DNA from: Candidatus Heimdallarchaeota archaeon
GTDB taxonomy: Archaea; Asgardarchaeota; Heimdallarchaeia; JABLTI01
Length of the DNA: 64,000 bases
Reading direction: 5' to 3'
Assembly: GCA_030614005.1 (NCBI GenBank)
Contig: JAUWKS010000002.1
Coordinates: 96,101-160,100, forward strand
In this document: positions 1 through 64,000 of the stretch, one piece after another
Position numbering within the stretch: the first letter of the stretch is position 1
Layout: each line of letters opens with the position of its first letter
Position numbers and translations under genes: made by a program
The notes under the pieces: model-generated
Databases searched by the model: none
Told to the model about the DNA's origin: nothing
Seen by the model: only the letters and a program-made list of their open reading frames with translations

Positions 1-652
1 GGTTGCAAGATTTCATTTCTCCACGCATTTCTCTCATTTTATCAACGGAACAGGTGCACGTGTATGCATAATTCTTTTCAATAAGTTCAACTGCTTTTTC
101 GTAAAAAATCGGCATGTCATTTGAAACAATTACTTCTTTAGTTGGATCTAACCCCAACCATTGCAAATCTTCTCGATGAGCATCCATGTATTCTACTCGC
201 TCTTGTTTTGGATTTGTATCTTCAAATCGCAAAACAAATGTTCCATGATATTTCTTCGCATAGTAATCGGCAAAGAAAGCAGTATAAGCATGACCTAAAT
301 GCATCTCACCATTTGGTTCGGGGGCATAACGAGTTACTACTTTGCCATCTACTGCATCTTTTAATGGTGGTAACTCTCTTGATCTTTTTTGAGATTCCTT
401 TTTTGTAAGTAATTCCGGTGCAATTTTAGAAAGACGTTTTTGTTGCTCTTCAACTGAAAGAGCATTGATTGTTGGAATTATTTCTTCAACGAGATCTCTA
501 ATTTGTTTGGAAAGCTTTCTTAGTTCAACATGAGTAGCCATTATTTTTTGCATAACCGATTTCTCATTTGCAGAACCATCATGGTGAACAGCATTTTCCA
601 AACCATATTTAGTAATTAAATGTCGAGCAGTTTCAATATCCTTATTTGACAA
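1..652 (-). CDS. gltX: Glutamyl-tRNA synthetase, archaeal/eukaryotic type (partial; C-terminal part lies beyond window start)
   Basis: Minus-strand translation gives ...LENAVHHDGSANEKSVMQKIMATHVEL...PPLKDAVDGKVVTRYAPEPNGEMHLGHAYTAFFADYYAKKYHGTFVLRFEDTNP. This has the class I aaRS HIGH motif (HLGH) and the RFEDTNP signature typical of archaeal GluRS. The N-terminal helix resembles archaeal GluRS. The first in-frame ATG is at 553, and an in-frame TTG at 652 better matches homolog N-termini. The ORF runs off the window edge. Confidence 0.8.
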   Translation of the reverse strand, partial: MSNKDIETARHLITKYGLENAVHHDGSANEKSVMQKIMATHVELRKLSKQIRDLVEEIIPTINALSVEEQQKRLSKIAPELLTKKESQKRSRELPPLKDAVDGKVVTRYAPEPNGEMHLGHAYTAFFADYYAKKYHGTFVLRFEDTNPKQERVEYMDAHREDLQWLGLDPTKEVIVSNDMPIFYEKAVELIEKNYAYTCTCSVDKMREMRGEMKSCN

Positions 653-777
653 TGGAAGAACACCTAGGATGAATTTTTGTCTAATTATGAATCGTAAACT
701 TTGTGTAATCCTTTAAATATTTCCTCTCACTAGCTGTTTCTATCACCAAACAATTTCTATTTGTTTTTCTACTCTGC

Positions 778-1917
778 CTATGCTTCAAGCCTTCTCTTCT
801 TCGAGGTGGTTGCCCTCTCCGAGTTAGCATTATCATGATCAGCGAAGGAATGCATCTCAGCATCCATAGCAGTATCAAGCTCTTCTCTTTTACTTGCCGA
901 TAATGAGATATTTCCATTTTCCATTATTAATCTCCCATCATAATAATCATTTATAGCCAAATTGACCATAATTAAGAGATGGTTTCGTAAAGAATTTTTT
1001 CCATAACGCATTGACTCAACTATTCGGTTCAATTCTTTTGAGTGATAGATATGGGTATATAACTTCAAATGATTGTCTTGACTTTCTTCAAGTTCCTTTT
1101 TTAATTTTTGGAAATTAATTGAACCATTTTGTTTATCATAACGATAAGAAGTCATAGATGGTTTTTTTCGGGTGATAGAAGAAGCAAGTTTATCATAATG
1201 CTTCAAAATTGGTAAGAAAGGATTTGTGCTTTCTTCTCCGTTGTGGTGGTTCTTACAGGCTTCTTTAATCTCCTCATCCTCAATATCTATCCGTTGATAG
1301 ATTTTGCTTTGATGTTTCTCGGTATGAACGAAATCGTGAAGCATGAGAGCAATGAGTAATTGTTGTAATTCCTCGGGATAATCTGCTCGTATACCAGCTC
1401 GAATCTTGAGTTTTTTGTAGGGCCAAGTTTGCTTGCAAGCAGTACATCGTTTGAGTTTAGAAACCTTATCGTAGATAACCGTTGTGTTTTTACATTGTGG
1501 ACATTTCTCAGATAAAGGAACAGTTACAGTAGGAAACGTTTTTGTAAAATGCTTAATTTCACATGATTCCCAAATGACTCTACCATGCCCTTCAGCAGTC
1601 TTTGAACCCAAAAATGATTTCTGGAGAAATGGTTCTATTTTCCTCTTTAATTGTTCTTCTGAAAAACCCACGCAACTGATTTTAACAAATCCTCGGAATC
1701 CTCGTAAGACAGTAGGATACTGATTCTTACCATAGACCAATTTACCTACAGTTGTAAAGAGAGGTTTGTTTTCCTTCTTTGGATCTCCGACCACTTTTAC
1801 CAGACACCCATACTTCCAATATGTTGATTGTGAAACAATAACAGGATTGATTATTCGACCTACTAAGGTAATAATTTTTTTTTGTTTTAGTTGTAAGCTT
1901 TCCATTCGTCTAAACAC
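778..1917 (-). CDS. RAMP-like/Zn-finger/HD-like fusion protein (small Cas5/Cas6-like RAMP with G-rich loop, CxxC..CxxC, helical domain with HD-like motifs), copy 1
   Basis: The N-terminal ~120 aa ends in a glycine-rich loop (LGSKTAEGHGRVIW) typical of RAMP proteins. This is followed by CPQCKN...CTACKQ, then LMLHDFVHTEKH...NHH...NHLL...NDYYDG, which resembles the permuted HD arrangement of Cas10-type HD domains. Paralogs are at 25734-26738 and 59365-60504. The gene overlaps the downstream end of the Cas7-like gene by 31 nt, consistent with an operon. Confidence 0.45.
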   Translation of the reverse strand: MFRRMESLQLKQKKIITLVGRIINPVIVSQSTYWKYGCLVKVVGDPKKENKPLFTTVGKLVYGKNQYPTVLRGFRGFVKISCVGFSEEQLKRKIEPFLQKSFLGSKTAEGHGRVIWESCEIKHFTKTFPTVTVPLSEKCPQCKNTTVIYDKVSKLKRCTACKQTWPYKKLKIRAGIRADYPEELQQLLIALMLHDFVHTEKHQSKIYQRIDIEDEEIKEACKNHHNGEESTNPFLPILKHYDKLASSITRKKPSMTSYRYDKQNGSINFQKLKKELEESQDNHLKLYTHIYHSKELNRIVESMRYGKNSLRNHLLIMVNLAINDYYDGRLIMENGNISLSASKREELDTAMDAEMHSFADHDNANSERATTSKKRRLEA

Positions 1918-2819
1918 TCCTGTAAGAGATGATTTTGATTCTCAATTTGTTCAACTTCGAGGATAGCGATTTTTCCGTTAATCTCTGTACCTAACTTTCG
2001 TTCTTGGAAAATGCGCTCAAAAGTTATGTCTTTTATTTCTAATCGACCATAACCACTATTTTCTCCTTTGCCTAAATGAGTGATACCAAAAATTCCCTTA
2101 ACTAATAATCCAAGCAACCACTCAGGTAATTCTTTGGTAAATTCTACATAAAATTGAAATTCACCAGAGAAATATTGTTCAGAGAAATCTTGTAATGATT
2201 TGCCGTCTCGTCTTGCAGAGTGACGATTCTCAGTAGAAACATGAACAAAAGAAAGTCCTTTTTGAGCAGTAATTTTGTTTAGTGATTTATCAGTTTGGAT
2301 AAGCACATCACTCCACACTTTGATTAAAGATTTTTCTCCGAGCATACCAAAGAGTCGTCGAATAGCACAGGGACTTTCTCCACACTTTCCCATAAGGTGT
2401 TCATTTTCAAGAAGTGTAGGCTCTCCAGTCCCTTTGAATTGTTCTTTCATAGTTGGAGAACAATAACTTATTCCTTTTCCATGTAGAATATTCATGATAC
2501 TATGTCTAAGAGCTCCTCGTATACCTTTCACTGCTCGAGAGTTTCCATACTCCTCTTTTAGAATTGATACTTGTATTTTCGCATCTTTCTTCTTCTCAGA
2601 AGCTTTGGCTCTTAGCTCTTCTAAATCATCAAGAACTATATCTTTGTTTAGAATGAGAAATTCTTCCAAGTCAGACACTTTAACGTTTGTCTTTCCTTGA
2701 AATTGGTAAGGTATCTCTCCACCCTTCATAAGAAATGAACTTGATCCACTACTACCGTTTAGTGTTTTTGTAAAGTATGCATAGACTCTTATTGTTAACC
2801 GATTAAATGTTTGTGTCAT
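1887..2819 (-). CDS. Cas7-like RAMP protein (Csm3/Cmr4-like), copy 1; the ORF could start at 2873 but the paralog alignment favours the Met at 2819
   Basis: Contains the RAMP hallmark AVKGIRGALRHS (cf. Cas7 GSS-[IL]-KG-x-LR-[ST]). A Cys pair followed by LFG (GKCGESPCAIRRLFG) resembles Csm3/Cmr4. A C-terminal glycine-rich loop (GKGENSGYGRLEI) is present. Paralogs are at 26729-27508 and 60474-61418. Confidence 0.55.
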   Translation of the reverse strand: MTQTFNRLTIRVYAYFTKTLNGSSGSSSFLMKGGEIPYQFQGKTNVKVSDLEEFLILNKDIVLDDLEELRAKASEKKKDAKIQVSILKEEYGNSRAVKGIRGALRHSIMNILHGKGISYCSPTMKEQFKGTGEPTLLENEHLMGKCGESPCAIRRLFGMLGEKSLIKVWSDVLIQTDKSLNKITAQKGLSFVHVSTENRHSARRDGKSLQDFSEQYFSGEFQFYVEFTKELPEWLLGLLVKGIFGITHLGKGENSGYGRLEIKDITFERIFQERKLGTEINGKIAILEVEQIENQNHLLQECLDEWKAYN

Positions 2820-2911
2820 GATAACTAACCAATTAACCATATAGTCAACCATATATTTAAGCATTTTGTACATAAGAAAATTAAAGAATAATCAAAGATA
2901 CAGTTAATTAG
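2820..2911. promoter_or_regulatory. Divergent promoter region between Cas7-like gene and AbrB-like gene (cassette 1)
   Basis: A ~90 nt AT-rich spacer between divergently oriented genes, with TATA-like runs. The same ~100 nt arrangement occurs in the other two cassettes. No specific boxes could be assigned. Confidence 0.25.
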
Positions 2912-3100
2912 ATGGTACAAATGGGTGAAGCAAAGAAACCGACTATAAAATTCAAACGAAAAATCGTTGGAAATACGGGTGTAACAAGAATAACAATACC
3001 TAAAGAAATTACAAACGCATTAGACATTCACTTAGGAGAATATTGGGAAGTTTATGCTGAGGATAATGATACGATAATAGTGAAAAGAATCAAAGAATGA
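2912..3100 (+). CDS. AbrB/SpoVT-family (swapped-hairpin) DNA-binding protein, cassette-associated regulator/antitoxin-like
   Basis: 62 aa; KRKIVGNTGVTRITIPKEITNALDIHLGEYWEV fits the AbrB/MazE looped-hinge-helix pattern (..G.s..itIPKeire.lgi..Gd.v). Four paralogs lie in the window, three of them divergent from Cas7-like genes. Confidence 0.65.
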   Translation: MVQMGEAKKPTIKFKRKIVGNTGVTRITIPKEITNALDIHLGEYWEVYAEDNDTIIVKRIKE

Positions 3101-3122
3101 TAATGTTAGGTTCTCAATAGTA

Positions 3123-3197
3123 TCCCATGTGGAGCGTCGTGAATCACTGTAAGTGATGAACAGCGACTGCATGAGTCTGCTCCGAGCAAGAGCATTG
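3123..3197. ncRNA. Candidate structured non-coding element at the 3' edge of duplication unit A
   Basis: 75 nt, GC-richer than its surroundings, and able to form nested hairpins (tggagc...gctcca; atcact-gta-agtgat; gcgtcg/cgactgc). The flanks are 100% identical to the copy at 61722-61796. The central hairpin carries 6 substitutions, including one compensatory pair. Confidence 0.3.
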
Positions 3198-3244
3198 GTT
3201 TTCTTCTTTGTAAATATCAGAATTAAAAAAAATCTTTGTTGGCC

Positions 3245-3538
3245 TTAATCTTTCCCAGCGGTTCCGATAATAGTACCACAATTTGGACAATAAATAAGGA
3301 TAGCCTTAGACATCCCTCGTTTTATTGTATCTCGAAGCATATTATGTAATACCGCTGTTTTGAAACCCTCTTTTTCTATCTCAGCAATTTTTTTCAGATG
3401 TTCTCCAATAGAATTCTTTCCATTAAAATCAGTTTTTTCAAGAGCTTGCCTAAGAGTTGATTCATCTGCTACACCTTGATAAGCAAAAATAGTGTTCCCA
3501 CATTCCGGACATTTTGGATCTTTCATAATTCTCACCAA
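3245..3538 (-). CDS. Small zinc-ribbon protein (CPECG...CPNCG), hypothetical
   Basis: 97-aa ORF with two CxxC pairs, one at each end. Confidence 0.45.
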   Translation of the reverse strand: MVRIMKDPKCPECGNTIFAYQGVADESTLRQALEKTDFNGKNSIGEHLKKIAEIEKEGFKTAVLHNMLRDTIKRGMSKAILIYCPNCGTIIGTAGKD

Positions 3539-3593
3539 TTTAAATTATAAGGAATAATTAGATTAATTCTCTCTAAAACATTTTCCTTTCCAT

Positions 3594-3833
3594 CTATGGT
3601 ATTAATCCAATGCCCCAACCAATAAAACCGCCTATAACTGACATGATTGCTCCAACAATTATTTGCTTAACAACAGGCTTTTGTCTCACCCACCAATTAA
3701 ATTTGTGAGGAGATGTTACCGCATCTACTCTCTCTTGTACCAGGTCTTTTTTAACTTCATTTAACACATGCTCATCAACTTTAACACTAATGTCTGTAAT
3801 ATTGAGGTTCCTTAAGGCAATGATTGATGCCAT
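3594..3833 (-). CDS. Small membrane protein, hypothetical
   Basis: 79-aa ORF with a C-terminal hydrophobic segment (VVKQIIVGAIMSVIGGFIGWGIGLIP). It lies 5 nt from the next gene on the same strand. Confidence 0.35.
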   Translation of the reverse strand: MASIIALRNLNITDISVKVDEHVLNEVKKDLVQERVDAVTSPHKFNWWVRQKPVVKQIIVGAIMSVIGGFIGWGIGLIP

Positions 3834-3838
3834 TGTAA

Positions 3839-4495
3839 CTAATTGCTGTCTTCTCTAATACTAATATCCCTCAAACATTTAACAGCCATTTCTCCACCTA
3901 TTTGTCCTAAAGCAAAAGTTGCCCAAGCACGTACACGAATATTATTATCATAAACAGCCAGTATTTCAATACGTTTTACAGCTTTTTGTGCAGTTAGATC
4001 TCCTAATGTCCATATAGCTTCTTTTCGTTTTTTCACCCTTAAAGAATCAAGTTGCGAAATTGATTTATCTATACGCTCTTCTTTCTTAATTATTGGTAGT
4101 AGGTTAACATTAAAGAAATTTTGAAAATCATCATATCCTAATTTGTTACTTAAACTATCCAAAGAAATTATAACCATATCTTGAATAGCTTTGTCCGGAT
4201 CATCATCTTTCATTTCAAAAAGTTTGATGAAAAAAGATGTTTGATTTTTCACATCGAGATTGGTGCTTGCCAACACTGTTAAGGCAGTTTTTCGAATATT
4301 TGAATCCTCATTATCTAATCGGTTCAATAATTGATGTATTACCTCATCTTTTTCTTTTTCAGTTAGAGCTTCATTTTTTAATTTCTCGCCCAACATATAT
4401 GTCCCAGAATCTAAACTTGCAAATTCTCCTGCGGCTAAAAGTAATAAAAATCCAAGTCCAACTATTAAAATCGTTTCAAGCACCATAAAATACAC
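3839..4495 (-). CDS. HEAT/PBS-lyase-like repeat protein with N-terminal transmembrane anchor
   Basis: 218 aa with an N-terminal TM helix. Repeats of the HEAT type are present (NIRVRAWATFALGQIG; NIRKTALTVLASTNLD). Confidence 0.55.
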   Translation of the reverse strand: MYFMVLETILIVGLGFLLLLAAGEFASLDSGTYMLGEKLKNEALTEKEKDEVIHQLLNRLDNEDSNIRKTALTVLASTNLDVKNQTSFFIKLFEMKDDDPDKAIQDMVIISLDSLSNKLGYDDFQNFFNVNLLPIIKKEERIDKSISQLDSLRVKKRKEAIWTLGDLTAQKAVKRIEILAVYDNNIRVRAWATFALGQIGGEMAVKCLRDISIREDSN

Positions 4496-4762
4496 CTATT
4501 TCCATTTTAAATTTTAAATTAATAAAACCTAAAAATGTTTCCTTGAAGAGAATTAAACAAATATTAATCATTTTCTCTTTCTTCTTTTGTTTCTTACAGA
4601 AGAATTAGGAGGCACAAAAATTCTTTGTAAAAGTGATTAAATGACAGAATCACCTGAAGAATTCATGACAAAGAAAAAAACAAAGACGAAAAAATTATAG
4701 GGAACTTTAGAATTTATGCTGTCTTTTTATCTTAACCTTCTAACTCTTTAGTGTGATATTTT

Positions 4763-4981
4763 ATGAAAAAAAGATCTACTTTTCCACCCACAACCATACA
4801 AAGGATCATAAAAGAGATAACGGGTATGATGGTCTCACAAGAACTGGCAGAATACGAAGCAGAAGTACTACTGAGAATTCTAACAAAAAGAACACTAAAA
4901 CTATACGCAGAACAACACAAAAAGAAAATATTGAAAAAAAAGATGGCTCAATTACTCGACCAATTTGAACCACCATATTAA
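4763..4981 (+). CDS. Histone-fold protein (archaeal/eukaryote-like histone or NC2/NF-Y-like)
   Basis: 72 aa; TTIQRIIKEITGMMVSQELAEYEAEVLLRILTKRTLKLYAEQHKK follows the helix-loop-helix-loop-helix histone-fold pattern of archaeal histones (I.RIiK.....vS.dA...L...Le.....i...A...A.HA.RKT). Called on sequence pattern only. Confidence 0.4.
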   Translation: MKKRSTFPPTTIQRIIKEITGMMVSQELAEYEAEVLLRILTKRTLKLYAEQHKKKILKKKMAQLLDQFEPPY

Positions 4982-5001
4982 ATCATTTTTTGTTTATCTA
5001 T

Positions 5002-5949
5002 TCACGTTGTCCGGTGATGATAGAAACCCATCTGTTCGCGAAGATCAGAAAGGGCAGTGAAATGAACGACTTGGCTAAGATTGAGAGATAGCTCGGGATG
5101 GGAAGGATCAGCCTTAGCACGAAGATTATATGCTTGAATGGCATGAAGAGCCTTGTCACGGTCACGCTTAAAGGGAACAAGGACAACATAACGACCGCGA
5201 CCACGCAACTCTTTTTCAGCGGTCAAGAGACGTTTGAGAAAATCGCTCTCATTATACGCTTTACTGCCGGTGTGAACCTCAAACCACCAAAGAGTGCTAC
5301 CACCGGTATGATCAACGCGAAGGCAATTATCAACAACAAAATCACCACTGCCGTCCCAATGGGGAAAACGCCAAAGATTATCAGAAGCATGAAAGAGACT
5401 GCCCTCAAGACCGGCGCGAAGAACACGAAAAGAGAGCTCGGCAAAAGCGTCGTGAGGGGGAAACCGCGCACGAAAATTGCGGGGAAGAAGGGGATAATGC
5501 TCACGAGGATAACCAAACCAATAGGCAAAACGAACACCAGTACAAGGCATGGGATAGGCACGAACAAGACCTAAGCGAAAGAGACGAAGAGAACCACCCA
5601 AACCAGAAAAATACTCTCTATCAGCATAGCACTCGCCAGTGGTCAAATGAATGCGAAGACTATCATCACAATAACGATCAAGAAAAGAGCCAAAAAATTT
5701 CCTGAGAAGAAAGAGAAAATCATTAATCGAGAAAAGGGGCTGAGGAGAACCAAAAGGATTGGGAGTAAGAGATTTCAAGAAACGGCGCTCGGACTTTTCT
5801 AAAAGATGGAAGGGAAGATTATCAAAATTAAGAGTGGAATGAGAAGGCCAACCGGAAGGAAGAACAGGGGGAAGAGAAGATTTGACACGCTTGACCAAGG
5901 AAAACAACAACAATAAAAAATGAAAAAGAAAATATAAAAAGACCAACAA
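5002..5949 (-). CDS. Hypothetical protein inside a GC-rich compositional island; only the C-terminal ~180 aa look globular
   Basis: Long ORF in a region whose GC content and purine skew differ sharply from flanking DNA. The C-terminal part has diverse composition (…VVDNCLRVDHTGGSTLWWFEVHTGSKAYNESDFLKRLL…). The N-terminal ~100 aa are low-complexity, so the true start may be the internal Met (MPCTGVRF). Function unknown. Confidence 0.3.
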   Translation of the reverse strand: MLVFLYFLFHFLLLLFSLVKRVKSSLPPVLPSGWPSHSTLNFDNLPFHLLEKSERRFLKSLTPNPFGSPQPLFSINDFLFLLRKFFGSFLDRYCDDSLRIHLTTGECYADREYFSGLGGSLRLFRLGLVRAYPMPCTGVRFAYWFGYPREHYPLLPRNFRARFPPHDAFAELSFRVLRAGLEGSLFHASDNLWRFPHWDGSGDFVVDNCLRVDHTGGSTLWWFEVHTGSKAYNESDFLKRLLTAEKELRGRGRYVVLVPFKRDRDKALHAIQAYNLRAKADPSHPELSLNLSQVVHFTALSDLREQMGFYHHRTT

Positions 5950-6102
5950 GTAGCTAAGAAAAAAAGACTCTAAGAAAAGAACTTCTTAGGGACATAGGAA
6001 CAGAAAGAAAAGGAAGGGAAAAAGACTGAAAAAAGGGTAAAAAAGAAGCTAAGAGAGAAGGAAAAAACTTAAAGGAAGGAATTAAGGAAAGGAAGAGATA
6101 AT

Positions 6103-7185
6103 ATGAAAGTTCTTTACGGCATCAATACAAATGGACAAGGACATATTAATCGATCAAGAGTCTTTGTTAATGAGTTAATGAATGATGGCCATGAAGTACA
6201 AGTTCTTTTTTCAGGCAAGAAACCTCCGAAATATGCATATGAAATTGCTCCTGTAGCTTTTTATCGCCTTGGTCCGATTGATATATATAAAGATAATAAG
6301 GTGGATGTCTATAAATCATTACAAGTAAATTTAGGGTCAATGGGTAAACTAACTAGAAATAGAAAAGACCTCTTAGAAATTGCCAATTCTGAGGAATATG
6401 ATGTAATCTTTACCGATTTTGAACCAACATCTTCAGTTGTAGGTAGAATTCTAAAAAAACCGGTTATCTGTATTGACCATCAACAATCAATTTTTCATCC
6501 AGCAAACGAAGAAGCTCCTGCAAAACCTATTATAAAATCATGGATGAAATTTGCTATACGAATAATGATACCATATTATTCCCATTGTTTTTCAATTGAT
6601 TTTGTCAATGAAATTAAAGTGGTTGATAATCATAGTCTTTATCCTTTAATCTGGAAATCCGAATTCAATGATCTTAAAATTACTTGCGAAAATCACTATC
6701 TAGTATATCTTGCAAGATATGACAAAGATGAGGTAATTAGAGTTTTATTAGCATTTCCAGATGAAATATTTTATGTTTACGGATTTAATACTGATGAAAA
6801 ACACAATAATATTATCTTCAAGAAAACATCTCGAGATGGGTTTCTTCAAGATCTGGTTTCATGTAAAGGTGTAATTAGTAATGCAGGATTTAACTTGGCG
6901 TGGGAAGCATGTATTGCAAAGAAAAACATTTGGATAATACCACATTCTAATAATTTTGAGCAGCTATCTAATGCTTTTAGATTGAAGAAACTTCAGAGAG
7001 CTTTTGTAACTGAATCATTGACAAAAAATGAGATGAGATATTTCTTAACTAAATCCAAGGAAAAGGATTTCAAACCTACTGTTGAAATACAGATACTCCA
7101 ACCGTCTATTCTAATGAAAGAAGTGTATAAGTTTCTGAATAACTATGAAGAACCAAAGAAAAAAAGTAGAAAAGGAAAGAATTGA
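6103..7185 (+). CDS. GT-B fold glycosyltransferase (MurG/MGT-like family)
   Basis: 360 aa. An N-terminal G-x-G-H-x-x-R motif (NTNGQGHINRSRVF) is present. The C-terminal half (VISNAGFNLAWEACIAKKNIWIIPHSNNFEQLSNA) resembles the UDP-sugar-binding domain of MurG-like transferases. Confidence 0.5.
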   Translation: MKVLYGINTNGQGHINRSRVFVNELMNDGHEVQVLFSGKKPPKYAYEIAPVAFYRLGPIDIYKDNKVDVYKSLQVNLGSMGKLTRNRKDLLEIANSEEYDVIFTDFEPTSSVVGRILKKPVICIDHQQSIFHPANEEAPAKPIIKSWMKFAIRIMIPYYSHCFSIDFVNEIKVVDNHSLYPLIWKSEFNDLKITCENHYLVYLARYDKDEVIRVLLAFPDEIFYVYGFNTDEKHNNIIFKKTSRDGFLQDLVSCKGVISNAGFNLAWEACIAKKNIWIIPHSNNFEQLSNAFRLKKLQRAFVTESLTKNEMRYFLTKSKEKDFKPTVEIQILQPSILMKEVYKFLNNYEEPKKKSRKGKN

Positions 7186-7188
7186 GAA

Positions 7189-7893
7189 TTACTTGAGTTC
7201 TTTTAGAATTATTCTCGCATCTACTCCGTATACCCCATCTTCATTAGCTATTACAGGATTTAAGTCAATTTCTTTGATATATTTGTCTAAATCAATAGCT
7301 AATTGGGATACTTGAACAATCATTTCAGCTAATGCATCTCTATCTACTGGAGGTAATCCTCTAAATCCATTGAGCAATTTTTGTGTTTTAATTTCACCTA
7401 TCAGACGCAAAGCACGTTCTTTTGTTGTTGGACACACTCTAAATGAAACATCACCTATTGCTTCAACTAAGATCCCTCCAATGCCAAATGCAACAACAGG
7501 ACCAAAAGTTGGGTCGATATTCATTCCGATAAGAATTTCGGTGCCTTTCTTCACTTGCTTTTCAACAAGAATACCAACTAAGTCATGTTTTTTCAAACGT
7601 GATTCCATATCATTAAATTGGTTTTTTAGAGCTTCGTCAGAATCTATGCCTATTATAACTGCTTTATAGTCTGATTTATGTAGAATTTTTGGTGACATTG
7701 CTTTAATTACAACAGGGTAACCAATTTTTTTTGCAAAGGTTACAGCTTCATCAACATTTTTCACTAGTTTATTCGGTGGGAAAATAACACCAATGCTTTC
7801 AAAAACTTTGAGTGCCTCATGCTCTAAAAGGAAATAACGTCCTTCGTTATAAGCTGTAGCAAAAGGTTCTGGTATTTTATTTGTATCTACCAT
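7189..7893 (-). CDS. acdB: Acetyl-CoA synthetase (ADP-forming) beta subunit, ATP-grasp domain
   Basis: 234 aa with ATP-grasp pattern (KKIGYPVVIKA...ILVEKQVKKGTEILIGM...). It sits immediately downstream of the alpha subunit gene on the same strand. Confidence 0.7.
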   Translation of the reverse strand: MVDTNKIPEPFATAYNEGRYFLLEHEALKVFESIGVIFPPNKLVKNVDEAVTFAKKIGYPVVIKAMSPKILHKSDYKAVIIGIDSDEALKNQFNDMESRLKKHDLVGILVEKQVKKGTEILIGMNIDPTFGPVVAFGIGGILVEAIGDVSFRVCPTTKERALRLIGEIKTQKLLNGFRGLPPVDRDALAEMIVQVSQLAIDLDKYIKEIDLNPVIANEDGVYGVDARIILKELK

Positions 7894-7907
7894 TTTTTTT
7901 CCTCCAA

Positions 7908-9335
7908 TTATTTTGGCGTCTCCCTAATTACTGGCAATTCTTGCCCATGTGTTCGCAGATAATCTGCGTATTCAGTTAATATACCAATTCCATAAACAGA
8001 TCGTGCCGGTGTTGGGTAAAATGGAAAATTCATTTGCTCCAATTCCTCTCGAATATAAAGAGCTTCTTCACCACCTATCGCACAGAAAGTAACCGTTTTA
8101 TTGATGCTCTTTGCATATGGTTTCAAACCTTCCATTAATTCCTTTACATTAATTGCGGGAGGAGTTGGTATGATAATGAAAGTAATTGAGTCAACCGCAG
8201 GGTCGTTTATTGTTTGTTCTAAAGCATAAAGATACTCTTTTGCCGTTGCACTTCCTGTTAAATCAATAGGATTTGCAACTGAGAAATATGGCGGTAAATC
8301 TTCCTTCATTTTCTTTTCAATTTCAGGGGATAAATCAGCCAGCTCTAAACCTAAAAGTCCAATAGCATCTGAAGCCATCACTCCTGCACCTCCTCCATCA
8401 GTAATCACAAGAACTTGATTTCCTTTTGGTAGCAATGTACTATTGAATGCTTTCATACAATCAAATAGATTATCCCAAGTATATGCTCTTATAATTCCTG
8501 CTTCTTTGAAAAGTGCCTCTGTAACATCATCATTAGCTGCTAGAGAAGCGGTATGACTGGCAACAGCTCGTGCTCCGGCTTCTGTTCTATTAGCTTTAAT
8601 TGCAATAATCGGTTTCTTTAGTGAAACTTTTCTTGCGGTTTCTATGAATCTTCGTCCATCTTTAAAACCTTCAAGGTAAATAAGAATAATCTTTGTTTCA
8701 GGGTCTTCGCCAAAATATTCTAGTATATCAGCCTCATTGATATCTGAGGCATTCCCAAAGCTAACAAATTTTGAGAGATAATTACCTTTCCCTAAAGAAC
8801 CCATAATATCTAGGAATGCAGATCCAAATGCTCCGCTTTGTGATAAAATTGATATCCCTCCTTCTGTAGGTCTTTTTAGTTTTTCTTCTGGCAAGAAAAC
8901 CATATCTAAACCTCTTTTTGGATAGAATAAACCAATACAATTTGGTCCTATAATTCTAATATCATGTTCTTTGGCAATTGTATCTATCTGTTGTTGTAAT
9001 TTTATTCCTTCTTCACCTATTTCCTTAAAACCACCGGATATTATCGTAACGGATTTTACTCCCTTTTTAGCGCAGTCTTCCATTGCAGCAGGAACATATT
9101 TTGCTGGAATGATAATTGTTGCAGCTTCTACAGGTCCCTCTACTTCTTCTAAGGTTTTGTAAACAGGTTGTCCTAGAATCTCTCCTCCTTTATGATTGAC
9201 TAAGATTGTTTTGCCATCAAAATTATTTATGAAATTTTCAGCAATAACAAAACCTGGTTTGTCCTTAGAAGCAGATGCACCAAAAATAGCCATACTCTTC
9301 GTTTGGAAAAATTTATGCAAAGGATTTTCAGTCAT
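7908..9335 (-). CDS. acdA: Acetyl-CoA synthetase (ADP-forming) alpha subunit (CoA-binding + succinyl-CoA synthetase-like domains)
   Basis: 475 aa. An N-terminal CoA-binding Rossmann motif (SMAIFGASASKDKPGFVI) and the CoA-ligase/flavodoxin-like domain match the NDP-forming acyl-CoA synthetase family. It pairs with the beta subunit gene. Confidence 0.8.
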   Translation of the reverse strand: MTENPLHKFFQTKSMAIFGASASKDKPGFVIAENFINNFDGKTILVNHKGGEILGQPVYKTLEEVEGPVEAATIIIPAKYVPAAMEDCAKKGVKSVTIISGGFKEIGEEGIKLQQQIDTIAKEHDIRIIGPNCIGLFYPKRGLDMVFLPEEKLKRPTEGGISILSQSGAFGSAFLDIMGSLGKGNYLSKFVSFGNASDINEADILEYFGEDPETKIILIYLEGFKDGRRFIETARKVSLKKPIIAIKANRTEAGARAVASHTASLAANDDVTEALFKEAGIIRAYTWDNLFDCMKAFNSTLLPKGNQVLVITDGGGAGVMASDAIGLLGLELADLSPEIEKKMKEDLPPYFSVANPIDLTGSATAKEYLYALEQTINDPAVDSITFIIIPTPPAINVKELMEGLKPYAKSINKTVTFCAIGGEEALYIREELEQMNFPFYPTPARSVYGIGILTEYADYLRTHGQELPVIRETPK

Positions 9336-9572
9336 ATTTTAAACTACTTCCAAATGTATACTTCTTCGTTTTTTTTAACTGAGTTACAAGTGAACCCGAA
9401 ATTTAATTATAAACTTTCGCTCTTTTAAGATTTTTTAAGGACAAAAAAACGACTTTTAATGATGTAATTCTTTCAGTTACCTCTGTCCATCGTGAAACTT
9501 TTAAAAAAAGAGGAAACTTACATCTATTAAGAATTCAATTGATCGTTAAATAAAGATAAGGCTGTGTAAGAA

Positions 9573-10397
9573 ATGTCCCAAATTATAGCATTATTAGATA
9601 AAATAAAAGTCGAATCTAGTTCAAAAGATAAGCAAACAAGTGGAGTAATTTTAGGTGGAGAATGGATTGAATTTTCAAAAACAAAGATACGAAAATGTCT
9701 TATCGCAGCCCATTTAACACGAAAAGTTGTAGCTACTGCTGTGAAAGAAAAAGCAGAAATTATCATTACAATATACCCTCCCTCATTTACACAAACCGAT
9801 TCGAATGAAATACCTCCAACTAAAATGGAATTATTACAGAGACTTGTTCAGAACAAAATTGCCGTTTATTCTTTAGGCGAAAGCTGGCTATTATCAGAAC
9901 AAGGAGGGTTTGATTATTTCTTACGTATGCTTGATTTCGATTATCGGCATAAAATGAAGATTGATTTCATTGATGATTTACACAATAAAAGAACAGCTGT
10001 GTGTAGATATGGTGAAAGGAAAAACAAAATTCAATTAAAAGATTTGGTTCAACTTCTGTATCAATATTTGGAATGCCCCTTCAAATATTCTGGGTATAAT
10101 CAATCTTCAATTAAAGGAGTTGTGCTTTTCAATGAAATTATCAATAAGGACATTATCTGCAAAATCAAGGAAAATGCAAAAATTAATGCAGTAATTTTTG
10201 GTGATATTGATTACGAATCTTTACAGAGCTTACAATTAAACAGAATATCCTATATTCATCTCTCACGCAGAATTTTAGAAAATGCATTGTTGGGAAAAAT
10301 AAGAAGAAGACTAATGGAAGAAATATCTGTAGATCTCCCTGAATTAAAAATTCTCAAACAAGAAGAGTTTGGAACAATCTTCAATGGAAAAATCTAA
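9573..10397 (+). CDS. Nif3-like (YqfO/NGG1p-interacting factor 3 family) dinuclear metal-centre protein
   Basis: 274 aa; N-terminal SGVILGGEW...IRKCLIAAHLTRKVVATAVKEKAEIIITIYPP resembles the Nif3 family. Assignment is from pattern only. Confidence 0.45.
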   Translation: MSQIIALLDKIKVESSSKDKQTSGVILGGEWIEFSKTKIRKCLIAAHLTRKVVATAVKEKAEIIITIYPPSFTQTDSNEIPPTKMELLQRLVQNKIAVYSLGESWLLSEQGGFDYFLRMLDFDYRHKMKIDFIDDLHNKRTAVCRYGERKNKIQLKDLVQLLYQYLECPFKYSGYNQSSIKGVVLFNEIINKDIICKIKENAKINAVIFGDIDYESLQSLQLNRISYIHLSRRILENALLGKIRRRLMEEISVDLPELKILKQEEFGTIFNGKI

Positions 10398-10403
10398 CTT
10401 TTC

Positions 10404-11318
10404 TTAATCCATAGATTTCCTCAACACTGCAACGATTTGATCAGATTCAATAAGCATTTGACCTAGTTTTGGCCGTTTCTTGCTTAAGCCAACAAAGGTA
10501 CACTTTCCATTTATTTTCTTAAATACAATGAAAGTATTCTTTTTCAGTTGTAATATTGTGGAACTTATTTCATCTCCAGCATCAAGTTCTTCAGCAATTC
10601 GCTCAACTGAACCCAAGATAACATTTGCAGAAAAGTCCACTAAGGGTGGAAGTTCTCCTACTTCATATATGGCCAATCCATCTTTAGAATAAACAGCAAG
10701 ACCACTATAACTGGAGTCTTTCACAAAGCGAGTTAGATATTGTTTAATCGAAACTTGATCATCCATTTCTTTCATCAGCATATCTTTAAATGCTAAATAA
10801 GTTGAAGCGTCAAAAATACTCGTTTCATGGATAAAGATATCTAAACCAGGAGTAATAAAGAGATTTTTTGTTGCACGAATAATATCAGAAGCATTATCAT
10901 TTTCAGCGAGTAAATCTACTTTGTTAAGGAGAAGAAATACCCGTGCATCTTTACTGAATTTATGCAAGTGTTGTACAAACACATCAAACCAATATTTAGC
11001 TATTGAGTAGCTTGATTGTTCGGTAACATCTAGTACAAAAACTAATGCTTGAACATGTTGATATATAGGGTCGCTATCACGATTGATTACGTCTTGGATA
11101 TTATTCTCGCCACCACACGGGAGAAACAGTACACGTTGTTGTAAAACATCTCGTAAAGTATTACCTATATCTAATCTTTCTATTGCAGCTTTCATCTCCT
11201 TGGGAGGATTATTATTAACAACAACAGCTTTGATTGTTTTTACACCTGCACCAGGTAGACCTGTTATTAAAATTTTTTTGGGATCGTCTTTAGAAACGGA
11301 CAAGGCATTCACCATCAA
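10404..11318 (-). CDS. Rag/Gtr1-like small GTPase with C-terminal roadblock/longin-like domain
   Basis: 304 aa with P-loop ITGLPGAGVKT and G4 motif LLLNKVDL. The ~120-aa C-terminal extension matches the family that is expanded in Asgard archaea. Confidence 0.6.
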   Translation of the reverse strand: MMVNALSVSKDDPKKILITGLPGAGVKTIKAVVVNNNPPKEMKAAIERLDIGNTLRDVLQQRVLFLPCGGENNIQDVINRDSDPIYQHVQALVFVLDVTEQSSYSIAKYWFDVFVQHLHKFSKDARVFLLLNKVDLLAENDNASDIIRATKNLFITPGLDIFIHETSIFDASTYLAFKDMLMKEMDDQVSIKQYLTRFVKDSSYSGLAVYSKDGLAIYEVGELPPLVDFSANVILGSVERIAEELDAGDEISSTILQLKKNTFIVFKKINGKCTFVGLSKKRPKLGQMLIESDQIVAVLRKSMD

Positions 11319-11474
11319 TAAGCGGATAAATTATTCTTTAATCTCTTTATTTTAAGCTTCTTTCCTAAAAAAACATTATTACTGAGGTAAACAAAAACCA
11401 ACTTTATTTGACAAAAAATAAGGAAAATAGATGTTCAGCGTTAAAAAAGCTGAACAAAACAAAAAGTGAATGAA

Positions 11475-12158
11475 TTACGTTTCTTTTTCTTTGCGTAATT
11501 CTTCAATTTCTTTAGCTAATTCAGATGAGCGGATATCAGGAGTAGGCAATCCGGTTTCAGCACCCAATCCAATTTCAGTGCCTATTTCACCCATTATTTT
11601 GTCTACATCAGTTTCATCCACATCCAATGACATCATGTCCTCAAAACCTTCATCCATCATATCAGTGGTCATTTCAATTCCTTCAAAGGAGTTTTCTAAA
11701 TCACTAATTAAAGAAGAAATTTCAGGTGCATTTAGTGTAGCATTTACTTCACGAAGAGCTCCAGCCATTCCTTTCAGTTCACCAGCGAGTTGTTGAACAG
11801 AATCAGCTTGTTCTAATCTGAAAATTATTCCTTCAATACGGGTAGTTAAACGAGTGTAACTGTACACCCATTTACGATTTCTAGCTACATTAGAAGCATA
11901 AAGTCGTGCTTGATCCATTAATCCCTTACGCATAGCTTCACGTGTTTTACGTTGAATCTTAGCTTCATCATTTTCAAGTTTCCTTGATGTTCGGGATAGT
12001 CGCTTATTTACCATTTTCAAATCAATAATATAATCTCGAGTAGATTTACCGCCGCCTAACCAGCGAGCGAATTTTCCAAATACCATAGTTTTTTCCAACC
12101 TTTTTTTCTGGTAACACATTATTTTACATTCACTAAAAAAAAGCTTTCTAAATAACAA
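11475..12158 (-). CDS. ESCRT-III (Snf7/CHMP-family) protein
   Basis: 227 aa coiled-coil protein with a basic N-terminal half and an acidic C-terminal half (…DEGFEDMMSLDVDETDVDKIMGEI…), as in Snf7/Vps2/CHMP proteins. Confidence 0.7.
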   Translation of the reverse strand: MLFRKLFFSECKIMCYQKKRLEKTMVFGKFARWLGGGKSTRDYIIDLKMVNKRLSRTSRKLENDEAKIQRKTREAMRKGLMDQARLYASNVARNRKWVYSYTRLTTRIEGIIFRLEQADSVQQLAGELKGMAGALREVNATLNAPEISSLISDLENSFEGIEMTTDMMDEGFEDMMSLDVDETDVDKIMGEIGTEIGLGAETGLPTPDIRSSELAKEIEELRKEKET

Positions 12159-12386
12159 AAATGCTTCTTTTTGGCAATCTTTACGTCTTTAAGATTCGCT
12201 TTAGCTATTATTAACATAATAACATATTTTTAACTTTTGATTTAGCACTAGTGAATTACCTTGAAAAACCAAGTCTTTGGAGTTCTAAGGAAGTTTATCA
12301 GAACTAAAATTTCTTTTTTTTCGAATGCAAACCTTTTTTAGTTTTTTTTACCTCCTTGTCTATATACTAACTATAGTTCGGAGCTG

Positions 12387-13199
12387 TTGATAAAAATGGT
12401 TAAACCCGGTTCAATTATCGGTGGATTTATTATTGCAATTTCAATTGCATTACAAGTAGTTACCCTGTTGGAAATTGCTCAATTTTGGTGGTTATTATTC
12501 ATCTGGGGATCTGGAATTATTGCAGGCGGATTTTATATTTGGGGTGGTACCGCTTTTAGCGAAAATGAAAAAATGGAGCACTTCACGATATCTGGTATTG
12601 GATTTGGTGCGATTATTTCTCTTACGATTTATTTCATACTCTTCCAATGGGATAATATTGTAGATAGCCTTGCACTTGCAAATGATAACTGGGTTATTGG
12701 TGCAGTAGGATTTTCCACCATAGCGGCAATTATGGCTGCGGCATCCTTCTTATTCATCATAACAGGCACAAACAAACAAATGAAAGGTGTAAAACCAGGT
12801 GCCATTATTGGTGGTATTTTAATTAGTCTTTCTTTGACCTTACAAATTGTTGTTGTAATACACATTAGAAAGGCATATTGGTTACTAGTATTCTGGTTTG
12901 TAGGATTAATTGGTGCTATTGCACTCAGCACAGGTGCTCGAGCACGCGGCTATAATAGTCCAACATCATTTGTTATCGCTGGAGTATTCATTGGCATACT
13001 GCTGTTTGGTGTACTGTATTGCACACTATCGAGCAATGCTATTAACGCAATAGATACAATGTCAGGGAACGCAGCTAGTGCACCATCGCATGATGGTTTG
13101 CCTACATGGTTGGCACCATTGCTTTCTTTTGTTTCAGGAGTAGTAGCTTTTATGGGAGTACTATTTTCTGCAGCATCCCTCCCAAAAAGAGGCTATTAA
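12387..13199 (+). CDS. Polytopic membrane protein with internal duplication
   Basis: 270 aa containing two homologous halves (VKPGSIIGGFIIAISIALQVVTLLEI vs VKPGAIIGGILISLSLTLQIVVVIHI). Confidence 0.45.
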   Translation: MIKMVKPGSIIGGFIIAISIALQVVTLLEIAQFWWLLFIWGSGIIAGGFYIWGGTAFSENEKMEHFTISGIGFGAIISLTIYFILFQWDNIVDSLALANDNWVIGAVGFSTIAAIMAAASFLFIITGTNKQMKGVKPGAIIGGILISLSLTLQIVVVIHIRKAYWLLVFWFVGLIGAIALSTGARARGYNSPTSFVIAGVFIGILLFGVLYCTLSSNAINAIDTMSGNAASAPSHDGLPTWLAPLLSFVSGVVAFMGVLFSAASLPKRGY

Positions 13200-13355
13200 G
13201 GAAGTTTCTCTTCCTTTTTTTCTTTTCTTTTTACATAGGAGAGGAAACAAAGAAATTAAATACACTTGAAGCTTTTTTGAACGCATAATGAATTGAAGTC
13301 AAGGATACTAAGATTAGATAGTATTCTCTAACATTACATACTGTGAGGAAATGAT

Positions 13356-13871
13356 TTGCCCAAAGCAAAAAGTTGTCATTTTAAATATGGATGCCTAGGA
13401 GGCACCTTTGATAGGTTACATGGTGGCCACAAACTTCTGCTGGAAGTTGCTTTTGAATTATCTGAGAAAGTACTCATTGGTATAACGAGTGATAAACTTG
13501 CACGAAGAGGGAAAGAGGTTCCAGAACTTATTTATCCATTCGACAAACGGGCAAGCGATGTAAGAGAGTATCTACATTCCTTAGGTATAGTTGACGATAG
13601 AATAGATATCAGAGAGTTATCCAAAGCAACACAATATGCAGATGATAACCCCAACTTAGAAGTTATTGTACTCAGCCCTGAAACGTATGGCAAGCTTCTC
13701 GAGATAAATAATCTAAGACGGGAGAATGAAATTAAAGAGCTTGTTGCAATTGCTATTCCGTATTATAGAGACGAAAGTGGAAAAATAGTTAGCTCAAAAA
13801 CTTTTAGGGAATTAGAGCTCCAACTAAAAAGACAAATAAAAATGAAAAATGATGATGCTGAGCTTTCTTAA
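13356..13871 (+). CDS. coaD: Phosphopantetheine adenylyltransferase, archaeal type (cytidylyltransferase-like fold)
   Basis: 171 aa with the nucleotidyltransferase motif GGTFDRLHGGH; size and motif fit archaeal PPAT. Confidence 0.65.
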   Translation: MPKAKSCHFKYGCLGGTFDRLHGGHKLLLEVAFELSEKVLIGITSDKLARRGKEVPELIYPFDKRASDVREYLHSLGIVDDRIDIRELSKATQYADDNPNLEVIVLSPETYGKLLEINNLRRENEIKELVAIAIPYYRDESGKIVSSKTFRELELQLKRQIKMKNDDAELS

Positions 13872-13874
13872 AAC

Positions 13875-16643
13875 TCAGAAGAAATCATCAAGAGATCTAA
13901 TGCCAATTATTTTTTCAAAGGAAACACCAACTGGTTCCAAAACTTGTTTTAGAGTTGATTCCATTTGAGCTAGATATTTATCAATAGCAATATCAGAAAT
14001 ATTGGCAAGTTCTATTGGTTTAACACCAAGTCCACCTGATGTTTTCACAAAAGAAATCAAATCGCCGGCACCCAACTCTTTACCAGTTGTTTCTAGTAAT
14101 ATTCTAGCAGCTTTAACATGTTGAGGTGTTGTTTTAATGTACTGCGCAAGAGATTTGTTTAACTGTACTCGAAATACAAGGTCTTCAATGGGTAATTTTC
14201 TATTTTTGAGGTCTTTGTAGCATTGTTGTACTCGTTCTTCTATTTCCGTTCTTGCACCCTCAATATCCTCTTCAACCTTTATTTCACTTAAAATCTGAAC
14301 GATATCATTAAAGACATCTTTGAGGAAAGTTGGAGTATTTCGTTTTTTGCCCAATAATCCTTTGACATCAACCTTTCCATCGTGATACACACCAAGATAG
14401 TTTTTCTTTCTATCAGATAATGCCAAGTATCGGTAATTCTTTTCGACATCAAGGTCAATTTTGAGATGTTCATCACTCCATTGGATGAGCTCTTTTATTT
14501 GATCTTTTGTGGGACTTTTTAGGAAGACAGAATCGGTATCACCATAAATAACAGGAATGCCCATTTCCGTACATTTCGCAATGGTATCAGTAATAGCCTT
14601 TCTACCAATGGCTGTTGTTGCTTCTGCTAGAGGTGGACAATAAAATGGAAAATGAGCAGCACCAAAAACACCATAGGAAGCGTTAATAACGACTTTTAAA
14701 GCAGATTGAATGACATTATAAAAATTCCTAGTATTTTCATCAAGTGATTTATCTTTGGTTTTAGGTTTAAACCAATCAACTCTTATATCTCTAATAAAGC
14801 CAATCAAAATTGCCATAAGTCCTTTATTTTTGGTACAGACCCAGTGGTCTGTGTCCGGTATCATTTTCTTATTCTTTTGGCAGCTTTCGTGCGTACAATT
14901 CATTGTTTCATAAGAGAGATTCCAGATTTTGATAATACTTGGATACAGGCTTGCAAAATCCAAAACGGTAACATCAAAATGAATACCTGGCGAAGGAGAA
15001 ACAACAATAGCCCCTTTGTATTTCTTTCCTTTAATCATCGCGCTCGTTGTTGAATCACCCCGAGAGCCAATAATCTCCTCAGGACGAGGTATGAGGTAAT
15101 TTCTATGACGATGTTCAGAGAAGAGCCAGTTTCGTATCCAAGTAGAAACTGCTTGGCGTGTTATGTCCTCAAAAGGCATGCCAGTTATACGCATAAGCAT
15201 AATTATTAAGCGCATTGTAAGGCTGTCATTAAAAGTAGTTAATTCGAGAGTAATTTTACTATCCCAATAATTATAGTAAGCAAGCTCATAACAATTTAAC
15301 AGACCGATGTCTTTATCCAATGTAACTTTGTGATTCTGAAGCAAAGCAGAGGTAATAGCATCTAAAGAACTAACATTATATTTACCACCATAGGCATACA
15401 CTTTGATTGCCGCTTGATTGAAAAATTTGTAAGCGTCAAAATGAATGGCATTCCGAATGGAATAGTAATCTCTATTTTCAATTAATGGATTATCTTTAGA
15501 GTCTATTTTCAAACGATTCGCTCGGTTCCGAAGATAAGGTAAATCAAAATTATCACCATTGAATGTTATAATAACAGGGTAGTCTTTCATTAACAGGAAC
15601 ATTTTCAGAAGAAGCTCTTTTTCATCGTCAAAGAATTCCACCTTAACATCAGGAGCAAGCTCCTTTGGACGAGTGCCACGAGAAACATCATCTCGTTGTA
15701 AAACAAGAACAAATTTAGCACCATCATTACCCACTAATGAAACGGAAATCACTTTTTCGAGGGCTTTTGTAGGATCAGCAATTCGATCCATGTTTTTAGT
15801 ATATACTTCAATATCAATTGCTGCGCGCTTGATGTGGGGGACTCGAGTTAAAAACAAAGGCAAATAAATAGGAATAAGCTCTTGCACTTCTTTGGGAGAA
15901 TCTTTGAATAACTCTTTGATTTGAGCTTCAACTTTTTTGTCTAACTTTTGAACAGCGGGCTCCAGATGACCATCTTTTAATTGATAAAACATTCCCGGAT
16001 AAAGCTTCAAATCATACAAGTAGTTCTTATGATAACGAATATTTGCTTCCCAAGCAGCAGGCAACTTTTCTCGGAGACTATCATATCTACCACCGATTGC
16101 TAAAGGGTCAGTAACGACTATTTTAGTCATATTTACATCTTTGTCAGTAAGTAGATTTTTCATTTGAACTTTCTTGTAGGCGACGATTTTCTTAAAATTC
16201 TTAACAGAAGAAATTTGTTGTAGTTGCTCTACGGTTAAATCTGTAAGCAAATAGGGTTTATGGCCAGTACTATCATAATAACCAATTAAGCGATTAGATC
16301 GCTCATCTAGTAAATAGAGAAATCCTTTGCCACTTTTTCCTTCATAGATAGACTGGAAAAGACAACTAGGGGGAGAATTTTTTGGACAGTACTCTACAGG
16401 AGCACCCTCATGGATAATCTCAACATCTGCATCAACACCCTCTTTCTCAAATTCAGAGATATCATCCGCCTCCTCTGAATCAACAATAGCTTTTGACGAA
16501 GCTGGTTCCTGATCTTTAGGGGAAGAGCTGCTAGGTTGTTTCTTTTCTTTTTTGAGAGATTCTTTTTTCTTCTTGTCCACTTTCGCTTCTTTTTTGGATG
16601 CTGCACCAAAAAATGAGTCCAAGGAAGGTTGTTCTTTTGACAT
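13875..16643 (-). CDS. polB: Family B DNA polymerase
   Basis: 922 aa. Exo I (IDIEVY), polymerase motif A (LDFASLYPSII), motif B (KVVINASYGVFG) and motif C (YGDTDS) are all present. There is a K/E/S-rich low-complexity N-terminal extension. Confidence 0.9.
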   Translation of the reverse strand: MSKEQPSLDSFFGAASKKEAKVDKKKKESLKKEKKQPSSSSPKDQEPASSKAIVDSEEADDISEFEKEGVDADVEIIHEGAPVEYCPKNSPPSCLFQSIYEGKSGKGFLYLLDERSNRLIGYYDSTGHKPYLLTDLTVEQLQQISSVKNFKKIVAYKKVQMKNLLTDKDVNMTKIVVTDPLAIGGRYDSLREKLPAAWEANIRYHKNYLYDLKLYPGMFYQLKDGHLEPAVQKLDKKVEAQIKELFKDSPKEVQELIPIYLPLFLTRVPHIKRAAIDIEVYTKNMDRIADPTKALEKVISVSLVGNDGAKFVLVLQRDDVSRGTRPKELAPDVKVEFFDDEKELLLKMFLLMKDYPVIITFNGDNFDLPYLRNRANRLKIDSKDNPLIENRDYYSIRNAIHFDAYKFFNQAAIKVYAYGGKYNVSSLDAITSALLQNHKVTLDKDIGLLNCYELAYYNYWDSKITLELTTFNDSLTMRLIIMLMRITGMPFEDITRQAVSTWIRNWLFSEHRHRNYLIPRPEEIIGSRGDSTTSAMIKGKKYKGAIVVSPSPGIHFDVTVLDFASLYPSIIKIWNLSYETMNCTHESCQKNKKMIPDTDHWVCTKNKGLMAILIGFIRDIRVDWFKPKTKDKSLDENTRNFYNVIQSALKVVINASYGVFGAAHFPFYCPPLAEATTAIGRKAITDTIAKCTEMGIPVIYGDTDSVFLKSPTKDQIKELIQWSDEHLKIDLDVEKNYRYLALSDRKKNYLGVYHDGKVDVKGLLGKKRNTPTFLKDVFNDIVQILSEIKVEEDIEGARTEIEERVQQCYKDLKNRKLPIEDLVFRVQLNKSLAQYIKTTPQHVKAARILLETTGKELGAGDLISFVKTSGGLGVKPIELANISDIAIDKYLAQMESTLKQVLEPVGVSFEKIIGIRSLDDFF

Positions 16644-16836
16644 TTATTCGCCTCTTCAATCTAGGAAGTACAATCTTATAATGACAATCCCATTTTACTG
16701 TAGAAATGAAATTAACTGTCTTATAGTTTAGTCTATCCCTTTTTAGATTTTTCACTAAAATGTTCTTGCGGAGTTATTTAGAGGACGCGTATTCGCTAAA
16801 AAGCGGTCTTTAAATTACTTTATCAATTATTCTAAG

Positions 16837-17292
16837 TTGAGAGAAATGAAAAACGACCAAAGCTCAGATTTAGGGTTTATTCTATTCTTGATTTTTGCAG
16901 GGATAATGCTTATACCGTTATATTTTGGTGTGAGGGATATCGCTGAATTAATACGAATAGGAAAAATAGCGCTCATCATAGTAGTAGTTTTGGCAGTTAT
17001 AATATGTGGTGTAATAGGTGGTTTCTACTTTCGACGGAAAATCAAAAATAGTAGACGAAAGAATTCGAAAGGGAAAACCAAAAATAAAAAAGAAGAAGAA
17101 TCATCGAAATTACATTTCAAGGGAAATGATAATGTGTCAATAATACGACCAACAATAGAAGATGAAGGATTCCTATTAGAAAATGACGAAATAATCGGAG
17201 AAACTATTGAAGAGATCATTCAGATAAATAATCATAAAGAAACAGAAGAAGATCGAAATTTAGAAAACCTTAATAGAAATTTCAATGGATAA
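16837..17292 (+). CDS. Small membrane protein with charged C-terminal tail, hypothetical
   Basis: 151 aa with two TM helices followed by a K/E-rich tail. Confidence 0.4.
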   Translation: MREMKNDQSSDLGFILFLIFAGIMLIPLYFGVRDIAELIRIGKIALIIVVVLAVIICGVIGGFYFRRKIKNSRRKNSKGKTKNKKEEESSKLHFKGNDNVSIIRPTIEDEGFLLENDEIIGETIEEIIQINNHKETEEDRNLENLNRNFNG

Positions 17293-17367
17293 AAAAATAG
17301 CTCTTATTCTTAATAAAAGAATTTTGTAGAGAAAAAAGCACAAGAAAAATACCTTAAAACATATACT

Positions 17368-18750
17368 TTGAGAAGATGGAAAATATATTTAATATGTAAT
17401 ACAATACAAAGTATCAGGGATTCGAAATTGGGATTGAGAAAACTAAATAGTACTGCAATAGTAGTAGTGATTGTATTAATTATCTTTTCAATAACTGGAA
17501 TAGCTATTTTCTTAGGGAATAGAAGTAAACCAATCACAATTATTGAAATAAATCATGTGAGCGATTTCTATCAAAGATATCATTTTCCTGGAAAAGGAAC
17601 GGAAGAAGAGCCTTACATAATTGAAGGATATAGATTGTCGGGTAATAAATACCATAACATCAAAATCTCATTAATAAAAGAGCATTTTATCATTCGAAAT
17701 TGTGTTGTGGAAAATTCAAATAAAGGAATTGAACTTATTGGATGTGAAAACGCAAAAATTATCAATAATACTATCAGAAACAATGATTTTGGAATTTGGA
17801 ACGGTGAGGGTATAATTAAAGGTAATTTGTTTAGTAATAATTTCAGTCCAATTGCCGGTTCTGTGTGTTGCAGAATACAATCAAATATCTTTAACAATAG
17901 CAAGTCAAATCCGAAGGGATGGAATGATGGAATCAGATTTTCTTCCTATGAAACAATAATTGAAGACAATATTTTCAATTCATTTGGCAAAGCGATAGTT
18001 TTGGATCGCGGAAGAGTAATTCAAGTAAAAAATAACTCGTTTAGGAATTGTGATTTTGGTGTTATTGTTAATGATGTTACGGACTGTAAACTAACATTTA
18101 ACACAGCGATAAATTGTACCACAGGGTTTACAATCATTCGAAGTGAAGAGATAGAATTATTACATAATAATTCAACAAAAAACAGAGAGAACGGATTCAA
18201 TATCGATACTGCTGAAAACTGCCTAATAGAAGGAAACAATGGATCAGGAAATGGAGACTATGGCATCTTGATGAAACGGATGACAAATGGGGATATACGA
18301 AATAATTACTTTGAGAGGAATAATGCAAGCGGTTTGTGTTTGTGGGTAGGGGATTATTATTCCATTAATAATAACTCTTGTAGCAATAACAACATAGGGA
18401 TAGAATTGAGCTGTGTAAATAATACTTCAATAAACTATAACAAAATTGAAACCAATAAAGAATACGGAATTGTAACAAGCGGTACAAATGCAACAATATG
18501 GAATAACAATTTCATAAACAACAATAATGACAATAACCCAACAATTACTTCGCAAGCGAAAGCAATAGTGAATGGAACAGGAATTTTTGATGAAAAATAT
18601 TATGGTTATCCTGAATGGTACAAGAAACAAGAAGAGAGAGGAAACTATTGGTCTGAATTAGTTTGGGCTATTGGAATAGAATATTTGATAGACCCAGGAA
18701 ATTGTACAGATAGCTATCCGCTTGAAAAACCAATAATGATAGATATATAA
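17368..18750 (+). CDS. Membrane-anchored right-handed beta-helix (pectate-lyase-like) repeat surface protein, paralog 1
   Basis: 460 aa. An N-terminal TM anchor is followed by many NN[ST]IxxNxxGIxL repeats. The C-terminus is conserved with its paralogs (GNYWSELVWAIGIEYLIDPGNCTDSYPLEKPIMI). Confidence 0.55.
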   Translation: MRRWKIYLICNTIQSIRDSKLGLRKLNSTAIVVVIVLIIFSITGIAIFLGNRSKPITIIEINHVSDFYQRYHFPGKGTEEEPYIIEGYRLSGNKYHNIKISLIKEHFIIRNCVVENSNKGIELIGCENAKIINNTIRNNDFGIWNGEGIIKGNLFSNNFSPIAGSVCCRIQSNIFNNSKSNPKGWNDGIRFSSYETIIEDNIFNSFGKAIVLDRGRVIQVKNNSFRNCDFGVIVNDVTDCKLTFNTAINCTTGFTIIRSEEIELLHNNSTKNRENGFNIDTAENCLIEGNNGSGNGDYGILMKRMTNGDIRNNYFERNNASGLCLWVGDYYSINNNSCSNNNIGIELSCVNNTSINYNKIETNKEYGIVTSGTNATIWNNNFINNNNDNNPTITSQAKAIVNGTGIFDEKYYGYPEWYKKQEERGNYWSELVWAIGIEYLIDPGNCTDSYPLEKPIMIDI

Positions 18751-18943
18751 AATCTCTATTATTTCATTAGTTTTTTTAGTAGATACTGTAAAAGTAAAGC
18801 TTCAAATGAACCACCTGTACAGTGACTTTTTTTTGTCAGTTATTTCAAATGAGTAACATAAGAATAAATTTCCTAAAAAAAGGAAACATTTATAACATAA
18901 TTTATGTACTTAATTATTGCTCTTTTTGAAAAGGAGCTGAGAG
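18751..18943. repeat. Duplicated intergenic segment (partner 21992-22190)
   Basis: ~170 nt that are nearly identical between the two copies (…aaatctctattat…agtagatactgtaaaagtaaagcttcaaatga…gtgacttttttttgtcagttatttcaaatgagtaacataagaataaatttccta…). Confidence 0.6.
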
Positions 18944-20440
18944 TTGGGAAATATGAAAAGACAAAAAAAACAGATAATTGTGGGATTATTACTTTCAATA
19001 ATCATTATTGGAATAATGAGTCCTTTAATTTCAAATGTTCGAGCAGCAAGTTATGCACTAGGTTACGTGAAAGATGATGGAACACGTGCAGGTATTGCTA
19101 GTGTTTATGTGACTGTTTATGGAAGATACGTGGATTCATATGGAAGGTTAAAATCCTTCTCAAGGAGTGGGTATACTAATTCATATGGTCGTTATTTGAT
19201 TACTCTCCCCAGTACAACCGTTTACACAAATGGATTAAGGGCTTCAAAAACAGGTTATGTTACTTACGATGGTAGTGTTGTAAATCCAGTTTATTTATCT
19301 GCGAAAGCTATCTCACTGCGCTTTACTGGTAAAGTTTTAGAAAAAACCGAAATCAATAATATTAAATATGTAAATTCAGGTACAAACACACTTACCTTAG
19401 ATTTACTCAATGATGGCCAAATAACAGGTTATTCCGATGTAATTACTGAGAAAATTATTTATGTAAGAATATATGATAAAAGCAACAATCTACTAAGGAC
19501 TGTATCATGCAATCAAGCAACAGGTTATTACGATACAGGTTCCTTCGGAGCACCAGCAGGAAATATAAAAGTCGTTATTACAGCAACACCCAGTGATATA
19601 AAACGATACAAAACAATAACCTACACTGAGGAATTTTTATCCACGAAAACAACTAATAAGAACTTCTATTTGGAGAGAGATTTAGGTGAAGTTTGGGCCT
19701 ATGGGGATGATGGAAGTTTTGATGATATTGATTATCATAAGCTAAAAGCCTATCATCCTAATAGTGGTGCCTTTTGGTTTGATGTAATGGACACGACCAT
19801 ACATACCAGTTGTCCTTCAACGATTGTTTATGAGCCTACTACAACAAAAACTACTTGGTCATGGTTAACAACATATTTTAATTGTAGAGGAACACAGCAA
19901 AACTTTATTGATAAAAGTCTAATTCGTGAAGCGAAAATACAGCTTTTTGTACAAAATAGATGGACAGATGATACTGATGTTATCAAAATGGGAAGAATTG
20001 ATAATCAACATAGTGAAGGATTTACAGCCGGTAACTTTGATTGGAATATTCAGGCATCATTGGGATATTCTGGATTGAATAATCCAATAGGCGGACAATT
20101 ACAACTATCGGGATCATATGAAGAGCCAGATGGAGTTATCCCTGATAGCAAGTCTATTGAACCAAAGGATAGAGTAAGAGAAGGAGATTGGACAGAAATT
20201 GGATGGATTACCATGGATTACACTAATCATAAGAAGTATCTTCAAAAATCATTACACACTCACTGGCAAATTGGTATTGATAATGAAAACTATTTGAATT
20301 TAAAAAATTGCGGTTCAAATATAAGATTCAAAGTAGTATATGGATTAAAATACAATCTTGCCAAGCGAATATATGGCAGAGTTGTTATGGCATACTTAGA
20401 TATGAACAAATTCTTGGTGATGATTGCGAATCTGGATTAA
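18944..20440 (+). CDS. Secreted CarboxypepD_reg/Ig-like fold surface protein, paralog 1
   Basis: 498 aa with a signal/TM N-terminus (KKQIIVGLLLSIIIIGIMSPLISNVRA) and a transthyretin-like segment (GYVKDDGTRAGIASVYVTVYGRY). Paralog at 22191-23798. Confidence 0.5.
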   Translation: MGNMKRQKKQIIVGLLLSIIIIGIMSPLISNVRAASYALGYVKDDGTRAGIASVYVTVYGRYVDSYGRLKSFSRSGYTNSYGRYLITLPSTTVYTNGLRASKTGYVTYDGSVVNPVYLSAKAISLRFTGKVLEKTEINNIKYVNSGTNTLTLDLLNDGQITGYSDVITEKIIYVRIYDKSNNLLRTVSCNQATGYYDTGSFGAPAGNIKVVITATPSDIKRYKTITYTEEFLSTKTTNKNFYLERDLGEVWAYGDDGSFDDIDYHKLKAYHPNSGAFWFDVMDTTIHTSCPSTIVYEPTTTKTTWSWLTTYFNCRGTQQNFIDKSLIREAKIQLFVQNRWTDDTDVIKMGRIDNQHSEGFTAGNFDWNIQASLGYSGLNNPIGGQLQLSGSYEEPDGVIPDSKSIEPKDRVREGDWTEIGWITMDYTNHKKYLQKSLHTHWQIGIDNENYLNLKNCGSNIRFKVVYGLKYNLAKRIYGRVVMAYLDMNKFLVMIANLD

Positions 20441-20680
20441 CGTATACATGGCAAAATCTTTGGAATGATGGTGTGAAACTTGACTTTGTTGATGGTGATT
20501 ATACTGCTCAAGATTTTATGGTGAACTTATTAGCTGGTGAAGCATCAACAGTACCAATATCACAATGATGTACTTAATAGTTTGTTATATTTGATAGCAA
20601 ACTATTTTTTTCAATTTCACAAAAAAAAACAAATAAGATAAATTTTGGAAAGAGAATAACATTATATCTGAGGGATAGAA

Positions 20681-21991
20681 TTGAAAAACACAAAAAGAAA
20701 TAGATTATTTGCACTATTAGTTATCAGTCTTATTGTTACAGTTACAGGAACATCAATTTTTTTAGGAATTTGGTTTCGACCTATAAAAGTGATTGAAGTT
20801 TATGACAACAAAGATTTTTCACGGAAATATCATTTTCCAGGCAAAGGTTCGAAAGATAATCCATATGTCATTGAAGGATATACTTTATCTGGAAACAGTC
20901 ATCATAATATACTAATTCGAGATGTATCAAAATATTTCATAATTCGAAATTGTGTTTTAGAGGGATCCAACAAAGGAATTAATCTTCTAAATCTAGAAAA
21001 TGGTTTTGCGAGAATAGAAAACAATACAATTCAGAATAATGTTTATGGTATTCTTATAAAGTCATGTTCAAATTTTATAATAAAAGGAAATGATTTTGAG
21101 GATAATTCTAGAGGAATTGAATCTAGCTCAATTGGAAATGGACTTATAGAAGATAATGTATTTTCAAATTGTGGAAATCAAGGAATGTTCCTTGGTCCAG
21201 ATTATAACATAACAATTCAAAACAATATTTTTAATAATTGTCGTGATGGATTCATTATCTTAGATTCTAATTTAATTTCAATAAATGGAAATACATTCAA
21301 CAATTGTAGTAGAACAAGTTTTGAAGCTCAATATATCAATAACATCAATATTCAAGGTAATACTGCTGTGGATTGTGGAAGTGGTTTTAATGTTGTGTAC
21401 AGTGAAAATGTAATCTTTTTGAGGAATAATTTCACAAAAACCAAAGATTGTATATGGGCCAGCTATTCGGATACAGTAGTAATAGAACAAAATTATTGTA
21501 GGGCAAGTGACACAGAAGGAATAAGAGCATTTGGAATTTCTAATGGAAGAATCAGCAATAATACGTTAGTTTCGAATAACGAAGAGGGACTATACATCTG
21601 GGGTAGTTTACAAATAAAGGTAAATAACAATTCATGCTATAATAATACAATTGGATTGAAGGTATTTTGCTCGAATCTAATAGATATAACCAATAACACT
21701 TTCGAACATAATTTAGAATATGGGGTAGTAACCAAAGGAGCAAATGCTACAATATGGAATAACAATTTCATAAACAATGATTACACAAATATCACTACAA
21801 TAAACTCTCAAGCAAGAGTAGATGGAAATTGTACAGATTGGATAGGATTTCCTATTTGGTATAATGACGATGCCTTACAAGGAAATTATTGGTCGGAGTT
21901 AATATGGTATGAAGGAGTAGAATATTTAATCGACCCAGGAAATCACACAGATAGCTATCCGCTTGAAAATCCAATAATGATAAATATTTAA
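20681..21991 (+). CDS. Membrane-anchored beta-helix repeat surface protein, paralog 2
   Basis: 436 aa, collinear with 17368-18750 and 23959-25311. Confidence 0.55.
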   Translation: MKNTKRNRLFALLVISLIVTVTGTSIFLGIWFRPIKVIEVYDNKDFSRKYHFPGKGSKDNPYVIEGYTLSGNSHHNILIRDVSKYFIIRNCVLEGSNKGINLLNLENGFARIENNTIQNNVYGILIKSCSNFIIKGNDFEDNSRGIESSSIGNGLIEDNVFSNCGNQGMFLGPDYNITIQNNIFNNCRDGFIILDSNLISINGNTFNNCSRTSFEAQYINNINIQGNTAVDCGSGFNVVYSENVIFLRNNFTKTKDCIWASYSDTVVIEQNYCRASDTEGIRAFGISNGRISNNTLVSNNEEGLYIWGSLQIKVNNNSCYNNTIGLKVFCSNLIDITNNTFEHNLEYGVVTKGANATIWNNNFINNDYTNITTINSQARVDGNCTDWIGFPIWYNDDALQGNYWSELIWYEGVEYLIDPGNHTDSYPLENPIMINI

Positions 21992-22190
21992 AATCTCTAT
22001 TATTTTCATCAGTTTTTTTAGTAGATACTGTAAAAGTAAAGCTTCAAATGAAGCACCTGTACAGTGACTTTTTTTTGTCAGTTATTTCAAATGAGTAACA
22101 TAAGAATAAATTTCCTAATAAAAGGAAATATTAATAACATAATATATATCATTGAATATGCTCTTTTTGAAAGGTGAAAGGAGTTGAGAG
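21992..22190. repeat. Duplicated intergenic segment (partner 18751-18943)
   Basis: Near-identical to 18751-18943, indicating tandem segmental duplication. Confidence 0.6.
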
Positions 22191-23798
22191 TTGGAAAAAA
22201 TGAAAAAACAAAAGAAGCAGATAATTGTGGGATTATTATTTTCAATAATCATTATTGGAATAATGAGTCCGTTAATTTCAAATGTTCGAGCAAAAAGCTA
22301 TGCACGAGGTTATGTGAAAGATGATGGAACACGTGCAGGTATTGCTAGTGTATATGTGACTGTTTACGGAAGATACGAGGATTCATATGGAAGGTTAAAA
22401 TCCTTCTCAAGGAGTGGGTATACTAACTCAAATGGTTATTATTCGATTACTCTACCAAGTACAACCGTTTACACAAATGGATTAAGGGCTATAAAAACAG
22501 GTTATGTTACTTATGATGGTAGTGTTGTAAATCCAGTTTATTTATCTGCAAAAAGTATATCACTGCGCTTTACTGGTAAAGTTTTAGAAGATCAAGTAAT
22601 TGACAATATAAAAGTTGTTAATGCCGAACAAGTTTCCCTGGACATTGCTAGTGGAGTTTCAGGTTACTCAAATATTCTAACAGATAAAGTTATTTATGTA
22701 AGAATATATGACAAATGTAACAACCTATTAAGGACAGTGTCATGCAATCAAGTAGAGGGTCATTACGATACAGGTTCTTTTGGTGCTCCTGCTGGAAACA
22801 TTAAATTTGAGATTACATCTTTACCTAGTGATATTCGAAAATATAAGACATTAATACATACAGAGGAAATTTTATCTTCTACAACTGCTAGTAGAAATTT
22901 CTATTTGCAAAGAGATCTTGGTGAAGTTTGGGTTAATGGTCACACCAATGGACCAGGGGCATTTGATGAAATTAATGATCATAAGGTAAATATAGAAGAC
23001 ACTGAAGGGTACGCTTTCATTGAAGGGCTCGATTTCTCTGTTGATGCTGAATGCCCTCCAACAATTGTATATAACCCATGGGGATCATTTGAAACTTATA
23101 CATTCCTAAGAACTAGCTTTGATATTACAGGAGCAACTTTTGGTGCAGCTAAGTGTCTTACACCAGGAGCTAGAGTAAGTTTATATGCAAGAAATCAGTG
23201 GTCTGATAATGTTGATATTCTGGACTTAACAGACATACATTATGATTCTAGCTCACAATATAGTTCAGCTAAGCTTGATTGGACCGTTCAAGCTTCCTTA
23301 GGTTATAGTGGATTAACAAGTGCTCTGGGTGGACAAATTCAGCTTTCCTCAACTTATACTCCACCGCAAGGAGTAAGCATAGATTATGATACAACAAAGT
23401 CACAAGATGGGGATTGGACTAGATTAGGATATATAGATGTAGATTACACAGATGATAAAGAAAATCTACAAAAAAAGATGGACTTAAAATGGGAAATACA
23501 GATAGATAACGGAGAAAACTATGGAGAACTATTTAGCCTTTATGAGTGTGGTTCAAATATTCAATTTAAAGTAGTACATGAATTCAATTTACAATGTGTG
23601 TCTTTAGGTTGTTGGGCTACATTTTATGGAAAAATAAAATTTGAACAAATACTTGGGGACAACACTGTGTCAGGGATAACGACAACACTTTTACCAGAGT
23701 GGGGTTCTTATCTATTAGTGGAAACATTTGGAAACTATGATGCCACCGATTATACTATTAATCTACTCAGAGGTGAATCTGCAATTTTATACATCTAA
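22191..23798 (+). CDS. Secreted CarboxypepD_reg/Ig-like fold surface protein, paralog 2
   Basis: 535 aa; the N-terminal ~130 aa are nearly identical to 18944-20440. Confidence 0.5.
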   Translation: MEKMKKQKKQIIVGLLFSIIIIGIMSPLISNVRAKSYARGYVKDDGTRAGIASVYVTVYGRYEDSYGRLKSFSRSGYTNSNGYYSITLPSTTVYTNGLRAIKTGYVTYDGSVVNPVYLSAKSISLRFTGKVLEDQVIDNIKVVNAEQVSLDIASGVSGYSNILTDKVIYVRIYDKCNNLLRTVSCNQVEGHYDTGSFGAPAGNIKFEITSLPSDIRKYKTLIHTEEILSSTTASRNFYLQRDLGEVWVNGHTNGPGAFDEINDHKVNIEDTEGYAFIEGLDFSVDAECPPTIVYNPWGSFETYTFLRTSFDITGATFGAAKCLTPGARVSLYARNQWSDNVDILDLTDIHYDSSSQYSSAKLDWTVQASLGYSGLTSALGGQIQLSSTYTPPQGVSIDYDTTKSQDGDWTRLGYIDVDYTDDKENLQKKMDLKWEIQIDNGENYGELFSLYECGSNIQFKVVHEFNLQCVSLGCWATFYGKIKFEQILGDNTVSGITTTLLPEWGSYLLVETFGNYDATDYTINLLRGESAILYI

Positions 23799-23958
23799 TT
23801 AAGATTTTTTGCTAAATTTCTAGCAAAAACATTCTCTTTTTTTGGATTAGATGTGTGATTTAAGCATTAGTTTAAATAATGAAAATTTATAACAATCTGG
23901 AAAACATTGGGAATGAACTACCTTTGGATTTTTAACATATTATTATATAAAAACAGTA

Positions 23959-25311
23959 TTGAGTAGATATGGAAATAAAAATATGAGGAAACTGAGAATG
24001 GGATTAAAAAAAGTTGATAACAAAATTCTTACAATACTAATAATTGGACTAGTTATATCTATAACTGGAACAGCAATCTTTTTGGGAATATGGTTCAAAC
24101 CAATAAAAGTAATAGAAATATATGAGGATAAAGATTTTTCACGAAAGTATCACTTTCCCGGAAAGGGAACTAAAGGTGACCCTTATATTATTGATGGATA
24201 CAAATTATCAGGCAATAAATATCATAATATCAAAATATATGATGTTACGAAACATTTTATCATTCAAAATTGTGTTTTGGAACACTCTGATAAAGGTATT
24301 GATCTAAGAGGATTAGCTGATGGTATTGCAATGATAATCAACAATACCATACAAAATAATGATTGGGGGATAAGAGCAAATGCATGTGTTAATTGCTTCA
24401 TAAGTGGAAATAGTTTTTTTAACAATAATGTTGGGATTAGTGCAGGTTCAGGCAATGGTTATACTATACAAGCAAACACCTTTAGTAATAACTCTAATAC
24501 TGCAATGAATTTAATATGGAACTATAATACAAAGATACAAAATAATATTATTGAAACAGTAAATCAAGGGTTGAAAATTACTTATTCTGATTTAGTACTT
24601 ATAGAAGGAAACAACTTTAGCGAGTGTAGTGATATAAGTTTAACAGCACAATATTTAACTGAAACAACCATTGCAAACAACTCAGTAACAAATTGTGGAA
24701 TAGGATTTGCGATTGCTTTTACTGAAACAATCAATATAGATAGGAACAATTTTACAAATAATAACAACGGAGTATTAGTAAGTGTAACAAGCGATGGTTT
24801 AATAGAGCATAATTATTGTGCTAACAATAAATATTATGGAATAAGAGCTTACAATTTGATATATAGTAGTATAAGGAATAATAGACTGATTTCCAATAAT
24901 GGTAGTGGGTTAATAATCGAGCTATGTTTTGCCACAGAGATAAACAATAATACTTGCTACAATAATACTCAAGGATTGGAAATTTCTTGTTCAAGCATAT
25001 CAAAAATCAGCTATAATACATTGGAGCATAATTTAGTGTATGGTATAGTAATGCAAGGAGTAAATACAACTGTTTGGAATAATAATTTTATAGATAATAA
25101 CTATCAAAATAACCCTGAAATTACTTCACAAGCAAAAGTAGAAGGAAATTGTACAGATTGGGTAGGATTTCCAGAATGGTTCAATAATACAACAAAACAA
25201 GGAAACTATTGGTCAGACTTAGCGTGGACGATAGGAATAGAATACACCATCGATCCAGGAAATTATACGGATAGCTATCCACTAGAAGAACCGGTAATAA
25301 TCAATAGCTGA
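23959..25311 (+). CDS. Membrane-anchored beta-helix repeat surface protein, paralog 3
   Basis: 450 aa with the same architecture and conserved C-terminus (GNYWSDLAWTIGIEYTIDPGNYTDSYPLEEPVII). Confidence 0.55.
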   Translation: MSRYGNKNMRKLRMGLKKVDNKILTILIIGLVISITGTAIFLGIWFKPIKVIEIYEDKDFSRKYHFPGKGTKGDPYIIDGYKLSGNKYHNIKIYDVTKHFIIQNCVLEHSDKGIDLRGLADGIAMIINNTIQNNDWGIRANACVNCFISGNSFFNNNVGISAGSGNGYTIQANTFSNNSNTAMNLIWNYNTKIQNNIIETVNQGLKITYSDLVLIEGNNFSECSDISLTAQYLTETTIANNSVTNCGIGFAIAFTETINIDRNNFTNNNNGVLVSVTSDGLIEHNYCANNKYYGIRAYNLIYSSIRNNRLISNNGSGLIIELCFATEINNNTCYNNTQGLEISCSSISKISYNTLEHNLVYGIVMQGVNTTVWNNNFIDNNYQNNPEITSQAKVEGNCTDWVGFPEWFNNTTKQGNYWSDLAWTIGIEYTIDPGNYTDSYPLEEPVIINS

Positions 25312-25388
25312 AGCAAATAAAAAAACACCTTAAAACATAAGCTTAGAAAAGATTAAAAAGGAAAAAAGAACAGAAAAAAAGTAATTAC

Positions 25389-25535
25389 GCCCTGATAGTG
25401 TAGTACGGCTCATCATCTTCGGCTGTCAAAGCCAAGAAATGTGCACTGCAAGCTTTTGGCTGCAGAGCCCGATGGACATGAATGTGCAAAGAAAAACGCA
25501 TTCACCATTAACGGGTTCGAATCCCGTTCGGGGCG
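25389..25535 (+). tRNA. tRNA-like gene with long intervening sequence (intron-containing or split); isotype not determined
   Basis: The 5' end GCCCUGA-UA-GUGUAGUACGG (acceptor + D-arm-like) and the 3' end ACGGG-UUCGAAU-CCCGU-UCGGGGC-G form a canonical T-arm and an acceptor stem complementary to the 5' end. About 70 nt of extra sequence lies between them, consistent with archaeal BHB introns. I could not fold an anticodon arm confidently. Confidence 0.45.
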
Positions 25536-25733
25536 CTTTTTCCCCATTTCCCATAATACATAATTATATAATCAAATAGTTATTTTATAAAAAAGTTTTC
25601 TTTGTCAAGATTTTTCTAGATAAAAAATAGAACAGATAAAAAAGGTAAAGACCTAATTTATCTGTTATCAGAATCCCATTCGGAGCGCTGTTTCTACTTC
25701 TTAACAGTTTCTTATTACTGTCTTAACTACTAG

Positions 25734-26738
25734 CTATGTTAACGCTTTTTTCTTTTCGCTACTCATGCTAGTAATTCGATGCATCTCAGCATCTCTGATA
25801 GTGTTAAGATCTTCATCTTCTTCATCTATCGATGTTGAGACATTTCTTACTAGGTATACTTTTTCTCTGCTAATTTTCAACCATTGATTGTAGTAGCTAG
25901 TTATTGCAAGATTTACCATTAGTAGTAAGTGGTTTTTGAGTGAGTTTCTTGCATATCTAAAAGACACTACTACTCTATCTAATTCTATAGATTTGAGTAT
26001 ATAATCATACAGTTTATTGGTTGATTCTTGTCTTGCCTCTATTTCTTTTGCTAATTTAACAAAGTCTATCTTACCGTTTTCGAAATCATATCGTCCCTTT
26101 GTCAAATAGCTGGTTTTTCTGTTCATGTATGCCGCTACTTGGTCGAAGTATCTTACTATTGGGTGTAAATTATTCCCTTTTATTTTCCTCACATGATGAT
26201 TTTGACATGCTTCTCTTATTTCCTCATCATTGATTTCTACTTCTTGGAAAATCTTACTCATATGCCTCTCTGTATGCACAAAATCATGAAGCATCAGAGC
26301 TCGAAGTAATCTTTGTAGTTTCTTAGGATAATTTGTTCCCAAACCCTTTCGTATTCTGAATTTCTTTCGTTTTGGTTCTGAAGGTATTTTCTTGTATTTT
26401 TCTTCTTTATACTCTAACCACTTTACTTTTCCAAGGCCATCATTCTTTTTACTTCCTAGATATTCCTTCCTAAGATATTGTTTGATTGTTTCTTTTCCTC
26501 GAGTTTCATTACAATCTACTGTTGTTACTCTTACGAATCCTCTATATGCTAGGTATTCATCGGGTATTTTTCGTTCCCCTTTAATCAATTTTCCAACATA
26601 ACTTTTGAGTGGTTTTTCATTTGTTTCTAATTCTCTAACTATTCTTATCCAGACCTTTCCTTTCTTAAGAAGTGGTTTTGAAGCAATTATTGGTGAGAGT
26701 AATTCACCAGTCAGAGTATAGAGTGTTCTTATTTCCAT
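25734..26738 (-). CDS. RAMP-like/HD-like fusion protein, copy 2 (divergent; lacks the CxxC pairs)
   Basis: 334 aa; G-rich loop LGSKKNDGLGKVKW, then LMLHDFVHTERH...ACQNHH...NHLLLMVNLAITSYY, collinear with 778-1917. Confidence 0.45.
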   Translation of the reverse strand: MEIRTLYTLTGELLSPIIASKPLLKKGKVWIRIVRELETNEKPLKSYVGKLIKGERKIPDEYLAYRGFVRVTTVDCNETRGKETIKQYLRKEYLGSKKNDGLGKVKWLEYKEEKYKKIPSEPKRKKFRIRKGLGTNYPKKLQRLLRALMLHDFVHTERHMSKIFQEVEINDEEIREACQNHHVRKIKGNNLHPIVRYFDQVAAYMNRKTSYLTKGRYDFENGKIDFVKLAKEIEARQESTNKLYDYILKSIELDRVVVSFRYARNSLKNHLLLMVNLAITSYYNQWLKISREKVYLVRNVSTSIDEEDEDLNTIRDAEMHRITSMSSEKKKALT

Positions 26739-27508
26739 GCTTTCAACACCTCATCCATCTCTTTCCAGAGATTTTGTTCTGATTCTTTTTCGATTACTTT
26801 TCCTTTCTTTACAGTTCTCGTCCTTGTTACTTCTTGCAAATTCACTTCTAGTAGGTCTATTTTCCCAGCACCGTTATTTGCCGATGCACCCCACCGTATT
26901 TCGGGCATGTAAAGAATACTTTTCAAAAGGAATCCTAGTAACTCTTGATCTAGCTCTTTTAGTAGTTCGATCTCCAAGTTAAATTCACCAGCAATGAATC
27001 GTTCTCTAAAATCTTGTGTGCTTCTCTTTGAATCTTTCATTAGAGCATTTCGTATTTCAGTAGATAGATGTACTTTCTGTGCGTCATTAATTTCTTCTTT
27101 GATGTTATCGGATGTTATTATCACAGGATTAAATCTCACTACGGATTGTTTCTTTAAGGACCCCATTAATTTATGTCTAATGCATTCTTCTTCTGGATAG
27201 CATGAACCATTAAGATGATACCCTTCAGGTAGTAATGGTTCTCCTTTCTGTGTTGTCTTTTTATCAGATATGTGACATACTTCTATTTCTCTTTGTTTTG
27301 CCAGTTCCATCATTGCGTGATTCAATACGCCTCTTAATCCTTTTACTAAGTATCTCTTACCCTCTTTTCCACCATTTGGATTATAGACTAATAGCAGATT
27401 TTTCATATTCCCTCTTGCCATCTGACCATTTCCAGGTTTCGCTATGGAGGTTCTAACAGTTATTTTTATTCGCTTAAACGTTCGAGAGACAAACATAAGT
27501 TTCACCAT
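26729..27508 (-). CDS. Cas7-like RAMP protein, copy 2 (divergent)
   Basis: 259 aa with RYLVKGLRGVLNHAMMEL (G-x-LR motif). The N-terminus RTFKRIKITVRT is collinear with the copy 1/3 N-termini. It overlaps the downstream RAMP-HD gene by 10 nt. Confidence 0.5.
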   Translation of the reverse strand: MVKLMFVSRTFKRIKITVRTSIAKPGNGQMARGNMKNLLLVYNPNGGKEGKRYLVKGLRGVLNHAMMELAKQREIEVCHISDKKTTQKGEPLLPEGYHLNGSCYPEEECIRHKLMGSLKKQSVVRFNPVIITSDNIKEEINDAQKVHLSTEIRNALMKDSKRSTQDFRERFIAGEFNLEIELLKELDQELLGFLLKSILYMPEIRWGASANNGAGKIDLLEVNLQEVTRTRTVKKGKVIEKESEQNLWKEMDEVLKAWK

Positions 27509-27608
27509 ATTAATGTAATATATATTTAATATATATTATTTATCTATTTAAACGCTTCGCTGAGAATATTTATATTTAAATTTAATTAGTACAATATAGT
27601 GATGTGCT
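27509..27608. promoter_or_regulatory. Divergent promoter region, cassette 2
   Basis: 100 nt AT-rich spacer between the Cas7-like gene and the AbrB-like gene. Confidence 0.25.
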
Positions 27609-27785
27609 TTGGCAGAAAATGATGAAGCGGTGTTAATTTATTTCAAAAGAAAAGTAGGTAAAATTGGTGACAGTTTACATATTACAATACCTAAAGAAAT
27701 CGTAGAGGCTCTAGACATTAAACAGGGAGACACTTTGGGAATTTTTGCAAAGGATTACAAAACAATCGAAGTGAAAAAACAATGA
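27609..27785 (+). CDS. AbrB/SpoVT-family DNA-binding protein, copy 2 (probable TTG start)
   Basis: In-frame translation LAENDEAVLIYFKRKVGKIGDSLHITIPKEIVEALDIKQGDTLGIFAKDYKTIEVKKQ, homologous to 2912-3100. It is below the 60-aa ORF cutoff and has no ATG. The TTG at 27609 follows a stop. Confidence 0.5.
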   Translation: MAENDEAVLIYFKRKVGKIGDSLHITIPKEIVEALDIKQGDTLGIFAKDYKTIEVKKQ

Positions 27786-28231
27786 GTTTAACAACAACTG
27801 AATGGATAACAATAGGATTTAGTATAACCAATACACTACTTGCTTTTGCAGTTTTCATATATATATGGTATACAAACAAGACAAAAGGTCCTAGAATATC
27901 TATTGTTGATTATATCTCAAGAAAAATGGATTCTGATGAGATAACTATTAATTTTCGATATGTAAATAGTGGAGATACAAAAACTATTTTGATTTTTACT
28001 GGGTTTATTGAATTTAGAGATCAAGCATTTGAAAGTTCAGTTACAAAAAAAGAAGCAATAAGTCCAGTAAAAGAGATACAACAAAATCATGTACATTTTA
28101 AAAATTCACTTCCGCAAGGGGGGATTGTAATCGATGAGACAATATTACAAATTAGAGGATATTATTTTGATCATAATGGAAAGAAGAAAAAATTAAAACA
28201 AAAACCAATTCAACTAAATGAAATAAAGTAA
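27782..28231 (+). CDS. Membrane-anchored hypothetical protein
   Basis: 149 aa with an N-terminal TM helix. Its start overlaps the AbrB-2 stop by 4 nt. Confidence 0.4.
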   Translation: MSLTTTEWITIGFSITNTLLAFAVFIYIWYTNKTKGPRISIVDYISRKMDSDEITINFRYVNSGDTKTILIFTGFIEFRDQAFESSVTKKEAISPVKEIQQNHVHFKNSLPQGGIVIDETILQIRGYYFDHNGKKKKLKQKPIQLNEIK

Positions 28232-28282
28232 ATTTCGTGGTGTTCTTATTTTTCGTACAAATAAAGCTAAGAGGAACGAGAC

Positions 28283-29857
28283 TTGACAGTACTCAATTGG
28301 CAGAATGATCCAATATACTTTGATGATGTATCTAAAGAAGTCAATCACTGGATAAATGCCAATGAGTTGATGGAAAATAATCGACAAGTGGAGATCTTTC
28401 TTCCAAACACAGAAACACTCAATCTTTTCCCGATCCTAGTACGAAGAGCGGATTTTCTCCGGGTAAACTCTTCCGATCGCATCCTTGCCAGGTTGCCTTT
28501 CATACAGCTTACAGAGAAGGAAAAGGTACTATTCAAAAACCAAGAATTACTCGTATCCGAAAAATTGCGTGATTACTTTTACCAATCTGATAATCGCAAG
28601 ATCCTTGAGTGGCGAGACATCCTTCGGAACTATCTTGAGCGTGGAGCCATTCCTTTACCGTTCTTCCGTTGTTATCCTGATGAGTGGGGGCTCGATTTCC
28701 AAGACCGAATCCTTGAATTCTCTCGAGGGGAAACTTTTGCAATGCCTACTAGGTTAACTACTGAGCTTGCTTATCTTTGTGGCATGGTCAATGGTGATGG
28801 CAATCTCACTAAATATGTTCTCAATATTGTTGATTATTCCATTGAAAACATTCGACAGTTAAAGGAACAGTTCGAACGATTATTCCAACAAACAGGAAGG
28901 ATTCAACTACAAACGGAGAATTGCCCAAAACTCATTATTACTAATCTCTGGGTTGCACGTTTATTTTCCTTTCTTACGGATCAACCAATTGGTGGTAAGA
29001 AGTACAGTAATTTACGTGGACCACTACTCTTTCTAGAGCAACCCTTACGTTCGCACTATTGGTCGGGAGTTATGGATGCGGATGGAAGTTATACTAATAG
29101 AAACATTACATTTACAAGTGCAAGTAAAAATTATACGCAAGATTTTATCTCATTTATGAAATCAATAAGTATTCTAGCAAAACAGTATTCGAGAAATGAT
29201 GGAACGTTTCAAGTATATATTTCAAGAAAATTTCATGATATATACAAGTCACAATTATTATGTTTACACCCTGAAGAGAAATTACAATTTAATAAATTAC
29301 AAAAGGGAATCAGTAAAAACTATGGTGTACGAATCAGAAAAAAATTTGTTGATTTTGATAAAGATAAGATGATAAACGGTTTTTTTGACTTTAGATTCCT
29401 TACACAAGTCCATATTATTGGCTTAGGAGATTTTCTTCGAATCGAAAGAGAAACTAAAACCTTAAAGTCCTTTTCAAAAGAATTAGGAGTGAGTGATAGT
29501 TTTCTCTCAATGCTTGAAAACGAAAGAAGTGCAATACCAATTGAATTATTATTGAAAATCCTTCAAAGAAAAAATAAACAATTAATGCATTTTCTTTTGT
29601 TAAATAAACAACACATTCTCTATAGAAAGGGAAGTTCCAAACCTATTAAATTAAATTTGAAACCTAACAAAGAGCTTCTCTATTTGGCTACAAAAATGAC
29701 TTTCCACAAAGCTTCTATTAGTTTACCTTTAAAAAAGCAAGATTTACAAGATAAAATTACAGACCGTTTTGGAGTTATTATAAAGAAAAATAGAATTGAT
29801 AATAAATTACTTCTCTATTATTTTACTACTTTTTGTAAGCTAAAAAAAATTGATTGA
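28283..29857 (+). CDS. LAGLIDADG-motif protein with C-terminal HTH, paralog 1 (TTG start)
   Basis: 524 aa with two LAGLIDADG-like motifs (LAYLCGMVNGDGNL; HYWSGVMDADGSY) and a C-terminal XRE-like HTH (KELGVSDSFLSMLENERSAIPIELLLKIL). Paralogs at 31689-33260 and 46645-48273. Confidence 0.6.
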   Translation: MTVLNWQNDPIYFDDVSKEVNHWINANELMENNRQVEIFLPNTETLNLFPILVRRADFLRVNSSDRILARLPFIQLTEKEKVLFKNQELLVSEKLRDYFYQSDNRKILEWRDILRNYLERGAIPLPFFRCYPDEWGLDFQDRILEFSRGETFAMPTRLTTELAYLCGMVNGDGNLTKYVLNIVDYSIENIRQLKEQFERLFQQTGRIQLQTENCPKLIITNLWVARLFSFLTDQPIGGKKYSNLRGPLLFLEQPLRSHYWSGVMDADGSYTNRNITFTSASKNYTQDFISFMKSISILAKQYSRNDGTFQVYISRKFHDIYKSQLLCLHPEEKLQFNKLQKGISKNYGVRIRKKFVDFDKDKMINGFFDFRFLTQVHIIGLGDFLRIERETKTLKSFSKELGVSDSFLSMLENERSAIPIELLLKILQRKNKQLMHFLLLNKQHILYRKGSSKPIKLNLKPNKELLYLATKMTFHKASISLPLKKQDLQDKITDRFGVIIKKNRIDNKLLLYYFTTFCKLKKID

Positions 29858-29975
29858 AGAAATAAATTATAATATTTCAGAAACAATAGAAGTGAATTGA
29901 TTACTAACTATTTTTGAAATAAACTATTGGGTATTAGATATTAACTGTATACAACAACACAATAAAAACAATTCT

Positions 29976-30056
29976 AGCCATCTGCCCGTTACCAGGTTTC
30001 GCTATTGATGTTCTAGCGGTTATTTTTATTCGCTTAAATGTTCGAGAGACGTTCAT
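29976..30056 (-). pseudogene. Truncated Cas7-like gene remnant (N-terminal ~27 codons only)
   Basis: Reverse translation MNVSRTFKRIKITARTSIAKPGNGQMAR matches the N-terminus of 26729-27508 (MFVSRTFKRIKITVRTSIAKPGNGQMAR) with ~85% nucleotide identity, after which the homology ends. An AbrB-like gene lies divergently 124 nt away. Confidence 0.5.
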
Positions 30057-30180
30057 TTTTGTTCACCAATAAATTAAAGCATCATATTATTATGTTGTTA
30101 ATCATCATATATAAGCACTTCTCTGACCAATTTGAACAGCATTTTTAAATATTTTAAACCATCATTTATAGTGATTAGAT

Positions 30181-30357
30181 ATGGATGAAGAAAAAGATCC
30201 TAAAATTATCTTTAAGAGAAAAATAATCTTTAGCTCTGGAACACATCGGATTAGTATTCCATTAGAATTAGTTGAGGCACTCAATATTGAACCAGGAGAA
30301 GAAGTATTATGCTATCTTGATGGTTCAAAGAAGATAGTTTTTGAATTGACAAAGTAA
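30181..30357 (+). CDS. AbrB/SpoVT-family DNA-binding protein, copy 4 (next to Cas7 remnant)
   Basis: MDEEKDPKIIFKRKIIFSSGTHRISIPLELVEALNIEPGEEVLCYLDGSKKIVFELTK; 58 aa, below the ORF-track cutoff, homologous to the other AbrB-like copies. Confidence 0.6.
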   Translation: MDEEKDPKIIFKRKIIFSSGTHRISIPLELVEALNIEPGEEVLCYLDGSKKIVFELTK

Positions 30358-30407
30358 TAATTTAGAACAGATTTTACCACAATTATTTGTAGAGAGTATT
30401 TAATTTA

Positions 30408-31163
30408 TTATCCATCCAATTTCAACAATTCGAGTGTTTCAGCATCCAGGAGGGTTTCTAATTTTTCCAATTCTACTGTTACGTTTTCTCCTACTTCTTG
30501 ATAGTGACAAAGGGTACAATATGCTTTTAGTGGAACATCCTTAATCTTGATATGATATAATCCTTGACGATATTTGTAAGCTTCACCAGAATGCTTTGCT
30601 TCTAAAGTTTCGGATCTGCATAGAGGACATTTCTTTATATTGTATTCTTCTGGTTTTATTGTTCGAATCGATCGTAATTGCTTCTCCACCATATTGATGA
30701 TTTGTTCTTCTTGTTCCTCTACTTCCAAGCTAAATGATGTAGTCTTGCAAGTACTATTACTACATACTTGTGCAGGTTTTTGTTCTAAAATTAACTCATA
30801 GTTAGTACCTTGTATCCACGAGCTCACTGTTCTTTTTATCAATAATCCGTCTTTACACACATGACAGTATATACCCGTTCTTTTATCCACGTAAGATAAC
30901 AATTCAAGGATTGAGTCAAATTTGAGATTATATTTGGCATAATCAAAAATATTAATTTGATAATGAGTAATTGTATTTCTTAGGGTTCGCAAAGCATTTC
31001 TATCTTGTGGGGTTAATGGGGACCCCTCTAATTTTCTTTCATATTTCGTTAGTAATGCGTCTTTTTGTTTTTTTGTAATATATTCTTTTTTAAGAGCATC
31101 TTCTATAATTTCTCTAAATTTCTCCTCTTCTTTGCCTGCGAATATTTGTGTCATTTCTCTCAC
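30408..31163 (-). CDS. Zinc-finger protein, hypothetical
   Basis: 251 aa containing several Cys pairs (CHVCKDG; CSNSTC; CPLCRS; CTLCHY). Confidence 0.4.
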   Translation of the reverse strand: MREMTQIFAGKEEEKFREIIEDALKKEYITKKQKDALLTKYERKLEGSPLTPQDRNALRTLRNTITHYQINIFDYAKYNLKFDSILELLSYVDKRTGIYCHVCKDGLLIKRTVSSWIQGTNYELILEQKPAQVCSNSTCKTTSFSLEVEEQEEQIINMVEKQLRSIRTIKPEEYNIKKCPLCRSETLEAKHSGEAYKYRQGLYHIKIKDVPLKAYCTLCHYQEVGENVTVELEKLETLLDAETLELLKLDG

Positions 31164-31290
31164 GGTTTTTTGGGGTTAAATGGTTAATATGGTTATTGTG
31201 TTTACTAGTAAGTAGTTATTTAAATATTTCCTACACATGTGTAAAATAAACATACACAAGTCTTAAATAGTTGTCCCCTTCTGTAAAAGT

Positions 31291-31605
31291 ATGAACAATT
31301 TGAGAGAAAAGGTAAAAGAGTTTGCTATTCGCTTTCAGAGAGGACATGGAGAGCTTCGTTGGAGAGAGCGAAGTATACCACCAGATGAAATTGAGGATAT
31401 TGTTCGACAATGGGATGTTATTGACGACACAAAAGATGGACGGTACTTGTTATGGGGGGAGTTAGATAATAAACGTATAATACATATACCTTGTTTTCTG
31501 GACATGCAAACTAAAATAATATGGGTACTAACAGTTTATTATCCGGATGATGAGAATTTCACAATGGAATCTAATTATAGAGTAAGGAAAACGATAAGCA
31601 AATAG
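31291..31605 (+). CDS. DUF4258-like (toxin-like) protein
   Basis: 104 aa; FAIRFQRGHGELRWRERSIPPDEIEDIV...RIIHIP...IIWVLTVYYPDD fits the DUF4258 pattern (hA..Rm.eR.I...ei..vl ... vITvy.P). Pattern-level call. Confidence 0.4.
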   Translation: MNNLREKVKEFAIRFQRGHGELRWRERSIPPDEIEDIVRQWDVIDDTKDGRYLLWGELDNKRIIHIPCFLDMQTKIIWVLTVYYPDDENFTMESNYRVRKTISK

Positions 31606-31688
31606 ATTGTATTAGAAACAAATTTTTGCAGTATTTTTAGAGAAGAGTATTTATTCCTCATTTAACCAAAGCTGCTGAGGAAAAATAA

Positions 31689-33260
31689 TTGACGGTACTC
31701 AATTGGCAAACGGATCCAATTTATTTTGATGTTGAGGATAAACCGGTCAATCAATGGATAAATGCCAATGAGTTAATAGAAAGCAATCATAGAGAAGAGA
31801 TCTTTCTTAATAGCATTAGTATTCTCAATCTGTTTCCTATCCTCGTTCGCAGGGCTGATTTTGTGCGGGAAAACCATTCTGACCGTATCCTTGCCCGTTT
31901 ACCATTTGTGCAGCTAACTGAGGAGGAAAAAGAATTTGTCAGTAATCAAGATCTTCTCGTCGCTGAGAAATTGCGTGATTATTTTTATCAATCGGATAAT
32001 CGTAAGATCCTTGAATGGAGGGATGTTTTGCGAAAGTATCTCGAGCGAGGTGCTGTCCCCCTGCCCTTCTATCGCTGTTTTCCGGAAGACCTCGAACTTA
32101 ATTTCCATGAAAGAATCCTTGAATCCTCTCGAGGGGAAACGTTTGGTATGCCCACTACTTTGACTAATGAATTAGCCTACCTTTGTGGTATGGTCAATGG
32201 TGATGGTAGTCTCACTAAATATGTCCTCAATATCATAGATTATTCCATAGAAAATATTAGACAACTAAAAGAACAGTTCGAGCGATTATTCCGGCAAACT
32301 GGTAGAATTCAGATGCAAACTGAGAACAGCCCTGCTTTAATTATCACTAATCTTTGGGTTGTCCGCTTTTTCTCGTTTCTGACAGATCAACCAATAGGAG
32401 GAAAGAAATATCAAAATCTTAGTGAACCACTCCTTCTCCAAGAACAACCATTCCGTTCCCATTATTGGTCTGGTGTGATGGATGCAGACGGGAGTTATGC
32501 AAATGGAGGAATTTCTTTTACTTCTGCCAGTAAACATTATGCAAAGAAATTCAGTGATTTTCTGGAATCACTGACAATAAAACCAACTTTTTTTGACCGT
32601 CCAGATAACACTTTTCGAGTTTATATTCCTCGAAAGTTCAATTTATTGTATAAGAGCAAAATGTTTAGTTTCCATCCTGAAAAGAGATTAGAATTCCAAA
32701 AGCTGAAAGAAGGAAGAGAGAAAAAAGCTAAAGTAACATATCTATTTCAAGAATTTAATCAAAATACTATGAGAAATAATTATTTTGATTTTAGTTTAAT
32801 GATAGACATACAAGTCACTGGATTAGGAGAGTATCTAAAAGAAACTCGAAATAACTTAACTCAACATGAATTTGCTCAGAAAATAGATGTAAGTACGAAG
32901 ACACTTCAATTGATGGAAAAAAATAGAAGTGCAATTTCCCTTAATACTCTAGAAAAAATTCTGTTAAAGCAAAAAAAATCCTTGATGCAATTTTTAATGT
33001 TCTATGGACGTCAAATCCAATTTAGAAGATTTAGAGCTCCACCAGTGTTTCTTGATTACAGACCATCTAATCAATTGAAATATTTTGCTAAAAAAATGTT
33101 GTTTTTTAAAAATCATATTCGAATTGATAGCAAAGATAAGAAATTGAATTCCCAAATTGAAAATCATTTTGGTATAAAGATAGAAAACAATGTCATTAAC
33201 AATGGGGTTATTAGATACTTTTTCAAAACATTTTGCAATCTTACAAAACAAGAAGACTAG
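31689..33260 (+). CDS. LAGLIDADG-motif protein with C-terminal HTH, paralog 2 (TTG start)
   Basis: 523 aa, collinear with paralog 1 (LAYLCGMVNGDGSL; HYWSGVMDADGSY). The N-terminal third is ~80% identical to paralog 1 at nucleotide level. Confidence 0.6.
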   Translation: MTVLNWQTDPIYFDVEDKPVNQWINANELIESNHREEIFLNSISILNLFPILVRRADFVRENHSDRILARLPFVQLTEEEKEFVSNQDLLVAEKLRDYFYQSDNRKILEWRDVLRKYLERGAVPLPFYRCFPEDLELNFHERILESSRGETFGMPTTLTNELAYLCGMVNGDGSLTKYVLNIIDYSIENIRQLKEQFERLFRQTGRIQMQTENSPALIITNLWVVRFFSFLTDQPIGGKKYQNLSEPLLLQEQPFRSHYWSGVMDADGSYANGGISFTSASKHYAKKFSDFLESLTIKPTFFDRPDNTFRVYIPRKFNLLYKSKMFSFHPEKRLEFQKLKEGREKKAKVTYLFQEFNQNTMRNNYFDFSLMIDIQVTGLGEYLKETRNNLTQHEFAQKIDVSTKTLQLMEKNRSAISLNTLEKILLKQKKSLMQFLMFYGRQIQFRRFRAPPVFLDYRPSNQLKYFAKKMLFFKNHIRIDSKDKKLNSQIENHFGIKIENNVINNGVIRYFFKTFCNLTKQED

Positions 33261-33688
33261 CTTAATTAGGATTATTTTAAGTAATGTTATTAGAAAAAAG
33301 TAAATAACTTATAGCTCTGCTATCGCAGATTCGCGGTCACTACAAGCCCACTTACAGTGGTCTTGCTTAACGTTCTAGCGCGAGATTCTATTAAATACTA
33401 TATCTCAAAAGAAAAAATGATGAATAAAAATGAGTAGTGGTATGTTCAATACAACAAGAATAAAAACTTTGGAAAGTCAATTAAAAGAAGTTATAGAAAA
33501 GCTCGAATTACTTGAGAAAAGAATTACAGCACTAGAATCCAAGTGAAATTTTTCTACAAAGTTTATTTGTTTTTTAAATAGAAATGCAATCCGATGAAAC
33601 TAATATACAAGAGGGGTTTATTTAGTCAGGAGAAGGGCTAAGAAAGGGAAAAAAGGCATTCTTAGAGCGGAGAGAGTGGGTAAAAGAA

Positions 33689-33803
33689 TCGGATTTCGGA
33701 ATTTTTTACTAGTGAACGAAAAAAGCGAAAAATAGAGTATAAGGATGTCAGTTTTCGGATTTTTTTACGGGTATTTTTTGGGTATTTTGGAATTTTTTAC
33801 GCG
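33689..33803. repeat. Iteron-like direct repeats upstream of the Cas1-like operon
   Basis: Three copies of TTT(C/T)GGA(A/T)TTTTTTAC lie at 33694-33709, 33753-33768 and 33785-33800. Two gggtattttt(t)g sub-repeats sit between them. The region lies 50-160 nt upstream of the operon's first gene. Confidence 0.4.
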
Positions 33804-33853
33804 TTTAGAGGTTTATAATCAATATTTCTTAGTGAGTATTTGGAGTAATCTTT

Positions 33854-34639
33854 ATGTCGGTTAAGAAAAGTCTTATCTTGATGGAGGGGGATAGGTATAG
33901 TTTCGCTGAGTTGAACATCAACGTTAAACTCACTCCTGTTATGGAGGAGGTGCTATGGACTCTCCAAGTGTTGTTTATCCTACTTTTCACATCATCTTTT
34001 ATCAATATAGTAAAATTTCTTTGTCGGTTTTTGAACCGTTCACCTAAAGCTATTGGTTCTACCTTGCAATCCCTTGCAGATCTTGGTCTTATTGACTATT
34101 ATCGTTCTGGTCGCAGTCGAGTGGTCAAACTTCACTTCGAACACCCATTTCTTGCAAGTTCTCTGTTCCGGTTCTTTGGTTTCAATACCTGGTTACTAGA
34201 CCAAAAGAGTGCAATAAGCGAGGGTGACCATCATCTCTTTGGCTTTCTTCCATCAGAGAAGAATGTCCAAAAGTTCTTTGCTTTCCTGCAACTAAAAGAA
34301 CAACAGCTAGATGCTAAGATTGCTGATTATCAAGAGTGGATTGATTGGGTGCTGAAAGTAGAATATACAGTAACTACTGCAAAAGATGTCCTTGTTGAAG
34401 ATTCAGAAGAGACGGCTGAACATCCTATTCATTTGTTCGCTGAGGAGATCGTCTCTCGAATTAAACAAGCAGAAGTTCCTCAAGTAAACCATCTAGACAT
34501 CATAAAACTCACTAATGTTATTCTCTCTGTTTTTGCTGATTATCGAGAGGAACCACCCTGGATTGACGAGGCCTATCTCCGGCAACAAGCTTTTCTGAAA
34601 GGTGACGAACAATTGGAGGGATTGTATGAGAACAAATAA
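33854..34639 (+). CDS. Winged-helix-containing hypothetical protein (first gene of Cas1-like operon)
   Basis: 261 aa with a wH-like segment (KAIGSTLQSLADLGLIDYYRSGRSRVVKL). It overlaps the next gene by 38 nt. Confidence 0.4.
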   Translation: MSVKKSLILMEGDRYSFAELNINVKLTPVMEEVLWTLQVLFILLFTSSFINIVKFLCRFLNRSPKAIGSTLQSLADLGLIDYYRSGRSRVVKLHFEHPFLASSLFRFFGFNTWLLDQKSAISEGDHHLFGFLPSEKNVQKFFAFLQLKEQQLDAKIADYQEWIDWVLKVEYTVTTAKDVLVEDSEETAEHPIHLFAEEIVSRIKQAEVPQVNHLDIIKLTNVILSVFADYREEPPWIDEAYLRQQAFLKGDEQLEGLYENK

Positions 34640-36626
34640 GAACGAGCTCCGTGATTTGGTTGCCTCTTGGGTGGATGCCCTTGATGGTCCTGCTCAAGCT
34701 GTCTCGAGTAAGGAGCTTACTATTCGTTTAGATAAAAGTCATTCTCACATTTGTCAGATTTTACGAACCCTTGCTGTTCAGGGAAGAATTACCTATATCA
34801 ACGGCAAGCGTTCTCTTGACCGTTCTGTTCGACTATATTATAGTGCTGAATGCTCTACTGAAGAAGAAAGTTCATTTTGTAGCCGTCCCACTTGTGGCTC
34901 TTGTCAGTGGTTATCGGAAATCCAGAGATGTATCTTATTGGATCTTGTTTTTGAAAGCAATCCTTCTGTTTTACCACCCGAGTTGAAACTAAGAGCTTAT
35001 GTACAGGAAATACCGCTTAATGCCCCTTGCTGTGATCATTTCGATAAACGAGTTGCAGGGCAAGTAAAGAGCAGACATATGTCTCGTTTTATTCGTGAGA
35101 ATACTGATGGTTCACTCTTTCTTTGTCCAATTGAACGTTGTCGTCAAGTTATCGATGAATTCAGTTTCTACCTTCAAACTATCAATCTTGGTTCTAGTAC
35201 TTTTTATTGTCCTCATTGTGGCAGCCCAATGGTCTTTGGGTATGATGAACGGTTTGATGATTATCGCGTCTTTTACTGGGATAGTCATTTTGATATCCTT
35301 CAGCAGAGCTTTTTCGAGTTAACTGGTACAACACTAACTCGAGAGAAGAAGCAAAAGGATGAAGTAAAGGTTGGTATATCCATCATTAAACCGAACAGTT
35401 TCACTCCTGATACTAAACTAGAGAATTTGTTTATTGGTAGCAAGACCTCTCCGGAAGAATTGGTATTCTCCAAAGATTTGACCTTCTTTCCATTTAGAAA
35501 AATAGGTTATATCTACTCCAAGCATTGGGAAGATTATTTCACACTCAAAGACTCATTGCATCCCATTGATCCTGTAAAAGGACGGAAGCTCTATCAAAAT
35601 ATCGAATTATTTCCTCCTATTGATCCAATAAAAAGTGTTGAACCTATTGCTCGAGAGGTTGGTGGAAATGAATTACTCATTGCTAGTGGTTTTCTTACTT
35701 TCCCATCTTTTCAGGCTAATCTGACCACTCGAGTAGCTTTGATTGAATCGAAAATAAGAGAATTTGTTGATTTGGATCTGAAAGGATTCTTTACTGAATC
35801 TCTTCAGCAAATGAAAGATACTATACGCAGCTACCAACACTTACGTGTTCTAGATCACTTACAATGGCAAAGATATGAAGGAGGAGTTAGTAGTTTAATG
35901 ATCGAAGCTCTTAAGCGCGAAGCACAGAAATATGGCTTTCTTACACCTGCCCGATCGAAATCTCGTATGGTACGTTATGATCGTTTTCTTCCTTTTGGCT
36001 TATATTATGCTCGTTCTGCTTATGATTCTTTAATCAATGGTGTCAATCATGTTATCACAACAATTTTGAAAAAAGACATCTACAATGAAATCTCTCTTGC
36101 GTGGGATGGATTACGTGGTTGGTGTCACAGAAAATACCCTATTGGTCTCTATTTAGATACTATTGAACAGGCGAAAATTATTGCTTGGCTTTGGATCCAT
36201 GAAGCAATACGAGACAGAGAAATTCAACCCAGTGATTTTCAAATCAGACGAGGAAAACGATATGAACTGTATTACTGCGTAATTCCGAATTCGAATCTTC
36301 ATACACTCATCAGAAAGATTGGTTTACAGGCACTGAAAACAACCATTCGCTTAGCAACAGGTGAAAGTATGAGTCTGAAACGAACATATGAGAAATATCT
36401 GAAACAGCAGAAAGAACTCATAAACAAATTTGCTATTCATTCTTCAGAATTATTATGCACTAATTTATCGGAAAATAAGCAAATCACTCTCTGGAAGAAA
36501 TTAGAGCAAACCAAGAATAGAGAACTATTAACCTACCAAGAACTACAACAATTACATTCATTCTCTCAAGAGTTCTTTACTAACGAGTTTTCTTTCGAAC
36601 CTTTGGCAATAGTTGAGGTGTGTTAG
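34602..36626 (+). CDS. Winged-helix + Zn-finger + Cas1-like integrase-fold fusion protein
   Basis: 674 aa. There is an N-terminal wH (HICQILRTLAVQGRITYINGKRSLDRSVRLYY), then several Cys pairs (CSRPTCGSC; CCDH; CPIERC; CPHCG). The C-terminal ~250 aa align to Cas1 core motifs. These are MIEALKREAQKYGF (E-site, cf. EGxAAR.YF), SLINGVNHVITTIL (cf. NALLSFGYTLL), ISLAWDGLRGWCH (cf. GLDPYLGFFH catalytic His) and LYLDTIEQAKIIAWLWIHEAIRDREIQPSDF (cf. LALDLMEEFRP..LVL.LLNRRELTADDF, catalytic Asp). Alignment was done by eye. Confidence 0.5.
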   Translation: MTNNWRDCMRTNKNELRDLVASWVDALDGPAQAVSSKELTIRLDKSHSHICQILRTLAVQGRITYINGKRSLDRSVRLYYSAECSTEEESSFCSRPTCGSCQWLSEIQRCILLDLVFESNPSVLPPELKLRAYVQEIPLNAPCCDHFDKRVAGQVKSRHMSRFIRENTDGSLFLCPIERCRQVIDEFSFYLQTINLGSSTFYCPHCGSPMVFGYDERFDDYRVFYWDSHFDILQQSFFELTGTTLTREKKQKDEVKVGISIIKPNSFTPDTKLENLFIGSKTSPEELVFSKDLTFFPFRKIGYIYSKHWEDYFTLKDSLHPIDPVKGRKLYQNIELFPPIDPIKSVEPIAREVGGNELLIASGFLTFPSFQANLTTRVALIESKIREFVDLDLKGFFTESLQQMKDTIRSYQHLRVLDHLQWQRYEGGVSSLMIEALKREAQKYGFLTPARSKSRMVRYDRFLPFGLYYARSAYDSLINGVNHVITTILKKDIYNEISLAWDGLRGWCHRKYPIGLYLDTIEQAKIIAWLWIHEAIRDREIQPSDFQIRRGKRYELYYCVIPNSNLHTLIRKIGLQALKTTIRLATGESMSLKRTYEKYLKQQKELINKFAIHSSELLCTNLSENKQITLWKKLEQTKNRELLTYQELQQLHSFSQEFFTNEFSFEPLAIVEVC

Positions 36627-37338
36627 TGGAGAAAGGAATATGAGCAATACAACTATAGAAATAGAGAATCCCCTGCAAAATTTGCATGAGAAGATCATTT
36701 ATCTGATTCAAAACAAGGACTTCAAAATAACAAAAGAAAAAAATCAAAGAATTCTAAGTGAAGCTATCAAGAAAATTGCTCAAAATGGATTTTTAAGAAC
36801 ACATGCTTTTCTTCACAATTGGTTGAGAGAATTTTTCGAAGAAGGAGAACTAACGAGTAAAAGCTTACTGAATATACGCTCTTCACTTCCTTGGTCCTGG
36901 GATCAGACCAAGAAGTATTTTGATGCACTTGAAAGAAATAAGGTATTGATTTACTCTCGAGACTCCATTGGGAAAAAGATTTGTACTCTCACTATTACAG
37001 ACCATTTGGGAGAGGGTGTAAATAGTATTCCAACCCAAGAGCTTCGGTTATTCTATTATCTAAAGTATCAGAAAAACATACCAACAGATGAATTTGCTAA
37101 TCTAAAATCGAGAATTGGAAATTACTATTCAAAACTAGAGAATTTTGAACAAATGAAATCAAAAGTAGAGAAAGAAAAAGAGAAATTTCAATCCACTGAG
37201 ATGAATCATATAAAATTGCTTGCAGAAGAAATTGCTACCTTTTATTGGCACAATAGAACAAAGAAGGGAATAGTCAATGATATAGAAGAAATGTTAGTGG
37301 AAAGACCAACAACCATCTTTTCTTTGGAATACAGGTAG
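36613..37338 (+). CDS. Hypothetical protein (possible winged-helix), third gene of operon
   Basis: 241 aa; overlaps its upstream neighbour by 14 nt and the downstream gene by 1 nt, so it is operonic. No recognisable Cas2 features. Confidence 0.4.
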   Translation: MRCVSGERNMSNTTIEIENPLQNLHEKIIYLIQNKDFKITKEKNQRILSEAIKKIAQNGFLRTHAFLHNWLREFFEEGELTSKSLLNIRSSLPWSWDQTKKYFDALERNKVLIYSRDSIGKKICTLTITDHLGEGVNSIPTQELRLFYYLKYQKNIPTDEFANLKSRIGNYYSKLENFEQMKSKVEKEKEKFQSTEMNHIKLLAEEIATFYWHNRTKKGIVNDIEEMLVERPTTIFSLEYR

Positions 37339-38096
37339 TGAGAGTTATGGTTGTACTTGACTATGAAATAAATTTGAGTAAAACAGAATACTTGTATTAT
37401 CTTGAGTGCCCACAAAAATTCCGTATACATCGAATACTAAATCCAATTCCATATAAGACAACTTTCATGAATACAAAAAGAAGCACTTCTAGTTATGTTC
37501 TGCGTAATTATGATGAAGAAAATTTGAATGGAATATTCAAACATTCATTCTTTGAAACGTTTCATAAAAAATATTGGAATAGAATCACTGAACCAGAAAC
37601 ACCAAAAGAAATTGCTAGCAATCAAATAAAATTATTCTATTGGTTGTATCAACAAAGAAAATATTTCGAAGATTCTGATTACTGGATACCTGTTCAAACA
37701 GAATTACGATTAATGACAGAAAGACAGAGAGGGATAATCGATTGTGTGGAATTGTGTAAGAATAAAAATGGATTAAGAATAATTGACTATAAATCTGAAC
37801 CACATCAAAGTGATATGCTAGCACTGATATTCTATGCAAACTTGTTTAACACCTTTAGAGCTGAAGACAAGGAATATGATGAATACTTGTATGATGTTGT
37901 AGAGATTGGTTGTTATTATTATATATCAGGAATTGAGAGAATCTTTGAATTAAAAGTAGATAATCTATTATCTTTTCAAGAAATTTTCCAACGGATACTC
38001 ACTGAGATTTCCCAAGAGAAATTTCCATTAATCGAAACTTCTTGTTGGAATTGTAAATTAATAGATGTTTGTAAAATTGAGAAAAGAAGAAGGTAA
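37338..38096 (+). CDS. Cas4-like PD-(D/E)XK nuclease with 4-Cys Fe-S cluster signature
   Basis: 252 aa with an N-terminal Cys (YYLECPQKF). RecB-type motifs GIIDCVEL...RIIDYKSE follow (hhhD..E ... hhDhK). A C-terminal CWNCKLIDVC supplies the remaining three Cys, matching the Cas4/AddB C-x(n)-CxxCx5C arrangement. Confidence 0.5.
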   Translation: MRVMVVLDYEINLSKTEYLYYLECPQKFRIHRILNPIPYKTTFMNTKRSTSSYVLRNYDEENLNGIFKHSFFETFHKKYWNRITEPETPKEIASNQIKLFYWLYQQRKYFEDSDYWIPVQTELRLMTERQRGIIDCVELCKNKNGLRIIDYKSEPHQSDMLALIFYANLFNTFRAEDKEYDEYLYDVVEIGCYYYISGIERIFELKVDNLLSFQEIFQRILTEISQEKFPLIETSCWNCKLIDVCKIEKRRR

Positions 38097-38427
38097 TATA
38101 ATATAGACTCAAAATCTTCAATATAGTAAATATTTATACTAGTTATGTTCTTCGTAAGGAAAAATAATTTATTCAAAAAATTTCAATATTTTTCTTATAA
38201 TAAACCATATAAAAACGAAATTATTGATGACTTGCTTAAATACAATCTCTCATTTGAAAGAACAAGACGGAAAATTAGGTGTAATTGCTATAATTTTAGG
38301 TGAGGATATGCATCTAACGCCAGGCTATTTCTATAGCACAATGTTCTTTGAGTTTCCTTCTAGAATATGGAGAAATGTTGATTTATTAATTCGATTTATT
38401 AAACGAAGAATTGAACGATAGGATTTA

Positions 38428-41400
38428 ATGTTTATCAATTTAAAAAAAATGAAAATTTATATAGACGAAAATTATATCTTATTTAACTTGGAATCATCTA
38501 AACAAGAGAAGGATAATATCAAAATGGGAATTCATTTATTTTGTGGAAATGCTTCTGACAGAGAGCATGAATGGGAACAATTAGTAGAAATCTGTGAAAC
38601 TATTCATCAAGGATATGATGAAGATAAAGAAATTTACCTACTATATAATTTTGAATTACCTAATCAATGTCAAATTGATCTTTTAATAATACAAGAAAAA
38701 GGCATCAGTATTCTGGAATTTAAAAAACACAAGGGAGTGATTATTGGGAAAGATGATGAAGGAACAGAGTGGTTTGTAATAACTGATAATGGAAATACCC
38801 CACTAAGAAGGAATCTCTTTGAGCAAATTAAGAGAGAACGTAGAGAAGTAACAAAGAAATTATTTGAAATCAAAAGAAAATTACACCTCCAAATGAAACC
38901 AAAAAATCTTGGCAAAGTTTATGCATGGGGTTATTTCCCAAAAGAGAGTGAATACGATAAGTCTCAAGTTTCAGATGAAAATAAACTCTGGTTTGATGTT
39001 ATTACTAGTAATTCACTACTAAAAAAATTGCGTTATGTAAACACAGATTATAAATTATCTAGTCAGAACATGAAGGACATTACAGATAGATTTGAATTAG
39101 AACCTTACTCTGGATTTGATACAAGATTGTATTTTATATCATCTGAAGTCGTTGATAAAAAATGGAATACTAATTATCTGAAAATTGCGAATGATTTCCT
39201 TCAAAATGAGCTAGAGAAAAAATCAACTCTAATCTACTCTATTGGTTTAGGAGAACCAGTATCTTATACACCAATTAAAGTAGCATTCCAAGTTGCTATG
39301 AACCAACACGGTGATAAGGCCGTTGACCTTGATATCAATTTTATACTTAGAGAATTAACAAAAAAATTAGATGATGAAGAAAAATTCAAACCAATCCTAA
39401 TAACATCCGAAGGAGGTTCAGGTAAAACTTCACTATCAAGACAATTATTCTTGAAGACATCCAAAAAATTCATGCGAGGAAATCTAGATTATCTCCCCTT
39501 TCTTGTACAGCTATCTAATTATGGTTCATCGAAGTTAAATTTTAAGGAATGGATTCAAAATCTAGTGAGTGAACTGGAATTATTTGGTAAAAATTCTAGT
39601 GCAATTTTTAGGCATATGTATAGAAATGGAATGCTCCTTTTTCTTGTTGATGGATTAGATAATTTACCTCAAGATCAAAGAAATGAACTTAATCATTGGC
39701 TAATTGAAACACGAAAGTTTGGGAATAGATTGTTTATTACTTCTAGACCTTATGTTGAACCCACTTCTGAGCTGAAGGTCGAAAGATTGACTATTTTACC
39801 ATTAACATTAGAAATAATAGAAAATTTTATTGAAAACAGACAAAAGAACAAGAAATTGCTTAAGACGATTCTTCATAAAATAAATTCAAATTATAACCCC
39901 TTACTATTTAATCCATTCTATCTTGATCTTATTGCTTCACTAGATCCAGAGGAATTTCCTGACGATGAAATCTCATTATTTGATAAATGGTTAATTGGAA
40001 TAGAACATAAAGAGAGTTATTTAAAGGAAAATATAAGCGCTGTAGAGAAGCTTGCTTTTGAATATTGTTTTCCAGAGAGTAACGCATTTTCAAGGGATGA
40101 AATAAAAAGTAAAACTGATGATAATGATATTTTTAGACCATTAGAGAGAGCTGGTTGGATAATGCCAACTAATTCTTATTTACATAATAAATTCGTTTTT
40201 ACTCATGATAGGTTGAAAGAATATCTAGCAGGGAGATTTGTATGGAACAATTGGGAGAAATCAAAGAATGAGATATATCTAAAGGAAAATAGTTTACTAC
40301 ATTTCCTCGAATCCAATAAAATTTTTGAATATGCTTTCCTTTTTGGAAAGCATTTACATGAAGAAGAGAAGATTGCAGAAAGAATTACCGATATAATTGG
40401 TGAAGTTGAGTCTCTAAGTGGTGATGTTGGAACTGTTGTTTTACGAGCACCATTTTTAGGTTTCTATCTAGCAGGTTGTATGGGACTAAAAAATAAAACA
40501 TGGTATTTAACTATTGAGAAATTTATCAAAGATAGCTGGTTTGACATAATTGAAGACCTAATTGGTAACAAACCAAGAACCACATATCTTCGCTATATTT
40601 TCAAGAGTGTTTGTTTAGCTATGTTACATATCAAACCTTGGACAACTATTCTACCTAAAGGAATGAAGAAATTATACACTAAGAGTTCATTAAAAAAGAT
40701 GGATAAAGAAATTGAACCAGAAAATAAAATCACTCCTTTCAAACAATGGTTGTTGATAGCAAATTCAGTTAAGGATATTCAATCAGAAGTTTTCCATAAT
40801 TTTGTTAGAACAGGTTATGAACTAGCTTGTACAAAAGAAAATGAAACGGAATTCTTTAGAACATTGAACAAATTACAATTTTCTCCTAACTATAAGACTT
40901 ATGCAAATCATTTTGTTAGCGATTTTGAAACAGAATTAGGTAAGTGGTATGCAGCAGCTAAGATTTACATCAATTACTATCCTGAAGAACTAAAATCATT
41001 TTTTATTAGTTGGACAATTTCAGAAGATACTATTTCTTTAAGAAATTCAATTGATCGTTGTGAATATCTATCAAATTACAAAGATCTATTTAGCGACATA
41101 GTTGCACAAGTAATGTATAGTTGGCTAAATGCACATGATTCTGAAATTCGAATTTTAGCTATTAACATGCTTGTTCGGAATCATTCAAATTTGAGTTTCG
41201 ATCTCGATGAACGCCTTTCTGAATTGCTAGATGAAAAGGATTATGATAAATGGCTAGATGTATCCAAGAAAAGATTCCACACTGAATGGGAAAAGGATTC
41301 CATAAAAAATTTGAGATTGTGGATTTATAGAAAACATGCTTTAGAAGAAGTATACCAAATTTTTAGACATAAATTTCGATTATTATATCTGGAAATTTAC

Positions 41401-43671
41401 GAGTATTACAAGGAATCTTTAGAATTAAATGATGCTATTTTTTTAGCCAATCATGTTCCACATTTTGATGAATGGAAAGGACCTGTTATTGAAACTCTTG
41501 AAGAGATGAACTCCAGATTTAATTCCATAGAGATTTCTCAAATAATAGAAGACACCAAATTTAATTTATTAAGTTTAGATGAAATACATTATTATTTGAA
41601 AGAATTTGATACATTGGATGAGTATAAAAGATCAAATATTGTTGATAAATTAGTATATTTTCAAAAATTGGAAAAAAAAGAGGTTTATCCGTTTCTGGAG
41701 TATATTGTTAGAAATAATTCCTCTGGTGCTCAGCTTGTTTTTACACAGCTTATTAAAGACAAGAACTACCCCATTGAGAAAAAGCATCAGCTATTAGACA
41801 ATGCTATGAAGGATAGTGACTGGGTGTCATTTTATAACTTTATGAATGGCATTTTTCTAAATAACCCCTCTATTCTGAAAGTTGAAAGGTATCTAGAGTT
41901 TTTGCTTAAAAGTGAATATCCGGTTTTCAGATTTCTAGGTGTAAATGCATTATTCTTCTCTGAAAATACTTTACAAGAAAAACGGCTAGATGGAATTTTA
42001 GCCAAAGAGGAGAATCCAAATGTAATTGCTGCAGCTATTAGAATTAAAGCACTAAGTGGAGGATTAAATTTCGATAATGTTATTAATTTCTTTAATTGGA
42101 AATTTCAATTCAAAAGAATGTATATGAAAGAAATTAATATTGGTGCTACAAGAGATATTGAACTTACAGTTATCTCCACACCAATGAATGAAGATCTTAA
42201 ATTTGAAATAAAGAATAGAATGTATTCCTTTGGAATTGCCACTAATCATTTTACTTCTTTTCTGCAGACATTGCATACAAAATACGGATACAAAAAGAGT
42301 AAAATGTATCCCTTTGATATAATTAAAAAACTTAGACAAAAAGAGAATTTGAAAGATATTGAATTTGAAATACCAAATTGGTTAATCATTGGATTAAAAA
42401 ACAAATATGAACCTCTAATTAGAGCATCATTGGTATACTTGATTGCATATTTAATGGAAATAAAATCGATAAATGTAAATACTATTGTTGAGCTCATCAA
42501 ACCATTAGATGAACACGATGATAAAGAAATAAAAGCATATAGTAAATTTCTTCTATCATTGTATCAAGAAGGTTATTTCCTTAATTGTTTAAATGAAATA
42601 TCCGAATTCACAAATATAGAACAATTAGCTCTCATATGGTCAATTTCACTAAATACAGATTTTAGTGTTCATAGAAAAATTTTCAAAATACTACCTTCAC
42701 TATCTGAACGTATAAGAGAGTTATATTTCTCTTTTATACCTCAAACCAATGAGTTATTCTATTTATACTTAGAGGAAATTACAAAAAATCCAACAGTTGC
42801 TTATCCAGAGTATGTCTCACAATTTGAAAAACATAAATGGGGATTCTCACCAAGAAAGGAGTATATTCCTGGGAGAGATGTTCTATTCACTTGGAATTAC
42901 GTTTTTGCAGATTCAATTATTTGGACTCACATAAAGAAATCTCTTAATATAAACCCAAATGATAAACCATATCCTGAAGATATAATTGATAAATCAATGA
43001 ATTGGTTATCAAAATTGAATACTCAACCATTTGATATTTTGGGTACAAAAATATATCAAATTATCGAAGAAATGTTAGATTCAAAAGATTCAATTATTTG
43101 TTCCCTTGGAATATTATTATCATCCATGACTAAAAAATTTCCAAAAAATTTCTCATCAAAGATAAATAATGAAAGCTGGGTTAAAGCTAATATTTATTCT
43201 TTATTGATGTTATTTGATGATTTACCACTCGATAATTCTTTAAAGATTATTCAAATTGGTTTGAAATCAAATCATCCAATAAATGTCTATTTGGCATTAA
43301 AGTGTATAAAATTAGAATTTGGATTCAAAAAAGTAATCGAATTATTGGATAAGAAGCTATTACAATTTGGCTTGCACAATGATCTATATTATCATGATAA
43401 TCGAATCAAAATCATTGAAGCTATTCGTTTATTCTGGAAGGAGAATTGTAATCAATTACTGAAAGAAGATTTTGATTTTGTAATGAAATGGGCTGCTGAG
43501 ACAAATAGAATCATTTGGTTATCATGGGAACAAATTCAACGTAATACTTTGTTTGATATTCTAAATTGGTCTCTTGAAAATGAAGAGAACCAAAACTTGT
43601 ATTGGACTATTACCCATGTTTTATTTAGCAGAATTTGGTTCTCAAAAGGACTGCCTTGGAATAAAAGATGA
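38428..43671 (+). CDS. NERD-domain + STAND (NACHT-like) NTPase with long C-terminal helical-repeat region (Avs-like antiviral ATPase candidate)
   Basis: 1747 aa. The N-terminus matches NERD (CQIDLLIIQEKGISILEFKKHKGVIIGKDDEGTEW). Walker A ILITSEGGSGKTSL and Walker B LLFLVDGLDNL are present. The remaining ~1200 aa are helical-repeat-like. Confidence 0.6.
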   Translation: MFINLKKMKIYIDENYILFNLESSKQEKDNIKMGIHLFCGNASDREHEWEQLVEICETIHQGYDEDKEIYLLYNFELPNQCQIDLLIIQEKGISILEFKKHKGVIIGKDDEGTEWFVITDNGNTPLRRNLFEQIKRERREVTKKLFEIKRKLHLQMKPKNLGKVYAWGYFPKESEYDKSQVSDENKLWFDVITSNSLLKKLRYVNTDYKLSSQNMKDITDRFELEPYSGFDTRLYFISSEVVDKKWNTNYLKIANDFLQNELEKKSTLIYSIGLGEPVSYTPIKVAFQVAMNQHGDKAVDLDINFILRELTKKLDDEEKFKPILITSEGGSGKTSLSRQLFLKTSKKFMRGNLDYLPFLVQLSNYGSSKLNFKEWIQNLVSELELFGKNSSAIFRHMYRNGMLLFLVDGLDNLPQDQRNELNHWLIETRKFGNRLFITSRPYVEPTSELKVERLTILPLTLEIIENFIENRQKNKKLLKTILHKINSNYNPLLFNPFYLDLIASLDPEEFPDDEISLFDKWLIGIEHKESYLKENISAVEKLAFEYCFPESNAFSRDEIKSKTDDNDIFRPLERAGWIMPTNSYLHNKFVFTHDRLKEYLAGRFVWNNWEKSKNEIYLKENSLLHFLESNKIFEYAFLFGKHLHEEEKIAERITDIIGEVESLSGDVGTVVLRAPFLGFYLAGCMGLKNKTWYLTIEKFIKDSWFDIIEDLIGNKPRTTYLRYIFKSVCLAMLHIKPWTTILPKGMKKLYTKSSLKKMDKEIEPENKITPFKQWLLIANSVKDIQSEVFHNFVRTGYELACTKENETEFFRTLNKLQFSPNYKTYANHFVSDFETELGKWYAAAKIYINYYPEELKSFFISWTISEDTISLRNSIDRCEYLSNYKDLFSDIVAQVMYSWLNAHDSEIRILAINMLVRNHSNLSFDLDERLSELLDEKDYDKWLDVSKKRFHTEWEKDSIKNLRLWIYRKHALEEVYQIFRHKFRLLYLEIYEYYKESLELNDAIFLANHVPHFDEWKGPVIETLEEMNSRFNSIEISQIIEDTKFNLLSLDEIHYYLKEFDTLDEYKRSNIVDKLVYFQKLEKKEVYPFLEYIVRNNSSGAQLVFTQLIKDKNYPIEKKHQLLDNAMKDSDWVSFYNFMNGIFLNNPSILKVERYLEFLLKSEYPVFRFLGVNALFFSENTLQEKRLDGILAKEENPNVIAAAIRIKALSGGLNFDNVINFFNWKFQFKRMYMKEINIGATRDIELTVISTPMNEDLKFEIKNRMYSFGIATNHFTSFLQTLHTKYGYKKSKMYPFDIIKKLRQKENLKDIEFEIPNWLIIGLKNKYEPLIRASLVYLIAYLMEIKSINVNTIVELIKPLDEHDDKEIKAYSKFLLSLYQEGYFLNCLNEISEFTNIEQLALIWSISLNTDFSVHRKIFKILPSLSERIRELYFSFIPQTNELFYLYLEEITKNPTVAYPEYVSQFEKHKWGFSPRKEYIPGRDVLFTWNYVFADSIIWTHIKKSLNINPNDKPYPEDIIDKSMNWLSKLNTQPFDILGTKIYQIIEEMLDSKDSIICSLGILLSSMTKKFPKNFSSKINNESWVKANIYSLLMLFDDLPLDNSLKIIQIGLKSNHPINVYLALKCIKLEFGFKKVIELLDKKLLQFGLHNDLYYHDNRIKIIEAIRLFWKENCNQLLKEDFDFVMKWAAETNRIIWLSWEQIQRNTLFDILNWSLENEENQNLYWTITHVLFSRIWFSKGLPWNKR

Positions 43672-43704
43672 TGATATTTACGAACATTCAAATTTACACC
43701 CAAG

Positions 43705-44184
43705 CTACAATTGAAATGGTATTAGATAATAGCTTAGTTCAATGGTTCCACCCAATTTTGGATAGTTTATGCTTTGCAATATAATTTTGTTCGTTTCGAC
43801 AGTGATTGGAGTTATTAACTTCATTGAGTTTTTACCCACCATTTTTGTTATCAAAACTATATAGTAGCTTTCATTTACCAGTTGCTCTCCATAAACTACA
43901 AATGCAGTTAGGTTATCGTAGATGTATGTTCCACGTGGGTTTAAACTGGCAGGGTACTCTTGATAGCCAAATTGTGCATTTGATCGTATTTTGAAATCAT
44001 ACCAAATTGATCCACTAAAACTATCGCTTATATTTAGATCCACTATTATCATTGATAATTTCTGCATCTTATCCTGCTGGTTCTGATAATATGAATTCAC
44101 ACTGACTGGTATGACTATCGAACTAACAACCACTATTCCTACTATTGAAAAAAACAATATCTTTGTTTTCTTTTCTCGATCCAT
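43705..44184 (-). CDS. Small secreted/membrane-anchored hypothetical protein
   Basis: 159 aa with an N-terminal signal/TM (ILFFSIVGIVVVSSIVIPVSVNS). Confidence 0.4.
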   Translation of the reverse strand: MDREKKTKILFFSIVGIVVVSSIVIPVSVNSYYQNQQDKMQKLSMIIVDLNISDSFSGSIWYDFKIRSNAQFGYQEYPASLNPRGTYIYDNLTAFVVYGEQLVNESYYIVLITKMVGKNSMKLITPITVETNKIILQSINYPKLGGTIELSYYLIPFQL

Positions 44185-44832
44185 ATGAAGTTCTCTCCTA
44201 GGCTATACTTTGTTCATCTGTTATATTAATCTTTTTTTTATAAAGTTGAATTTTTTTCTAATTATCTTTTTATCCGGTTATGTTTCTTACTTTATCCATT
44301 TTCGAGCTGAACGAGCTCTACGATATAGCATTGCTCATGCTGAAGAATAGATGCATCTCAGCTTCCCTAGTAGGTTGGAGTTTTCCTCTTTTCCTTACCG
44401 ACGTTGAGAATATTTTCCACCTAAATAAGAATTCAAGCGGATTGCAGAAGGAGGAAATACAGTAAAAGTGGGAAACCAACACCAAAAGCAAGTAGGGATG
44501 CAAATGAAACAAAATATTTCACCCATTTCTTTGTTACTGTTCTTACATATCCGGCCGATCTTCTCGAGATAGAATATTTCCTAAATTGCCAATTTGTTAA
44601 AGGTGTTACCGGTGGATCATATTTCTTTCCTTGTGGTTTTTCTGTAATGCTTAGTAAATGATTCCAAGTTTTCACTTGTAAAATACATCGATACTCTTCA
44701 AATGGGCTATAACCAAGTTCTTGGTCCTTCGTTTTGTTGTAGTATTTTTCCCCTTTCTTTTCTATTTCTGTGAATTCATGTCCGGGAGCTTCTATTGTTG
44801 ACCGTTCCTTTTTTTATGGACAAATAGGACAT

Positions 44833-46473
44833 TTATCCATCACCAGTCACCACAACAAGTCCAGAGGATTTGTTGCAGCTCATCTCTGAGCCCCCACTAG
44901 GAATAGTTGAGTGGAGGGTTCCCGAGTCCATGTAGGGCACGGGGCTAGTGTCTTTAAGACTTTTAATTTTAACATAATCTATGAAGCTTGCACGATAAAT
45001 GTTCACAGAAGCATTATAGTCTCTGTCTGCAGTGAAACCGCATTCGGGGCAGTGGAAGAAGCGACCACATTTGTTCTCTAACAGATTGTTTGGTCCTTTC
45101 ACTTTCAAGCCTTTTGCGCTGCATCTTGAGCAGTGACTGGAAGTATTCCAAGGACAAACTTTCACAAGTGTTAGCCCTTTTTGTCGGCACTTGTAGTCTA
45201 GGAGGAAGACTATTCTTCCTCTTAGCCAGTAGCTTAATTTTCTTGACCAGGATCTCTTTCCACGAGGAGGTTTGTAATCTCGCAGGTCTTCGATAGCGAT
45301 TTTTGTGCACTGCCATTTTTGGGCAATTTCTATGAGCTTGTTTGTTGTATAATGAGCCAATTCTTCTCCTAAGCGATTTCTTTTTTGGTAGAGCTTGCTT
45401 CTCTCTTCTTCTCTTCGAGCGACTTTTATTTGCTTGCTTGGTCTTTTCTTTTTCTGCTTGGATAGTTGTCGTTGTATGCCGGCAATATGCCCATATAGTC
45501 TTTCTATGTGCCTGTATTGTCCACCGATCATATTGATGAAAATTGGCTTGGAAATTTGTTTTCCATCCTCACAAACCACACATGTAGCCACTTTTTTCAA
45601 ACCAGGATCTACTGCAAGCACTCGCTCTTTTCCTTCTTTTGGTATCGTTTCTCCTGGGTATTCCCATGGAAACTGTAAGAAGAAGTATTCGAGCCCTGCT
45701 TTCAAGTTCTTGGTTCGCAAAGTAGGTTTTAATGGTTGAGGATATATTGCTTGTGCGATTTTTTCTTCTATTTTTTCGGGCACGAACAGTGTTTGTTCTA
45801 TCCAAACCCAATCGCTTCTCTTTTTTGGTTCCAAACTTGTTGGTAGCTTTATCTCTAGATTGATGGTTTGTTTTTCTACAGTATATTTTATTGCTTGGTC
45901 ATCATCTGGTGCGTAAGGGAAAGTGTATCGTTTTATTTTTGGTTTCACAAAGTCTGTGTAAATGAAATTAGAAAATGCCTCTCCGAGTCTTTGGTGCAAA
46001 TTCTTTATCATTTCTATTGTTTGCTCGATCATGACTTTCTTGTATCGGTAGTAAGTTTTTTCACCATTCTTTGCGGTATTTCTGCAGTGCTGTCTTACCA
46101 CTGAAACCAATTTTTGTTCTGTTGTTTGTATCCCTAACCACTCGACTATTTGGATGCAATCATAGTAACAGCTCATGCGCTTATGTTGTCCTCTAATTAT
46201 TCGTCCTACCCATTCTGTTACTCCTCTTAGTACCCTGGAGGGAAGATATACTCCTTCTGTTTTCGCTTGTGCTTCGTTGATTGCTTTGTATGCATTGAGT
46301 TTGCTTTCACCTATCCTTGTTATCCATTCTTCTGACCATATTTTATCGAGGAGGTCTTGAGCAGTTTTTGTCGTTAACTCTTTGAACCAGTTTAATCTTT
46401 CATCTTGTGTCATTTTGAATTGGTAGCTATTGATTGGATTATTTTTGTTTCTCTTTTTCTTGTTGGAGGACAT
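44833..46473 (-). CDS. tnpB: TnpB-like RuvC/Zn-finger nuclease (IS200/IS605 family OrfB, IS1341-type; OMEGA effector)
   Basis: 546 aa with RuvC-I (LAVDPGLKKVAT), RuvC-II (IAIEDL) and the C-terminal Zn finger plus RuvC-III (CSRCSAKG...FHCPECGFTADRDYNASVNIYRA). No tnpA is adjacent, and no CRISPR array was seen. Confidence 0.75.
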   Translation of the reverse strand: MSSNKKKRNKNNPINSYQFKMTQDERLNWFKELTTKTAQDLLDKIWSEEWITRIGESKLNAYKAINEAQAKTEGVYLPSRVLRGVTEWVGRIIRGQHKRMSCYYDCIQIVEWLGIQTTEQKLVSVVRQHCRNTAKNGEKTYYRYKKVMIEQTIEMIKNLHQRLGEAFSNFIYTDFVKPKIKRYTFPYAPDDDQAIKYTVEKQTINLEIKLPTSLEPKKRSDWVWIEQTLFVPEKIEEKIAQAIYPQPLKPTLRTKNLKAGLEYFFLQFPWEYPGETIPKEGKERVLAVDPGLKKVATCVVCEDGKQISKPIFINMIGGQYRHIERLYGHIAGIQRQLSKQKKKRPSKQIKVARREEERSKLYQKRNRLGEELAHYTTNKLIEIAQKWQCTKIAIEDLRDYKPPRGKRSWSRKLSYWLRGRIVFLLDYKCRQKGLTLVKVCPWNTSSHCSRCSAKGLKVKGPNNLLENKCGRFFHCPECGFTADRDYNASVNIYRASFIDYVKIKSLKDTSPVPYMDSGTLHSTIPSGGSEMSCNKSSGLVVVTGDG

Positions 46474-46644
46474 TTTTTCTTCGCGTTTACTGTTGTTTAG
46501 CTAGATATAATTAAATTCTCTAAGGAGATTACCGAAAGTATTAGAGATTTGTTTAAAAGAATAGTTGAACGAATAGCTAAACGTACAGCTTTTCTAAGAG
46601 GTATTTAATAAAGGAAGTGGGAATAACCTTCTAGGAGAACAGCT

Positions 46645-48273
46645 ATGCAAGACTTTCTCAATTGGCGAACGGATCCATTACTAGTGGATATTGAACCTGC
46701 CAGACCTAACCAATGGTTCACAGCAAATGAGTTAATAGAGGGAGATAGAAGAGATTCATTCATAACACCGGAAAATCAATTGCTTCTTTATCCAATCATG
46801 ATCCGAAAAAACGATTTCATAACCGGGGAACGAATCTTGCAATCGTTTCCATATATTCTATTAGACACTAGAATAATTTCCAAATGTCGTAAACAATCTC
46901 TTGCATTAGCAGAAAAAACCCATTATTATTTTCAAGGCTCTAATTATAATCATTCTATTCGTGATTGGCAGAAAAAGTTCATCAGTTATTTAGAAGAACA
47001 ACAACGCCTGCCTTTTCCTCTATTTCGACTTTATGATGATTGGTTAGATTATATAAAAGAGAAAAAATTTGCTCGATTCCAATCTGCTCGAGGAGAGAAT
47101 TTTCAATTACCACTTTATCTTTCCGAGGACTTGGCTTATCTTTCCGGTGTGGTTATGGGTGATGGTCATCTGGCGGAATATTTTGTTAATATCATTGATT
47201 CTTCAAAAGAGCACATTCTAAATTTAAAAGAAAAGCTTGAAGAGCAATTCAATTCCAAAACGGAATTTTTCAAACAACCAAACGCTAAAGCTTGGAATGT
47301 CAATATTCTAGGTAAATGGATCGTTCGCTTCTTTAACTTTATTTTATCACAACCAATTAAAGAGAGAAAATATCCTGCTCTTAGAGAACCATTTATTTTT
47401 CGAGAGAATGAGTATTTTCGCAGTAGGTTTTGGTCAGGATTGATGGATGCAGATGGTACCTATAAAAGAGTTATTGGATTTAGTTCTGCATCCAAACAAC
47501 TTCGATCTGACTTTTCTAATTACTTAGATGAAAACAATATAAAACATCGATTTTATGAGTATAGTGTTTTTGGTGGAACTACTTTTAGTATAACTATTGC
47601 AGGTCATTCAAGAAAGCCATTTGCTCAACAAATAGGTTCAAATCATCCAGATAAACAACAAGAACTGCAGTTACTATTACAGAAAAAAGTCTATCGATTT
47701 TCACCTCGAATTACTACTCTCAGAAAAAAAAACTCATGGAACGAGCAAGTTCAAGACTTTTCTAAAGATGCAATCCTTGATGGTTTTTTTAATCTTTCAT
47801 TAATTACCACTCTACAAATTTTAGATTTAGGTAGTGATATAAAATCACTGCGAAAAAAGCACAAGGAAAAACAAAAAGAATTAGCTTCATATTTAGAGAT
47901 TACCCCTAGTTTACTTTCAAAATATGAATTAAATAAAACAGCACTTCCAATTTATATTCTTAAAAAGATACTTTCAAAATACAATGTTTCATTTAATCAC
48001 TTTTTTTCTCAATTAAGTAATTTAATTTTCCGTTCTACAAGTTCTAGTTGTCAGTTTCCATTAAAACCAGAAGAAAGGTTATTGACTTTAATTAGAGGAT
48101 TACAAATTATGCCAGAAAATTATTTTCGAGTTATAGGATTGAGAGAAGTGTCAATTGAACATTATAAGAAAGAAATTAGTGATTATTTTAAAATTAATGA
48201 ACCTATAACAGATGTTTTTCATAACGCTTGTTTAGTTGAATTGATTCGATCATTTTGCTTAATCCGAAATTAA
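46645..48273 (+). CDS. LAGLIDADG-motif protein with C-terminal HTH, paralog 3 (more divergent)
   Basis: 542 aa with LAYLSGVVMGDGHL and RFWSGLMDADGTY motifs and a C-terminal HTH-like region. The N-terminus MQDFLNWRTDPLLVD parallels MTVLNWQNDPIYFD of paralogs 1/2. Confidence 0.55.
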   Translation: MQDFLNWRTDPLLVDIEPARPNQWFTANELIEGDRRDSFITPENQLLLYPIMIRKNDFITGERILQSFPYILLDTRIISKCRKQSLALAEKTHYYFQGSNYNHSIRDWQKKFISYLEEQQRLPFPLFRLYDDWLDYIKEKKFARFQSARGENFQLPLYLSEDLAYLSGVVMGDGHLAEYFVNIIDSSKEHILNLKEKLEEQFNSKTEFFKQPNAKAWNVNILGKWIVRFFNFILSQPIKERKYPALREPFIFRENEYFRSRFWSGLMDADGTYKRVIGFSSASKQLRSDFSNYLDENNIKHRFYEYSVFGGTTFSITIAGHSRKPFAQQIGSNHPDKQQELQLLLQKKVYRFSPRITTLRKKNSWNEQVQDFSKDAILDGFFNLSLITTLQILDLGSDIKSLRKKHKEKQKELASYLEITPSLLSKYELNKTALPIYILKKILSKYNVSFNHFFSQLSNLIFRSTSSSCQFPLKPEERLLTLIRGLQIMPENYFRVIGLREVSIEHYKKEISDYFKINEPITDVFHNACLVELIRSFCLIRN

Positions 48274-48593
48274 AGTAATGTTTTGATTCTAGACAAAAAA
48301 AAGTTAATAATTCGCACTTTGGGGTGCGTTCGCATCGACGCTACTCATCGCTTACAGCGATTCCTCACGCGTCAGAGCGATTTTCTATTAGTTTTTTGTA
48401 TAAAAAAGTCAAAAGTTTTGAAATACAGCTAATCAGAAAGGAATGTCATTATTTTTGACGTTTATAAATGAAATAGATTTTTGGGCTTTTTTAGTCATTT
48501 TTAAAGAAAATTGGCTAGTGTTTAATAGTTAAGGGTTAAATTTCAGGAAATTAGCAAAAAAGACTGAAAAAAGTGTTAAAATGAGGTTTTTCT

Positions 48594-51500
48594 ATGAGTA
48601 AAGCTGTTTCTTCCACAAAAAAACTTCCTCTTTGTCTTTCTATGGGTGTGACAGAGGTGCTAGAAGGAAGGGAGAGCATAACAGGTAAAGACCTTCTAGA
48701 TTATTTTTCTTTACAGGATAAAACATCTTTTCTTACTAACACGAAAAATTTTGTTCTTGTTTGTGGAAATAAACAGAGACCAAATGACTATGAGCCTAAC
48801 AAATTCCTCGGCTCTTTTGGTGTTCGAAGAGCACTAGCAATGAAGAATTACACTCGATTGCCTGTAATTATTGTTACCAATAACCGTTTTGAAACTTCTA
48901 TGCTTATTGAGCAGTTTAATAAACTAACTTCTTGTTTCAAACTATACACATCAAAGAAAAGTCAAAGAGAAAATATTAATGAAGAAATTAAAGCGGACTA
49001 CCCGAATGAAGCAGACTTTATACTGACAACATATAGCTCTTTCTGGGATCAAACAACAAACAAGGATGATCCATCTTCAGAACAAATTATCTTAATCAAT
49101 CCATTAAGACTAAAATATATCATCGAGGATGTAGGCAAATTAGATGTCATTTTTGGCTGTATACATAGGCATAAGCGAATAAGACCGAATTATTCCTTCA
49201 TTCTTGATGAAGCACACTACCCAATTCTATCAAAGAAAGATTATCAATTCTTATTTAAAGCAGGCAATAGTCTTTTCTTTAGATGCAAAGAGAGAATGCT
49301 TTTAGAATATAATAATCCATTCAGAGAAGCTATTTCTCACCTAACTAGTGATCAATTCCAGCTATTTATTTTCACAGATCTTTTTAGGGGAAGAAAACTG
49401 ATAAAAGAACTGGTTAAAGAGTTCAAATCAACTTTTACTTATAAAATGTACCTCTACAGTAATGGTATTTTTCCAACAATTGATGAAAAATTGCCTTCAA
49501 AAGAACTTCTTAAAGAAAAGAATAGGCTTGATAAGAAAGTTTTAAGTGGAATTGTAAAACAAATACATTTATTCACAAAAGGAAGCAACACCAAAACGAT
49601 AACAGGAAAAGTAACTTACAGCGATTTTGATTTTAACGTTGGCCTCAGTAAACAAGAGATATCTCGAACGTATTCCTGGGATAAACCAAAAGAAGCAGCA
49701 AGATTCCTTCCGGTAGTCACTAAGGAAGAAGGAAGATTCAAACTTAGCGCTCTAGGAGAAGAAATATTTGGTGTGTCATCATGGTTTAGTGGTGTTGAGG
49801 ACAATTTTAGCGAACTTTTAGCTCACTTTTCTAGGATCCTTTACAAAAACAAGAAGGAAAACCACAAATTTTCCGTGAAAGAGATAATCATTTTTTATCT
49901 TCAAATGATAGATTGCAATTATGAAACAGTGAAAAGATTTGAGGAGGCAATTCCTGAAAAGTTAGACACAGAAAAAAAGAATGACCAAATGATCGCAATC
50001 CTTGAAAAGAAATTCAAGCCACTAGTTAAAAATTTCAAAAGAGTTTCAGCAAAAAAAATCCTTGGTGCTTTTGAAAAATTAATGAATACTGAAGCATACA
50101 TTTTCTATCAACAATTCAAGAATTATAAGAAAGAAGAGAAACGTTCCTGGGAAGAGAGAAGGAGAAAAGCGGTCCTAAGAAAAGCAAATTATCAGCCCTT
50201 AGCTGTGAAATTCACAGGTGATTATTATCACATGTTTTGGCAAGACGCCAAGAAGTTATTGGAAGAATTAGTTGAAGAAGGGCGACTTGTCAGGATTATT
50301 TCTTACAATGGTAGAGGAAAACCGATACTAAAGTACCTTACTCAAGAATTACTGGATGCGAACCCTCATTTCCAAAAGAATTGCGGGAACTGTCAATGGT
50401 ACAATCAACGCTTCAAAACATGCACCTTTTTACGTTTAAAACAAGCGAAAAACCCGAGTACAATGACAAAAGAAGAATTTGAATATGCTAATGATACACT
50501 AAGATTTGAAGCAACTGCTTGTGAGAAGTACATAGAAAAAGATGATTTTCAGTCGATGGAAGGCAATGTTAAGTTCACTGCTACCGTTGAGAAGTTAACT
50601 AAAGATATGAAGAATATATCAATGAGCTTTTTATCAGGAGATATTGCAGAGTACAAGTATCATTGTCTTTCTTGCCAGGAACAAATAGAAGAATTTGGTA
50701 CAGGTGATAGAATCTTCTTTCCAAGGAGAAGAATTATTTGTCCTAACTGTTCGACAGTTTATCTTCAACTAAAAGATCGGAAAAAAGTAAAAGTGAAAAT
50801 GGAGGAAAGAGATCATCAAAGAAGCTTATACTTCAAAGAAACTGGGACCATTACTGACGTTTTGAGGAAGAAAGATTCTGCTCGTGTTTTTGTCATACAT
50901 GACATAGATAGTGCTAGATTAAGAATCAACGAAGAAAATGATGAGCCACCTTATTTTCTAGTGATAGGTAAAAATGAAATAGCTCTGGATTTGGTGCAGT
51001 TTGTCTATTTTTCAGGTATACGTCATCAAGAATTAGAAGAAACAATGTGGTTACTAGCGGACCTTGATTCTGAAAGATACAAATACAAAATTAAGCGAAC
51101 AGAACAAAAGTCAAAGAAGAAAAAAGCAAAAAGTCGATATAAAAGACCCTTTTCAGCTGAAGACTATTCCAATATCATAAAAATAATCAAAAAAAGCTCC
51201 GATAAAGAAATATTCAACCATCAATTTTTGGAAGCAAGGCTTATCTCAAATATTGCTGGAATGTTATCAATAAAATATGAAATAGAAATGGAAAGCTTCT
51301 CTGACTGGCATTACAATCACCAATTGTTGGAAATGGTTGATTTGCATATGAAAGTAATTGGCGGAGAAGTAAAGTCAAGCTATTATGGAACTCAATTAGA
51401 AGCACTTAGCAACAAGCACTTTTTTGACTTTTTGAAGGGAGAAGCTGCGAGAGTAGGTCTCTGGTCAAAAGGGCGAGTGAATAGCAGGCTAGTGATAGAT

Positions 51501-52772
51501 ATGCTTAAATCCTTCAGCCAAAAGGTTAGTAGTGCTTTTTCACCTTTAGATGCTTTACTGAATCAAATGTTGCGCTCATTCAGAGTAGAATTAGATCCGT
51601 TGTTTCACAGGATGGGCATGGATCCTGCAATGTTAGGTCCAGGTTTGTTTCATAGACGAAAAACAAAATCTGATATTGACCAGCTAGGTTTTTACTTCGA
51701 CTTAATAGAAGCTGTGCGAGTTCTAGTGCTTGTAACTATTGTTAAAGCTATTCGAGATGGCACCCTCGGTTTTGATGATTGTAAATACGTACTAGGTGAG
51801 GATGGACAAGAGATCTATCAAGTGAAAGGTTCTTCCCTGGATAAATTCACCAATCTGGTTTCAGAAGCTCTTGAACAAACCGTTTCACATCAAGGGCAAA
51901 GAATGACTTTTAAACAAGCTTTTGAATTCAATCTTTTGTGCTTAAGAGTTGCTTTTGAAAAATGTCTTTCAGAGATAGAAGAACATAAACAAATTACTTT
52001 GAAAAAAATCAAGAAGTGTTTTGATGATTCACTTTTTATTTCATTTACTTTCTGCCCTGAAGGACTAGAAGAGAAGTTAATAGATTTAAATCGATTTGCA
52101 AGTAAAGAAGGAGTAATTTTCTTTGGAAAAGAACAAGAAGTTTTGGAACGAAAAGAAACAAGAGAAAAATATAGAAAAGAAGTAAAGAGTCATTGGTACA
52201 ACGAAAATGTGATTAAAAAGCTAAATGCTTTTCGGTTGACCAAACATCAAATTAAAGAGCAAGATAGAAGTTTGCTTGTTATTTTGTTGTTATTGTACAA
52301 TACTTTTGAAAGAGATTTTACAATTGATGAATACTCAACTAATCATTTTAAGGAATTACTTGGAATAACTCAAAACCAAGTACAGAGATTACTTGATCAA
52401 ATGGTTTCCAGTGGATTGCTTCTTCGAGAGAAAGTAAATAGAAAGAATTTCTACGAGTTAAATCTTAAAAATCTAAATGTTAAGGACTTTCGTTTTCTTC
52501 TTGGAGTAAATCTCTCTTTAGAGGAACATCTTCAAAGAGAGTTTATCATCAATATTCCTCCTCATTTAGAGCGAGTTGAAAAGATTATTTCTCAAATCAA
52601 ATTGCTTCCTACTAATCAACAAAAAGTCATAAGAAGTAATTTTTGGTTTGATTGGGAACCAACAGAAATTATTCGAAGAGTAATTGTTTGGGCAGAAGAG
52701 AAAGCTGTAACTAGTAAAGCATTTTTCAAAATGATAGGTGATATTCATGGTAAAAAGCAGTTACATTTTTAA
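48594..52772 (+). CDS. Large multidomain protein of unknown function (Zn-ribbons, wH; possible degenerate DEAH-like motif), co-operonic with helicase
   Basis: 1392 aa with Cys clusters (CGNCQWY...C; CLSCQE...CPNCS) and a C-terminal wH (LLGITQNQVQRLLDQMVSSGLLLREKVNRKNFYEL). An ILDEAHYP segment is also present. Its 3' end overlaps the helicase gene by 35 nt. Confidence 0.5.
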   Translation: MSKAVSSTKKLPLCLSMGVTEVLEGRESITGKDLLDYFSLQDKTSFLTNTKNFVLVCGNKQRPNDYEPNKFLGSFGVRRALAMKNYTRLPVIIVTNNRFETSMLIEQFNKLTSCFKLYTSKKSQRENINEEIKADYPNEADFILTTYSSFWDQTTNKDDPSSEQIILINPLRLKYIIEDVGKLDVIFGCIHRHKRIRPNYSFILDEAHYPILSKKDYQFLFKAGNSLFFRCKERMLLEYNNPFREAISHLTSDQFQLFIFTDLFRGRKLIKELVKEFKSTFTYKMYLYSNGIFPTIDEKLPSKELLKEKNRLDKKVLSGIVKQIHLFTKGSNTKTITGKVTYSDFDFNVGLSKQEISRTYSWDKPKEAARFLPVVTKEEGRFKLSALGEEIFGVSSWFSGVEDNFSELLAHFSRILYKNKKENHKFSVKEIIIFYLQMIDCNYETVKRFEEAIPEKLDTEKKNDQMIAILEKKFKPLVKNFKRVSAKKILGAFEKLMNTEAYIFYQQFKNYKKEEKRSWEERRRKAVLRKANYQPLAVKFTGDYYHMFWQDAKKLLEELVEEGRLVRIISYNGRGKPILKYLTQELLDANPHFQKNCGNCQWYNQRFKTCTFLRLKQAKNPSTMTKEEFEYANDTLRFEATACEKYIEKDDFQSMEGNVKFTATVEKLTKDMKNISMSFLSGDIAEYKYHCLSCQEQIEEFGTGDRIFFPRRRIICPNCSTVYLQLKDRKKVKVKMEERDHQRSLYFKETGTITDVLRKKDSARVFVIHDIDSARLRINEENDEPPYFLVIGKNEIALDLVQFVYFSGIRHQELEETMWLLADLDSERYKYKIKRTEQKSKKKKAKSRYKRPFSAEDYSNIIKIIKKSSDKEIFNHQFLEARLISNIAGMLSIKYEIEMESFSDWHYNHQLLEMVDLHMKVIGGEVKSSYYGTQLEALSNKHFFDFLKGEAARVGLWSKGRVNSRLVIDMLKSFSQKVSSAFSPLDALLNQMLRSFRVELDPLFHRMGMDPAMLGPGLFHRRKTKSDIDQLGFYFDLIEAVRVLVLVTIVKAIRDGTLGFDDCKYVLGEDGQEIYQVKGSSLDKFTNLVSEALEQTVSHQGQRMTFKQAFEFNLLCLRVAFEKCLSEIEEHKQITLKKIKKCFDDSLFISFTFCPEGLEEKLIDLNRFASKEGVIFFGKEQEVLERKETREKYRKEVKSHWYNENVIKKLNAFRLTKHQIKEQDRSLLVILLLLYNTFERDFTIDEYSTNHFKELLGITQNQVQRLLDQMVSSGLLLREKVNRKNFYELNLKNLNVKDFRFLLGVNLSLEEHLQREFIINIPPHLERVEKIISQIKLLPTNQQKVIRSNFWFDWEPTEIIRRVIVWAEEKAVTSKAFFKMIGDIHGKKQLHF

Positions 52773-55700
52773 CAAGAAAGAAATCTTCCCGATTAATCCT
52801 GGTAAACCCCGAAAATGGATCACTATTCATAACCTTCCTGCTACTGAACCAAGGAAAATAACTGGTCTCACATGGCAAGAAGTACTACCTGGTTATGCTC
52901 AAGCTTTAGCAGAAGTGATCGAAGAAATAACTGGTAGTAAGAACCCCTATGAGCACCAAGAACAAGCAATAAAGCATTTATTGAATAATTCTGCTAATAA
53001 GAAATGCCTGGACCTCATAATTAAAGGTGGAACTTATTCAGGAAAATCACTATCTTTCATCGTTCCTGGTATCATCAAGCAAATAAATGAGGAAACGGAT
53101 TTTACAGTCATTTTTTACCCTTCGAAACAATTACTCCTAGACCAATTTGAAAGAGTGAAAGAGTATTTGGTGAAATTCGAGGAAAAAACAGGCATCAGAT
53201 TAATTTGTGAAAAGTACAGTGGAGATACTGGAAATACTAATTACTCTAAAGGGGTAGCTCGTGTAAATGATCAAGAGCTGAATAATTTAGAACAGAACCC
53301 GCCGAATGTCTTGCTTGCCACTTTTGACAAATTTTGGCATCATTATGAGAGTGGGAACAGCAGTCCGTTAATAAAGAAAATAGCATCTGCAAATTATCTT
53401 GTTTTTGATGAGATACATGCATTTGACGGTTACGCTGCAGGTAACATTAAGGGCTTTATTGCTATTCACAAGAAAGCTAATCCTCAGGGGCAATTTATAC
53501 TTTCCTCTGCTACTATAGCTAATGTTGAAGGATTCAGAGACGATTTCTTGCCTAATGCTAAAATAATTACTTGCCCACCAGTGAGAGGAGAACAAGTGTA
53601 TGTTGGCACAACAATTGAACACACAGTTTCACTGCTTGCAGATTTCTGGAAAGAAATGGAAAAAATGCCAGGAAAAACCGGTCTTGTTTTCCTTGATTCG
53701 AAAGAAAACATCGAATTATTAACAGACCTACTCTGTAGGAAACTCAAGCAGGATGACCCTTTCTTTGATCCTGACACTGTGCAGATGATCCACGCAGATT
53801 TGGAATATTATCATCGTAAAAGAGTGCAAGATGAGCTTCGAAAAGGAAATAGAAATATTATTAGAATTCTCATCTCTTCCTCAGTCTTGGAGCTTGGTGT
53901 AAATATCCCTAACATTCAAACAGTATTTAATATTGGCATTCCGATAACACAGAAAGATGGTATTATTCAAAGGATGGCTCGCAATCGCTCTGTTCCCGGT
54001 GAAAGAAGAACGAATGTTTTTCTGTTCGACCTTTCTAAGAAACGTGACAGTTTTTACTGGAACAATAAGGAAATCCTCAAGGACATTCTTGAAACGAATG
54101 CTTGTAACCCTATTCTTTATCCCAAACTTAACCCGAAGATATTGGCGGGGCAAATTATCTTGCACCTTAGATACGGTATTAATGACTTTGGAGAGATAAT
54201 GCAATTCTTCCTTGATCAAGGACCACAAGTTTATCGCTTAGCAAGACAACAATACACTAAACTTGTTAGTTTAAATGTCCTGAAAAAAAGCAGCGATGGT
54301 AAAGTTCTCTTCACAAGCCAAGGAGAAAAAAAGCTAAAAGTGCAAGCAAAAAAGAAAAATCATCTTGTTCCGTTCTCCATACGAGCTATTAAAAATAATT
54401 GGTCTATTAAGAAAAAATTTGGAGAAAGTTCTTACTGGCATGAAAATAGAAAATCTAGTCTTGGTAAGATCTCTACCAAGGATGTTTTAAAGAAAGGATT
54501 GCCTGACAATATTATTACTCGTAACAAAAAACAGTATCTTGTTACGGATAAAGATCAGCAATTAAGAACTATTTACGTTAAAGAATTACTTTCTAAAGAA
54601 AAAAGTGCTGGAAATTTTTCCGGAATAACTAATCGTTTACTTGACCCTCAGATAACTCCTGGTGTTTTCTCTAAGAAAGTTAAAGGAACAAAAATAGTTG
54701 ACATTAGTTTTGGTCAAGTTTCAATTAAGCAACAACCTTTAGCTATTGTTAACTCTAATCCCGAAAAAATTAGTTCTAATAATACTCATGTAAAGGATAA
54801 CAAGAACTTTTTTTGGCAAGAATTAACCCCAAAACGCTCGGAAGAATTGGCTAATACTGAAAAGTCAGATGGATTAGCCATTACATTAACTTCTGATATT
54901 CCAAAACCAAAAGAACTTACAACTAAGAAATTACTAGAATATTTTGGGCGCGTCCTACAAGTTGAGATTGAAACCGTTCTTTCAATTCCAGGTAGTGAAT
55001 TCGCACTTGCGATTAATACTAATCAATTAGCAATTTATGATAAAGGAGACCCAAATGGAAACTCAGAGTATTTGTTTAGTCATTTACAAAAAGTCGCTGC
55101 TCGAACGCTCAAAAGATTGACAGATTGTTCTTGTGAAAATGGTTGCAAAAATTGTTATGGTGAAATTCTTGGCTTATTTCCTAAAGGAGTAAAAGAATCA
55201 CTAAAAATACTTTTCAAGGATTTAACGCTGATTTCTGAAGTGGAGTTTGATGATGAATTGTTGCATGAAATCAATCCTGAGCAAATGAATTTCAAAGAAA
55301 ACAGAATTATTGCTTTTTCAGATATTCATCTTACAAACAAGCTTTGTTTCCAGGAAGAATTTTTCGAAGCGCTCAAAGAGCAGAGTAAACAAGCTGATAT
55401 TATCATCATCAATGGTGATTTATTAGATACTATTTCAGAAGATAGTTATCAGGCTTTTAGTGAATTCAAAAGCATGGCTATACGTGAAGGTTTTTGGTCG
55501 AAACTAGTTCTGATACGCAGTTCTTCTATTCATGACGGCAATCTTGAGCAATTCACAGGTTTCCTCCATCAAGATTATGTTGAAGTTGAGATCGGTTCTG
55601 AACAAGTATTATTCGTCCACGGAAATAGGATCGGCATAAATCCTAGTTTAGTAGATAAAACAAGTATAGGAAAAGCTGTCTTTGAAGCAAAAAAGGCTTT

Positions 55701-55914
55701 AATAAAGCCGGGCAAGATTTGGCTTCCTGTTATTCTCCCTGAAACTCATCTTGTTATTGGCCATGTTCATCTCCGATTTTATAATGAACGCTTTCGAGTT
55801 TATGGTTCTGGTCACTGGACAAAAAAAGGTGACCCTTACAATCAACGATGCATGATAATTCTTGACCCTAATTCTTTAGATGTGCCAAAAATCGTTTCAT
55901 TTGATAACTATTAG
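52738..55914 (+). CDS. SF2 DEAH-type helicase fused to MZB/DUF1998-like Zn-binding domain and C-terminal calcineurin-like metallophosphoesterase
   Basis: 1058 aa with Walker A GGTYSGKSLS, motif II LVFDEIH, motif III SSAT and motif VI QRMARNRS. The 4-Cys cluster TDCSCENGCKNCYGE is DUF1998/MZB-like. Phosphoesterase motifs are AFSDIHL, INGDLLD, FVHGNR and VIGHVHLR. Confidence 0.7.
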   Translation: MIFMVKSSYIFNKKEIFPINPGKPRKWITIHNLPATEPRKITGLTWQEVLPGYAQALAEVIEEITGSKNPYEHQEQAIKHLLNNSANKKCLDLIIKGGTYSGKSLSFIVPGIIKQINEETDFTVIFYPSKQLLLDQFERVKEYLVKFEEKTGIRLICEKYSGDTGNTNYSKGVARVNDQELNNLEQNPPNVLLATFDKFWHHYESGNSSPLIKKIASANYLVFDEIHAFDGYAAGNIKGFIAIHKKANPQGQFILSSATIANVEGFRDDFLPNAKIITCPPVRGEQVYVGTTIEHTVSLLADFWKEMEKMPGKTGLVFLDSKENIELLTDLLCRKLKQDDPFFDPDTVQMIHADLEYYHRKRVQDELRKGNRNIIRILISSSVLELGVNIPNIQTVFNIGIPITQKDGIIQRMARNRSVPGERRTNVFLFDLSKKRDSFYWNNKEILKDILETNACNPILYPKLNPKILAGQIILHLRYGINDFGEIMQFFLDQGPQVYRLARQQYTKLVSLNVLKKSSDGKVLFTSQGEKKLKVQAKKKNHLVPFSIRAIKNNWSIKKKFGESSYWHENRKSSLGKISTKDVLKKGLPDNIITRNKKQYLVTDKDQQLRTIYVKELLSKEKSAGNFSGITNRLLDPQITPGVFSKKVKGTKIVDISFGQVSIKQQPLAIVNSNPEKISSNNTHVKDNKNFFWQELTPKRSEELANTEKSDGLAITLTSDIPKPKELTTKKLLEYFGRVLQVEIETVLSIPGSEFALAINTNQLAIYDKGDPNGNSEYLFSHLQKVAARTLKRLTDCSCENGCKNCYGEILGLFPKGVKESLKILFKDLTLISEVEFDDELLHEINPEQMNFKENRIIAFSDIHLTNKLCFQEEFFEALKEQSKQADIIIINGDLLDTISEDSYQAFSEFKSMAIREGFWSKLVLIRSSSIHDGNLEQFTGFLHQDYVEVEIGSEQVLFVHGNRIGINPSLVDKTSIGKAVFEAKKALIKPGKIWLPVILPETHLVIGHVHLRFYNERFRVYGSGHWTKKGDPYNQRCMIILDPNSLDVPKIVSFDNY

Positions 55915-56221
55915 TAACTTTTTTTCACATTTATCTTATGTCCTATTTGTCCATATTTTGTGGCAACAGTTGACACCCTTAATTATATCACTTGTTTTCA
56001 GAACAGAATAATTTCTTCGTTCCATACCTGTTAATTTCAAGCCGGTTAGAAAAGCAATTAACCCTAGAGTAGGTCCGATGAACACAATAATAGCTATTAC
56101 ATTCATAGTTTCCACGACAAAACTCAACTCTGTAGTGATTAGGATGTTATTTCTACTATTTGAATTATGCCACAAATTACTTGCAGTCTATATTTGCTAT
56201 TTTTGACTTTATTCAGTTACT

Positions 56222-57088
56222 ATGATAACATTATTCAAATGGATAAAGGAAATTATTACTATGCCAACGATAGCAATTAGTGATATTGATATTTATTATG
56301 AGATTCTTGGAAAAGGTCCCTCATTGCTTTTTATTCATGGTGGATGGGTTAGTCGAAAGATGTGGACCCCCCAAGTGAAACATTTTTCAGCTAATTATCA
56401 AGTTATTACTTGCGATATTAGGGGTCATGGACGTACTGGTGGTTCTTTAAAGAAGAGATATTCAATGGAACTCTTTGCTTCTGATATTGTAGAGATGTTA
56501 GAGAAGCTTCAAATAAATGAACCAATTATCGTTGGACTTTCAATGGGTGGAATGGTTGCTCAGGTTTTAGCTACAAAATATTCCGATTATCCCATCAAAG
56601 CACTAATTTTATCTGATACTGCTATTTCCTCGGAACTTACCTTCAATGACAAATTAATAAAATATCTTTTCGCTCCAAAATGGTTGTTCTTATTAATAGT
56701 GCGATTATTAGGAGTGAAAAGATATGCCAACTTTGCTTTCTGGTTTGCAAAAAAATCTCGCGGTGAGAAGTGGGTTGGCGAAGATGAAAGTATTATTGAC
56801 TATGAAAAAGAAGAGATGAATAGATTTGACGTTAAAGAATTTAACAAGATATTTAGTGCTATCTATGATTATAAAATTCAAGATCTTTCAAAAGTCAAGG
56901 TTCCCACTTTACTAATTAATGGTGAATTTGAATCGAAATCTGTTTTTCAACATGCTAATAAAATGAACGAATTAATAGAACATTCCACTATGAAAATAAT
57001 TGCTAATGCAGGTCATACCTCAAATATGGAAAATCCTGATGAATTTAACAGAGTTTTAGCTGAATTTCTTCTTAAGAATAAATTATGA
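56222..57088 (+). CDS. Alpha/beta hydrolase fold protein
   Basis: 288 aa with nucleophile elbow GLSMGGMVA and a typical N-terminal HGGW segment. Confidence 0.6.
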   Translation: MITLFKWIKEIITMPTIAISDIDIYYEILGKGPSLLFIHGGWVSRKMWTPQVKHFSANYQVITCDIRGHGRTGGSLKKRYSMELFASDIVEMLEKLQINEPIIVGLSMGGMVAQVLATKYSDYPIKALILSDTAISSELTFNDKLIKYLFAPKWLFLLIVRLLGVKRYANFAFWFAKKSRGEKWVGEDESIIDYEKEEMNRFDVKEFNKIFSAIYDYKIQDLSKVKVPTLLINGEFESKSVFQHANKMNELIEHSTMKIIANAGHTSNMENPDEFNRVLAEFLLKNKL

Positions 57089-57093
57089 AAATC

Positions 57094-57480
57094 TCAACCA
57101 TGAAAAAGATCATCAGTTGTGTCAAAATTTTGTTGTTGTTCGTCTTCTTCTTGCTCCTTTCTTTTGTTATTAGCAATATAACCATAGATACTATTTGATA
57201 GGAATATTAGTGTAATTGAGCAAGCAAAAACACTTACAATAATTGAACCAGCATGGGGCACATCATCTAGAAAAAGCATTATTACGCATGCTATTGCTAT
57301 GATAAGAAACACTATAGAAACAACCAGTAGTTTATTCCTTTCACCTATTGCATTACATTTGAAAGAACAATAATATGGTGGATCGTTACGTCTATATCGT
57401 GTTCCACTATGAAAACTACTTATCGGTGATTTCCCACAAATCTTACAAACCTCTTCTTTGTCAGAATAACCCAATACCAA
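57094..57480 (-). CDS. Zinc-ribbon membrane protein, hypothetical
   Basis: 128 aa with CKICG...C, two TM helices and an acidic C-terminal tail. Confidence 0.4.
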   Translation of the reverse strand: MVLGYSDKEEVCKICGKSPISSFHSGTRYRRNDPPYYCSFKCNAIGERNKLLVVSIVFLIIAIACVIMLFLDDVPHAGSIIVSVFACSITLIFLSNSIYGYIANNKRKEQEEDEQQQNFDTTDDLFHG

Positions 57481-57596
57481 TTTTCTCCTTTGAAATATTT
57501 CATCTATAAATATTTAATACTAAAAAATAGAAATCTTGGATATGTTTCTATTAGTTAATTTTTAGATTTACTTTTTCATTCTAGAAAAAAGAAAAA

Positions 57597-58400
57597 TTAT
57601 TCTTGCGTACTAAATTTTTTGTGCTTGTCAGTATCAATTATTTTTTGTGTTACTAAACGGAATTTAATTGAAGTTTCTATAAGAAAAGCGAGAAAAACTG
57701 CAGCTAAAACAATATGAATAATAAACAATACTAGAAACATTGGTTCAGTGTTAGCATTTAATACAAAACCGTTACCTATAATACATTGTTCAATTATTAG
57801 TGCATCTGAATTATAGAAAATGAATTTTAGCAAAATTATTGGATAAGAAAAGAATCCAGTAAACAATCTTCGATTCTTATAGCTAAAATTACCAACCATT
57901 TTTGTATGAATTATTGATATTGCATAGAAAGAATATCCGATGAAAATATATCTAACAAAATAGACTATTTCGAAAACAATGTATGATGATTTCACTAGTG
58001 AATCAGTAACATCCCAATTGCTACTAGTATATATAAAGAACACTAGGAGGAAAATAGCTATTATTATATCGATAATTATTGCTATTAACTGACCAATAAC
58101 TAAATTTCTAAAACCGTTTTTGACATTATCATCATTTATTTTTGTTCCAAATCTTTTCATTATACTTAAAACAATAGCCAATGAGGTTATACTCCCACCC
58201 AAGAAAATTACTAAACTTATAGCATTATTGAGCGAAAAAATCATCACACTATATAAAATAAAACTTGTAATTATCACTGAACTACAAGATTTCAAAAGAT
58301 TATAAGCAACATAAGGTTGATTGCCGAAATGCGAAATTGTATAATTAGAATAAGCTTCAGACATTATTTCTCTAAATCCACTAATAATAATTGTATACAA
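57597..58400 (-). CDS. Polytopic membrane protein, hypothetical
   Basis: 267 aa with multiple hydrophobic helices. Confidence 0.4.
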   Translation of the reverse strand: MYTIIISGFREIMSEAYSNYTISHFGNQPYVAYNLLKSCSSVIITSFILYSVMIFSLNNAISLVIFLGGSITSLAIVLSIMKRFGTKINDDNVKNGFRNLVIGQLIAIIIDIIIAIFLLVFFIYTSSNWDVTDSLVKSSYIVFEIVYFVRYIFIGYSFYAISIIHTKMVGNFSYKNRRLFTGFFSYPIILLKFIFYNSDALIIEQCIIGNGFVLNANTEPMFLVLFIIHIVLAAVFLAFLIETSIKFRLVTQKIIDTDKHKKFSTQE

Positions 58401-58596
58401 CCTAGTATTTAAAGCGAATCATTTGAATCCCAGTTTTTATTGAAGAATCATTTTCGACACTTGATTGCGCTTCCCTAGGTTTTCATTTGTAAAAAAAATT
58501 AATAGCATTTCTTTAATAGAAAAATAATTTATTATTGGAAGATCTATTATTTATATTCCAATAATGAACTTTTTTTTCAAACTAAAATCTCTGTGT

Positions 58597-59319
58597 TTAT
58601 GGTTGCAACCTTCTTTTTAGATCCTTATTTCTTGTAACACGAAAATGTAGATAGAGTAAGAATCCTCCAGATAGAACCGCAGGCACTAGAACATATAACG
58701 ACCACCCTAATTTGAGAACACTAAAGAGATAATTTGTAACACATACATCAACTATTAGGCAAATTATACTTGTTCCAAATAAGATAAAAGCTGGTATATT
58801 CAATCCTTTATTTTTTGATTTCAAAGTTCCAAATGCAATTATGAAGCTTGCTACTCCAATAGAGGCAATTATTGGCAAGGCTACTCTAACATACCAATTT
58901 AAGGTTCCATTATCTATTAGATCAATAACTAAAAAGTAGACTAATAATGGAATAAATTCACCTGCTGCTAATACAACAATTTTATTTGGAAAAAGCAGTG
59001 GTGCTGAAATCATAAACCACATAAGTAACAAAGTTGCAGTTGGGTATAGTGCCCAAGTAACTGTTTGATCTATTATGAGGTTTGTTGTTATTGATATTAT
59101 TAGTGGAATAACTAGTACAACGCTTGTAATTTCAAAAGCTAGCAACCGTTTCTTCTTCTTCTCTTTCGGTGGTTTTTGTTCATCCTTTGGAACATCATCC
59201 GGATATTTGCTTTTATAATCGGGTTTTTCTTCATCAAGTGGTTGTAATGTAGTATTACATAGTGGGCATTTTAGTATATTTGCTTCCACTTCTACACCGC
59301 ATCTTGGACAGTAGGTCAT
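58597..59319 (-). CDS. Zinc-ribbon + polytopic membrane protein, hypothetical
   Basis: 240 aa with an N-terminal CPRCG...CPLCN followed by 5-6 TM helices. Its start codon abuts the start of duplication unit B. Confidence 0.45.
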   Translation of the reverse strand: MTYCPRCGVEVEANILKCPLCNTTLQPLDEEKPDYKSKYPDDVPKDEQKPPKEKKKKRLLAFEITSVVLVIPLIISITTNLIIDQTVTWALYPTATLLLMWFMISAPLLFPNKIVVLAAGEFIPLLVYFLVIDLIDNGTLNWYVRVALPIIASIGVASFIIAFGTLKSKNKGLNIPAFILFGTSIICLIVDVCVTNYLFSVLKLGWSLYVLVPAVLSGGFLLYLHFRVTRNKDLKRRLQP

Positions 59320-59364
59320 TGGACTATCACCAAATAATTTTTTATTATTATTTTGCTTCTCTGC

Positions 59365-60504
59365 CTATGCTTCAAGCCTTCTCGTCTTCGAGGTGGTTGT
59401 CCTCTCAGAGAGAGCAGTATCATGGTCAGTGAAGGAAAGCATCTCAGCATCCATAGCAGTATCAAGTTCTTCTCTTCTACTTGCCGATAATGAGATAATT
59501 TCATTATGTATTACTAATTTTCCATTATAAAAGTCATTTATTGCTAAATTTACCATTAACAAAAGATGATTTTTCAAGTAATTTTTTCCATACTGGAAGG
59601 ATTCTACTATCCTTTCAAGATTATCTGAAAGAAGGAGATAATTATAAAGTTTTAGATGATTAACTTGATTCACTTCAATATCTTTTTTTAATTGCTGAAA
59701 GTCAATCTTCCCTTTTGACTTGTCATAGCGAAAGGTTGTCTGGTATGGCTTCTTTCGAGTGATGTAAGAGGCAAGTCTATCGTAATACTGCACTATTGGT
59801 AGGAGCATATTGGTACTTCCTTCTCCATTGTGGTGGTTTAGACAAGCTTCTCTAACTTCTTCATCTACGATGTCTATCTGTTGGAAAATTTTACTGTTGT
59901 GTTTCTCTGTGTGAACAAAATCGTGTAGCATGAGAGCAATAAGCAATCTTTGTAATTCCTCAGGGTAATCTGCTCGTAAACCAGCTCGAATTTTGAATTT
60001 CTTATACTGCCATGTTTGATTACAAGAAGTACATCGTTTGCGTTTAGAATTTTTATCATAGATTGTTGTTGAATTCTTGCATTGAGGACATTTCTCAGAT
60101 AAAGGAACGGTTACAGTAGGATCTGTTTTTGTAAAATGCTTGATTTCACATGATTCCCAAAGGACTCTACCATACCCTTCAGCAGTCTTTGGACCCAAGA
60201 ATGATTTCTGGAGAAATGGTTCTATTTTCCTCTTTAGCTGTTCTTCTGAAAACCCCACACAACTGATTGTAACAAATCCTCGGAACCCATGTAAGACCGT
60301 AGGATACTGATTCTTGCCATAGACCAATTTACCTATAGTTGAAAAGAGAGGTTTAGTTTCCTTCTTTGGATCTCCGACCACTTTTACCAAACACCCGTGC
60401 TTCCAATATGTTGATTGAGAAACGACAATTGGATTCACCAACCGACCCACGAGTGTAGCAATTTTCTTTTGTTTTATTTGTATGTTTTCCATGCGTCTAA
60501 ACAT
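59365..60504 (-). CDS. RAMP-like/Zn-finger/HD-like fusion protein, copy 3
   Basis: 379 aa, collinear and highly similar to 778-1917 (GPKTAEGYGRVLWE; CPQCKN..CTSCNQ; LMLHDFVHTEKH; NHLLLMVNLAINDFYNG). Confidence 0.45.
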   Translation of the reverse strand: MFRRMENIQIKQKKIATLVGRLVNPIVVSQSTYWKHGCLVKVVGDPKKETKPLFSTIGKLVYGKNQYPTVLHGFRGFVTISCVGFSEEQLKRKIEPFLQKSFLGPKTAEGYGRVLWESCEIKHFTKTDPTVTVPLSEKCPQCKNSTTIYDKNSKRKRCTSCNQTWQYKKFKIRAGLRADYPEELQRLLIALMLHDFVHTEKHNSKIFQQIDIVDEEVREACLNHHNGEGSTNMLLPIVQYYDRLASYITRKKPYQTTFRYDKSKGKIDFQQLKKDIEVNQVNHLKLYNYLLLSDNLERIVESFQYGKNYLKNHLLLMVNLAINDFYNGKLVIHNEIISLSASRREELDTAMDAEMLSFTDHDTALSERTTTSKTRRLEA

Positions 60505-61418
60505 TCCTGTAATAGTTGATTTTGATATGTAGTTCTTTCTTCCTCAATGATAGCTAATTTCCCATCACCATTTTCTTGCCCTAATTTTCTCTCGAAAACT
60601 ATCTTCTCATACGAAACATTTTTTATCTCAAGACGACCATACCCACTATTTTCTCCTCGACCAAGATACTTTAAAGAAAAAATTCCATCAATAAGTAGCC
60701 CAAGTAACCATTGTGGGAGAGATTCTGAAAATTCAACATAGAATTGAAACTCTCCACTGAAATATTGTTCACTAAAATCTTGCAAGACTTTTCCATCTCT
60801 TCGTGAAGCATGACGATTCTCAGTAGAAACATGAACAAATGAAAGGCCTTTTTGAGCAGTGATTTTATTAGAAGGTTTATCGGTTTGTACGAGAGCATCA
60901 GTCCATACTCTTATAGGGGACTTCTCACCAAGCATACCAAATAACTGTCTTACAGGGCATGGGTTCTCTCCACATTTACCCATAAGATGCTCGTTGATTA
61001 GTAAGGTTGGTTCATTGTTTCCTTGAAATCTCTCTTTCATAGTAGGAGAGCAATATTCAATTCCTCTGTTATGTAGAATCTCCATGATACTATGTCTAAT
61101 TGCACCACGAACGCCTTTAACCATCCGAGAGCTTCCAAGTTCTTCTTTAAGAGTAAAGACTTGAATTTTAGCGTCGTTTTCCTTTCCTTCTGCTTTAACT
61201 TTTAGCTCGTTAAAATCATCAAGAATCAAATCTTTGTTGGTTAAGAGGAATTCCTCTAATTCTGAAACCTTAACATTTGTTCTACCTTGAAATTGATAGG
61301 GAACGTCTCCCCCTTTCATAAGAAAGGAACTTTTACCGCTACTTCCATTAAGCGTTTTCGTAAACCAAGCATATACCTTAACTGTTAAACGATTGAAAGT
61401 GTGTGTCATAATCATCAT
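60474..61418 (-). CDS. Cas7-like RAMP protein, copy 3
   Basis: 314 aa with MVKGVRGAIRHSIMEIL, GKCGENPCPVRQLFG and GRGENSGYGRLEI, collinear with 1887-2819. Confidence 0.55.
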   Translation of the reverse strand: MMIMTHTFNRLTVKVYAWFTKTLNGSSGKSSFLMKGGDVPYQFQGRTNVKVSELEEFLLTNKDLILDDFNELKVKAEGKENDAKIQVFTLKEELGSSRMVKGVRGAIRHSIMEILHNRGIEYCSPTMKERFQGNNEPTLLINEHLMGKCGENPCPVRQLFGMLGEKSPIRVWTDALVQTDKPSNKITAQKGLSFVHVSTENRHASRRDGKVLQDFSEQYFSGEFQFYVEFSESLPQWLLGLLIDGIFSLKYLGRGENSGYGRLEIKNVSYEKIVFERKLGQENGDGKLAIIEEERTTYQNQLLQECLDAWKTYK

Positions 61419-61514
61419 ATAACATTAATGATTCATTACTTTTAAAGGTTTCTAATTAGTATTTTTAAAGAATGTTTATATTGCCGTATTCAGTAATTCT
61501 AATTTGTGGTAAAA
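61419..61514. promoter_or_regulatory. Divergent promoter region, cassette 3
   Basis: 96 nt AT-rich spacer between divergent genes, the same arrangement as in the other cassettes. Confidence 0.25.
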
Positions 61515-61685
61515 ATGAGCGAAGAAATACCAAAAATAGTATGGAAAAGGAAAGTAATCTACAATTCTGGTTCATTTCGAATATCATTGCCGATAGAAAT
61601 AGCTGATGCTTTTGATATTCAAAAGGGACAACTACTACAACTGTCTGTTGAAGGAAAACGGATTATCGTCGAACTAATTGATTGA
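61515..61685 (+). CDS. AbrB/SpoVT-family DNA-binding protein, copy 3
   Basis: MSEEIPKIVWKRKVIYNSGSFRISLPIEIADAFDIQKGQLLQLSVEGKRIIVELID; 56 aa, below the ORF-track cutoff, homologous to 2912-3100. Confidence 0.6.
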   Translation: MSEEIPKIVWKRKVIYNSGSFRISLPIEIADAFDIQKGQLLQLSVEGKRIIVELID

Positions 61686-61721
61686 AATTTTTAGCCATAT
61701 TAATTTAATTATTCAATAATC

Positions 61722-61796
61722 TCCCATGTGGAGCGTCGTTTATCACCGTAGGGGATAAACAGCGACTGCATGAGTCTGCTCCGAGCAAGGACATTG
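61722..61796. ncRNA. Candidate structured non-coding element, copy B (partner 3123-3197)
   Basis: Flanks are identical to copy A. The central hairpin differs (ttatcaccgtaggggataaa vs gaatcactgtaagtgatgaa) yet is still foldable. Confidence 0.3.
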
Positions 61797-61841
61797 AAAG
61801 AAAATAACAACTATCTAATAATAGTTAAATCAAAAAGGGAT

Positions 61842-63536
61842 CTAATTCTTTCCAAGTAATTCCTTCGCTAAACACGGTCGTAACTCTGGCTTAGATTCCC
61901 AAATTTCTTTTATCTCAGACGGGGACTTCTTAACGGTTTCTTCTGCTAAAGTTGTCCGCTTATCACACTCAGCCAGAGTGATCTCTTTTGCACACAGAGA
62001 GCATTTCTCAGCAAACGTTATCAATAACTCTCGTTCTTCTTGAGTTATATTCTTAACATCAAATGTTAATACAACAATTGCTTTTTTTAATCTACTTGTA
62101 TCTTGCACTGTTTCTGTTGGTTCTTGCTTTCCTACTGAACTAATCTGTTTGTATTCCATTTCTTTAAATTCATCTAATATCACCAGTGCTAAAAATTGTT
62201 GTAATTCAGTTTCTTTCTTCCAGACTTTGGGGATGTTTTCAATCCATTGAGTGTTTTCCTCTTCTGTTATTCCTAACAGGCTTTTAGCTATACTTCTCTT
62301 ATCAACAATCTCTTCTGGTGAAAGTTTAGCATAATCTATTGTTGCAGCTACTATCTCAAAAATCTGTTTTGCTTCATCTATCGTCTCACTATCGGACAGA
62401 GGATAATGAGTCATTGTCTCTTGAGGTACTTGTTTATCCGGTTCTTCTTCCTTTTCATCTTGTAGTAATTTTAATCCCATTCGCTTTTTCTCTTCGAGTG
62501 TCTTTTTATCGACTTGGAAAATCTCTCCGTAATACCTGAAGAATACCTCCAGACCATCAATTTGATCAAACTTGCTTAAAGCTGTTAGTTCTCGTATCAA
62601 ATGACAGATTGAACATAACAAGAACTTATCCATTAGCTCAGGTGTTAATTCCCATTTCGTATATTTTCTAAGATATAGCTTTACTATATGTCGAAGTTCT
62701 TTGATATTGTATATTCGATCGTGTAAACACTCCGCTGTAAAATCATGTTTATCAGTAGTAGAACAAACTTTCTGTATAATTTTAGTCAATTTAGGATCTC
62801 CTTCAAGATTTTTCATAAAATCAAAAAACAAAACTTCCGGGGGTTCGGTTTCCATCACTATATCTTCCTCCTCCTCCTGTGAGAATGCTTCACCTATCTC
62901 AAAAGAATCATCATCAAAAGCAGTTTCAACTGTTTCGGGAGAACTCTCCTCGATTCTAATTAAATCCGTTTTTTTATTATTCCATCTCTTATTGATCCGT
63001 TCTTCATAATCTTGGATAGTTGCATTATTTGCATCAATATTCATCAAATAATAATAAACTAATAACAAGTTAGTGAGCAATGATTTTATTTTTGATATAC
63101 CTACTTTTTTCTTTTCTCTCTCTTTGAGTATCTTCTTGCATCCAAGAACACAAAAGGTCAATATCCTAACTGAATTTTTCTTATGTGTTTTGTAGAATGT
63201 TAATCCCTCTTCTGTTCTACGCAGGTGTTTTATTATCTTACTCTCTATTACACTAATCGTTTCATCAATCAAGGTTTTGTTTAGTTCTCTATCACCGGTC
63301 TTTCCCTTGATGAATTGGCTGAGAATGATATTTTCCTCGGATACGTCCTCGATAATTGCTGACCAATCTTGCATCATACATATTGGAAAGTGGTCAATTG
63401 CTCTTGGACATGGAGCTTTGAATAACTCTTGGTAGGCTTTCTCAGTCTTGGAAATATTCTTCATAAGTTTCAGTCCTCCAATTGTAGTTTTCTCCCTTAG
63501 TATCAAAACCATACGAGGAAGTTTGTAATTTCTCAA
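61842..63536 (-). CDS. Hypothetical protein (acidic, Cys pairs)
   Basis: 564-aa ORF with no recognisable motifs other than scattered Cys pairs. It overlaps the upstream ORF by 95 nt in another frame. Confidence 0.4.
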   Translation of the reverse strand: MRNYKLPRMVLILREKTTIGGLKLMKNISKTEKAYQELFKAPCPRAIDHFPICMMQDWSAIIEDVSEENIILSQFIKGKTGDRELNKTLIDETISVIESKIIKHLRRTEEGLTFYKTHKKNSVRILTFCVLGCKKILKEREKKKVGISKIKSLLTNLLLVYYYLMNIDANNATIQDYEERINKRWNNKKTDLIRIEESSPETVETAFDDDSFEIGEAFSQEEEEDIVMETEPPEVLFFDFMKNLEGDPKLTKIIQKVCSTTDKHDFTAECLHDRIYNIKELRHIVKLYLRKYTKWELTPELMDKFLLCSICHLIRELTALSKFDQIDGLEVFFRYYGEIFQVDKKTLEEKKRMGLKLLQDEKEEEPDKQVPQETMTHYPLSDSETIDEAKQIFEIVAATIDYAKLSPEEIVDKRSIAKSLLGITEEENTQWIENIPKVWKKETELQQFLALVILDEFKEMEYKQISSVGKQEPTETVQDTSRLKKAIVVLTFDVKNITQEERELLITFAEKCSLCAKEITLAECDKRTTLAEETVKKSPSEIKEIWESKPELRPCLAKELLGKN

Positions 63537-63999
63537 TTTCAGAGTCGTAATCGATCAAAAAACTGAAAGCTTCGGTAAACGAGAGTAATTCCTCTTTCAT
63601 CAACCCTTGAAGAATCCATTGAAAAGCACATTTGGTCAAATTTCTACGATCATCATTGGTTACTGCTCTCTTCCCCATTTTCAATTCATCATCAATGCTT
63701 GTATTAACCATAATAGAAAGACTATCAAGGAAATCAGAGAAATCATCATTCAATTTCACAGAGATGTTTTCCCAACCATCGTAATCTTGTATGACAAATC
63801 TACGTGAGGATTCTTTCAAAATCTGAGCTAATTTTGTTTTCTTGAAAAGAAGACAATCACCTTTCTCTGAGAAAAGAAAACTACATTTTGAGAGGCAATT
63901 CTGCCCTAAATTTTCCACCTCTTCTTTCAACCGTGCATTATCTTGCATTTCGATTAATTCAGTATCAGCATCTTCGAGCAGATATGATTGGTTACTCAA
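63442..63999 (-). CDS. Hypothetical protein (possibly the N-terminal part of a frameshifted gene continuing into 61842-63536)
   Basis: 185-aa ORF on the same strand as, and overlapping, the next ORF. Confidence 0.3.
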   Translation of the reverse strand: MSNQSYLLEDADTELIEMQDNARLKEEVENLGQNCLSKCSFLFSEKGDCLLFKKTKLAQILKESSRRFVIQDYDGWENISVKLNDDFSDFLDSLSIMVNTSIDDELKMGKRAVTNDDRRNLTKCAFQWILQGLMKEELLSFTEAFSFLIDYDSEIEKLQTSSYGFDTKGENYNWRTETYEEYFQD

Positions 64000-64000
64000 T

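Follow-up and report, generated by a model that had tools for sequence, protein, structure and literature searches.

Probable ancient paralogs of an array-less, CRISPR-derived RAMP module in a Candidatus Heimdallarchaeota archaeon

The window analyzed here, a stretch of 64,000 nucleotides, carries two similar gene cassettes in direct orientation, and the question raised by this pair is whether it is a young repeat of a mobile or amplifiable unit or the remainder of something older. BLASTN of the window against itself returned 740-3197 versus 59324-61796 (copies A and B hereafter) as the sole alignment (same orientation, 2495 columns, E = 0), which reproduces exactly the coordinates and orientation given by an earlier sequence-only reading. 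The sharp boundaries described there are also confirmed, with identity in 60-nt windows dropping at both ends from 85% to about 40%, the background level for window DNA at 33% GC, and with unrelated sequences flanking the unit ends. At the left, the boundary sequence ctatcaccaaa is complementary to TTTGGTGATAG, with which an element termed here the tail ends, and the right boundary is the terminus of a second element of ~85 nt, termed el2. The claimed identity of ~85-90%, on the other hand, was too high. Overall the two copies are 74.3% identical, and unevenly so, with 47-58% over AbrB and 88-95% in patches 1540-1840, 763-940, and 3139-3197, which evidently are the stretches that had been sampled. 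That the pair could rearrange the 56 kb between its copies, as had been proposed, is not supported either, because 74% identity and a longest exact match of 37 bp make the copies poor recombination substrates.

Each copy is composed of five parts (Table 1), namely genes for a Cas7-like RAMP protein and for a 379-aa protein (P379), a divergent AbrB gene, the tail, and el2. A model of the copy A RAMP protein (pLDDT 86) matches Cas7 of types VII, III, and IV in Foldseek (E = 4e-7; named matches Csf2, Csm3, and type VII Cas7), and this protein is the best conserved component of the module. Comparison with homologs places its real start in copy A probably near 2819. For the N-domain of P379 the top Foldseek matches are all CRISPR RAMPs, at a weak level (E ~1e-3, TM 0.2-0.4) at which Cas5, Cas6, and Cas7 are not separable, and a PDB sequence search with the P379 profile gave no matches. 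The Pfam HD match in this family is sub-threshold (16 of 38 members, best E 0.0018); H194, D195, H202, H224, H225, and D242 are invariant. Judging from the sequence, the C-domain is probably of HD type and a nuclease.

Table 1. Features of the repeat pair and of related units in the window, in order of position
Feature	Position	Strand	Evidence or remark
Glu/Gln-tRNA synthetase gene	2-652	-	Pfam tRNA-synt_1c E 3.8e-36; runs off window
Copy A tail, ~200-nt structured element	740-930	-	nhmmer match 930-730; overlaps the final ~50 codons of the P379 gene
Copy A P379, 379-aa protein	778-1917	-	ORF; RAMP-like N-domain, Zn-ribbon insert, HD-like helical C-domain
Copy A Cas7-like RAMP protein	1887-2873	-	longest ORF; Pfam RAMPs E 1.4e-7; PADLOC Cmr1/Csm3 E ~1e-5
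Copy A AbrB/SpoVT-MazE-fold protein, 62 aa	2912-3100	+	divergently transcribed; TIGR01439 E 3.9e-7; Pfam MazE_antitoxin E 1.8e-4
Copy A el2, ~85-nt multi-stem hairpin element	3113-3199	+	after AbrB; two exact blocks common to copy B
Copy C, fuller module	25734-29857	mixed	members listed separately
Copy C P379 homolog, 334 aa	25734-26738	-
Copy C short-type RAMP	26729-27508	-
Copy C AbrB	27606-27782	+
Copy C 149-aa ORF	within 25734-29857
Copy C LAGLIDADG_3+HTH_3 protein	28283-29857	+
Remnant D	29940-33395	mixed	members listed separately
Remnant D RAMP N-terminal fragment	29940-30056	-
Remnant D AbrB	30181-30348	+
Remnant D inserted YokU-like/DUF4258 gene pair	within 29940-33395
Remnant D LAGLIDADG/HTH gene	31689-33260	+	second in the window
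Remnant D inverted el2 copy	~33300-33395	-
Degraded unit E	44257-48400	mixed	members listed separately
Unit E orphan tail	44257-44413	-	nhmmer E 5e-18
Unit E TnpB-like gene	44833-46473	-	Pfam; occupies expected P379/RAMP/AbrB place
Unit E LAGLIDADG/HTH gene	46645-48273	+	Pfam; third in the window
Unit E inverted el2-like element	~48310-48400	-	el2 alignment
Copy B tail	59316-59517	-	nhmmer; GGTGATAG at 59324-59331
Copy B 379-aa RAMP-HD-like protein	59365-60504	-	77% aa identity to A
Copy B Cas7-like RAMP protein	60474-61418	-	73% aa identity to A
Copy B AbrB	61506-61685	+	36-39% aa identity to A
Copy B el2	61712-61798	+	nhmmer; exact blocks shared with copy A

A close examination of the tail suggests that it functions as a structured RNA and not as a peptide. 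It is 75-90% conserved in nucleotides where the proteins share 35-45% identity, and the P379 codons that it overlaps (331-379) have dS ~0.1 and dN/dS ~1, with residues 342-379 disordered in the model (pLDDT ~30). Relative to a fixed anchor, the P379 ORF stops anywhere between -48 and at least +132 nt, and the conservation runs on past the stop. In 31 sequences, 95% of the cells of 20 predicted pairs are paired, versus 31-42% with the partners slid. The covariation score is 0.33 versus 0.19 in shuffles (0 of 500 reach 0.33), with double changes in nine pairs, one alignment having served both to derive the structure and to score it, and the shuffle control being inflated by relatedness. G-U pairs are frequent and compatible with the sense strand only. 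In copy A the tail ends with a variable-stem hairpin (~748-766) followed by GGTGATAG (740-747), and in copy B GGTGATAG lies 4 nt ahead of the start codon (ATG) of the DUF6320 gene that follows (58597-59319); the stem of this terminal hairpin has a different sequence in nearly every locus. The tail is not detectable in a deep clade of the family (eg, loci L012, L014-L017, and L049-L059), and the RNA is thus not universal.

Members of the el2 family were found in only six places (nhmmer). All six are at the end of a module, and both orientations with respect to AbrB occur. Its stems show compensatory changes (CATG/CATG, CACG/CGTG, and CGCG/CGCG; ATCAC/GTGAT versus ATCGC/GCGAT). Rfam has no curated family for the tail or el2 and gave no gathering-threshold match in the window; a permissive search of 600-3300 returned a single chance-level match (E 2.9). 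Tail and el2 appear, from these patterns, to be two previously undescribed, structured, non-coding RNA-like elements that bracket the module. Two further ideas were rejected by eye: a C/D-box sRNA identity of the tail, whose box motifs are unmatched, and a tail-el2 complementarity (CUCGGAG/CUCCGAG), which is near chance level, lost in copy B, and located inside a tail helix.

The age of the pair follows from comparison with its relatives. The same gene order is found in 67 related Heimdall loci, in which the full module additionally has a LAGLIDADG/HTH gene placed after AbrB; copies A and B have no such gene. Named homologs are almost all from Heimdall, Thor, or Asgard MAGs, and the family comprises only 136 clusters among 1.84 billion representatives. 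From these data the uncharacterized, array-less module would be Asgard-restricted (Heimdall-type). Single related MAGs carry six to seven loci, and the module usually lies directly upstream of, and co-oriented with, a housekeeping gene; Snf7 (two paralogs), Rpo7, Rpo11, Trm1, E2, M20 peptidase, tRNA, DUF6320, and Glu/Gln-tRNA synthetase genes are found downstream. Copy A is co-oriented with the last of these, the start of which is ~88 nt downstream. ARAGORN detected no tRNA in the window or the related loci, and the intron-containing tRNAs that abut the tail in L002 and L025, missed by ARAGORN, were found by Rfam. As to flanks, none of the 67 loci has those of copy A, and only L001, from another MAG, has those of copy B. 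For P379, dS is 0.95 for A-B, 0.89 for A-L001, and 0.44 for B-L001 (dN ~0.13), so that L001, the positional ortholog of copy B, is nearer to B than A is; for the RAMP gene of A and B, pS is 0.74 (saturated) and dN 0.20. By this sequence evidence copies A and B are ancient paralogs with synonymous sites at or near saturation and AbrB proteins 36% identical, and a recent mobility or amplification of the pair is not supported. A recent duplication of the segment, or an artefact of assembly, that made two copies of one DNA would account for the shared orientation and gene order and is almost certainly wrong, being already refuted by the divergence: 74% identity, saturated synonymous sites, differing AbrB lineages and flanks, and a positional ortholog of copy B in another MAG.

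We therefore regard it as probable that the pair consists of ancient paralogs of a CRISPR-derived module that has no array and is restricted to Asgard archaea, and that it is neither a set of young repeats nor an active transposon. Copy A would have originated when the B-site lineage was duplicated to another, new site, which lies upstream of the Glu/Gln-tRNA synthetase gene, and this would have preceded the split from the HM7_B34 lineage. The later similarity would be uneven because the coding regions drifted to synonymous saturation, the RNA elements were constrained, and codons 31-135 probably underwent gene conversion. RNA-level constraint on tail and el2, together with this probable gene conversion, is the better explanation of the high-identity patches, and the low-dS patch at codons 31-135 could alternatively be a further nucleotide-level element. 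The protein tree follows the insertion site, which implies mostly vertical inheritance, and the history of the module may have been mostly that, with occasional duplication, replacement, and decay.

The description of the unit as a mobile or amplifiable module holds in part. It is discrete with defined ends, is present in multiple copies (at least four tail...el2 units in the 64-kb window), and occupies at least 10 chromosomal sites across genomes; recent mobility or amplification of the pair is not supported, nor is free movement, given a tree that follows the site. A mobile or mobilizable element is still conceivable, if unlikely. Its two termini would then be formed by tail and el2, with the LAGLIDADG enzyme as mobility nuclease, and its insertions would fall directly ahead of gene starts and bring along a hairpin and a ribosome-binding-like GGTGAYA motif. 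This would fit the discrete ends, the placement at those 10 or more sites (always co-oriented, 3-90 nt upstream of a gene), the GGTGAYA motif retained even before a tRNA, the same Snf7 site holding two cassette types in different MAGs, the tandem tails in L034 and L060, the tail kept in 5′-truncated remnants, and the LAGLIDADG_3 domain gene of full modules. However, selection for expression signals of the essential downstream gene explains the retained 3′ remnants equally well, and copies A and B are without the LAGLIDADG gene. Terminal inverted repeats and target-site duplications at the unit ends, a proposed check, were not found by an inverted-repeat search of both copies, which gave only short chance-level pairs, none terminal, and Pfam and NCBIfam show no transposase or integrase in copy A or B. 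Comparison with related genomes did reveal polymorphism in the form of loss, truncation, and replacement, yet no empty-site pair among the 67 loci. Near-identical copies at different sites of one genome were not found (at most 74% identity, dS at or near saturation), and the agreement of tree and site means that movement is rare.

As to how the module might work, its core would be a two-gene operon encoding the Cas7-like RAMP and a RAMP-like protein fused to an HD-type domain, plus a divergent AbrB-fold regulator that may control the divergent promoters. The tail would be transcribed as the last ~200 nt of the RAMP-HD mRNA, at its 3′ end, with el2 at the AbrB/LAGLIDADG end. The module and the housekeeping gene after it are read in one direction. 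From their linkage, the Cas7-like and RAMP-HD proteins may assemble on the tail RNA of their own transcript, which would be a dedicated non-array RNA partner or a processing substrate, and the HD domain would be the catalytic effector. A bolder version, which we consider a long shot, is that the CRISPR-derived Cas7-like/RAMP-HD complex, having abandoned arrays, uses this single 3′-encoded structured RNA, wired via the terminal hairpin and GGTGAYA to the start of the neighboring housekeeping gene. It would serve in cis for RNA processing, regulation, or addiction, or would take the 5′ sequence of the neighbor as a built-in “spacer.” Marginally more doubtful is the module as a device that regulates the downstream gene in cis or makes the cell addicted to it, the tail being a leader, processing, or attenuator RNA by which the RAMP proteins control the neighbor or hold it hostage. 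The constant order of tail, hairpin, GGTGAYA, 3-6 nt, and start codon or tRNA +1 speaks for such control, as do the co-variation of the last tail part with the downstream gene and not with cassette type, the long stability of site-specific clades, and the 3′ remnants that persist beside Snf7 in MAGs without the rest of the module. It is weakened by copy A, ~88 nt from a synthetase gene having its own AGGTG, and by copy C and the deep clade, where the link to the downstream gene is not seen; moreover, the association may passively reflect an insertion preference. An arrangement like a toxin-antitoxin pair, with a toxic HD nuclease neutralized by the AbrB/MazE-fold protein, accessory RAMPs, and non-coding elements that are mere terminators, is highly improbable. 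The AbrB protein does match Pfam MazE_antitoxin and evolves much faster than its neighbors, a solo AbrB+el2 unit occurs in L055, and the surroundings are defense-island-like, but AbrB is transcribed divergently and not in an operon with the putative toxin, the multi-helix covariation of the tail far exceeds a terminator, and the Cas7-like protein is the most conserved part.

Among described systems the closest known kind is ARAMP/HRAMP, which are CRISPR-like systems without arrays described in Asgard archaea and Haloarchaea (Makarova et al. 2019, 2020, summarized in PMC8730458 and PMC12669027), and by the descriptions in these summaries the module is a candidate member. It shares with them an Asgard host, a highly diverged Cas7-like protein and a putative second RAMP protein nearest to type III, an associated candidate nuclease domain, and the lack of a CRISPR array (none in the whole 64 kb by TRF and a close-spaced direct-repeat search) and of adaptation genes inside the unit. 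ARAMP, according to the same summaries, usually has a distinct Cas1 and HNH or PD-(D/E)xK nucleases, whereas here there is no Cas1 inside the unit, copies A and B have neither nuclease, the nuclease candidate is HD-like and belongs to a fusion with a RAMP protein, and the partners are AbrB and LAGLIDADG/HTH; the summaries mention no associated RNA element or positional rule for ARAMP/HRAMP. The minimal effector of Cas7 and a putative Cas5-type protein, without Cas10 or Cas3, resembles type IV and type III Csm3/Cmr, and the HD domain on a non-Cas10 subunit resembles type IV-C in particular (Csf1 with C-terminal HD). Unlike those types, the module is without array, Cas6/Csf5, DinG, or recognizable large or small subunit, and the sequence similarity is below family thresholds; no unit gene has a Pfam, NCBIfam, or PADLOC match to Cas10, Csf1, or Cas6. 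The structured ncRNA across the 3′ end of a protein gene and reaching the unit edge recalls the omega-RNA of TnpB/IscB by analogy only, since the module proteins are RAMP and not RuvC and no guide segment was identified. “Aloposons” and the elements of a Heimdallarchaeum genome repeat survey (PMC8813620) are unrelated to the module.

The repeat pair per se is therefore ordinary, consisting of old paralogs and not of drivers of rearrangement. Of greater interest is what appears to be an uncharacterized, Asgard-only class 1 CRISPR effector derivative with four notable features: the RAMP-fused HD domain, the AbrB and LAGLIDADG/HTH accessories, the two structured non-coding elements, and the position upstream of core genes. 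If the tail RNA partners the RAMP proteins, the module would represent a CRISPR derivative that has no array but a dedicated RNA of its own, and the long-open question of HRAMP/ARAMP function would become directly testable with two proteins and one RNA. If the wiring to the neighbor is real, CRISPR effector parts would have been exapted to control core genes (ESCRT-III/Snf7, Rpo7, Rpo11, Trm1, ubiquitin E2, tRNA, and aminoacyl-tRNA synthetase) in the archaeal lineage closest to eukaryotes.

The third, more divergent copy and the decayed remnant noted by the sequence-only reading both exist. Copy C (25734-27782 from the P379 homolog to AbrB) shares 39-42% aa identity with the 379-aa protein and 33% with the RAMP, and remnant D retains the RAMP N-terminal fragment and AbrB. 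The LAGLIDADG protein had no matches in a PDB sequence search. Near copies C and D, a 674-aa gene (34602-36626) has a lone weak PADLOC match to Cas1 (E 5e-4), to which Pfam, NCBIfam, and searches of PDB by phmmer and by a profile of 10 sequences lent no support. A PD-(D/E)xK gene (37338-38096) is located ~4 kb from copies C and D only, and the TnpB gene of unit E is a separate insertion. The intact counterpart of remnant D is locus L009 in MAG HM7_B34.

The boundaries of the repeat are two structured non-coding elements, a ~200-nt tail on the left, which overlaps the 3′ end of the gene for the 379-aa protein P379, and a hairpin element, el2, on the right. Self-BLASTN of the window, the check proposed in the sequence-only reading, returned a single alignment in the same orientation (740-3197 vs 59324-61796, 2495 columns, 74.3% identity). 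The proposed coordinates and sharp ends are correct: in a 60-nt profile, identity is ~85% in the last window inside either end and ~40% outside, the background level for the 33% GC sequence of the window. The 85% to 90% identity estimated by eye is valid for high-identity patches only (88%-95% at 1540-1840, 82%-88% at 763-940, 85% at 3139-3197); identity is highly uneven, with 55% to 80% across most coding sequence, 47% to 58% over the AbrB gene, and a longest exact match of 37 bp. Viewed purely as a repeat, the pair is unremarkable. The underlying module is uncharacterised; we found no literature description of the tail RNA, el2, or the module's placement upstream of housekeeping genes.

The tail spans the final ~50 P379 codons and ~40 nt past the stop, and a nucleotide profile search, run over the window together with 67 related genomic and metagenomic loci, located it at 54 places. 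Its nucleotide conservation is 75% to 90% although the attached proteins share just 35% to 45% identity. When A is compared with B, the tail codons show dS ~0.1 and dN/dS ~1, against synonymous saturation in the central part of the gene. Relative to a fixed anchor, the reading frame stops anywhere between −48 and more than +130 nt, nucleotide conservation carries on past the stop, and the tail-encoded residues are disordered in the P379 model. Scored over 31 aligned sequences, the 20 pairs predicted for its five helices are paired in 95% of cases, vs 31% to 42% with partners slid; the covariation score is 0.33 vs 0.19 for shuffled alignments (0/500 reach 0.33), and nine predicted pairs show double-sided changes. 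Frequent G-U pairs make the fold compatible with the P379 sense strand only. The tail closes with an A-rich-loop hairpin of 5-7 bp, the stem of which has a different sequence at almost all loci, and then GGTGAYA or GGAGACA; the 'ctatcaccaaa' earlier noticed at the 5′ boundary is the complement of this end. El2 lies directly after AbrB in both copies, and its nested stems show compensatory changes among six copies (CATG/CATG, CACG/CGTG, CGCG/CGCG; ATCAC/GTGAT vs ATCGC/GCGAT). Neither element matches any Rfam family. The same AbrB and el2 pairing occurs at locus L055, where a lone AbrB followed by el2 (7386-7657) lies 2.5 kb downstream of a complete module and close to a TnpB fragment, so the two are able to occur as their own unit.

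Coordinates of the genes, el2 elements and units in the window
Feature	Location	Strand	Remarks
Cas7-like RAMP	A 1887-2873; B 60474-61418	minus	Pfam RAMPs E 1.4e-7; PADLOC Csm3/Cmr1 ~1e-5
P379	A 778-1917; B 59365-60504	minus	379 aa; model pLDDT 83
AbrB/MazE-fold protein			59-62 aa; divergently transcribed from RAMP/P379
el2	A 3113-3199; B 61712-61798		~85 nt; two exact blocks common to A and B
Unit A	730-3199
Unit B	59316-61798
Unit C/D	25734-33395		Divergent P379/RAMP/AbrB set; LAGLIDADG_3+HTH_3 gene; inverted el2 at end
Unit C/D, remnant part			RAMP N-terminal remnant; second AbrB; second LAGLIDADG/HTH gene
Unit E	44257-48400		Orphan tail; third LAGLIDADG/HTH gene; inverted el2-like element

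Each copy encodes three proteins. The AlphaFold model of the Cas7-like RAMP (pLDDT 86) resembles Cas7 subunits of type VII, III, and IV complexes (E 4e-7). Structural matches of the P379 N-domain are weak (E ~1e-3) and exclusively CRISPR RAMP proteins. Its helical C-domain has invariant residues H194-D195, H202, H224-H225, and D242, and a sub-threshold Pfam HD match in 16/38 family members; P379 of copies A and B additionally has a Zn-ribbon insert. No CRISPR array lies within the 64 kb window. An exhaustive profile search found only 136 P379 clusters among 1.84 billion representatives, and the named homologues, nearly all from Heimdall, Thor, or unclassified Asgard MAGs, are all annotated “hypothetical” with no Pfam domain. 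In the canonical order among the 67 loci, of which single MAGs carry 6 to 7, LAGLIDADG/HTH and AbrB are on one strand and RAMP, P379, and tail on the other; A and B represent a derived version that lacks the LAGLIDADG gene.

The gene after the tail is co-oriented and in most loci starts 3 to 6 nt past GGTGAYA. By Pfam, these genes include two Snf7/ESCRT-III paralogues, Rpb7-type Rpo7, Rpo11, Trm1, ubiquitin E2, M20 peptidase, and a small GTPase; a DUF6320 gene follows B, and a Glu/Gln-tRNA synthetase gene, continuing off the window, follows A at 88 nt. GGTGAYA resembles a Shine-Dalgarno sequence; it is retained ahead of an intron-containing tRNA (Rfam; +1 at 3-4 nt past the motif) and therefore belongs to the element.

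The best-supported reading, which we hold with some confidence, is that A and B are old paralogues of one CRISPR-derived, array-less module. P379 dS is 0.95 for A-B, 0.89 for A-L001, and 0.44 for B-L001, L001 being B's positional orthologue in the related MAG HM7_B34 (common flanks 85% identical). Together with saturated RAMP synonymous sites (pS 0.74, dN 0.20) and 36% AbrB identity, this places the duplication before the split from the HM7_B34 lineage. P379 codons 31 to 135 (1513-1827 vs 60100-60414) have an A-B dS of only 0.06 to 0.3 vs saturation in the remaining gene. This is probably a gene-conversion tract, which would also account for A and B pairing in the protein tree despite the lower B-L001 dS; another nucleotide-level element is a possible alternative. 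Judging from linkage, folds, and covariation, AbrB may control the divergent promoters, the Cas7-like and RAMP-HD (P379) proteins may bind or process the tail RNA, and the HD domain would be the effector.

The sequence-only reading instead saw a mobile module. This is partly supported by discrete ends, many sites, cassette replacement, and decay, but seems unlikely overall: no transposase was found in copies A and B and no terminal inverted repeats or target-site duplications at their ends, young copies are absent, and clades are bound to site. Loci cluster by downstream gene in the P379 tree, which indicates mostly vertical inheritance at each site, with exceptions: a Snf7 site that holds either of two cassette types, tandem tails at L034 and L060, and 5′-truncated remnants retaining the tail (eg, L021 beside Snf7 in HM7_B34). 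A cis effect of the module on the housekeeping gene that follows it would be consistent with the positional rule, yet we consider it more doubtful still.

For the array-less CRISPR-derived module, the nearest described kind is ARAMP/HRAMP, array-less type-III-derived systems of Asgard archaea and haloarchaea (PMC8730458, PMC12669027), which share with it the host, diverged RAMPs, and absent array. The ARAMP hallmarks stated there, Cas1 and HNH or PD-(D/E)xK nucleases, are missing inside this unit, in a comparison by description only. The module is a variant near ARAMP/HRAMP whose membership is not proven.

Four tail-to-el2 units are traceable in the window. The third copy and the decayed remnant noticed earlier are both real and lie inside unit C/D, and in unit E a TnpB-like gene takes the expected place of P379/RAMP/AbrB. 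Within C/D, RAMP 5′ end, AbrB, and LAGLIDADG are locally duplicated (27413-27490 vs 29973-30050; 28271-29134 vs 31677-32540); L009, from a related MAG, has one intact cassette there. Between AbrB_D and its LAGLIDADG/HTH gene, genes for a YokU-like putative antitoxin (251 aa) and a DUF4258 protein (104 aa) at 30408-31605 look like a small toxin-antitoxin-type insertion within the degraded module. At L034 (4867-5263) and L060 (4437-4833), tandem tails ~50 nt apart precede a Snf7 gene, and the distal one has no attached P379 gene, which suggests cassette replacement with the older tail left behind.

Adjoining C/D, 33854-43671 is a defence-island-like run with a wHTH-like 261-aa protein, a 241-aa ORF, a PD-(D/E)xK nuclease (37338-38096), a 1747-aa NERD+NACHT protein (38428-43671), and a 674-aa Asgard-only protein with a single weak PADLOC Cas1 match (E 5e-4) that has no support elsewhere. 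The ~11.2 kb segment 44807-55976 (TnpB-like gene, LAGLIDADG/HTH gene, 1392-aa protein, 1058-aa DEAD-helicase/MZB/metallophosphatase protein) is missing from the syntenic stretch of HM7_B34; at L001 the counterpart of 44384-44807 directly follows the abhydrolase gene (window 55976-57097). At 5002-5949, long overlapping ORFs on both strands give odd low-complexity translations with no Pfam match, and the region may be non-protein-coding. Five tandem paralogous genes occupy the plus strand at 17368-25311 (436-535 aa, 65%-80% nucleotide identity between neighbours), and their relatives adjoin the orthologous cassette in L009.

Follow-up and report, generated by a model that had tools for sequence, protein, structure and literature searches.

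Why should the same small group of genes, related to those of CRISPR effectors, be present three times in a 64-kb stretch of DNA (the window) from a Heimdall-group Asgard archaeon? The original prediction read this cassette as a type III-like effector reduced to Cas7 and Cas5-HD, in which a regulator gene of the AbrB type diverges from a Cas7-like RAMP gene and from a second gene whose product (protein 2) combines a small RAMP with an HD-like domain. The cassette copies of the window are as follows.

778-1917, minus strand: copy A, protein 2, 379 aa
1887-2873, minus strand: copy A, Cas7-like RAMP, ORF of 328 aa, likely start at 2819
2912-3100, plus strand: copy A, small DNA-binding protein of the AbrB/SpoVT family, divergent from the RAMP gene
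25734-26738, minus strand: copy B, protein 2, 334 aa, without Zn ribbon
26729-27508, minus strand: copy B, Cas7-like RAMP, 259 aa
27609-27785, plus strand: copy B, AbrB
29934-30056, minus strand: remnant, 5' fragment of the RAMP gene, recognised by DNA identity and HMM match
30181-30357, plus strand: remnant, intact AbrB gene
44318-44512, minus strand: decayed copy, 3' end of the protein 2 gene (...EAEMHLFFSMSNAIS, then stop), truncated beside a TnpB gene
44833-46473: TnpB gene adjoining the decayed protein 2 copy
59365-60504, minus strand: copy C, protein 2, 379 aa, with Zn ribbon, the sequence used for modelling
60474-61418, minus strand: copy C, Cas7-like RAMP, 314 aa
61506-61685, plus strand: copy C, AbrB

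All the predicted open reading frames of the three full cassettes (778-3100, 25734-27785 and 59365-61685) were recovered. The one remnant that had been predicted was also found (29934-30357), as an intact AbrB gene next to a RAMP fragment whose DNA is 88% identical to that of copy B across 78 nt and which gave an HMM match (E 5e-5). The second decayed copy at 44318-44512 had been overlooked. By sequence the copies are clear paralogues, with RAMP identities of 73% between A and C and 35% between A and B, and protein 2 identities of 78% and 42%, respectively. The homology block shared by A and C covers 754-3197 and 59341-61796, and the identity of protein 2 between them is a mosaic, being ~90-97% in codons 31-130 and 331-370 and 57-80% in the remainder. 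A nucleotide identity of 95% had prompted the idea of a conserved overlapping ORF or RNA within the 3' end of the protein 2 gene; gene conversion is preferred because of this mosaic and because the tail of protein 2 is conserved as protein across clades.

The Cas7-like assignment was borne out in all three copies, which match the Pfam RAMP family PF03787 with 32.6, 32.1 and 26.8 bits (A, B and C, respectively), above the gathering threshold of 22.1. The motifs that had been named for it, KGxRGAxRHS, C..C..LFG and the G-rich loop GxGxNSGYGR, are present. In addition, the protein matches the PADLOC models of Csm3 (E 1.6e-8) and Cmr1 and, by sequence search of the PDB, Csm3 of M. jannaschii (4qts, E 5e-4), with the regions of C..C..FG and of the G-rich loop aligned. 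When its AlphaFold (AF2) model (pLDDT 87) was compared with the PDB using Foldseek, the best 50 matches were all Cas7 subunits, from types VII, III, IV and I, with the type VII Cas7 8z4j_J first (E 7e-7), followed by Csm3 and Csf2. The modelled structure shows the gene product to be a Cas7-fold protein. In copy A its gene overlaps that of protein 2 by 31 nt and comparison with homologues places the start at 2819, giving 310 aa, while the copy B protein has no counterpart of a helical insertion of ~50 aa.

In type III Cas7 the N-terminal region holds the catalytic Asp for cleavage of the target RNA. By sequence alignment of the Cas7-like proteins, an invariant acidic residue is absent from their N-terminal ~45 residues, and because this region has no conserved acidic residue the Cas7-like backbone is itself probably non-cleaving.

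Protein 2 of copy A is composed of a RAMP domain (aa ~10-125), a Zn ribbon (~138-165), an HD-like helical domain (~175-330) and a conserved disordered tail. The uniform architecture that had been claimed for the cassettes holds for the gene order of all three copies but not for the Zn ribbon, which is found in copies A and C only. The motifs described for the protein (the G-rich LGxxTxEGxGxVxW, and LHDFVHTEKH...NHH...YYD...NHLL) are present. Moreover, Foldseek with the AF2 model of copy C (pLDDT 85) returned RAMP matches only, type VII Cas5 being among the top matches of the N-terminal domain, which agrees with the small RAMP proposed there together with its G-rich loop. In the model this domain is a RAMP fold, Cas5-like in a sense that does not separate Cas5 from other small RAMPs.

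The C-terminal domain of protein 2 matched nothing in sequence searches of the PDB and of HMM libraries. PDB searches with 3-sequence and 50-sequence profiles of the whole protein gave the Zn ribbon or noise only, NCBIfam and PADLOC gave no match, and the cyclase families were unmatched, the 334-379 aa of the protein containing no Palm/GGDEF or D4 domain. A weak match to the Pfam HD family recurs in 19 of 50 diverse members, below any curated threshold. Among these 50 members 17 columns are invariant, and the putative HD ligands H194, D195, H202, H224 and H313, as well as N319, are invariant, with H225 and D242 conserved in at least 90% of the sequences. These residues show that the helical domain carries an intact, putative metal site of the HD type, whose motif order (HD..H..HH..D..H) is compatible with the circular permutation of Cas10.

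The original prediction had also stated that an array, Cas6, the Cas10 palm and Cas11 are absent from the 64 kb, and the searches of the window agree; tRNA and Rfam families were not found in it either. Neither of the two outcomes that would have spoken against the prediction was obtained: a canonical array with standard cas genes was neither present in the window nor recurrent among 73 related loci, and the folds of both proteins are those of RAMPs. The Cas7 fold, the RAMP domain and the HD ligands support the reading as a type III-like Cas7 and Cas5-HD effector. In our judgement it is somewhat better than an even chance that the cassettes are effectors of an array-less, Asgard-only CRISPR derivative related to types III and VII, most likely ARAMP as this class is summarised in the literature.

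In such an effector the Cas7-like protein would polymerise along RNA, with one end of the filament capped in the fashion of Cas5 by the RAMP domain of protein 2. From this arrangement it would follow that catalytic output comes from the HD domain alone, which would cut nucleic acid once the bound RNA pairs with a target. AbrB would repress the divergent promoters. The RNA would have a source other than a local CRISPR array, which may be a cellular or foreign transcript, distant crRNAs or a structured element of ~100 nt described below. The most likely role would be in genetic conflict, either defence or competition between elements, with the paralogues diversified in specificity.

Many type III loci load crRNAs from arrays encoded elsewhere. 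The cassettes could likewise be ordinary minimal CRISPR interference modules supplied with crRNAs by arrays and Cas6 at other places in the genome, which would suit their Cas7 and Cas5-like folds. One lineage among the 73 loci (L041 and L042) does have a genuine array 2-3.5 kb beyond a LAGLIDADG gene, with a repeat of 37 nt that ends, as reverse complement, in ATTGAAAT. However, this is the only lineage with an array nearby, the flanks of that array are free of cas genes and contain EF-2 and unrelated genes, and the window has neither an array nor Cas6, Cas10 or Cas11. Moreover, one crRNA pool shared by all would hardly fit the three to five divergent paralogues that occur within 64 kb, and this explanation is considered unlikely.

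The distribution of the gene pair bears on a second alternative. Database homologue searches found it in Asgard archaea only. When 1.84 billion representatives were searched exhaustively by profile, just 147 clusters were returned, mostly fragments and none of them tying the family to a named one, and a scan of genome contigs returned 3 loci only. In related Asgard genomes the RAMP and protein 2 genes are always paired (adjacent or overlapping in 43 of the 43 related loci where both were detected) and AbrB is usually present, the trio being found also in the called-gene tables of Heimdall MAGs. A natural fusion of RAMP and protein 2 exists in one database protein (P0154, 536 aa). The divergent position of AbrB was confirmed, with a shared promoter region of ~90 nt, and the gene is on the opposite strand and divergent in all loci possessing it; a distant subfamily of the cassette, with genes for a large helicase and a GIY-YIG nuclease on its flanks, is entirely devoid of it.

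Several paralogue clades of the cassette occupy fixed chromosomal sites beside housekeeping genes, namely rpoE/spt4 (8 loci), Snf7 (7 loci) and EF-2, across many metagenomes, and the conservation of the RAMP within clades is high (55-78%). The fixed positions by themselves suit a domesticated cellular function better than mobile defence, and the cassette might encode a regulatory RNP of Heimdallarchaeia that binds or processes RNA for the cell and has no part in defence. Against this, decayed copies and an IS insertion share the window, the distribution is patchy with variable copy number, and the module is linked to nucleases and to the LAGLIDADG gene. The neighbourhood also resembles a defence island, the conflict-type genes of the window including those for a NERD-NACHT protein, a PD-(D/E)XK nuclease, a DEAD-MZB-phosphoesterase helicase and TnpB as well as TA-like genes. 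Domestication is regarded as quite unlikely.

Further features are attached to some of the copies.

3108-3211, plus strand: structured element directly after the AbrB stop of copy A, ending in a hairpin and T-run
28283-29857, plus strand: LAGLIDADG protein with Xre-type HTH, downstream of AbrB of copy B, two motifs with both Asp kept
31689-33260, plus strand: LAGLIDADG-HTH gene of the remnant module
33297-33400, minus strand: structured element at the module edge, antisense to LAGLIDADG
33854-38096, plus strand: arm of four genes, for proteins of 261, 674 and 241 aa and a 252-aa PD-(D/E)XK nuclease
46645-48273, plus strand: LAGLIDADG-HTH gene of the decayed copy
48299-48397, minus strand: structured element antisense to the LAGLIDADG gene of the decayed copy
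61707-61810, plus strand: structured element after AbrB of copy C

The three-gene unit of the original prediction describes copies A and C, whereas elsewhere the module is often larger, with a LAGLIDADG-HTH gene and, in some loci, the arm of four genes beyond it. Copy B and both decayed copies each have a LAGLIDADG-HTH gene that had been overlooked. This gene follows AbrB in about 20 loci with both catalytic Asp kept, and recurs as the fourth member of the module. The same gene order of the arm is found beyond the LAGLIDADG gene in locus L015; its nuclease (37338-38096) has a Cas4-like Cys pattern, and a PD-(D/E)XK gene occurs also in loci L008/9, L015, L021 and L033/34. The 674-aa protein of the arm has a wHTH, Cys clusters and putative Cas1-like E..N..H..D..E motifs, and its residues N479, H509, D519 and E522 are invariant. 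Searches of Pfam and of the PDB by profile were non-significant for this protein, as was its hhalign comparison with the verified Cas1 of E. coli (E 0.07, probability 0.8%).

The four conserved structured elements had been overlooked as well. The element is covarying, marks the edge of the cassette in a subset of loci and has at its end a hairpin, then ATTGA and a T-run. It has no family in Rfam at gathering or permissive thresholds. It is not universal, because two rounds of covariance-model search stopped at about 9 loci and a filters-off search of eight other LAGLIDADG-bearing loci was negative.

The larger versions of the module bring in a third alternative, by analogy, that it is the cargo or targeting module of a mobile element, in which movement of DNA would fall to the LAGLIDADG endonuclease together with the Cas1-like/Cas4-like arm, while guidance or protection of the element would come from the RAMP-HD complex. 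Its models are CAST or casposon-related elements. The recurrence of the LAGLIDADG-HTH gene and of the arm with its nuclease would be consistent with this, as would the position of the structured element, which coincides with the end of the A/C homology block, and the block of L008, where the cassette is placed between SRP54 and rpoE. Nevertheless neither terminal inverted repeats nor target duplications were observed, the cassettes keep orthologous positions, copies A and C have neither the LAGLIDADG gene nor the arm or a PD-(D/E)XK gene, and an exact-pattern scan of viral contigs for the structured element was empty. A mobile element of this kind seems very unlikely. The least probable alternative is a toxin-antitoxin or abortive-infection pair acting without an RNA guide, in which AbrB would be the antitoxin or a repressor and the toxin would be the HD protein, helped by the RAMP; this would suit the AbrB/MazE-family matches (MazE_antitoxin of Pfam at E 1.8e-4 and TIGR01439 above cutoff for copy A, 'doc_partner' at E 1.8e-9 for copy B) and the multiple, frequently decayed copies as in TA loci, but AbrB is divergent and not co-operonic, the distant subfamily does without it, and known TA systems make no use of a partner with the Cas7 fold.

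The preferred reading, that of an array-less effector, can be compared with known systems. Type VII resembles the cassettes in being a reduced and largely archaeal type III derivative with a presumably non-catalytic Cas7 backbone, and provides the best structural match of the Cas7-like protein and one of the top matches of the protein 2 N-terminal domain. However, type VII consists of Cas14, Cas7 and Cas5, whereas the cassettes have no array and no Cas14, a beta-CASP gene for which was beside no cassette in the window and not recurrent among the neighbours of related loci; the nuclease here would be the HD domain on the Cas5-like protein. With the Csm complex of type III-A the cassettes share the similarity of the RAMP protein to Csm3 by sequence and the HD-type metal ligands. 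They differ from it in having no Palm/cyclase, D4 or Cas11, in the HD domain being attached to the small RAMP instead of to Cas10/Csm1, and in a Cas7-like protein without a visible conserved Asp equivalent to the catalytic residue of Csm3. In type IV-C, a reduced class 1 effector, a Cas10-like HD domain is found at the C-terminus of the large subunit Csf1 (PMC8730458). The relocation of a Cas10-related HD domain to another subunit would be common to both, although here it is on the Cas5-like protein and the large subunit is absent, while type IV has separate Csf1, Csf2 and Csf3 and usually an array.

ARAMP (Asgard RAMP) and HRAMP are array-less CRISPR derivatives reportedly described by Makarova et al. 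in 2019 and 2020. To our knowledge comparative genomics is the sole source on them. ARAMP is summarised as Asgard-only and array-less, with highly diverged Cas7 and Cas5 nearest to type III, and as linked to PD-(D/E)XK or HNH nucleases, uncharacterised proteins and a distinct, highly diverged Cas1 (PMC8730458, PMC12669027). The cassettes resemble this description in being Asgard-restricted and array-less with diverged Cas7-like and Cas5-like proteins nearest to type III, and in some loci in being linked to a PD-(D/E)XK nuclease, to uncharacterised proteins and to what may be a divergent Cas1, the 674-aa protein. By comparison with the published description they most likely belong to the ARAMP class. 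In contrast to that description, copies A and C each stand alone as three genes without a Cas1-like gene, HNH or PD-(D/E)XK, the sole nuclease domain of the core is the HD fused to the small RAMP, and AbrB, LAGLIDADG-HTH and the structured element are not mentioned in the summaries of PMC8730458 and PMC12669027. The novelty implied by the original prediction was overstated, since array-less RAMP systems of Asgard archaea are already in the literature, and it is moderate because the cassette matches the published summaries of ARAMP.

If the complex is RNA-guided it would be a very small nuclease of the class 1 type and a snapshot of how type III/VII machinery is reduced and put to new use in the archaea nearest to eukaryotes; otherwise RAMP proteins would be shown to work outside CRISPR logic. 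There is a slim chance that the Cas7/Cas5-HD complex has in the structured element a dedicated RNA of non-CRISPR origin, serving as its built-in guide or scaffold; no smaller effector of the class 1 type would then be known to function in the absence of an array. The window is a compact test case in any event, with a two-protein putative effector for which good structural models are available, a simple regulator, a candidate RNA element, and natural solo and extended versions of the cassette side by side. As a minor observation, the end of the structured element recalls an archaeal repeat with an 8-nt handle, and the comparison is to a solo repeat-like RNA.

The ORF listing gave three complete cassettes of common layout, in which a small gene on the + strand lies beside two overlapping genes on the - strand, so that the repeated architecture of the original prediction was confirmed at 778-3100 (copy A), 25734-27785 (copy B) and 59365-61685 (copy C):

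Copy A: AbrB gene 2912-3100 (+); Cas7-like RAMP gene 1887-2873 (-); protein 2 gene 778-1917 (-)
Copy B: AbrB gene 27609-27785 (+); RAMP gene 26729-27508 (-); protein 2 gene 25734-26738 (-)
Copy C: AbrB gene 61506-61685 (+); RAMP gene 60474-61418 (-); protein 2 gene 59365-60504 (-)

Judged by its homologues, the RAMP gene of copy A probably has its start at 2819 and a product of 310 aa. The RAMP proteins of A and C are 73% identical and those of A and B 35%, the values for protein 2 being 78% and 42%, respectively; the copies are paralogues and not recent duplicates. The nucleotide identity between the protein 2 genes of A and C is a mosaic: it reaches ~90-97% in codons 31-130 and 331-370, where even synonymous sites scarcely differ, and is 57-80% in the remainder. 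This pattern looks like gene conversion between paralogues.

The small cassette protein was assigned by family matches to the AbrB/SpoVT-MazE swapped-hairpin DNA binders. The Cas7-like identity of the RAMP was borne out by both profile and structure searches. It scores over the Pfam RAMPs gathering score in all three copies, and it matches the Csm3/Cmr1 models of PADLOC and a PDB entry, Csm3 of M. jannaschii. Moreover, with its AlphaFold model (37 homologues as input, pLDDT 87) Foldseek returned solely Cas7 subunits among the best 50 PDB matches listed, type VII Cas7 leading (E 7e-7), followed by Sulfolobus Csm, type IV Csf2, type I-A Cas7 and Cas7-11. Residues C120, H141, C146 and C151 are invariant among the homologues, which suggests a Zn site. 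In the same alignment no invariant acidic residue could be read in the region of the type III Cas7 catalytic Asp.

Protein 2 matched no curated family. Its model (pLDDT 85, tail disordered from residue 343) comprises a C-domain of seven helices and an N-domain rich in beta structure, whose G-rich loop sits between a helix and the final strand, a RAMP-like placement; copies A and C have a Zn ribbon after the N-domain. Across 50 diverse members H194, D195, H202, H224, H313 and N319 are invariant and H225 and D242 nearly so, and 19 of these gave weak but consistent Pfam HD matches spanning the LLHDxxH-to-YYD stretch. On this evidence protein 2 is read as a putative fusion between a small RAMP, likened to Cas5 by its position, and an HD-type domain that appears catalytically intact. 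Its C-terminal 40 residues (778-900 in copy A, and homologues) are predicted to be disordered and keep the motifs DAEMH, SNADSES and SKKRRLG/EA across clades; this tail may be a docking peptide.

Database cluster searches found the RAMP and protein 2 families to be small and confined to Asgard archaea (87 clusters for protein 2, 44-87 for the RAMP), nearly all labelled Heimdallarchaeota, Hodarchaeales or Promethearchaeota. When 1.84 billion representatives were searched exhaustively by profile, just 147 clusters came up. One database protein, P0154 (536 aa), joins a RAMP domain to protein 2, which reflects either natural fusion or gene calls that were merged. Among the 73 related loci fetched, the RAMP gene directly precedes protein 2 in 43/43 with both detected, and the divergent upstream AbrB of copies A-C is shared by the Heimdall-type clades. 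A distant clade with mostly Hodarchaeales labels (L006 2640-9306; L046-L057) is without AbrB; it has a protein 2 of 269 aa and, between the RAMP and protein 2 genes, a 65-aa ORF. A DEAD/ResIII helicase of 1323 aa is encoded upstream, and the next gene downstream is small (GIY-YIG in L006).

The single remnant previously described is real, but a second, decayed copy had been overlooked:

29973-30050: 78 nt matching the 5' end of the RAMP gene of copy B at 88% identity
30181-30357: intact AbrB gene after the RAMP fragment
44318-44512 (-): decayed copy, final ~60 codons of protein 2, adjoining the TnpB gene
44833-46473: TnpB/IS605-type gene, 546 aa

The TnpB/IS605-type gene occupies the expected place of the body of a fifth cassette, of which the protein 2 3' end alone remains. 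Genes for YokU-like (251 aa) and DUF4258 (104 aa) proteins, which look like a toxin-antitoxin pair, are inserted at 30408-31605 between the remnant AbrB and LAGLIDADG genes.

The three-gene module holds for copies A and C, but the unit is often larger. In about 20 loci AbrB is followed on the same strand by a 520-550-aa protein, which combines an Xre-type HTH with two LAGLIDADG motifs that retain both Asp residues; the window has such a gene after copy B, after the remnant and after the decayed copy. Beyond the LAGLIDADG gene the window holds a conserved four-gene arm:

33854-38096: 261 aa; 674 aa; 241 aa; PD-(D/E)XK nuclease with a Cas4-like cysteine pattern

The identical order is found beyond the LAGLIDADG gene in L015 (834-4979), and portions in L003, L021, L033/34 and L008/9. 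In the 674-aa protein a winged-helix N-terminus is accompanied by Cys clusters and by the invariant residues N479, H509, D519 and E522. These motifs may be read as Cas1-like, a reading not statistically supported: neither Pfam, nor a PDB profile search, nor hhalign to verified E. coli Cas1 gave a significant result. Non-coding DNA beyond the LAGLIDADG gene carries short A-rich direct repeats (e.g. AATCACAAAAAA, or TATCATAAAAAAACGG twice), facing the arm within intergenic space wherever it is present, together with a ~100-nt conserved non-coding stretch; either may be protein-binding sites. These features lie at:

Window 33400-33853; L008 4836-5100; L034 4838-5000; L041 2646-2742

Copies A and C share, after AbrB, a block of 84 nt with 88% identity. 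Using nhmmer and two covariance models, a structured ~100-nt element was located:

Sense, after AbrB: window 3108-3211 (A), 61707-61810 (C); L004 8710-8814 (-); L026 11566-11669
Antisense, after the LAGLIDADG gene: window 33297-33400 (-), 48299-48397 (-); L003 3885-3990; L008 5104-5208
L010 3028-3132 (-): ~3.7 kb past AbrB, not directly after it

The element lies at the outer end of the arm, be it AbrB or AbrB-LAGLIDADG, its orientation switching between these arrangements. Compensatory changes occur in 12 of 21 modelled pairs, pairing holds in 88.7% of cells against 21-44% with partners slid, and the element terminates in a hairpin and T-run. The G-U-dominated positions point to the strand given here (e.g. 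+ at 3108-3211). It belongs to no Rfam family, and it was missing from many other loci, among them eight LAGLIDADG-bearing ones searched with filters off.

Published summaries describe ARAMP (Asgard RAMP) as an Asgard-specific, array-less, type III-derived class with diverged Cas5 and Cas7, most often HNH or PD-(D/E)XK nucleases, and usually a very divergent Cas1 (PMC8730458, PMC12669027). The extended locus fits this description, a likeness drawn from those summaries, and the solo cassettes A and C would be stripped-down versions. The class is rated as already known and this locus as a variant, the odds being about even that the families found here themselves belong to the ARAMP set. The observation itself is confirmed and its homology-based interpretation supported. 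We consider it somewhat probable that the Cas7-like protein forms a filament on RNA, which the Cas5-like-HD nuclease would cap and AbrB would repress. The class is known yet functionally blank, and this locus offers a compact test case and a candidate RNA.

The window is chromosomal Heimdall DNA (PolB, Snf7 and RagA-like GTPase are present). Conflict-type genes (NERD-NACHT, TnpB, the YokU/DUF4258 pair, a DEAD-MZB-phosphoesterase helicase) lie beside copy B and the decayed copies; entire clades hold fixed positions beside rpoE-spt4, Snf7 or EF-2, which counts against a purely mobile defence role. Repeat and array searches of the 64 kb detected no CRISPR-like array, as originally stated, and no tRNA or Rfam family was found there. 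A genuine array occurs in one lineage only (L041 397-1050; L042 1-1556), 2-3.5 kb beyond the LAGLIDADG gene, with 37-nt repeats, whose reverse complement ends ATTGAAAT, and ~39-nt spacers; the sequence fetched there has no cas genes.

Defence-island-like genes also occupy 38428-43671 and 48594-55914: one encodes a NERD-NACHT STAND protein of 1747 aa, and another an unannotated protein of 1392 aa, after which comes a DEAD/Helicase_C-MZB-metallophosphoesterase protein of 1058 aa. In addition, five tandem paralogues of 436-535 aa lie at 17368-25311, where the DNA repeats with a ~3.25-kb period and up to 93% identity; the one copy scanned (17368-18750) has a NosD/right-handed beta-helix.

Follow-up and report, generated by a model that had tools for sequence, protein, structure and literature searches.

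What is the short GC-rich segment that closes each of two duplicated cassettes of RAMP genes in the genome of a Candidatus Heimdallarchaeota archaeon? The window analysed here is the whole stretch of 64,000 nucleotides that holds both cassettes. The original prediction had described in it a 75-nt hairpin-rich element in two copies (A and B), with invariant flanks around a variable core, and had read it as a structured RNA under selection, possibly a non-CRISPR guide, scaffold or regulatory RNA, or else as a protein-binding or attachment site.

The coordinates of both copies were checked and are right. Copy A (TCAATAG...CATTGG) lies at 3114-3198 and copy B at 61713-61797 (both on the + strand), and A and B together form an 84-nt direct repeat of 88% identity (repeat finder, family D14). 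In their pairwise alignment, 18 nt on the 5′ side and 32 nt on the 3′ side are identical (runs TCCCATGTGGAGCGTCGT and AACAGCGACTGCATGAGTCTGCTCCGAGCAAG, respectively), as expected from the claim of invariant flanks, and exactly the six central substitutions announced were counted (G>T, A>T, T>C, A>G, T>G, G>A). Through these changes UU/AA replaces GA/AG in the core of copy B, and a C-G pair replaces U-A beside the loop. The relative GC richness is also real, the element being a GC island of about 53% against 33% in the window. The length of 75 nt was too short for the conserved unit, which spans about 85-90 nt with the outer helix UCAAU/AUUGR included. The element has short terminal inverted repeats (CTCAAT...ATTGAG), and the similarity between A and B ends at its 3′ end, which is the end of the duplicated unit. 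The divergence of the cassette DNA around A and B, put at 10-15% by the original prediction, is in fact 20-45%: the other repeats shared by the two cassettes are 72-79% identical (repeat finder), and the identity of the AbrB-like gene directly upstream is far below this range. Thus, the contrast in conservation between element and cassette is stronger than first stated. Copy B combines flanks identical to those of A with the core version of two related loci (L011 and L028), which may reflect gene conversion affecting the flanks inside this genome.

Table 1. Coordinates of the element, its relatives and the neighbouring genes in the window, with the corresponding columns of the structural alignment A9 (CM R1, covariance model)
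Feature	Position	Strand	A9 columns	Evidence or remark
Element copy A, main type, core type 1	3111..3200	+		CM R1 101.8 bits
Copy A, P0	3114-3118/3194-3198	+	4-8/89-93	
Copy A, P1	3126-3129/3170-3173	+	16-19/65-68	
Copy A, P2	3131-3135/3163-3167	+	22-26/58-62	holds tandem G.A/A.G
Copy A, P3	3139-3148/3152-3161	+	30/56 plus 34-42/46-54	GUA loop cap, 3149-3151
Copy A, conserved 3′ tail	3174-3193	+		
Element copy B, main type, core type 2	61710..61799	+		CM R1 106 bits
Diverged member	48305..48394	-		CM R1 29.8 bits, E 1.7e-5; member outside training set
Diverged member	33307..33397	-		CM R1 24.1 bits, E 7e-4
Second cassette gene, copy A	778..1917	-		alignment A4; predicted model
Cas7-like RAMP gene, cassette A	1887..2873	-		PF03787; Cmr1/Csm3 models; homologues
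AbrB/MazE-like small gene, cassette A	2912..3100	+		PF04014, E 1.8e-4, under gathering score
Third, more diverged RAMP pair	25734..27508	-		ORFs; duplications D3, D17
LAGLIDADG+HTH gene just before 33.3 kb element	31689..33260	+		PF14528, PF01381
LAGLIDADG+HTH gene just before 48.3 kb element	46645..48273	+		PF14528, PF01381, PF12844
Second cassette gene, copy B	59365..60504	-		
Cas7-like RAMP gene, cassette B	60474..61418	-		AlphaFold model, pLDDT 84
AbrB/MazE-like small gene, cassette B	61506..61685	+		PF04014, 27 bits, over gathering score

A search for further copies with a covariance model, by which the original prediction could be checked, brought out more members, and across the 12 sequences the substitutions keep the pairing. 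The model R1 was built from seven main-type copies and run unfiltered, and it gave two extra matches in the window, both on the minus strand. The match at 48305-48394 comes 32 nt after the end of a LAGLIDADG+HTH gene, on the strand opposite to that gene, and a T8 run stands behind it when it is read in its own direction; the match carries the CUGUAAG loop of the main type, compensated helices (UCGC/GCGA, GACGC/GCGUC and AUCGC/GCGAU) and a fold with z = -3.2. The match at 33307-33397 is placed likewise, 47 nt past the stop of a second LAGLIDADG+HTH gene and on the opposite strand, with a T6 run behind it in its reading direction. The two matches are intergenic GC islands that have in common with the main type a 5′ block (UAAUAGAA), the CUGUAAG loop and a UAG(C/U)G block; their helices differ in sequence from the main type yet are complementary. 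The copies in the window are 15-58 kb apart.

Eight further distinct copies were found by covariance-model search in related Heimdallarchaeota contigs, which had been fetched by the homologues of RAMP that they encode (L011; L012; L024, equal to L025; L027; L028, equal to L029; L045, equal to L046; L047, equal to L048, L051 and L052; L053, equal to L054). The family thus has 12 distinct members, ten of the main type and two diverged. Each of the eight follows an AbrB-like gene in the same orientation, this gene being divergent from the Cas7-like RAMP gene. The model match starts 4-24 nt after the AbrB-like stop codon in nine of the ten main-type copies (10 nt in cassette A, 24 nt in cassette B) and 64 nt after it in one. 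All 12 copies are linked to a RAMP module, the two diverged members closing the right arm of further modules in the window, with the orientation of the element relative to the module reversed in both. The membership of the family and this genomic linkage are established. The genes past the module vary between genomes; the element therefore accompanies the module and stands last in it.

Homologous modules without the element also exist (L004-L010, L021, L023 and L043; RAMP 55-74% identical where measured) and make up about half of the total. At these loci the AbrB-like gene is missing, or it is directly followed by a LAGLIDADG+HTH or a HEAT-repeat gene. Presence of the element roughly tracks the RAMP subclade at least 69% identical to copy B, with L021 (74%) and L023 (69%) as exceptions. 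Since homologous modules do without it, the RNA is not an obligatory partner of these proteins, and its distribution makes the element an accessory that originated in a single lineage rather than a part of all such modules. Neither the window nor 17 other loci yielded further members to a model built on all 12 sequences. An exact 20-mer search of GTDB genomes returned two Acidobacteriota matches, about the number expected by chance, in GC-rich DNA and with no surrounding similarity. In viral contigs the 20-mer had no match and a 16-mer had 13, none of them a member (six score 14-18 bits with the covariance model, seven give nothing at E<=1). Judged by these searches, the family is confined to one lineage of Heimdallarchaeota. 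GC islands downstream of the second gene of distant modules have other identities, namely an intron-containing tRNA (L021) and ESCRT-III-like coding sequence (L005, L007, L010).

The 12 related sequences were aligned by a structure-aware model (alignment A9). Their fold is an elongated, irregular hairpin (P1-P2-P3) with a short AU-rich outer helix, P0, at its base. P1 has 4 bp, a 3x1 internal loop separates P2 from P3, and P3 carries a second tandem G.A/A.G or its Watson-Crick replacement under a loop of consensus C(U/C)GUA(A/G)G. On the 3′ side follows a 20-nt tail, AGUCUGCUCCGAGCAAGAGC, the sequence of which is nearly invariant. When the two copies are folded singly, as suggested with the original prediction, the folding energy is moderate for copy B (z = -2.7) and unremarkable for copy A (z = -0.8), and by itself would not have revealed a structure. 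The case for structure rests on covariation.

Standard pairs fill 83% of the 288 pair cells of the alignment (24 pairs x 12 sequences). Compensatory changes occur in 12 of the 24 pairs (24 cells), where column shuffles give 5.3 +/- 1.5 and none of 500 shuffles reaches 12; as a control, sliding the partners by 1-3 columns left 0-4 pairs with changes on both sides. In P1, the variants are CAUG/CAUG, CACG/CGUG, CACA/UGUG, CAUG/CGUG (a U.G intermediate), UCGC/GCGA and CGCG/CGCG. The P3 core exists in three discrete compensated versions, GA/GA, UU/AA and UC/GA: type 1, with tandem G.A/A.G and a U-A by the loop (A, L012, L024, L027, L045, L053), type 2, with U-A/U-A and a C-G by the loop (B, L011, L028), and a third version, U-A/C-G (L047). 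The compensatory T>C/A>G pair pointed out by the original prediction is the pair beside the GUA loop, which is U-A in nine sequences and C-G in three. Support is weak for P0, which is broken in L054, and for a small 3′ hairpin, which is clear in both diverged copies, imperfect in B, L011 and L054, and cannot form in L024/L025, where a 6-nt deletion takes out its 3′ arm (GAGCA). An alternative pairing between the 5′ arm and the tail, GGAGC/GCUCC, is not preferred, as none of its pairs covaries and two sequences carry an A>C change that nothing compensates; it could conceivably form as a switch or pseudoknot.

The mismatches tell which strand folds. Among the 49 non-standard cells, 41 are G.A or A.G, and G.U is found in 6 pair cells; the opposite strand would have C.U/U.C and C.A in those cells. 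Folded single strands commonly contain tandem sheared G.A pairs, a stable motif; tandem C.U pairs are not a motif of this kind. In addition, the T8 and T6 runs stand directly after the 3′ ends of both stand-alone copies in the folded orientation, as archaeal terminators would. The excess of G.A/A.G together with these T-runs thus makes the folded strand the + strand for A and B, which is the sense of the AbrB-like gene. The conserved fold and its strand are established.

Main-type copies are 82% identical overall and 87% in the 3′ part, and the AbrB-like genes next to them, which comprise at least three protein subtypes, are 59% identical over their last 156 nt. The tail is invariant even at what would be third codon positions of an ORF on the opposite strand. 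Constraint on the sequence itself, in the loop and the tail, is thus established as well. The claim of a structured element under selection was borne out, half of the pairs changing on both sides and mismatches being almost solely G.A/A.G on one strand; on these comparisons a structured RNA under selection is highly probable. The proposal that conserved handles around a variable core form a guide-like design did not survive, as the core is the paired middle of hairpin P3. A guide is expected to be single-stranded, and the core is not a guide because it is base-paired, in three internally compensated versions. The tail has no significant complementarity to the promoter and 5′ regions of the module (z-scores around 0), and no match elsewhere in the window save one site with 3 mismatches.

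The neighbourhood is indeed one of RAMP genes, as first stated: the adjoining RAMP genes are Cas7-like by Pfam, PADLOC and Foldseek. Foldseek matches the model of the cassette B protein best to type VII Cas7, Csm3 and type I Cas7 (lowest E 2e-6), and the true start of the cassette A gene is probably internal, near MTQTFNRLT. The second cassette gene (379 aa) encodes an N-terminal RAMP-like domain, a zinc ribbon and a helical C-terminal domain with an invariant LHDFVH...H...HH...D. Weak Cas7/Csm3/Cmr matches extend across about 190 residues of its N-terminal half, not resolved as Cas5; no Pfam family passes threshold for this gene, and its helical domain is not confirmed as an HD nuclease. Homologues of both proteins come almost solely from Candidatus Heimdallarchaeota (by source names), plus a few other Asgard or archaeal bins. 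In each cassette the AbrB-like gene is divergent from these two RAMP-side genes, and it is kept at the same place in all related loci. The third pair consists of a 334-aa homologue of the second gene and a 259-aa RAMP (PF03787 for 26729-27508); its right arm includes two LAGLIDADG+HTH genes and has the 33.3 kb element at its end. The 48.3 kb element follows a cassette that seems disrupted by a TnpB-type element. Genes of the LAGLIDADG+HTH type also follow the AbrB-like gene in L004-L006 and L021. No gene for Cas1 or for an HNH or PD-(D/E)xK nuclease is encoded in or beside cassettes A and B, no Cas6 is present and no adaptation gene occurs among the scanned ORFs. A PDDEXK_1 gene was seen about 4 kb from the module in L043 only.

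This layout recalls ARAMP, the array-less, type III-derived and mechanistically enigmatic RAMP systems of Asgard archaea (PMC8730458, PMC12669027), and HRAMP, the array-less RAMP modules of Haloarchaea, likewise described in reviews as CRISPR-derived and mechanistically obscure. Likeness lies in a module with a Cas7-like and a second RAMP protein, in the lack of an array in the window and of adaptation genes among the scanned ORFs and, for ARAMP, in the Asgard host. Published ARAMP and HRAMP combine Cas5 and Cas7 homologues with HNH or PD-(D/E)xK nucleases, and ARAMP usually includes Cas1 (PMC8730458, PMC12669027), whereas the present module, compared through the descriptions in these reviews, has two genes plus the AbrB-like gene and no Cas1 was seen. 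Unlike the present module, these systems are described with no conserved RNA; the reviews name no RNA partner for ARAMP and do not mention an RNA like the element (PMC8730458, PMC12669027).

Known classes of small RNA and of mobile repeat were rejected in turn. Rfam 15 has no match in the whole window at the gathering threshold, and at E<=10 the regions around A, the 48.3 kb and the 33.3 kb elements give noise (8.6-15.5 bits). A tRNA or tRNA fragment is excluded by ARAGORN (none in the window), by the lack of an Rfam tRNA match and by the lack, by eye, of a T-arm motif on either strand. A box C/D sRNA, defined by a C box RUGAUGA near the 5′ end, a D box CUGA near the 3′ end and a K-turn, does not fit, as UGAUGA occurs in type 1 and L047-type cores alone, type 2 has GGGAUAA, and CUGA is found in no copy. 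The K-turn RNAs bound by L7Ae are alike in size, in being GC-rich small RNAs of an AT-rich archaeal genome and in the tandem sheared G.A pairs of their helices; the element differs from them, having no conserved C/D boxes and no 3-nt bulge directly 5′ of a G.A pair, and Rfam snoRNA models score its region at no more than 10-14 bits. The ACA of copy A that could speak for an H/ACA RNA lies inside the covarying P1 and is missing in L012 and L024. A bulge-helix-bulge, in which a 4-bp helix lies between 3-nt bulges of the two strands, was not seen either: there is one 3-nt bulge (G27 U28 C29), opposite A57, and by eye no second one 4 bp away. Finally, a MITE or small mobile repeat is at odds with the synteny of all main copies after the AbrB-like gene and with the absence, by eye, of a target-site duplication in the flanks.

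Among the explanations that compete with a module-bound RNA, it is possible, although on the unlikely side, that the element works solely in cis, in the 3′-UTR of the AbrB-like mRNA, where it would stabilise the transcript, signal its processing or termination, or insulate the end of the right arm, neither acting in trans nor binding RAMP proteins. It has the orientation of this gene, and the short spacing of nine of the ten main copies leaves no room for a separate promoter. Also, the element always comes last in the right arm, and where right arms continue into more genes none follows the AbrB-like gene. However, two members do not adjoin an AbrB-like gene, are antisense to their neighbour and have T-runs of their own; the element stays constant beside AbrB-like genes of very different subtypes (43-97% nucleotide identity), and elements for stability or termination rarely need an invariant single-stranded sequence of 20 nt. 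A site acting at the DNA level, as a single-stranded or cruciform hairpin at the module boundary for a recombinase or for the AbrB-like or LAGLIDADG+HTH proteins, would account for the position exactly at the end of the duplicated unit, for the terminal inverted repeats, for the occurrence in both orientations relative to the module and for the differing genomic contexts of the module, and covariation and G.A mismatches are equally expected of a folded DNA strand. Its layout would be that of integron attC sites, with which the element shares its place at the 3′ end of a cassette, an imperfect inverted repeat, the preference for one strand and a structure better conserved than the central sequence. 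We nevertheless consider such a site improbable. There is no integrase or recombinase (no IntI) among the 27 window ORFs scanned, no target-site duplication was seen by eye, and the R″/L″/L′/R′ boxes and the GTTRRRY core of attC are lacking in the layouts compared. In addition, the element has an invariant unpaired tail, its copies are orthologous in position across species, as under vertical inheritance, and not shuffled, and T-runs after the stand-alone copies are as for transcripts. The duplicated attachment site put forward in the original prediction is likewise unlikely, since no part of the element, no att-like repeat and no attC core-site remnant recurs at the other (left) cassette boundary.

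We give still less credit to a solitary degenerate CRISPR-repeat-like unit, in which a Cas6-like cut after the small 3′ hairpin would leave AUUGAGGN as 5′ handle and the downstream RNA would be loaded by the RAMPs as a fixed crRNA-like guide, comparable to CreA or to the delocalised crRNAs of CRISPR transposons. The 3′ end AUUGA(A/G)(A/G) resembles a crRNA tag, and in copy B it is exactly AUUGAAAG, which we take to be the common archaeal 8-nt crRNA tag; the adjoining Cas7-like and second RAMP proteins, and a window without CRISPR array, also speak for it. The AUUGA is, however, accounted for as the 3′ half of P0, where it pairs with UCAAU. Nothing like a conserved guide lies behind it: the downstream sequence is not conserved among A, B and other loci and, where conserved, resembles the promoter or 5′ region of the next gene. 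The diverged copies end in T-runs with no guide downstream, the deletion of L024/L025 loses the 3′ arm of the small hairpin, and a Cas6 is missing. The element is not a CRISPR repeat in the strict sense either, as no repeat/spacer alternation is present and the repeat finder gave a single non-CRISPR tandem repeat row in the window. With CreA of CreTA, scaRNA and delocalised crRNAs, the element shares the condition of a small conserved RNA beside RAMP or Cas effector genes and outside an array, and the tag-like 3′ end; it differs from such solitary crRNA-like RNAs in having no comparable repeat, conserved spacer-like segment or matched target, and in that its conserved part is a 60-nt hairpin instead of a repeat-derived handle. 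Least credible of all is a small protein gene on the opposite strand (MLLLGADS...TVIHDAP, 23-40 aa). Its ATG-initiated ORF is open in one frame in all ten main-type copies and the 6-nt deletion of L024/L025 is in frame, but the frame breaks after codon 18 in L052, the C-terminal part differs through a 1-nt indel, and about 14 non-synonymous stand against about 8 synonymous changes (by eye, on the aligned sequences). Also, the first 8 codons are invariant with third positions included, both diverged members are without any ORF, and the covariation is left unexplained.

With no Rfam family to match it, the element is best regarded as a new example of a small structured RNA associated with CRISPR-derived RAMP genes. 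We favour, tentatively, a lineage-restricted structured small RNA that is linked to the module and would act there bound to protein. As to its transcription, protein partner and function, we infer the following. The element would encode a structured RNA some 90 nt long, as a gene of its own or as part of a transcript, on the + strand for A and B; the main type would be made on the AbrB-like transcript, and the two diverged copies as independent short transcripts. By eye, no archaeal promoter could be assigned. The RNA would serve as scaffold or ligand of the RNA-binding RAMP proteins or as a regulator of the module, and the features recognised would be the tandem G.A motifs together with the conserved loop and the invariant tail. 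It moves as the last piece of an array-less RAMP module comprising the Cas7-like protein, the protein with a RAMP and a helical domain, the divergent AbrB-like regulator and, in some cases, a LAGLIDADG+HTH protein. That it is a dedicated non-CRISPR RNA ligand of the array-less Cas7-like effector, with the RAMPs assembling on the RNA and the tail as recognition or pairing surface, is a more specific version, which we hold to be rather unlikely.

A conserved structured RNA that moves with one array-less RAMP module across at least ten Heimdallarchaeota lineages turns the question of what these RAMPs bind into one that is experimentally testable. Even if the element were merely a regulatory 3′ element, it would be a new archaeal RNA motif with tandem G.A pairs, fit for an Rfam entry. 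If the RNA is indeed a ligand of RAMP proteins, it would be the first RNA partner for the 'orphan' ARAMP/HRAMP-like systems, in the closest archaeal relatives of eukaryotes.

The two element copies of the window, a conserved folded unit that closes the right arm of each duplicated RAMP cassette, have the same flanks and differ in the hairpin core. The flanks of copy B are identical to those of its paralogue, copy A, and its hairpin core is identical to the cores of L011 and L028, two homologous loci from other genomes. Copy B is a mosaic. Such a combination of A-type flanks with an L011/L028-type core points to an exchange between copies of the element, by gene conversion or recombination. Another variant was found in L024 and L025, where the two copies are the same and a 6-nt deletion shortens the tail's direct repeat GAGCA-A-GAGCA by one unit. 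The small 3′ hairpin thus loses its 3′ arm, the remaining element being intact.

In L011, L012, L027 and L045 the element is followed, on its own strand, by the gene of a conserved protein of unknown function (172-178 aa, MTK..QQFTLEQI..), whose counterpart in L024 is apparently frameshifted. An AT-rich block (AAATAGTAAAATGAAAGA) common to these loci lies between the element and the gene of this protein. At L021, a RAMP-module locus without the element, an apparent tRNA gene with intron-like inserts (GCCGGGTGGTCTAG ... GGGTTCGAATCCCATCCCGGTCACCA) was recognised by eye about 50 nt downstream of the module. The contig that holds this locus is 2.26 Mb long and belongs to NCBI assembly GCA_019058195.1, presumably a Heimdallarchaeota genome, going by RAMP homology.

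Coordinates of the features discussed, in the window and in related loci
Sequence	Position	Strand	Feature
Window	3111-3200	+	Element copy A
Window	5002-5949	-	Foreign-composition stretch, ~950 nt
Window	17368-25311	+	Three tandem units, ~3.25-3.3 kb each, 67-93% identical
Window	25734-33260		Third RAMP pair with its right arm
Window	29973-30050		Copy of third-pair RAMP gene's 5′ end, 78 nt, 88% identity
Window	38428-43671, 48594-55914		Very large ORFs (1747, 1392, 1058 aa)
Window	44351-44409		59-nt stretch, 75% identity with the second RAMP-module gene's 3′ end
Window	44833-46473	-	TnpB-type gene, 546 aa
Window	44836-44961		GC island, 62% GC
Window	61710-61799	+	Element copy B
L021	~6090-6230		Apparent tRNA gene
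L024	3626-3709		Element with 6-nt deletion
L025	783-866		Element with 6-nt deletion

Within the window, the foreign-composition stretch reaches 62% GC, is T/C-rich on the - strand and has long ORFs on both strands. Its 315-aa ORF matched no Pfam family and the stretch gave no Rfam match at E<=1. Either an acquired gene or a large RNA of unknown type could lie here. Each tandem unit carries paralogous genes of ~440-535 aa. The third RAMP pair is diverged and without an AbrB-like gene, and its right arm, partly duplicated, contains two LAGLIDADG+HTH genes 3406 nt apart.

The TnpB-type gene encodes OrfB_IS605 and a Cas12f1-like TNB domain, and the GC island covers its 3′ end, the place where an omega-RNA would be expected. 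The 59-nt stretch similar to the second RAMP-module gene lies just past this gene, and a fourth RAMP cassette may have been disrupted by an IS element. Among the very large ORFs between the cassettes, the 1392-aa one has no Pfam family and the 1058-aa one carries DEAD/Helicase_C, MrfA zinc-binding and metallophosphatase domains; their region looks like a defence island.

Follow-up and report, generated by a model that had tools for sequence, protein, structure and literature searches.

LAGLIDADG-HTH proteins of Asgard archaea as conserved lead genes of modules built around a diverged Cas1 integrase

The question raised by this locus is what three related genes, each combining LAGLIDADG motifs with a helix-turn-helix (HTH), are doing in a defence island, the character of the window as a whole (the 64,000-nt stretch of contig JAUWKS010000002.1, from a Candidatus Heimdallarchaeota archaeon, that was analysed at its full length). 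The initial annotation had offered two answers, a proliferating family of selfish homing endonucleases or domesticated DNA-binding proteins tied to the neighbouring cassettes. We refer to the family as LHTH, a label given here to the LAGLIDADG plus HTH proteins encoded by the three genes, which are:

28283..29857, + strand: LHTH paralog 1 (p1), TTG start, 524 aa, with the domain order N-terminal domain, double LAGLIDADG core, HTH_3, C-terminal domain
31689..33260, + strand: LHTH paralog 2 (p2), TTG start, 523 aa, lead gene of a type A aCas1 module
46645..48273, + strand: LHTH paralog 3 (p3), ATG start, 542 aa, within an 11.1-kb element bounded by terminal inverted repeats (TIRs)

Open reading frames, motifs and Pfam matches agree that the three paralogs have in common an N-terminal domain, a double LAGLIDADG core and an XRE-like HTH, as had been proposed, and the motifs described at the outset (LAYLCGMVNGDG, YWSGVMDADG and the N-terminal LNW..DP...W.NANEL) were all found. 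A family HMM run against the six-frame translation of the window returned exactly these three copies and no LHTH remnants. The TTG starts read for p1 and p2 are backed both by N-terminal alignment with homologs and by a GAGGAA kept 7-9 nt upstream. The proposed position of the HTH needs adjustment: it is of XRE type but not C-terminal, occupying residues ~380-445 and being followed by a further domain of ~80 aa. At the protein level p1 and p2 are 59% identical, and p1 and p3 31-32%.

Pfam LAGLIDADG_3 and HTH_3 both score above their gathering cut-offs in all three paralogs (HTH_3 at 23.4-36.1 bits, with a cut-off of 23), a family profile run against the PDB matches PI-PfuI (E=4e-7) and also TliVMA, and an AlphaFold (AF2) model with a pLDDT of 93.9 matches I-DmoI in Foldseek at a target TM of ~0.7 and, with E-values as low as 1e-9, endonucleases of archaeal inteins. 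Taken together, these comparisons agree on the fold that had been suggested from the motifs; as modelled, LHTH is a genuine single-chain double LAGLIDADG protein, with the same two-motif alpha-beta-beta-alpha-beta-beta-alpha x2 core as I-DmoI, I-Tsp061I, PI-PfuI, PI-TkoII and TliVMA. The acidic residue found at each motif end in single-chain LAGLIDADG and intein endonucleases is also present in LHTH, with the aspartates of GDG and DADG aligning with the final acidic positions of AGDG and DAEG in PI-PfuI. D172 (GDG) and D265/D267 (DADG) are invariant in 64 of 64 homologs with identities as low as 30%, such that the catalytic acidic residues are retained at both motif ends; judged from these two motif aspartates, the nuclease core is apparently active.

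LHTH differs from I-DmoI in being 2.5-3 times larger, with an added 150-aa N-terminal domain, XRE HTH and C-terminal domain, and from LAGLIDADG homing endonucleases in lying outside any intron or intein, embedded in a conserved multi-gene module. The N-terminal domain (~150 aa) is strongly conserved, and within the family conservation centres on this domain and the first LAGLIDADG half, with variation in the HTH and C-terminal domain. No relatives were detectable for the added domains (N-terminal domain, XRE HTH and C-terminal domain). Derivation of the N- and C-terminal domains from a degenerate intein (Hint) was considered and rejected, since NCBIfam and PDB intein matches cover the endonuclease part only and the regions in question are mainly helical by DSSP.

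Comparison of gene neighbourhoods places LHTH as the conserved first gene in modules whose central component is aCas1, a diverged Cas1 integrase. In the window, p2 is followed by the other genes of its type A module:

33854..34639, + strand: c5, wHTH-like protein with a weak HVO_A0114-like match, second gene of the type A module
34602..36626, + strand: aCas1 (674 aa), a Cas1-fold protein in which the Cas1-type E/H/D/(E,D) residues are kept, with a wHTH at its N-terminus and with Cys clusters
36613..37338, + strand: c7 (241 aa), module protein with a wHTH-like segment weakly related to type B c6
37338..38096, + strand: Cas4-like PD-(D/E)XK nuclease, with a PDDEXK_1 match

The best 8 Foldseek matches of aCas1 are all Cas1 or casposase, and the residues E, N, H, D and E/D are kept across all three of its subtypes. 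The Cas4-like protein has conserved D135 and K152 (in the window, D150-Y-K152) together with four conserved cysteines (C24, C236, C239 and C245); PDB sequence-profile searches with c16 and c7 gave no matches. Modules occur in three conserved gene orders, often beside a divergent Csm3-like RAMP pair or TnpB, and in an alternative make-up a long aCas1 and a helicase-phosphoesterase take the place of the Cas4-like and small wHTH proteins. Homology between the modules of loci L004 and L007 runs from 190 nt upstream of LHTH to after the Cas4-like gene, and the module boundaries take in LHTH and four other genes. Among the loci compared, all from MAGs or metagenomic contigs, aCas1 lies within 9 kb of 19 of the 32 full-length LHTH genes, with most of the others at contig ends; some loci have LHTH without aCas1 in the available flank (L017, with TnpB and LHTH only, and also L012 and L029). 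This linkage was assessed in Heimdallarchaeia, the Gerdarchaeota contigs breaking ~300 nt upstream of c5. LHTH clades follow cassette type and pairwise distances of LHTH and aCas1 correlate (rho=0.72); on these sequence distances, the two proteins co-diversify. The suggestion that LHTH is tied to its neighbouring cassettes is therefore upheld, in that it is the conserved first gene of Cas1-homolog modules and diversifies along with them.

These modules match array-less loci already in print as ARAMP/aCas1 (described by Makarova et al., 2020, CRISPR J, and summarized in PMC8730458 and PMC12669027); as the two summaries present them, those loci too combine an array-less Csm3-like RAMP pair, a highly diverged Cas1 and a PD-(D/E)XK nuclease and are restricted to Asgard archaea. 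In the loci of the window an array is absent, and a distinct Cas1 homolog and an associated PD-(D/E)XK nuclease are present; no CRISPR arrays were found in the window with TRF and Rfam, or in the window and 37 loci with a k-mer spacing scan. In published accounts ARAMP and aCas1 are described as enigmatic, with aCas1 a proposed transposase (PMC8730458, PMC10691335), and the components named are HNH and PD-(D/E)xK nucleases and uncharacterised proteins (PMC8730458, PMC12669027). A LAGLIDADG-HTH protein, its co-diversification with aCas1 and a structured RNA receive no mention in the published ARAMP summaries, from which the primary description may differ.

Comparison of p1 with p2 showed that the family also recombines internally. 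Their DNA is 75% identical in an initial 864-nt stretch, which begins 12 nt before the start codon and reaches ~codon 284, and beyond it identity falls to about 55%; the ~80% identity initially reported for the 5' thirds holds locally (78-82%), whereas the similar stretch extends over ~55% of the gene. We conclude that p1 is probably a recombinant, with 5' 864 nt that are p2/L001-like (L001 being a related MAG) and a 3' half from another lineage. A breakpoint near codon 290 was seen independently twice, in p1/p2 and in L011/L009, where the cassettes are 96% identical and the LHTH 3' halves are not alignable. By these alignments, the HTH/C-terminal half of LHTH is exchanged by recombination near codon 290, and such a swappable half suggests a natural exchange of DNA specificity, which would be of interest to meganuclease engineers.

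Cas1-family integrases join 3'-OH ends to a target and cannot make those ends, and LAGLIDADG endonucleases carry out site-specific double-strand cleavage leaving 4-nt 3' overhangs. The reading that we prefer, at somewhat less than even confidence, is that LHTH is a sequence-specific DNA-recognition and cleavage subunit working with aCas1. Choice of the site would fall to the part of the protein that is variable and exchanged by recombination (the second LAGLIDADG half, the HTH and the C-terminal domain), and the conserved N-terminal domain and first LAGLIDADG half would contact partners, or a half-site, that are themselves conserved. A staggered double-strand cut made at the LAGLIDADG centre would leave 3'-OH overhangs, and these ends would be trimmed by the Cas4-like nuclease and joined to the target by aCas1. 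In Tn7 (TnsA/TnsB) a separate endonuclease subunit cooperates with the transposase, a parallel that we infer and that is one of functional analogy only, the protein families being unrelated. The source of the ends is a puzzle for polymerase-less Cas1-based mobile elements, and LHTH is a concrete, testable candidate for the cutting activity.

Several observations were counted against LHTH as the nuclease partner of aCas1: its first-gene position and XRE-type HTH, which are also typical of regulators, the LHTH genes that occur without aCas1, the type A modules without terminal repeats, and an insertion of the p3 element that is not clean. Around type A modules, that of p2 included, the search for terminal repeats gave only chance-level matches of 10-16 nt, so these modules may be immobile, which weakens a pure role in transposition.

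An alternative that we consider unlikely is that LHTH is a transcriptional regulator, a WhiA-like domesticated scaffold that would bind module operators via its HTH and LAGLIDADG saddle and repress or activate the aCas1 cassette, perhaps along with RAMP or TnpB genes in divergent orientation. Regulation would suit a first module gene that is often divergent from RAMP or TnpB genes, the conserved non-coding blocks that immediately precede LHTH or separate it from c5, and an HTH_3 domain whose PDB profile matches (HipB, PezA and C.BclI) resemble HipB, PezA and C-protein regulators. WhiA (DUF199), a bacterial transcription factor, provides a precedent for LAGLIDADG plus HTH with the same layout of small N-terminal domain, double LAGLIDADG scaffold and HTH, and it is among the fold matches of LHTH (3hyi, 8dy9_I), weakly, at ranks 49-50 with E ~4e-5. 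However, LHTH has no matches to Pfam WhiA_N, LAGLIDADG_WhiA or HTH_WhiA, its HTH is XRE-type rather than WhiA-type, its nearest folds are active endonucleases, and the modules already carry two or three dedicated wHTH proteins. WhiA has reportedly lost the motif acidic residues, whereas LHTH keeps both motif aspartates in every one of the 64 sequences; because these aspartates are under strict conservation, the domesticated DNA-binding protein of the initial annotation, in the WhiA sense, is not the best fit.

The setting of p3 bears on the preferred reading of LHTH as the cleavage partner of aCas1. At least two LHTH-aCas1 modules lie inside TIR-bounded mobile elements, one of them being the 11.1-kb element of the window, which divides the gene c25:

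44469..44807, - strand: c25 3' fragment (residues 149-261), interrupted target gene
44815..44832, no strand: left TIR, TATGGACAAATAGGACAT, abutting the TnpB stop codon
44833..46473, - strand: TnpB, OrfB_IS605 plus Cas12f1-like TNB, divergent from p3 and inside the element
48594..52772, + strand: aCas1-long (1392 aa), of which residues ~947-1138 align with the catalytic domain of the 674-aa aCas1
52738..55914, + strand: DEAD/Helicase_C, MZB and Metallophos fusion (1058 aa), last gene of the element
55938..55955, no strand: right TIR, perfect reverse complement of the left arm
55975..56127, - strand: c25 5' fragment (residues 1-51), interrupted target gene

The gene order is thus TIR, TnpB (reverse), LHTH, aCas1-long and helicase (all forward), TIR; aCas1-long retains E, H, D and E, and in L045 the helicase and phosphoesterase parts of the fusion are divided between two genes. 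The TIRs are perfect over 18 bp and have no other matches in the window, and elsewhere a solo copy with 1 mismatch and no partner arm occurs in L020. In L001 c25 is intact. An unrelated TIR pair of ~30 bp brackets the LHTH-aCas1 module in L009 and L011. The ends at the p3 element and at L009/L011 are casposon-like in having TIRs, but no target-site duplication was identified at the ends of the p3 element and the insertion is not clean, ~290 bp of the target being missing. The mobility first proposed for the LAGLIDADG genes accordingly holds for p3, with the correction that the mobile unit is not the LAGLIDADG gene alone but the whole 11.1-kb element of TnpB, LHTH, aCas1 and helicase.

The p3 element fits the putative aCas1-TnpB transposons, in which repeats flank an aCas1 locus with TnpB next to it (Altae-Tran et al., 2023, PMC10691335), and adds to them an empty-site comparison; the passages of PMC10691335 drawn on here do not describe a LAGLIDADG-HTH gene between TnpB and aCas1. 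They do describe a conserved motif, GTTCACTCA, located downstream of tnpB beyond a hypervariable segment (PMC10691335). This motif is absent beside the tnpB of the window, where its sole exact match is at 39566, inside a NACHT gene, and its matches in the window overall are below chance expectation. A link to aloposons (Wu et al., 2022) was set aside, as that paper mentions neither LAGLIDADG nor Cas1.

Casposons resemble these modules in several respects: both have an integrase of the Cas1 family whose catalytic residues are conserved, TIRs occur in both, and a Cas4-like nuclease and HTH/Zn-finger fusions are present in some cases. The aCas1 proteins, in contrast, are much larger and carry a wHTH at the N-terminus as well as Cys clusters, and the modules carry a LAGLIDADG nuclease instead. 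No family B DNA polymerase was found among the module ORFs with Pfam and PADLOC, the N-terminal ~550 aa of aCas1-long being without assignment.

In IS200/IS605 elements TnpB has a shown maintenance role, and LHTH would be its protein-guided counterpart if it acted as an element-maintenance ("homing") nuclease, cutting sites that are empty or from which the aCas1 element has been excised, so that repair would restore a copy of the element there. This we regard as distinctly unlikely. Kinship to homing endonucleases with the motif aspartates retained is consistent with such a role, as are the location of p3 inside a TIR-bounded element, the presence of TnpB beside LHTH in 7 loci and the persistence of TnpB and LHTH as a pair in L021 and L017 (79% DNA identity) even without the cassette, and a variable recognition half would suit retargeting to new sites. 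Against it, LHTH members occur in many different contexts with no conserved target sequence flanking them, type A modules appear stable and are syntenic between MAGs, and strong conservation of the N-terminal domain points to an enzyme that works with a protein partner and not on its own.

The surroundings of p1 and a structured, RNA-like element (LDE) connect the LHTH genes with the RAMP genes of the window:

25734..26738 and 26729..27508, - strand: RAMPa and RAMPb (Csm3-like), a putative ARAMP-type effector pair
27782..28231, + strand: 149-aa ORF directly upstream of p1, in a block absent from L001
29940..30056, - strand: remnant of the orthologous RAMPb gene, ~41 codons, corresponding to residues 5-45 of the Csm3-like RAMP at 71% identity
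33314..33397, + strand: LDE, ~55 nt past the p2 stop, structured, GC-rich and conserved
48311..48394, + strand: divergent LDE copy, 38 nt past the p3 stop
3111..3192, - strand: divergent LDE copy, ~240 nt upstream of the RAMPb/RAMPa operon at 778-2873
61710..61791, - strand: divergent LDE copy, ~290 nt upstream of the RAMPb/RAMPa operon at 59365-61418

The pair at 25734..27508 is divergent from the 149-aa ORF and p1. ARAMP loci are characterised by diverged homologs of Cas7 and Cas5 in a pair; here RAMPb matches Pfam RAMPs and PADLOC Csm3/Cmr1, and RAMPa, the candidate for the Cas5-like member, has no match in either collection. The truncated Cas7 remnant that had been noticed near p1 is real, beginning 83 nt past the stop codon of p1, and its DNA is 88% identical to the 5' end of the L001 RAMPb as compared with 72% to the intact copy. 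The RAMP cassette by p1 has been disrupted, as was supposed, or replaced, the remnant being L001-like, and the RAMP pair beside p1/p2 was swapped without loss of the module. The LDE is ~84 nt long and covarying, with an invariant core of 33 nt; neither tRNA genes nor Rfam families were found near the LHTH copies.

It is less probable still that LHTH is an ARAMP defence effector nuclease, one that the RAMPb/RAMPa complex, perhaps carrying the structured RNA, would recruit or activate to cut invading DNA. The RAMPa-RAMPb pair is divergent from LHTH in at least 10 loci and adjoins p1, RAMPb is Csm3-like in loci without CRISPR arrays, copies of the LDE follow LHTH genes and also precede two RAMP operons, the window as a whole is a defence island, and ARAMP loci are said in PMC12669027, as far as its summary goes, to carry "different nucleases". 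In many LHTH-aCas1 modules, however, TnpB or NERD/NACHT genes stand upstream in place of RAMPs, no LHTH adjoins the operons at 778-2873 and 59365-61418, the distances given above show LHTH co-diversifying with aCas1, and it is the RAMP pair by p1/p2 that was swapped while the module was retained.

For LHTH as the cleavage partner of aCas1, a wider picture can be offered tentatively, at well below even confidence: a two-enzyme mobilisation machine in which LHTH would cut or open DNA, aCas1 would paste, the Cas4-like nuclease would trim and a structured RNA would be common with the RAMP operons. Such a machine could be a PolB-less casposon-like transposon or serve cassette exchange, and would represent a living intermediate between Cas1 transposons and CRISPR adaptation. 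That the LDE occurs with LHTH modules as well as with RAMP operons hints that an array-less derivative of CRISPR has an RNA component.

It is very improbable that the three genes are autonomous, free-standing and selfish homing endonuclease genes that landed in the defence island by chance, as the multi-copy nature of the family (up to ~10 copies in one MAG), the retained motif aspartates and the NCBI label "LAGLIDADG family homing endonuclease" on some members might suggest, since the copies lack common flanks or target halves (no homology among the three beyond 12 nt upstream, and no common homing site), synteny and co-diversification with aCas1 modules are conserved, module boundaries take in four further genes, the extra N-terminal domain is strictly conserved and there is no intron or intein context; the proliferating selfish family of the initial annotation is disfavoured on the same flank alignment and module synteny. 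The LHTH family appears to be confined to Asgard archaea, mainly Heimdallarchaeota, and mobile elements and defence genes in Heimdallarchaeia bear on gene flow near the boundary between archaea and eukaryotes.

The three LAGLIDADG-HTH (LHTH) genes were located where the initial annotation had placed them, and a family HMM run against the six-frame translation showed them to be the only LHTH copies in the window:

28283-29857, forward strand, LHTH paralog 1, 524 aa
31689-33260, forward strand, LHTH paralog 2, 523 aa
46645-48273, forward strand, LHTH paralog 3, 542 aa

Their paralogy was confirmed by protein identity (59% between paralogs 1 and 2, ~32% between either of these and paralog 3). The LAGLIDADG core and HTH ascribed to all three were recovered as Pfam LAGLIDADG_3 and HTH_3, above gathering cut-offs in each, while weak NCBIfam matches were to intein-bearing VatA and RpoA'', i.e. 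to intein endonuclease segments. The HTH is not C-terminal as had been claimed; it lies at approximately residues 380-445, with one more domain of ~80 aa after it. Homolog alignment backs the proposed TTG starts, as does a GAGGAA conserved 7-9 nt before them.

A search of PDB sequences with the LHTH family profile matched the archaeal intein endonuclease PI-PfuI (E=4e-7). Alignment of 64 full-length homologs yielded 25 invariant positions, including the acidic ends of both LAGLIDADG motifs (G171-D172-G173 and D265/D267), K240/Y241 and many N-terminal residues. Both LHTH aspartates align with the final acidic positions of the PI-PfuI AGDG and DAEG motifs, which we take to be catalytic D149 and E250. 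The AlphaFold2 model, of very high confidence (pLDDT 93.9, pTM 0.70), retrieved archaeal intein endonucleases with Foldseek (E down to 1.6e-9) and I-DmoI (target TM ~0.7). Taken together, these results show that LHTH adopts a LAGLIDADG fold whose active site looks intact. A rival reading is that LHTH is a regulator resembling WhiA, a bacterial domesticated factor that likewise combines LAGLIDADG and HTH, but WhiA first appears at rank ~50 among the Foldseek matches. For the N-terminal 150 aa and last ~80 aa, no match was obtained in Pfam, NCBIfam, PADLOC or PDB sequences.

Conservation along LHTH is uneven, being highest in the N-terminal domain and first LAGLIDADG half and lowest in the linker, HTH and C-terminal domain. 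Protein identity between paralogs 1 and 2 is 73-85% across the two most conserved parts and 25-37% thereafter. The 5' DNA similarity of this pair was correctly noted, but rather than ~80% over the 5' third it is 75% from 12 nt before the start to approximately codon 284, then ~55%. Additionally, the L011 and L009 cassettes are 96% identical, whereas their LHTH genes are only 74% identical over the 5' ~900 nt and unalignable in the 3' half; both pairs thus break at the same place, near codon 290. These alignments indicate that the presumed DNA-recognising half, made up of the second beta-saddle, the HTH and the C-terminal domain, is swapped as a unit.

A word-indexed search returned 96 LHTH homologs, the named ones all from Heimdallarchaeota or "Asgard group" except one from Thorarchaeota; a profile run exhaustively against 1.84 billion representatives gave 92 clusters at E<1e-30; and a scan of one genome per species gave 37 LHTH loci. 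All data derive from MAGs or metagenomic contigs, with up to ~10 copies in one MAG (12F4_9) and 7-8 in another (HM7_B34). Two loci close to those of Heimdallarchaeota (L005, L014) belong to a MAG labelled Bathyarchaeia (SMAG_U14241), which may reflect mis-binning or horizontal transfer.

Neighbour families (c5, c6 and so on) were defined from our own ORF calls and BLASTP clustering, covering the window together with these 37 loci, and three arrangements are conserved downstream of LHTH, with C1big denoting the diverged Asgard Cas1 (aCas1) and PDEXK a Cas4-like nuclease.

Conserved arrangements downstream of LHTH
Type A: LHTH> c5> C1big> c7> PDEXK>; 8 loci and window paralog 2
Type B: LHTH> PDEXK< c12> C1big> c6>; 6 loci
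Long type: LHTH, a C1big of 1200-1400 aa and a DEAD/MZB helicase-phosphoesterase; window paralog 3, L026, L027, L031 and L045 (a 1.55-Mb Heimdallarchaeota contig)

C1big lacks Pfam domains, and just 10 close homologs were found among 5.8 billion proteins; even so, the top eight Foldseek matches of its moderate-confidence model (pLDDT 70) were all Cas1 or casposase. All three subtypes keep E...N...H-x(9-15)-D-x2-(E/D), presumably the Cas1 catalytic-residue pattern. C1big additionally has an N-terminal wHTH and Cys clusters. In the PDEXK protein, which matches PDDEXK_1, the residues D135 and K152 (W: D150-Y-K152) are conserved, as are four cysteines (C24, C236, C239, C245); c5 and c12 are wHTH-like. 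Upstream of LHTH lie a divergent RAMPa<RAMPb< pair (RAMPb Csm3-like; at least 10 loci and beside paralog 1), a TnpB gene (7 loci, paralog 3 included) or NERD/NACHT-type genes, and no CRISPR array was found within 10 kb of any LHTH copy. Such a gene content corresponds to that of ARAMP, the Asgard RAMP systems that derive from type III and are array-less. Altae-Tran et al. (2023; PMC10691335) describe aCas1-associated TnpBs. A LAGLIDADG protein in ARAMP/aCas1 loci had no mention in the literature searched, which covers ARAMP through later summaries (PMC8730458, PMC12669027), and may already appear in the original ARAMP description.

L001, which belongs to a different MAG, shares synteny with the window at ~75-85% DNA identity but lacks three of its blocks:

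44808-55975, block (a): TnpB<, paralog 3>, aCas1-long>, helicase>
38097-44383, block (b): NERD-NACHT gene
27513-29979, block (c): 149-aa ORF and paralog 1

The ends of block (a) carry a perfect 18-bp inverted repeat, TATGGACAAATAGGACAT (44815-44832 and 55938-55955), which is the longest flanking any LHTH copy of the window and has only these two matches there even at up to 3 mismatches (0.26 expected). The element interrupts c25, intact in L001 (269 aa), leaving residues 1-51 and 149-261 one on each side; ~290 bp of the target is missing, and no target-site duplication was found at this element. A solo copy of the repeat with one mismatch, also after a run of seven T, occurs at L020 4263-4287 and has no partner arm on that 12-kb contig. 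Block (b) is a separate insertion between the Cas4-like gene and the paralog 3 element; it holds a NERD-NACHT (NLR-like) gene of 1747 aa and an ORF of 159 aa, neither of which is present at the syntenic L001 position. At paralog 1, the truncated Cas7 remnant is real (RAMPb fragment, 29940-30056). It is 88% identical to L001 RAMPb versus 72% for the intact window RAMPb; most of the orthologous RAMP pair has therefore given way to a paralogous RAMPa-RAMPb-149aa-paralog 1 block. A RAMP cassette was disrupted or replaced here, in line with the initial annotation. Furthermore, an unrelated ~30-bp terminal inverted repeat (TIR) flanks two more LHTH elements:

L009 966-995 and 9427-9456: encloses TnpB-LHTH-PDEXK-c12-aCas1-c6, 8.5 kb
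L011 7501-7521 and 20069-20089: same module, different cargo, 12.6 kb

This repeat resembles a tRNA 5' half (GGCCCGTAGCGCAGTCTGGACAGCGC), with no tRNA gene detected there by ARAGORN; no terminal repeats were found at type A modules. At least two LHTH-aCas1 modules thus lie within TIR-bounded insertions.

LHTH clades track cassette type, and LHTH distances correlate with those of the adjacent aCas1 (Spearman 0.72, 171 pairs). DNA homology between L004 and L007 extends from 190 nt upstream of LHTH to just past the Cas4-like gene, whereas the adjacent TnpB genes share no DNA homology, so that the unit comprises LHTH and four other genes. These results bear out the suggested tie to neighbouring cassettes and show that LHTH belongs integrally to aCas1 modules and diversifies together with them. 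In such a module LHTH would recognise a specific sequence and cut both strands with a stagger, leaving 3'-OH overhangs that the Cas4-like nuclease would trim and the Cas1-family integrase would join; such an integrase can link ends of this kind but is not known to make them itself. Rival roles are a homing nuclease that maintains the element, in keeping with the TIR-bounded insertions, and an effector nuclease of ARAMP, in keeping with the gene content. Least likely is an autonomous homing endonuclease gene, the selfish free-standing reading first offered, given this co-diversification.

A GC-rich, ~84-nt RNA-like element accompanies these loci, with divergent copies found by covariance model, whose E-values are rough:

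33314-33397, forward strand, ~55 nt past the paralog 2 stop codon
48311-48394, forward strand, divergent, 38 nt past the paralog 3 stop codon
3111-3192, reverse strand, divergent, upstream of a RAMPb-RAMPa operon
61710-61791, reverse strand, divergent, upstream of another RAMPb-RAMPa operon
L018 6616-6696, divergent, upstream of c10
L001 11629-11713, L014 11688-11771 and L038-L042, further copies

The element is 82-88% identical between loci whose LHTH proteins are just ~35-60% identical, with an invariant 33-nt core (CTACAAGCCCACTTACAGTGGTCTTGCTTAACG), and invariably sits a short way 3' of LHTH or else 5' of RAMP/c10 operons; a metagenome scan, run before the covariance model, added 5 copies to make 8, all of them 60-100 nt 3' of an LHTH stop codon. 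It has a covarying five-helix structure: in an 11-sequence alignment, fitted to the model and spanning few independent lineages, 97.9% of cells pair and both sides change in 15 of 22 pairs, versus 26-44% and 0-2 pairs in slid controls. It matched no Rfam family and no tRNA. Within ARAMP/aCas1 loci it might act as an RNA component, or else be the leader of an operon or a site recognised by a protein.

Two other non-coding blocks were conserved. One of ~190 nt directly upstream of LHTH (window 46445-46644; L003 2255-2454; L004 and L007 9789-9988) forms the left edge of module homology and occurs both at paralog 3 and in type A loci with LHTH proteins only ~32% identical to it. The second lies directly upstream of c5 (240-290 nt; L003, L004, L006, L007), in type A loci without the ~84-nt element, and is linked to L001 11935-11952 by an 18-nt exact match. 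Two independently assembled Gerdarchaeota aCas1 contigs (L043, L044) both end ~300 nt upstream of c5, where LHTH or repeated elements would be expected, which suggests a repeat-induced assembly break.

The DEAD/MZB helicase and Metallophos phosphoesterase form a single 1058-aa ORF in the window (52738-55914) and two genes of 814 and 214 aa at L045 1552-4637. At L026 6919-10890 the pair of LHTH and c15, a small wHTH gene, is tandemly duplicated. Between the RAMPb remnant and paralog 2 lie divergent YokU-like and DUF4258 genes (30408-31163, reverse; 31291-31605, forward) that resemble a toxin-antitoxin pair and keep this position in L001 and L005. Upstream of the RAMP pair, there are five tandem paralogous genes (17368-25311; 436-535 aa), of which three have NosD/right-handed beta-helix domains and probably encode surface proteins; copy number in this array differs between the window and L001.
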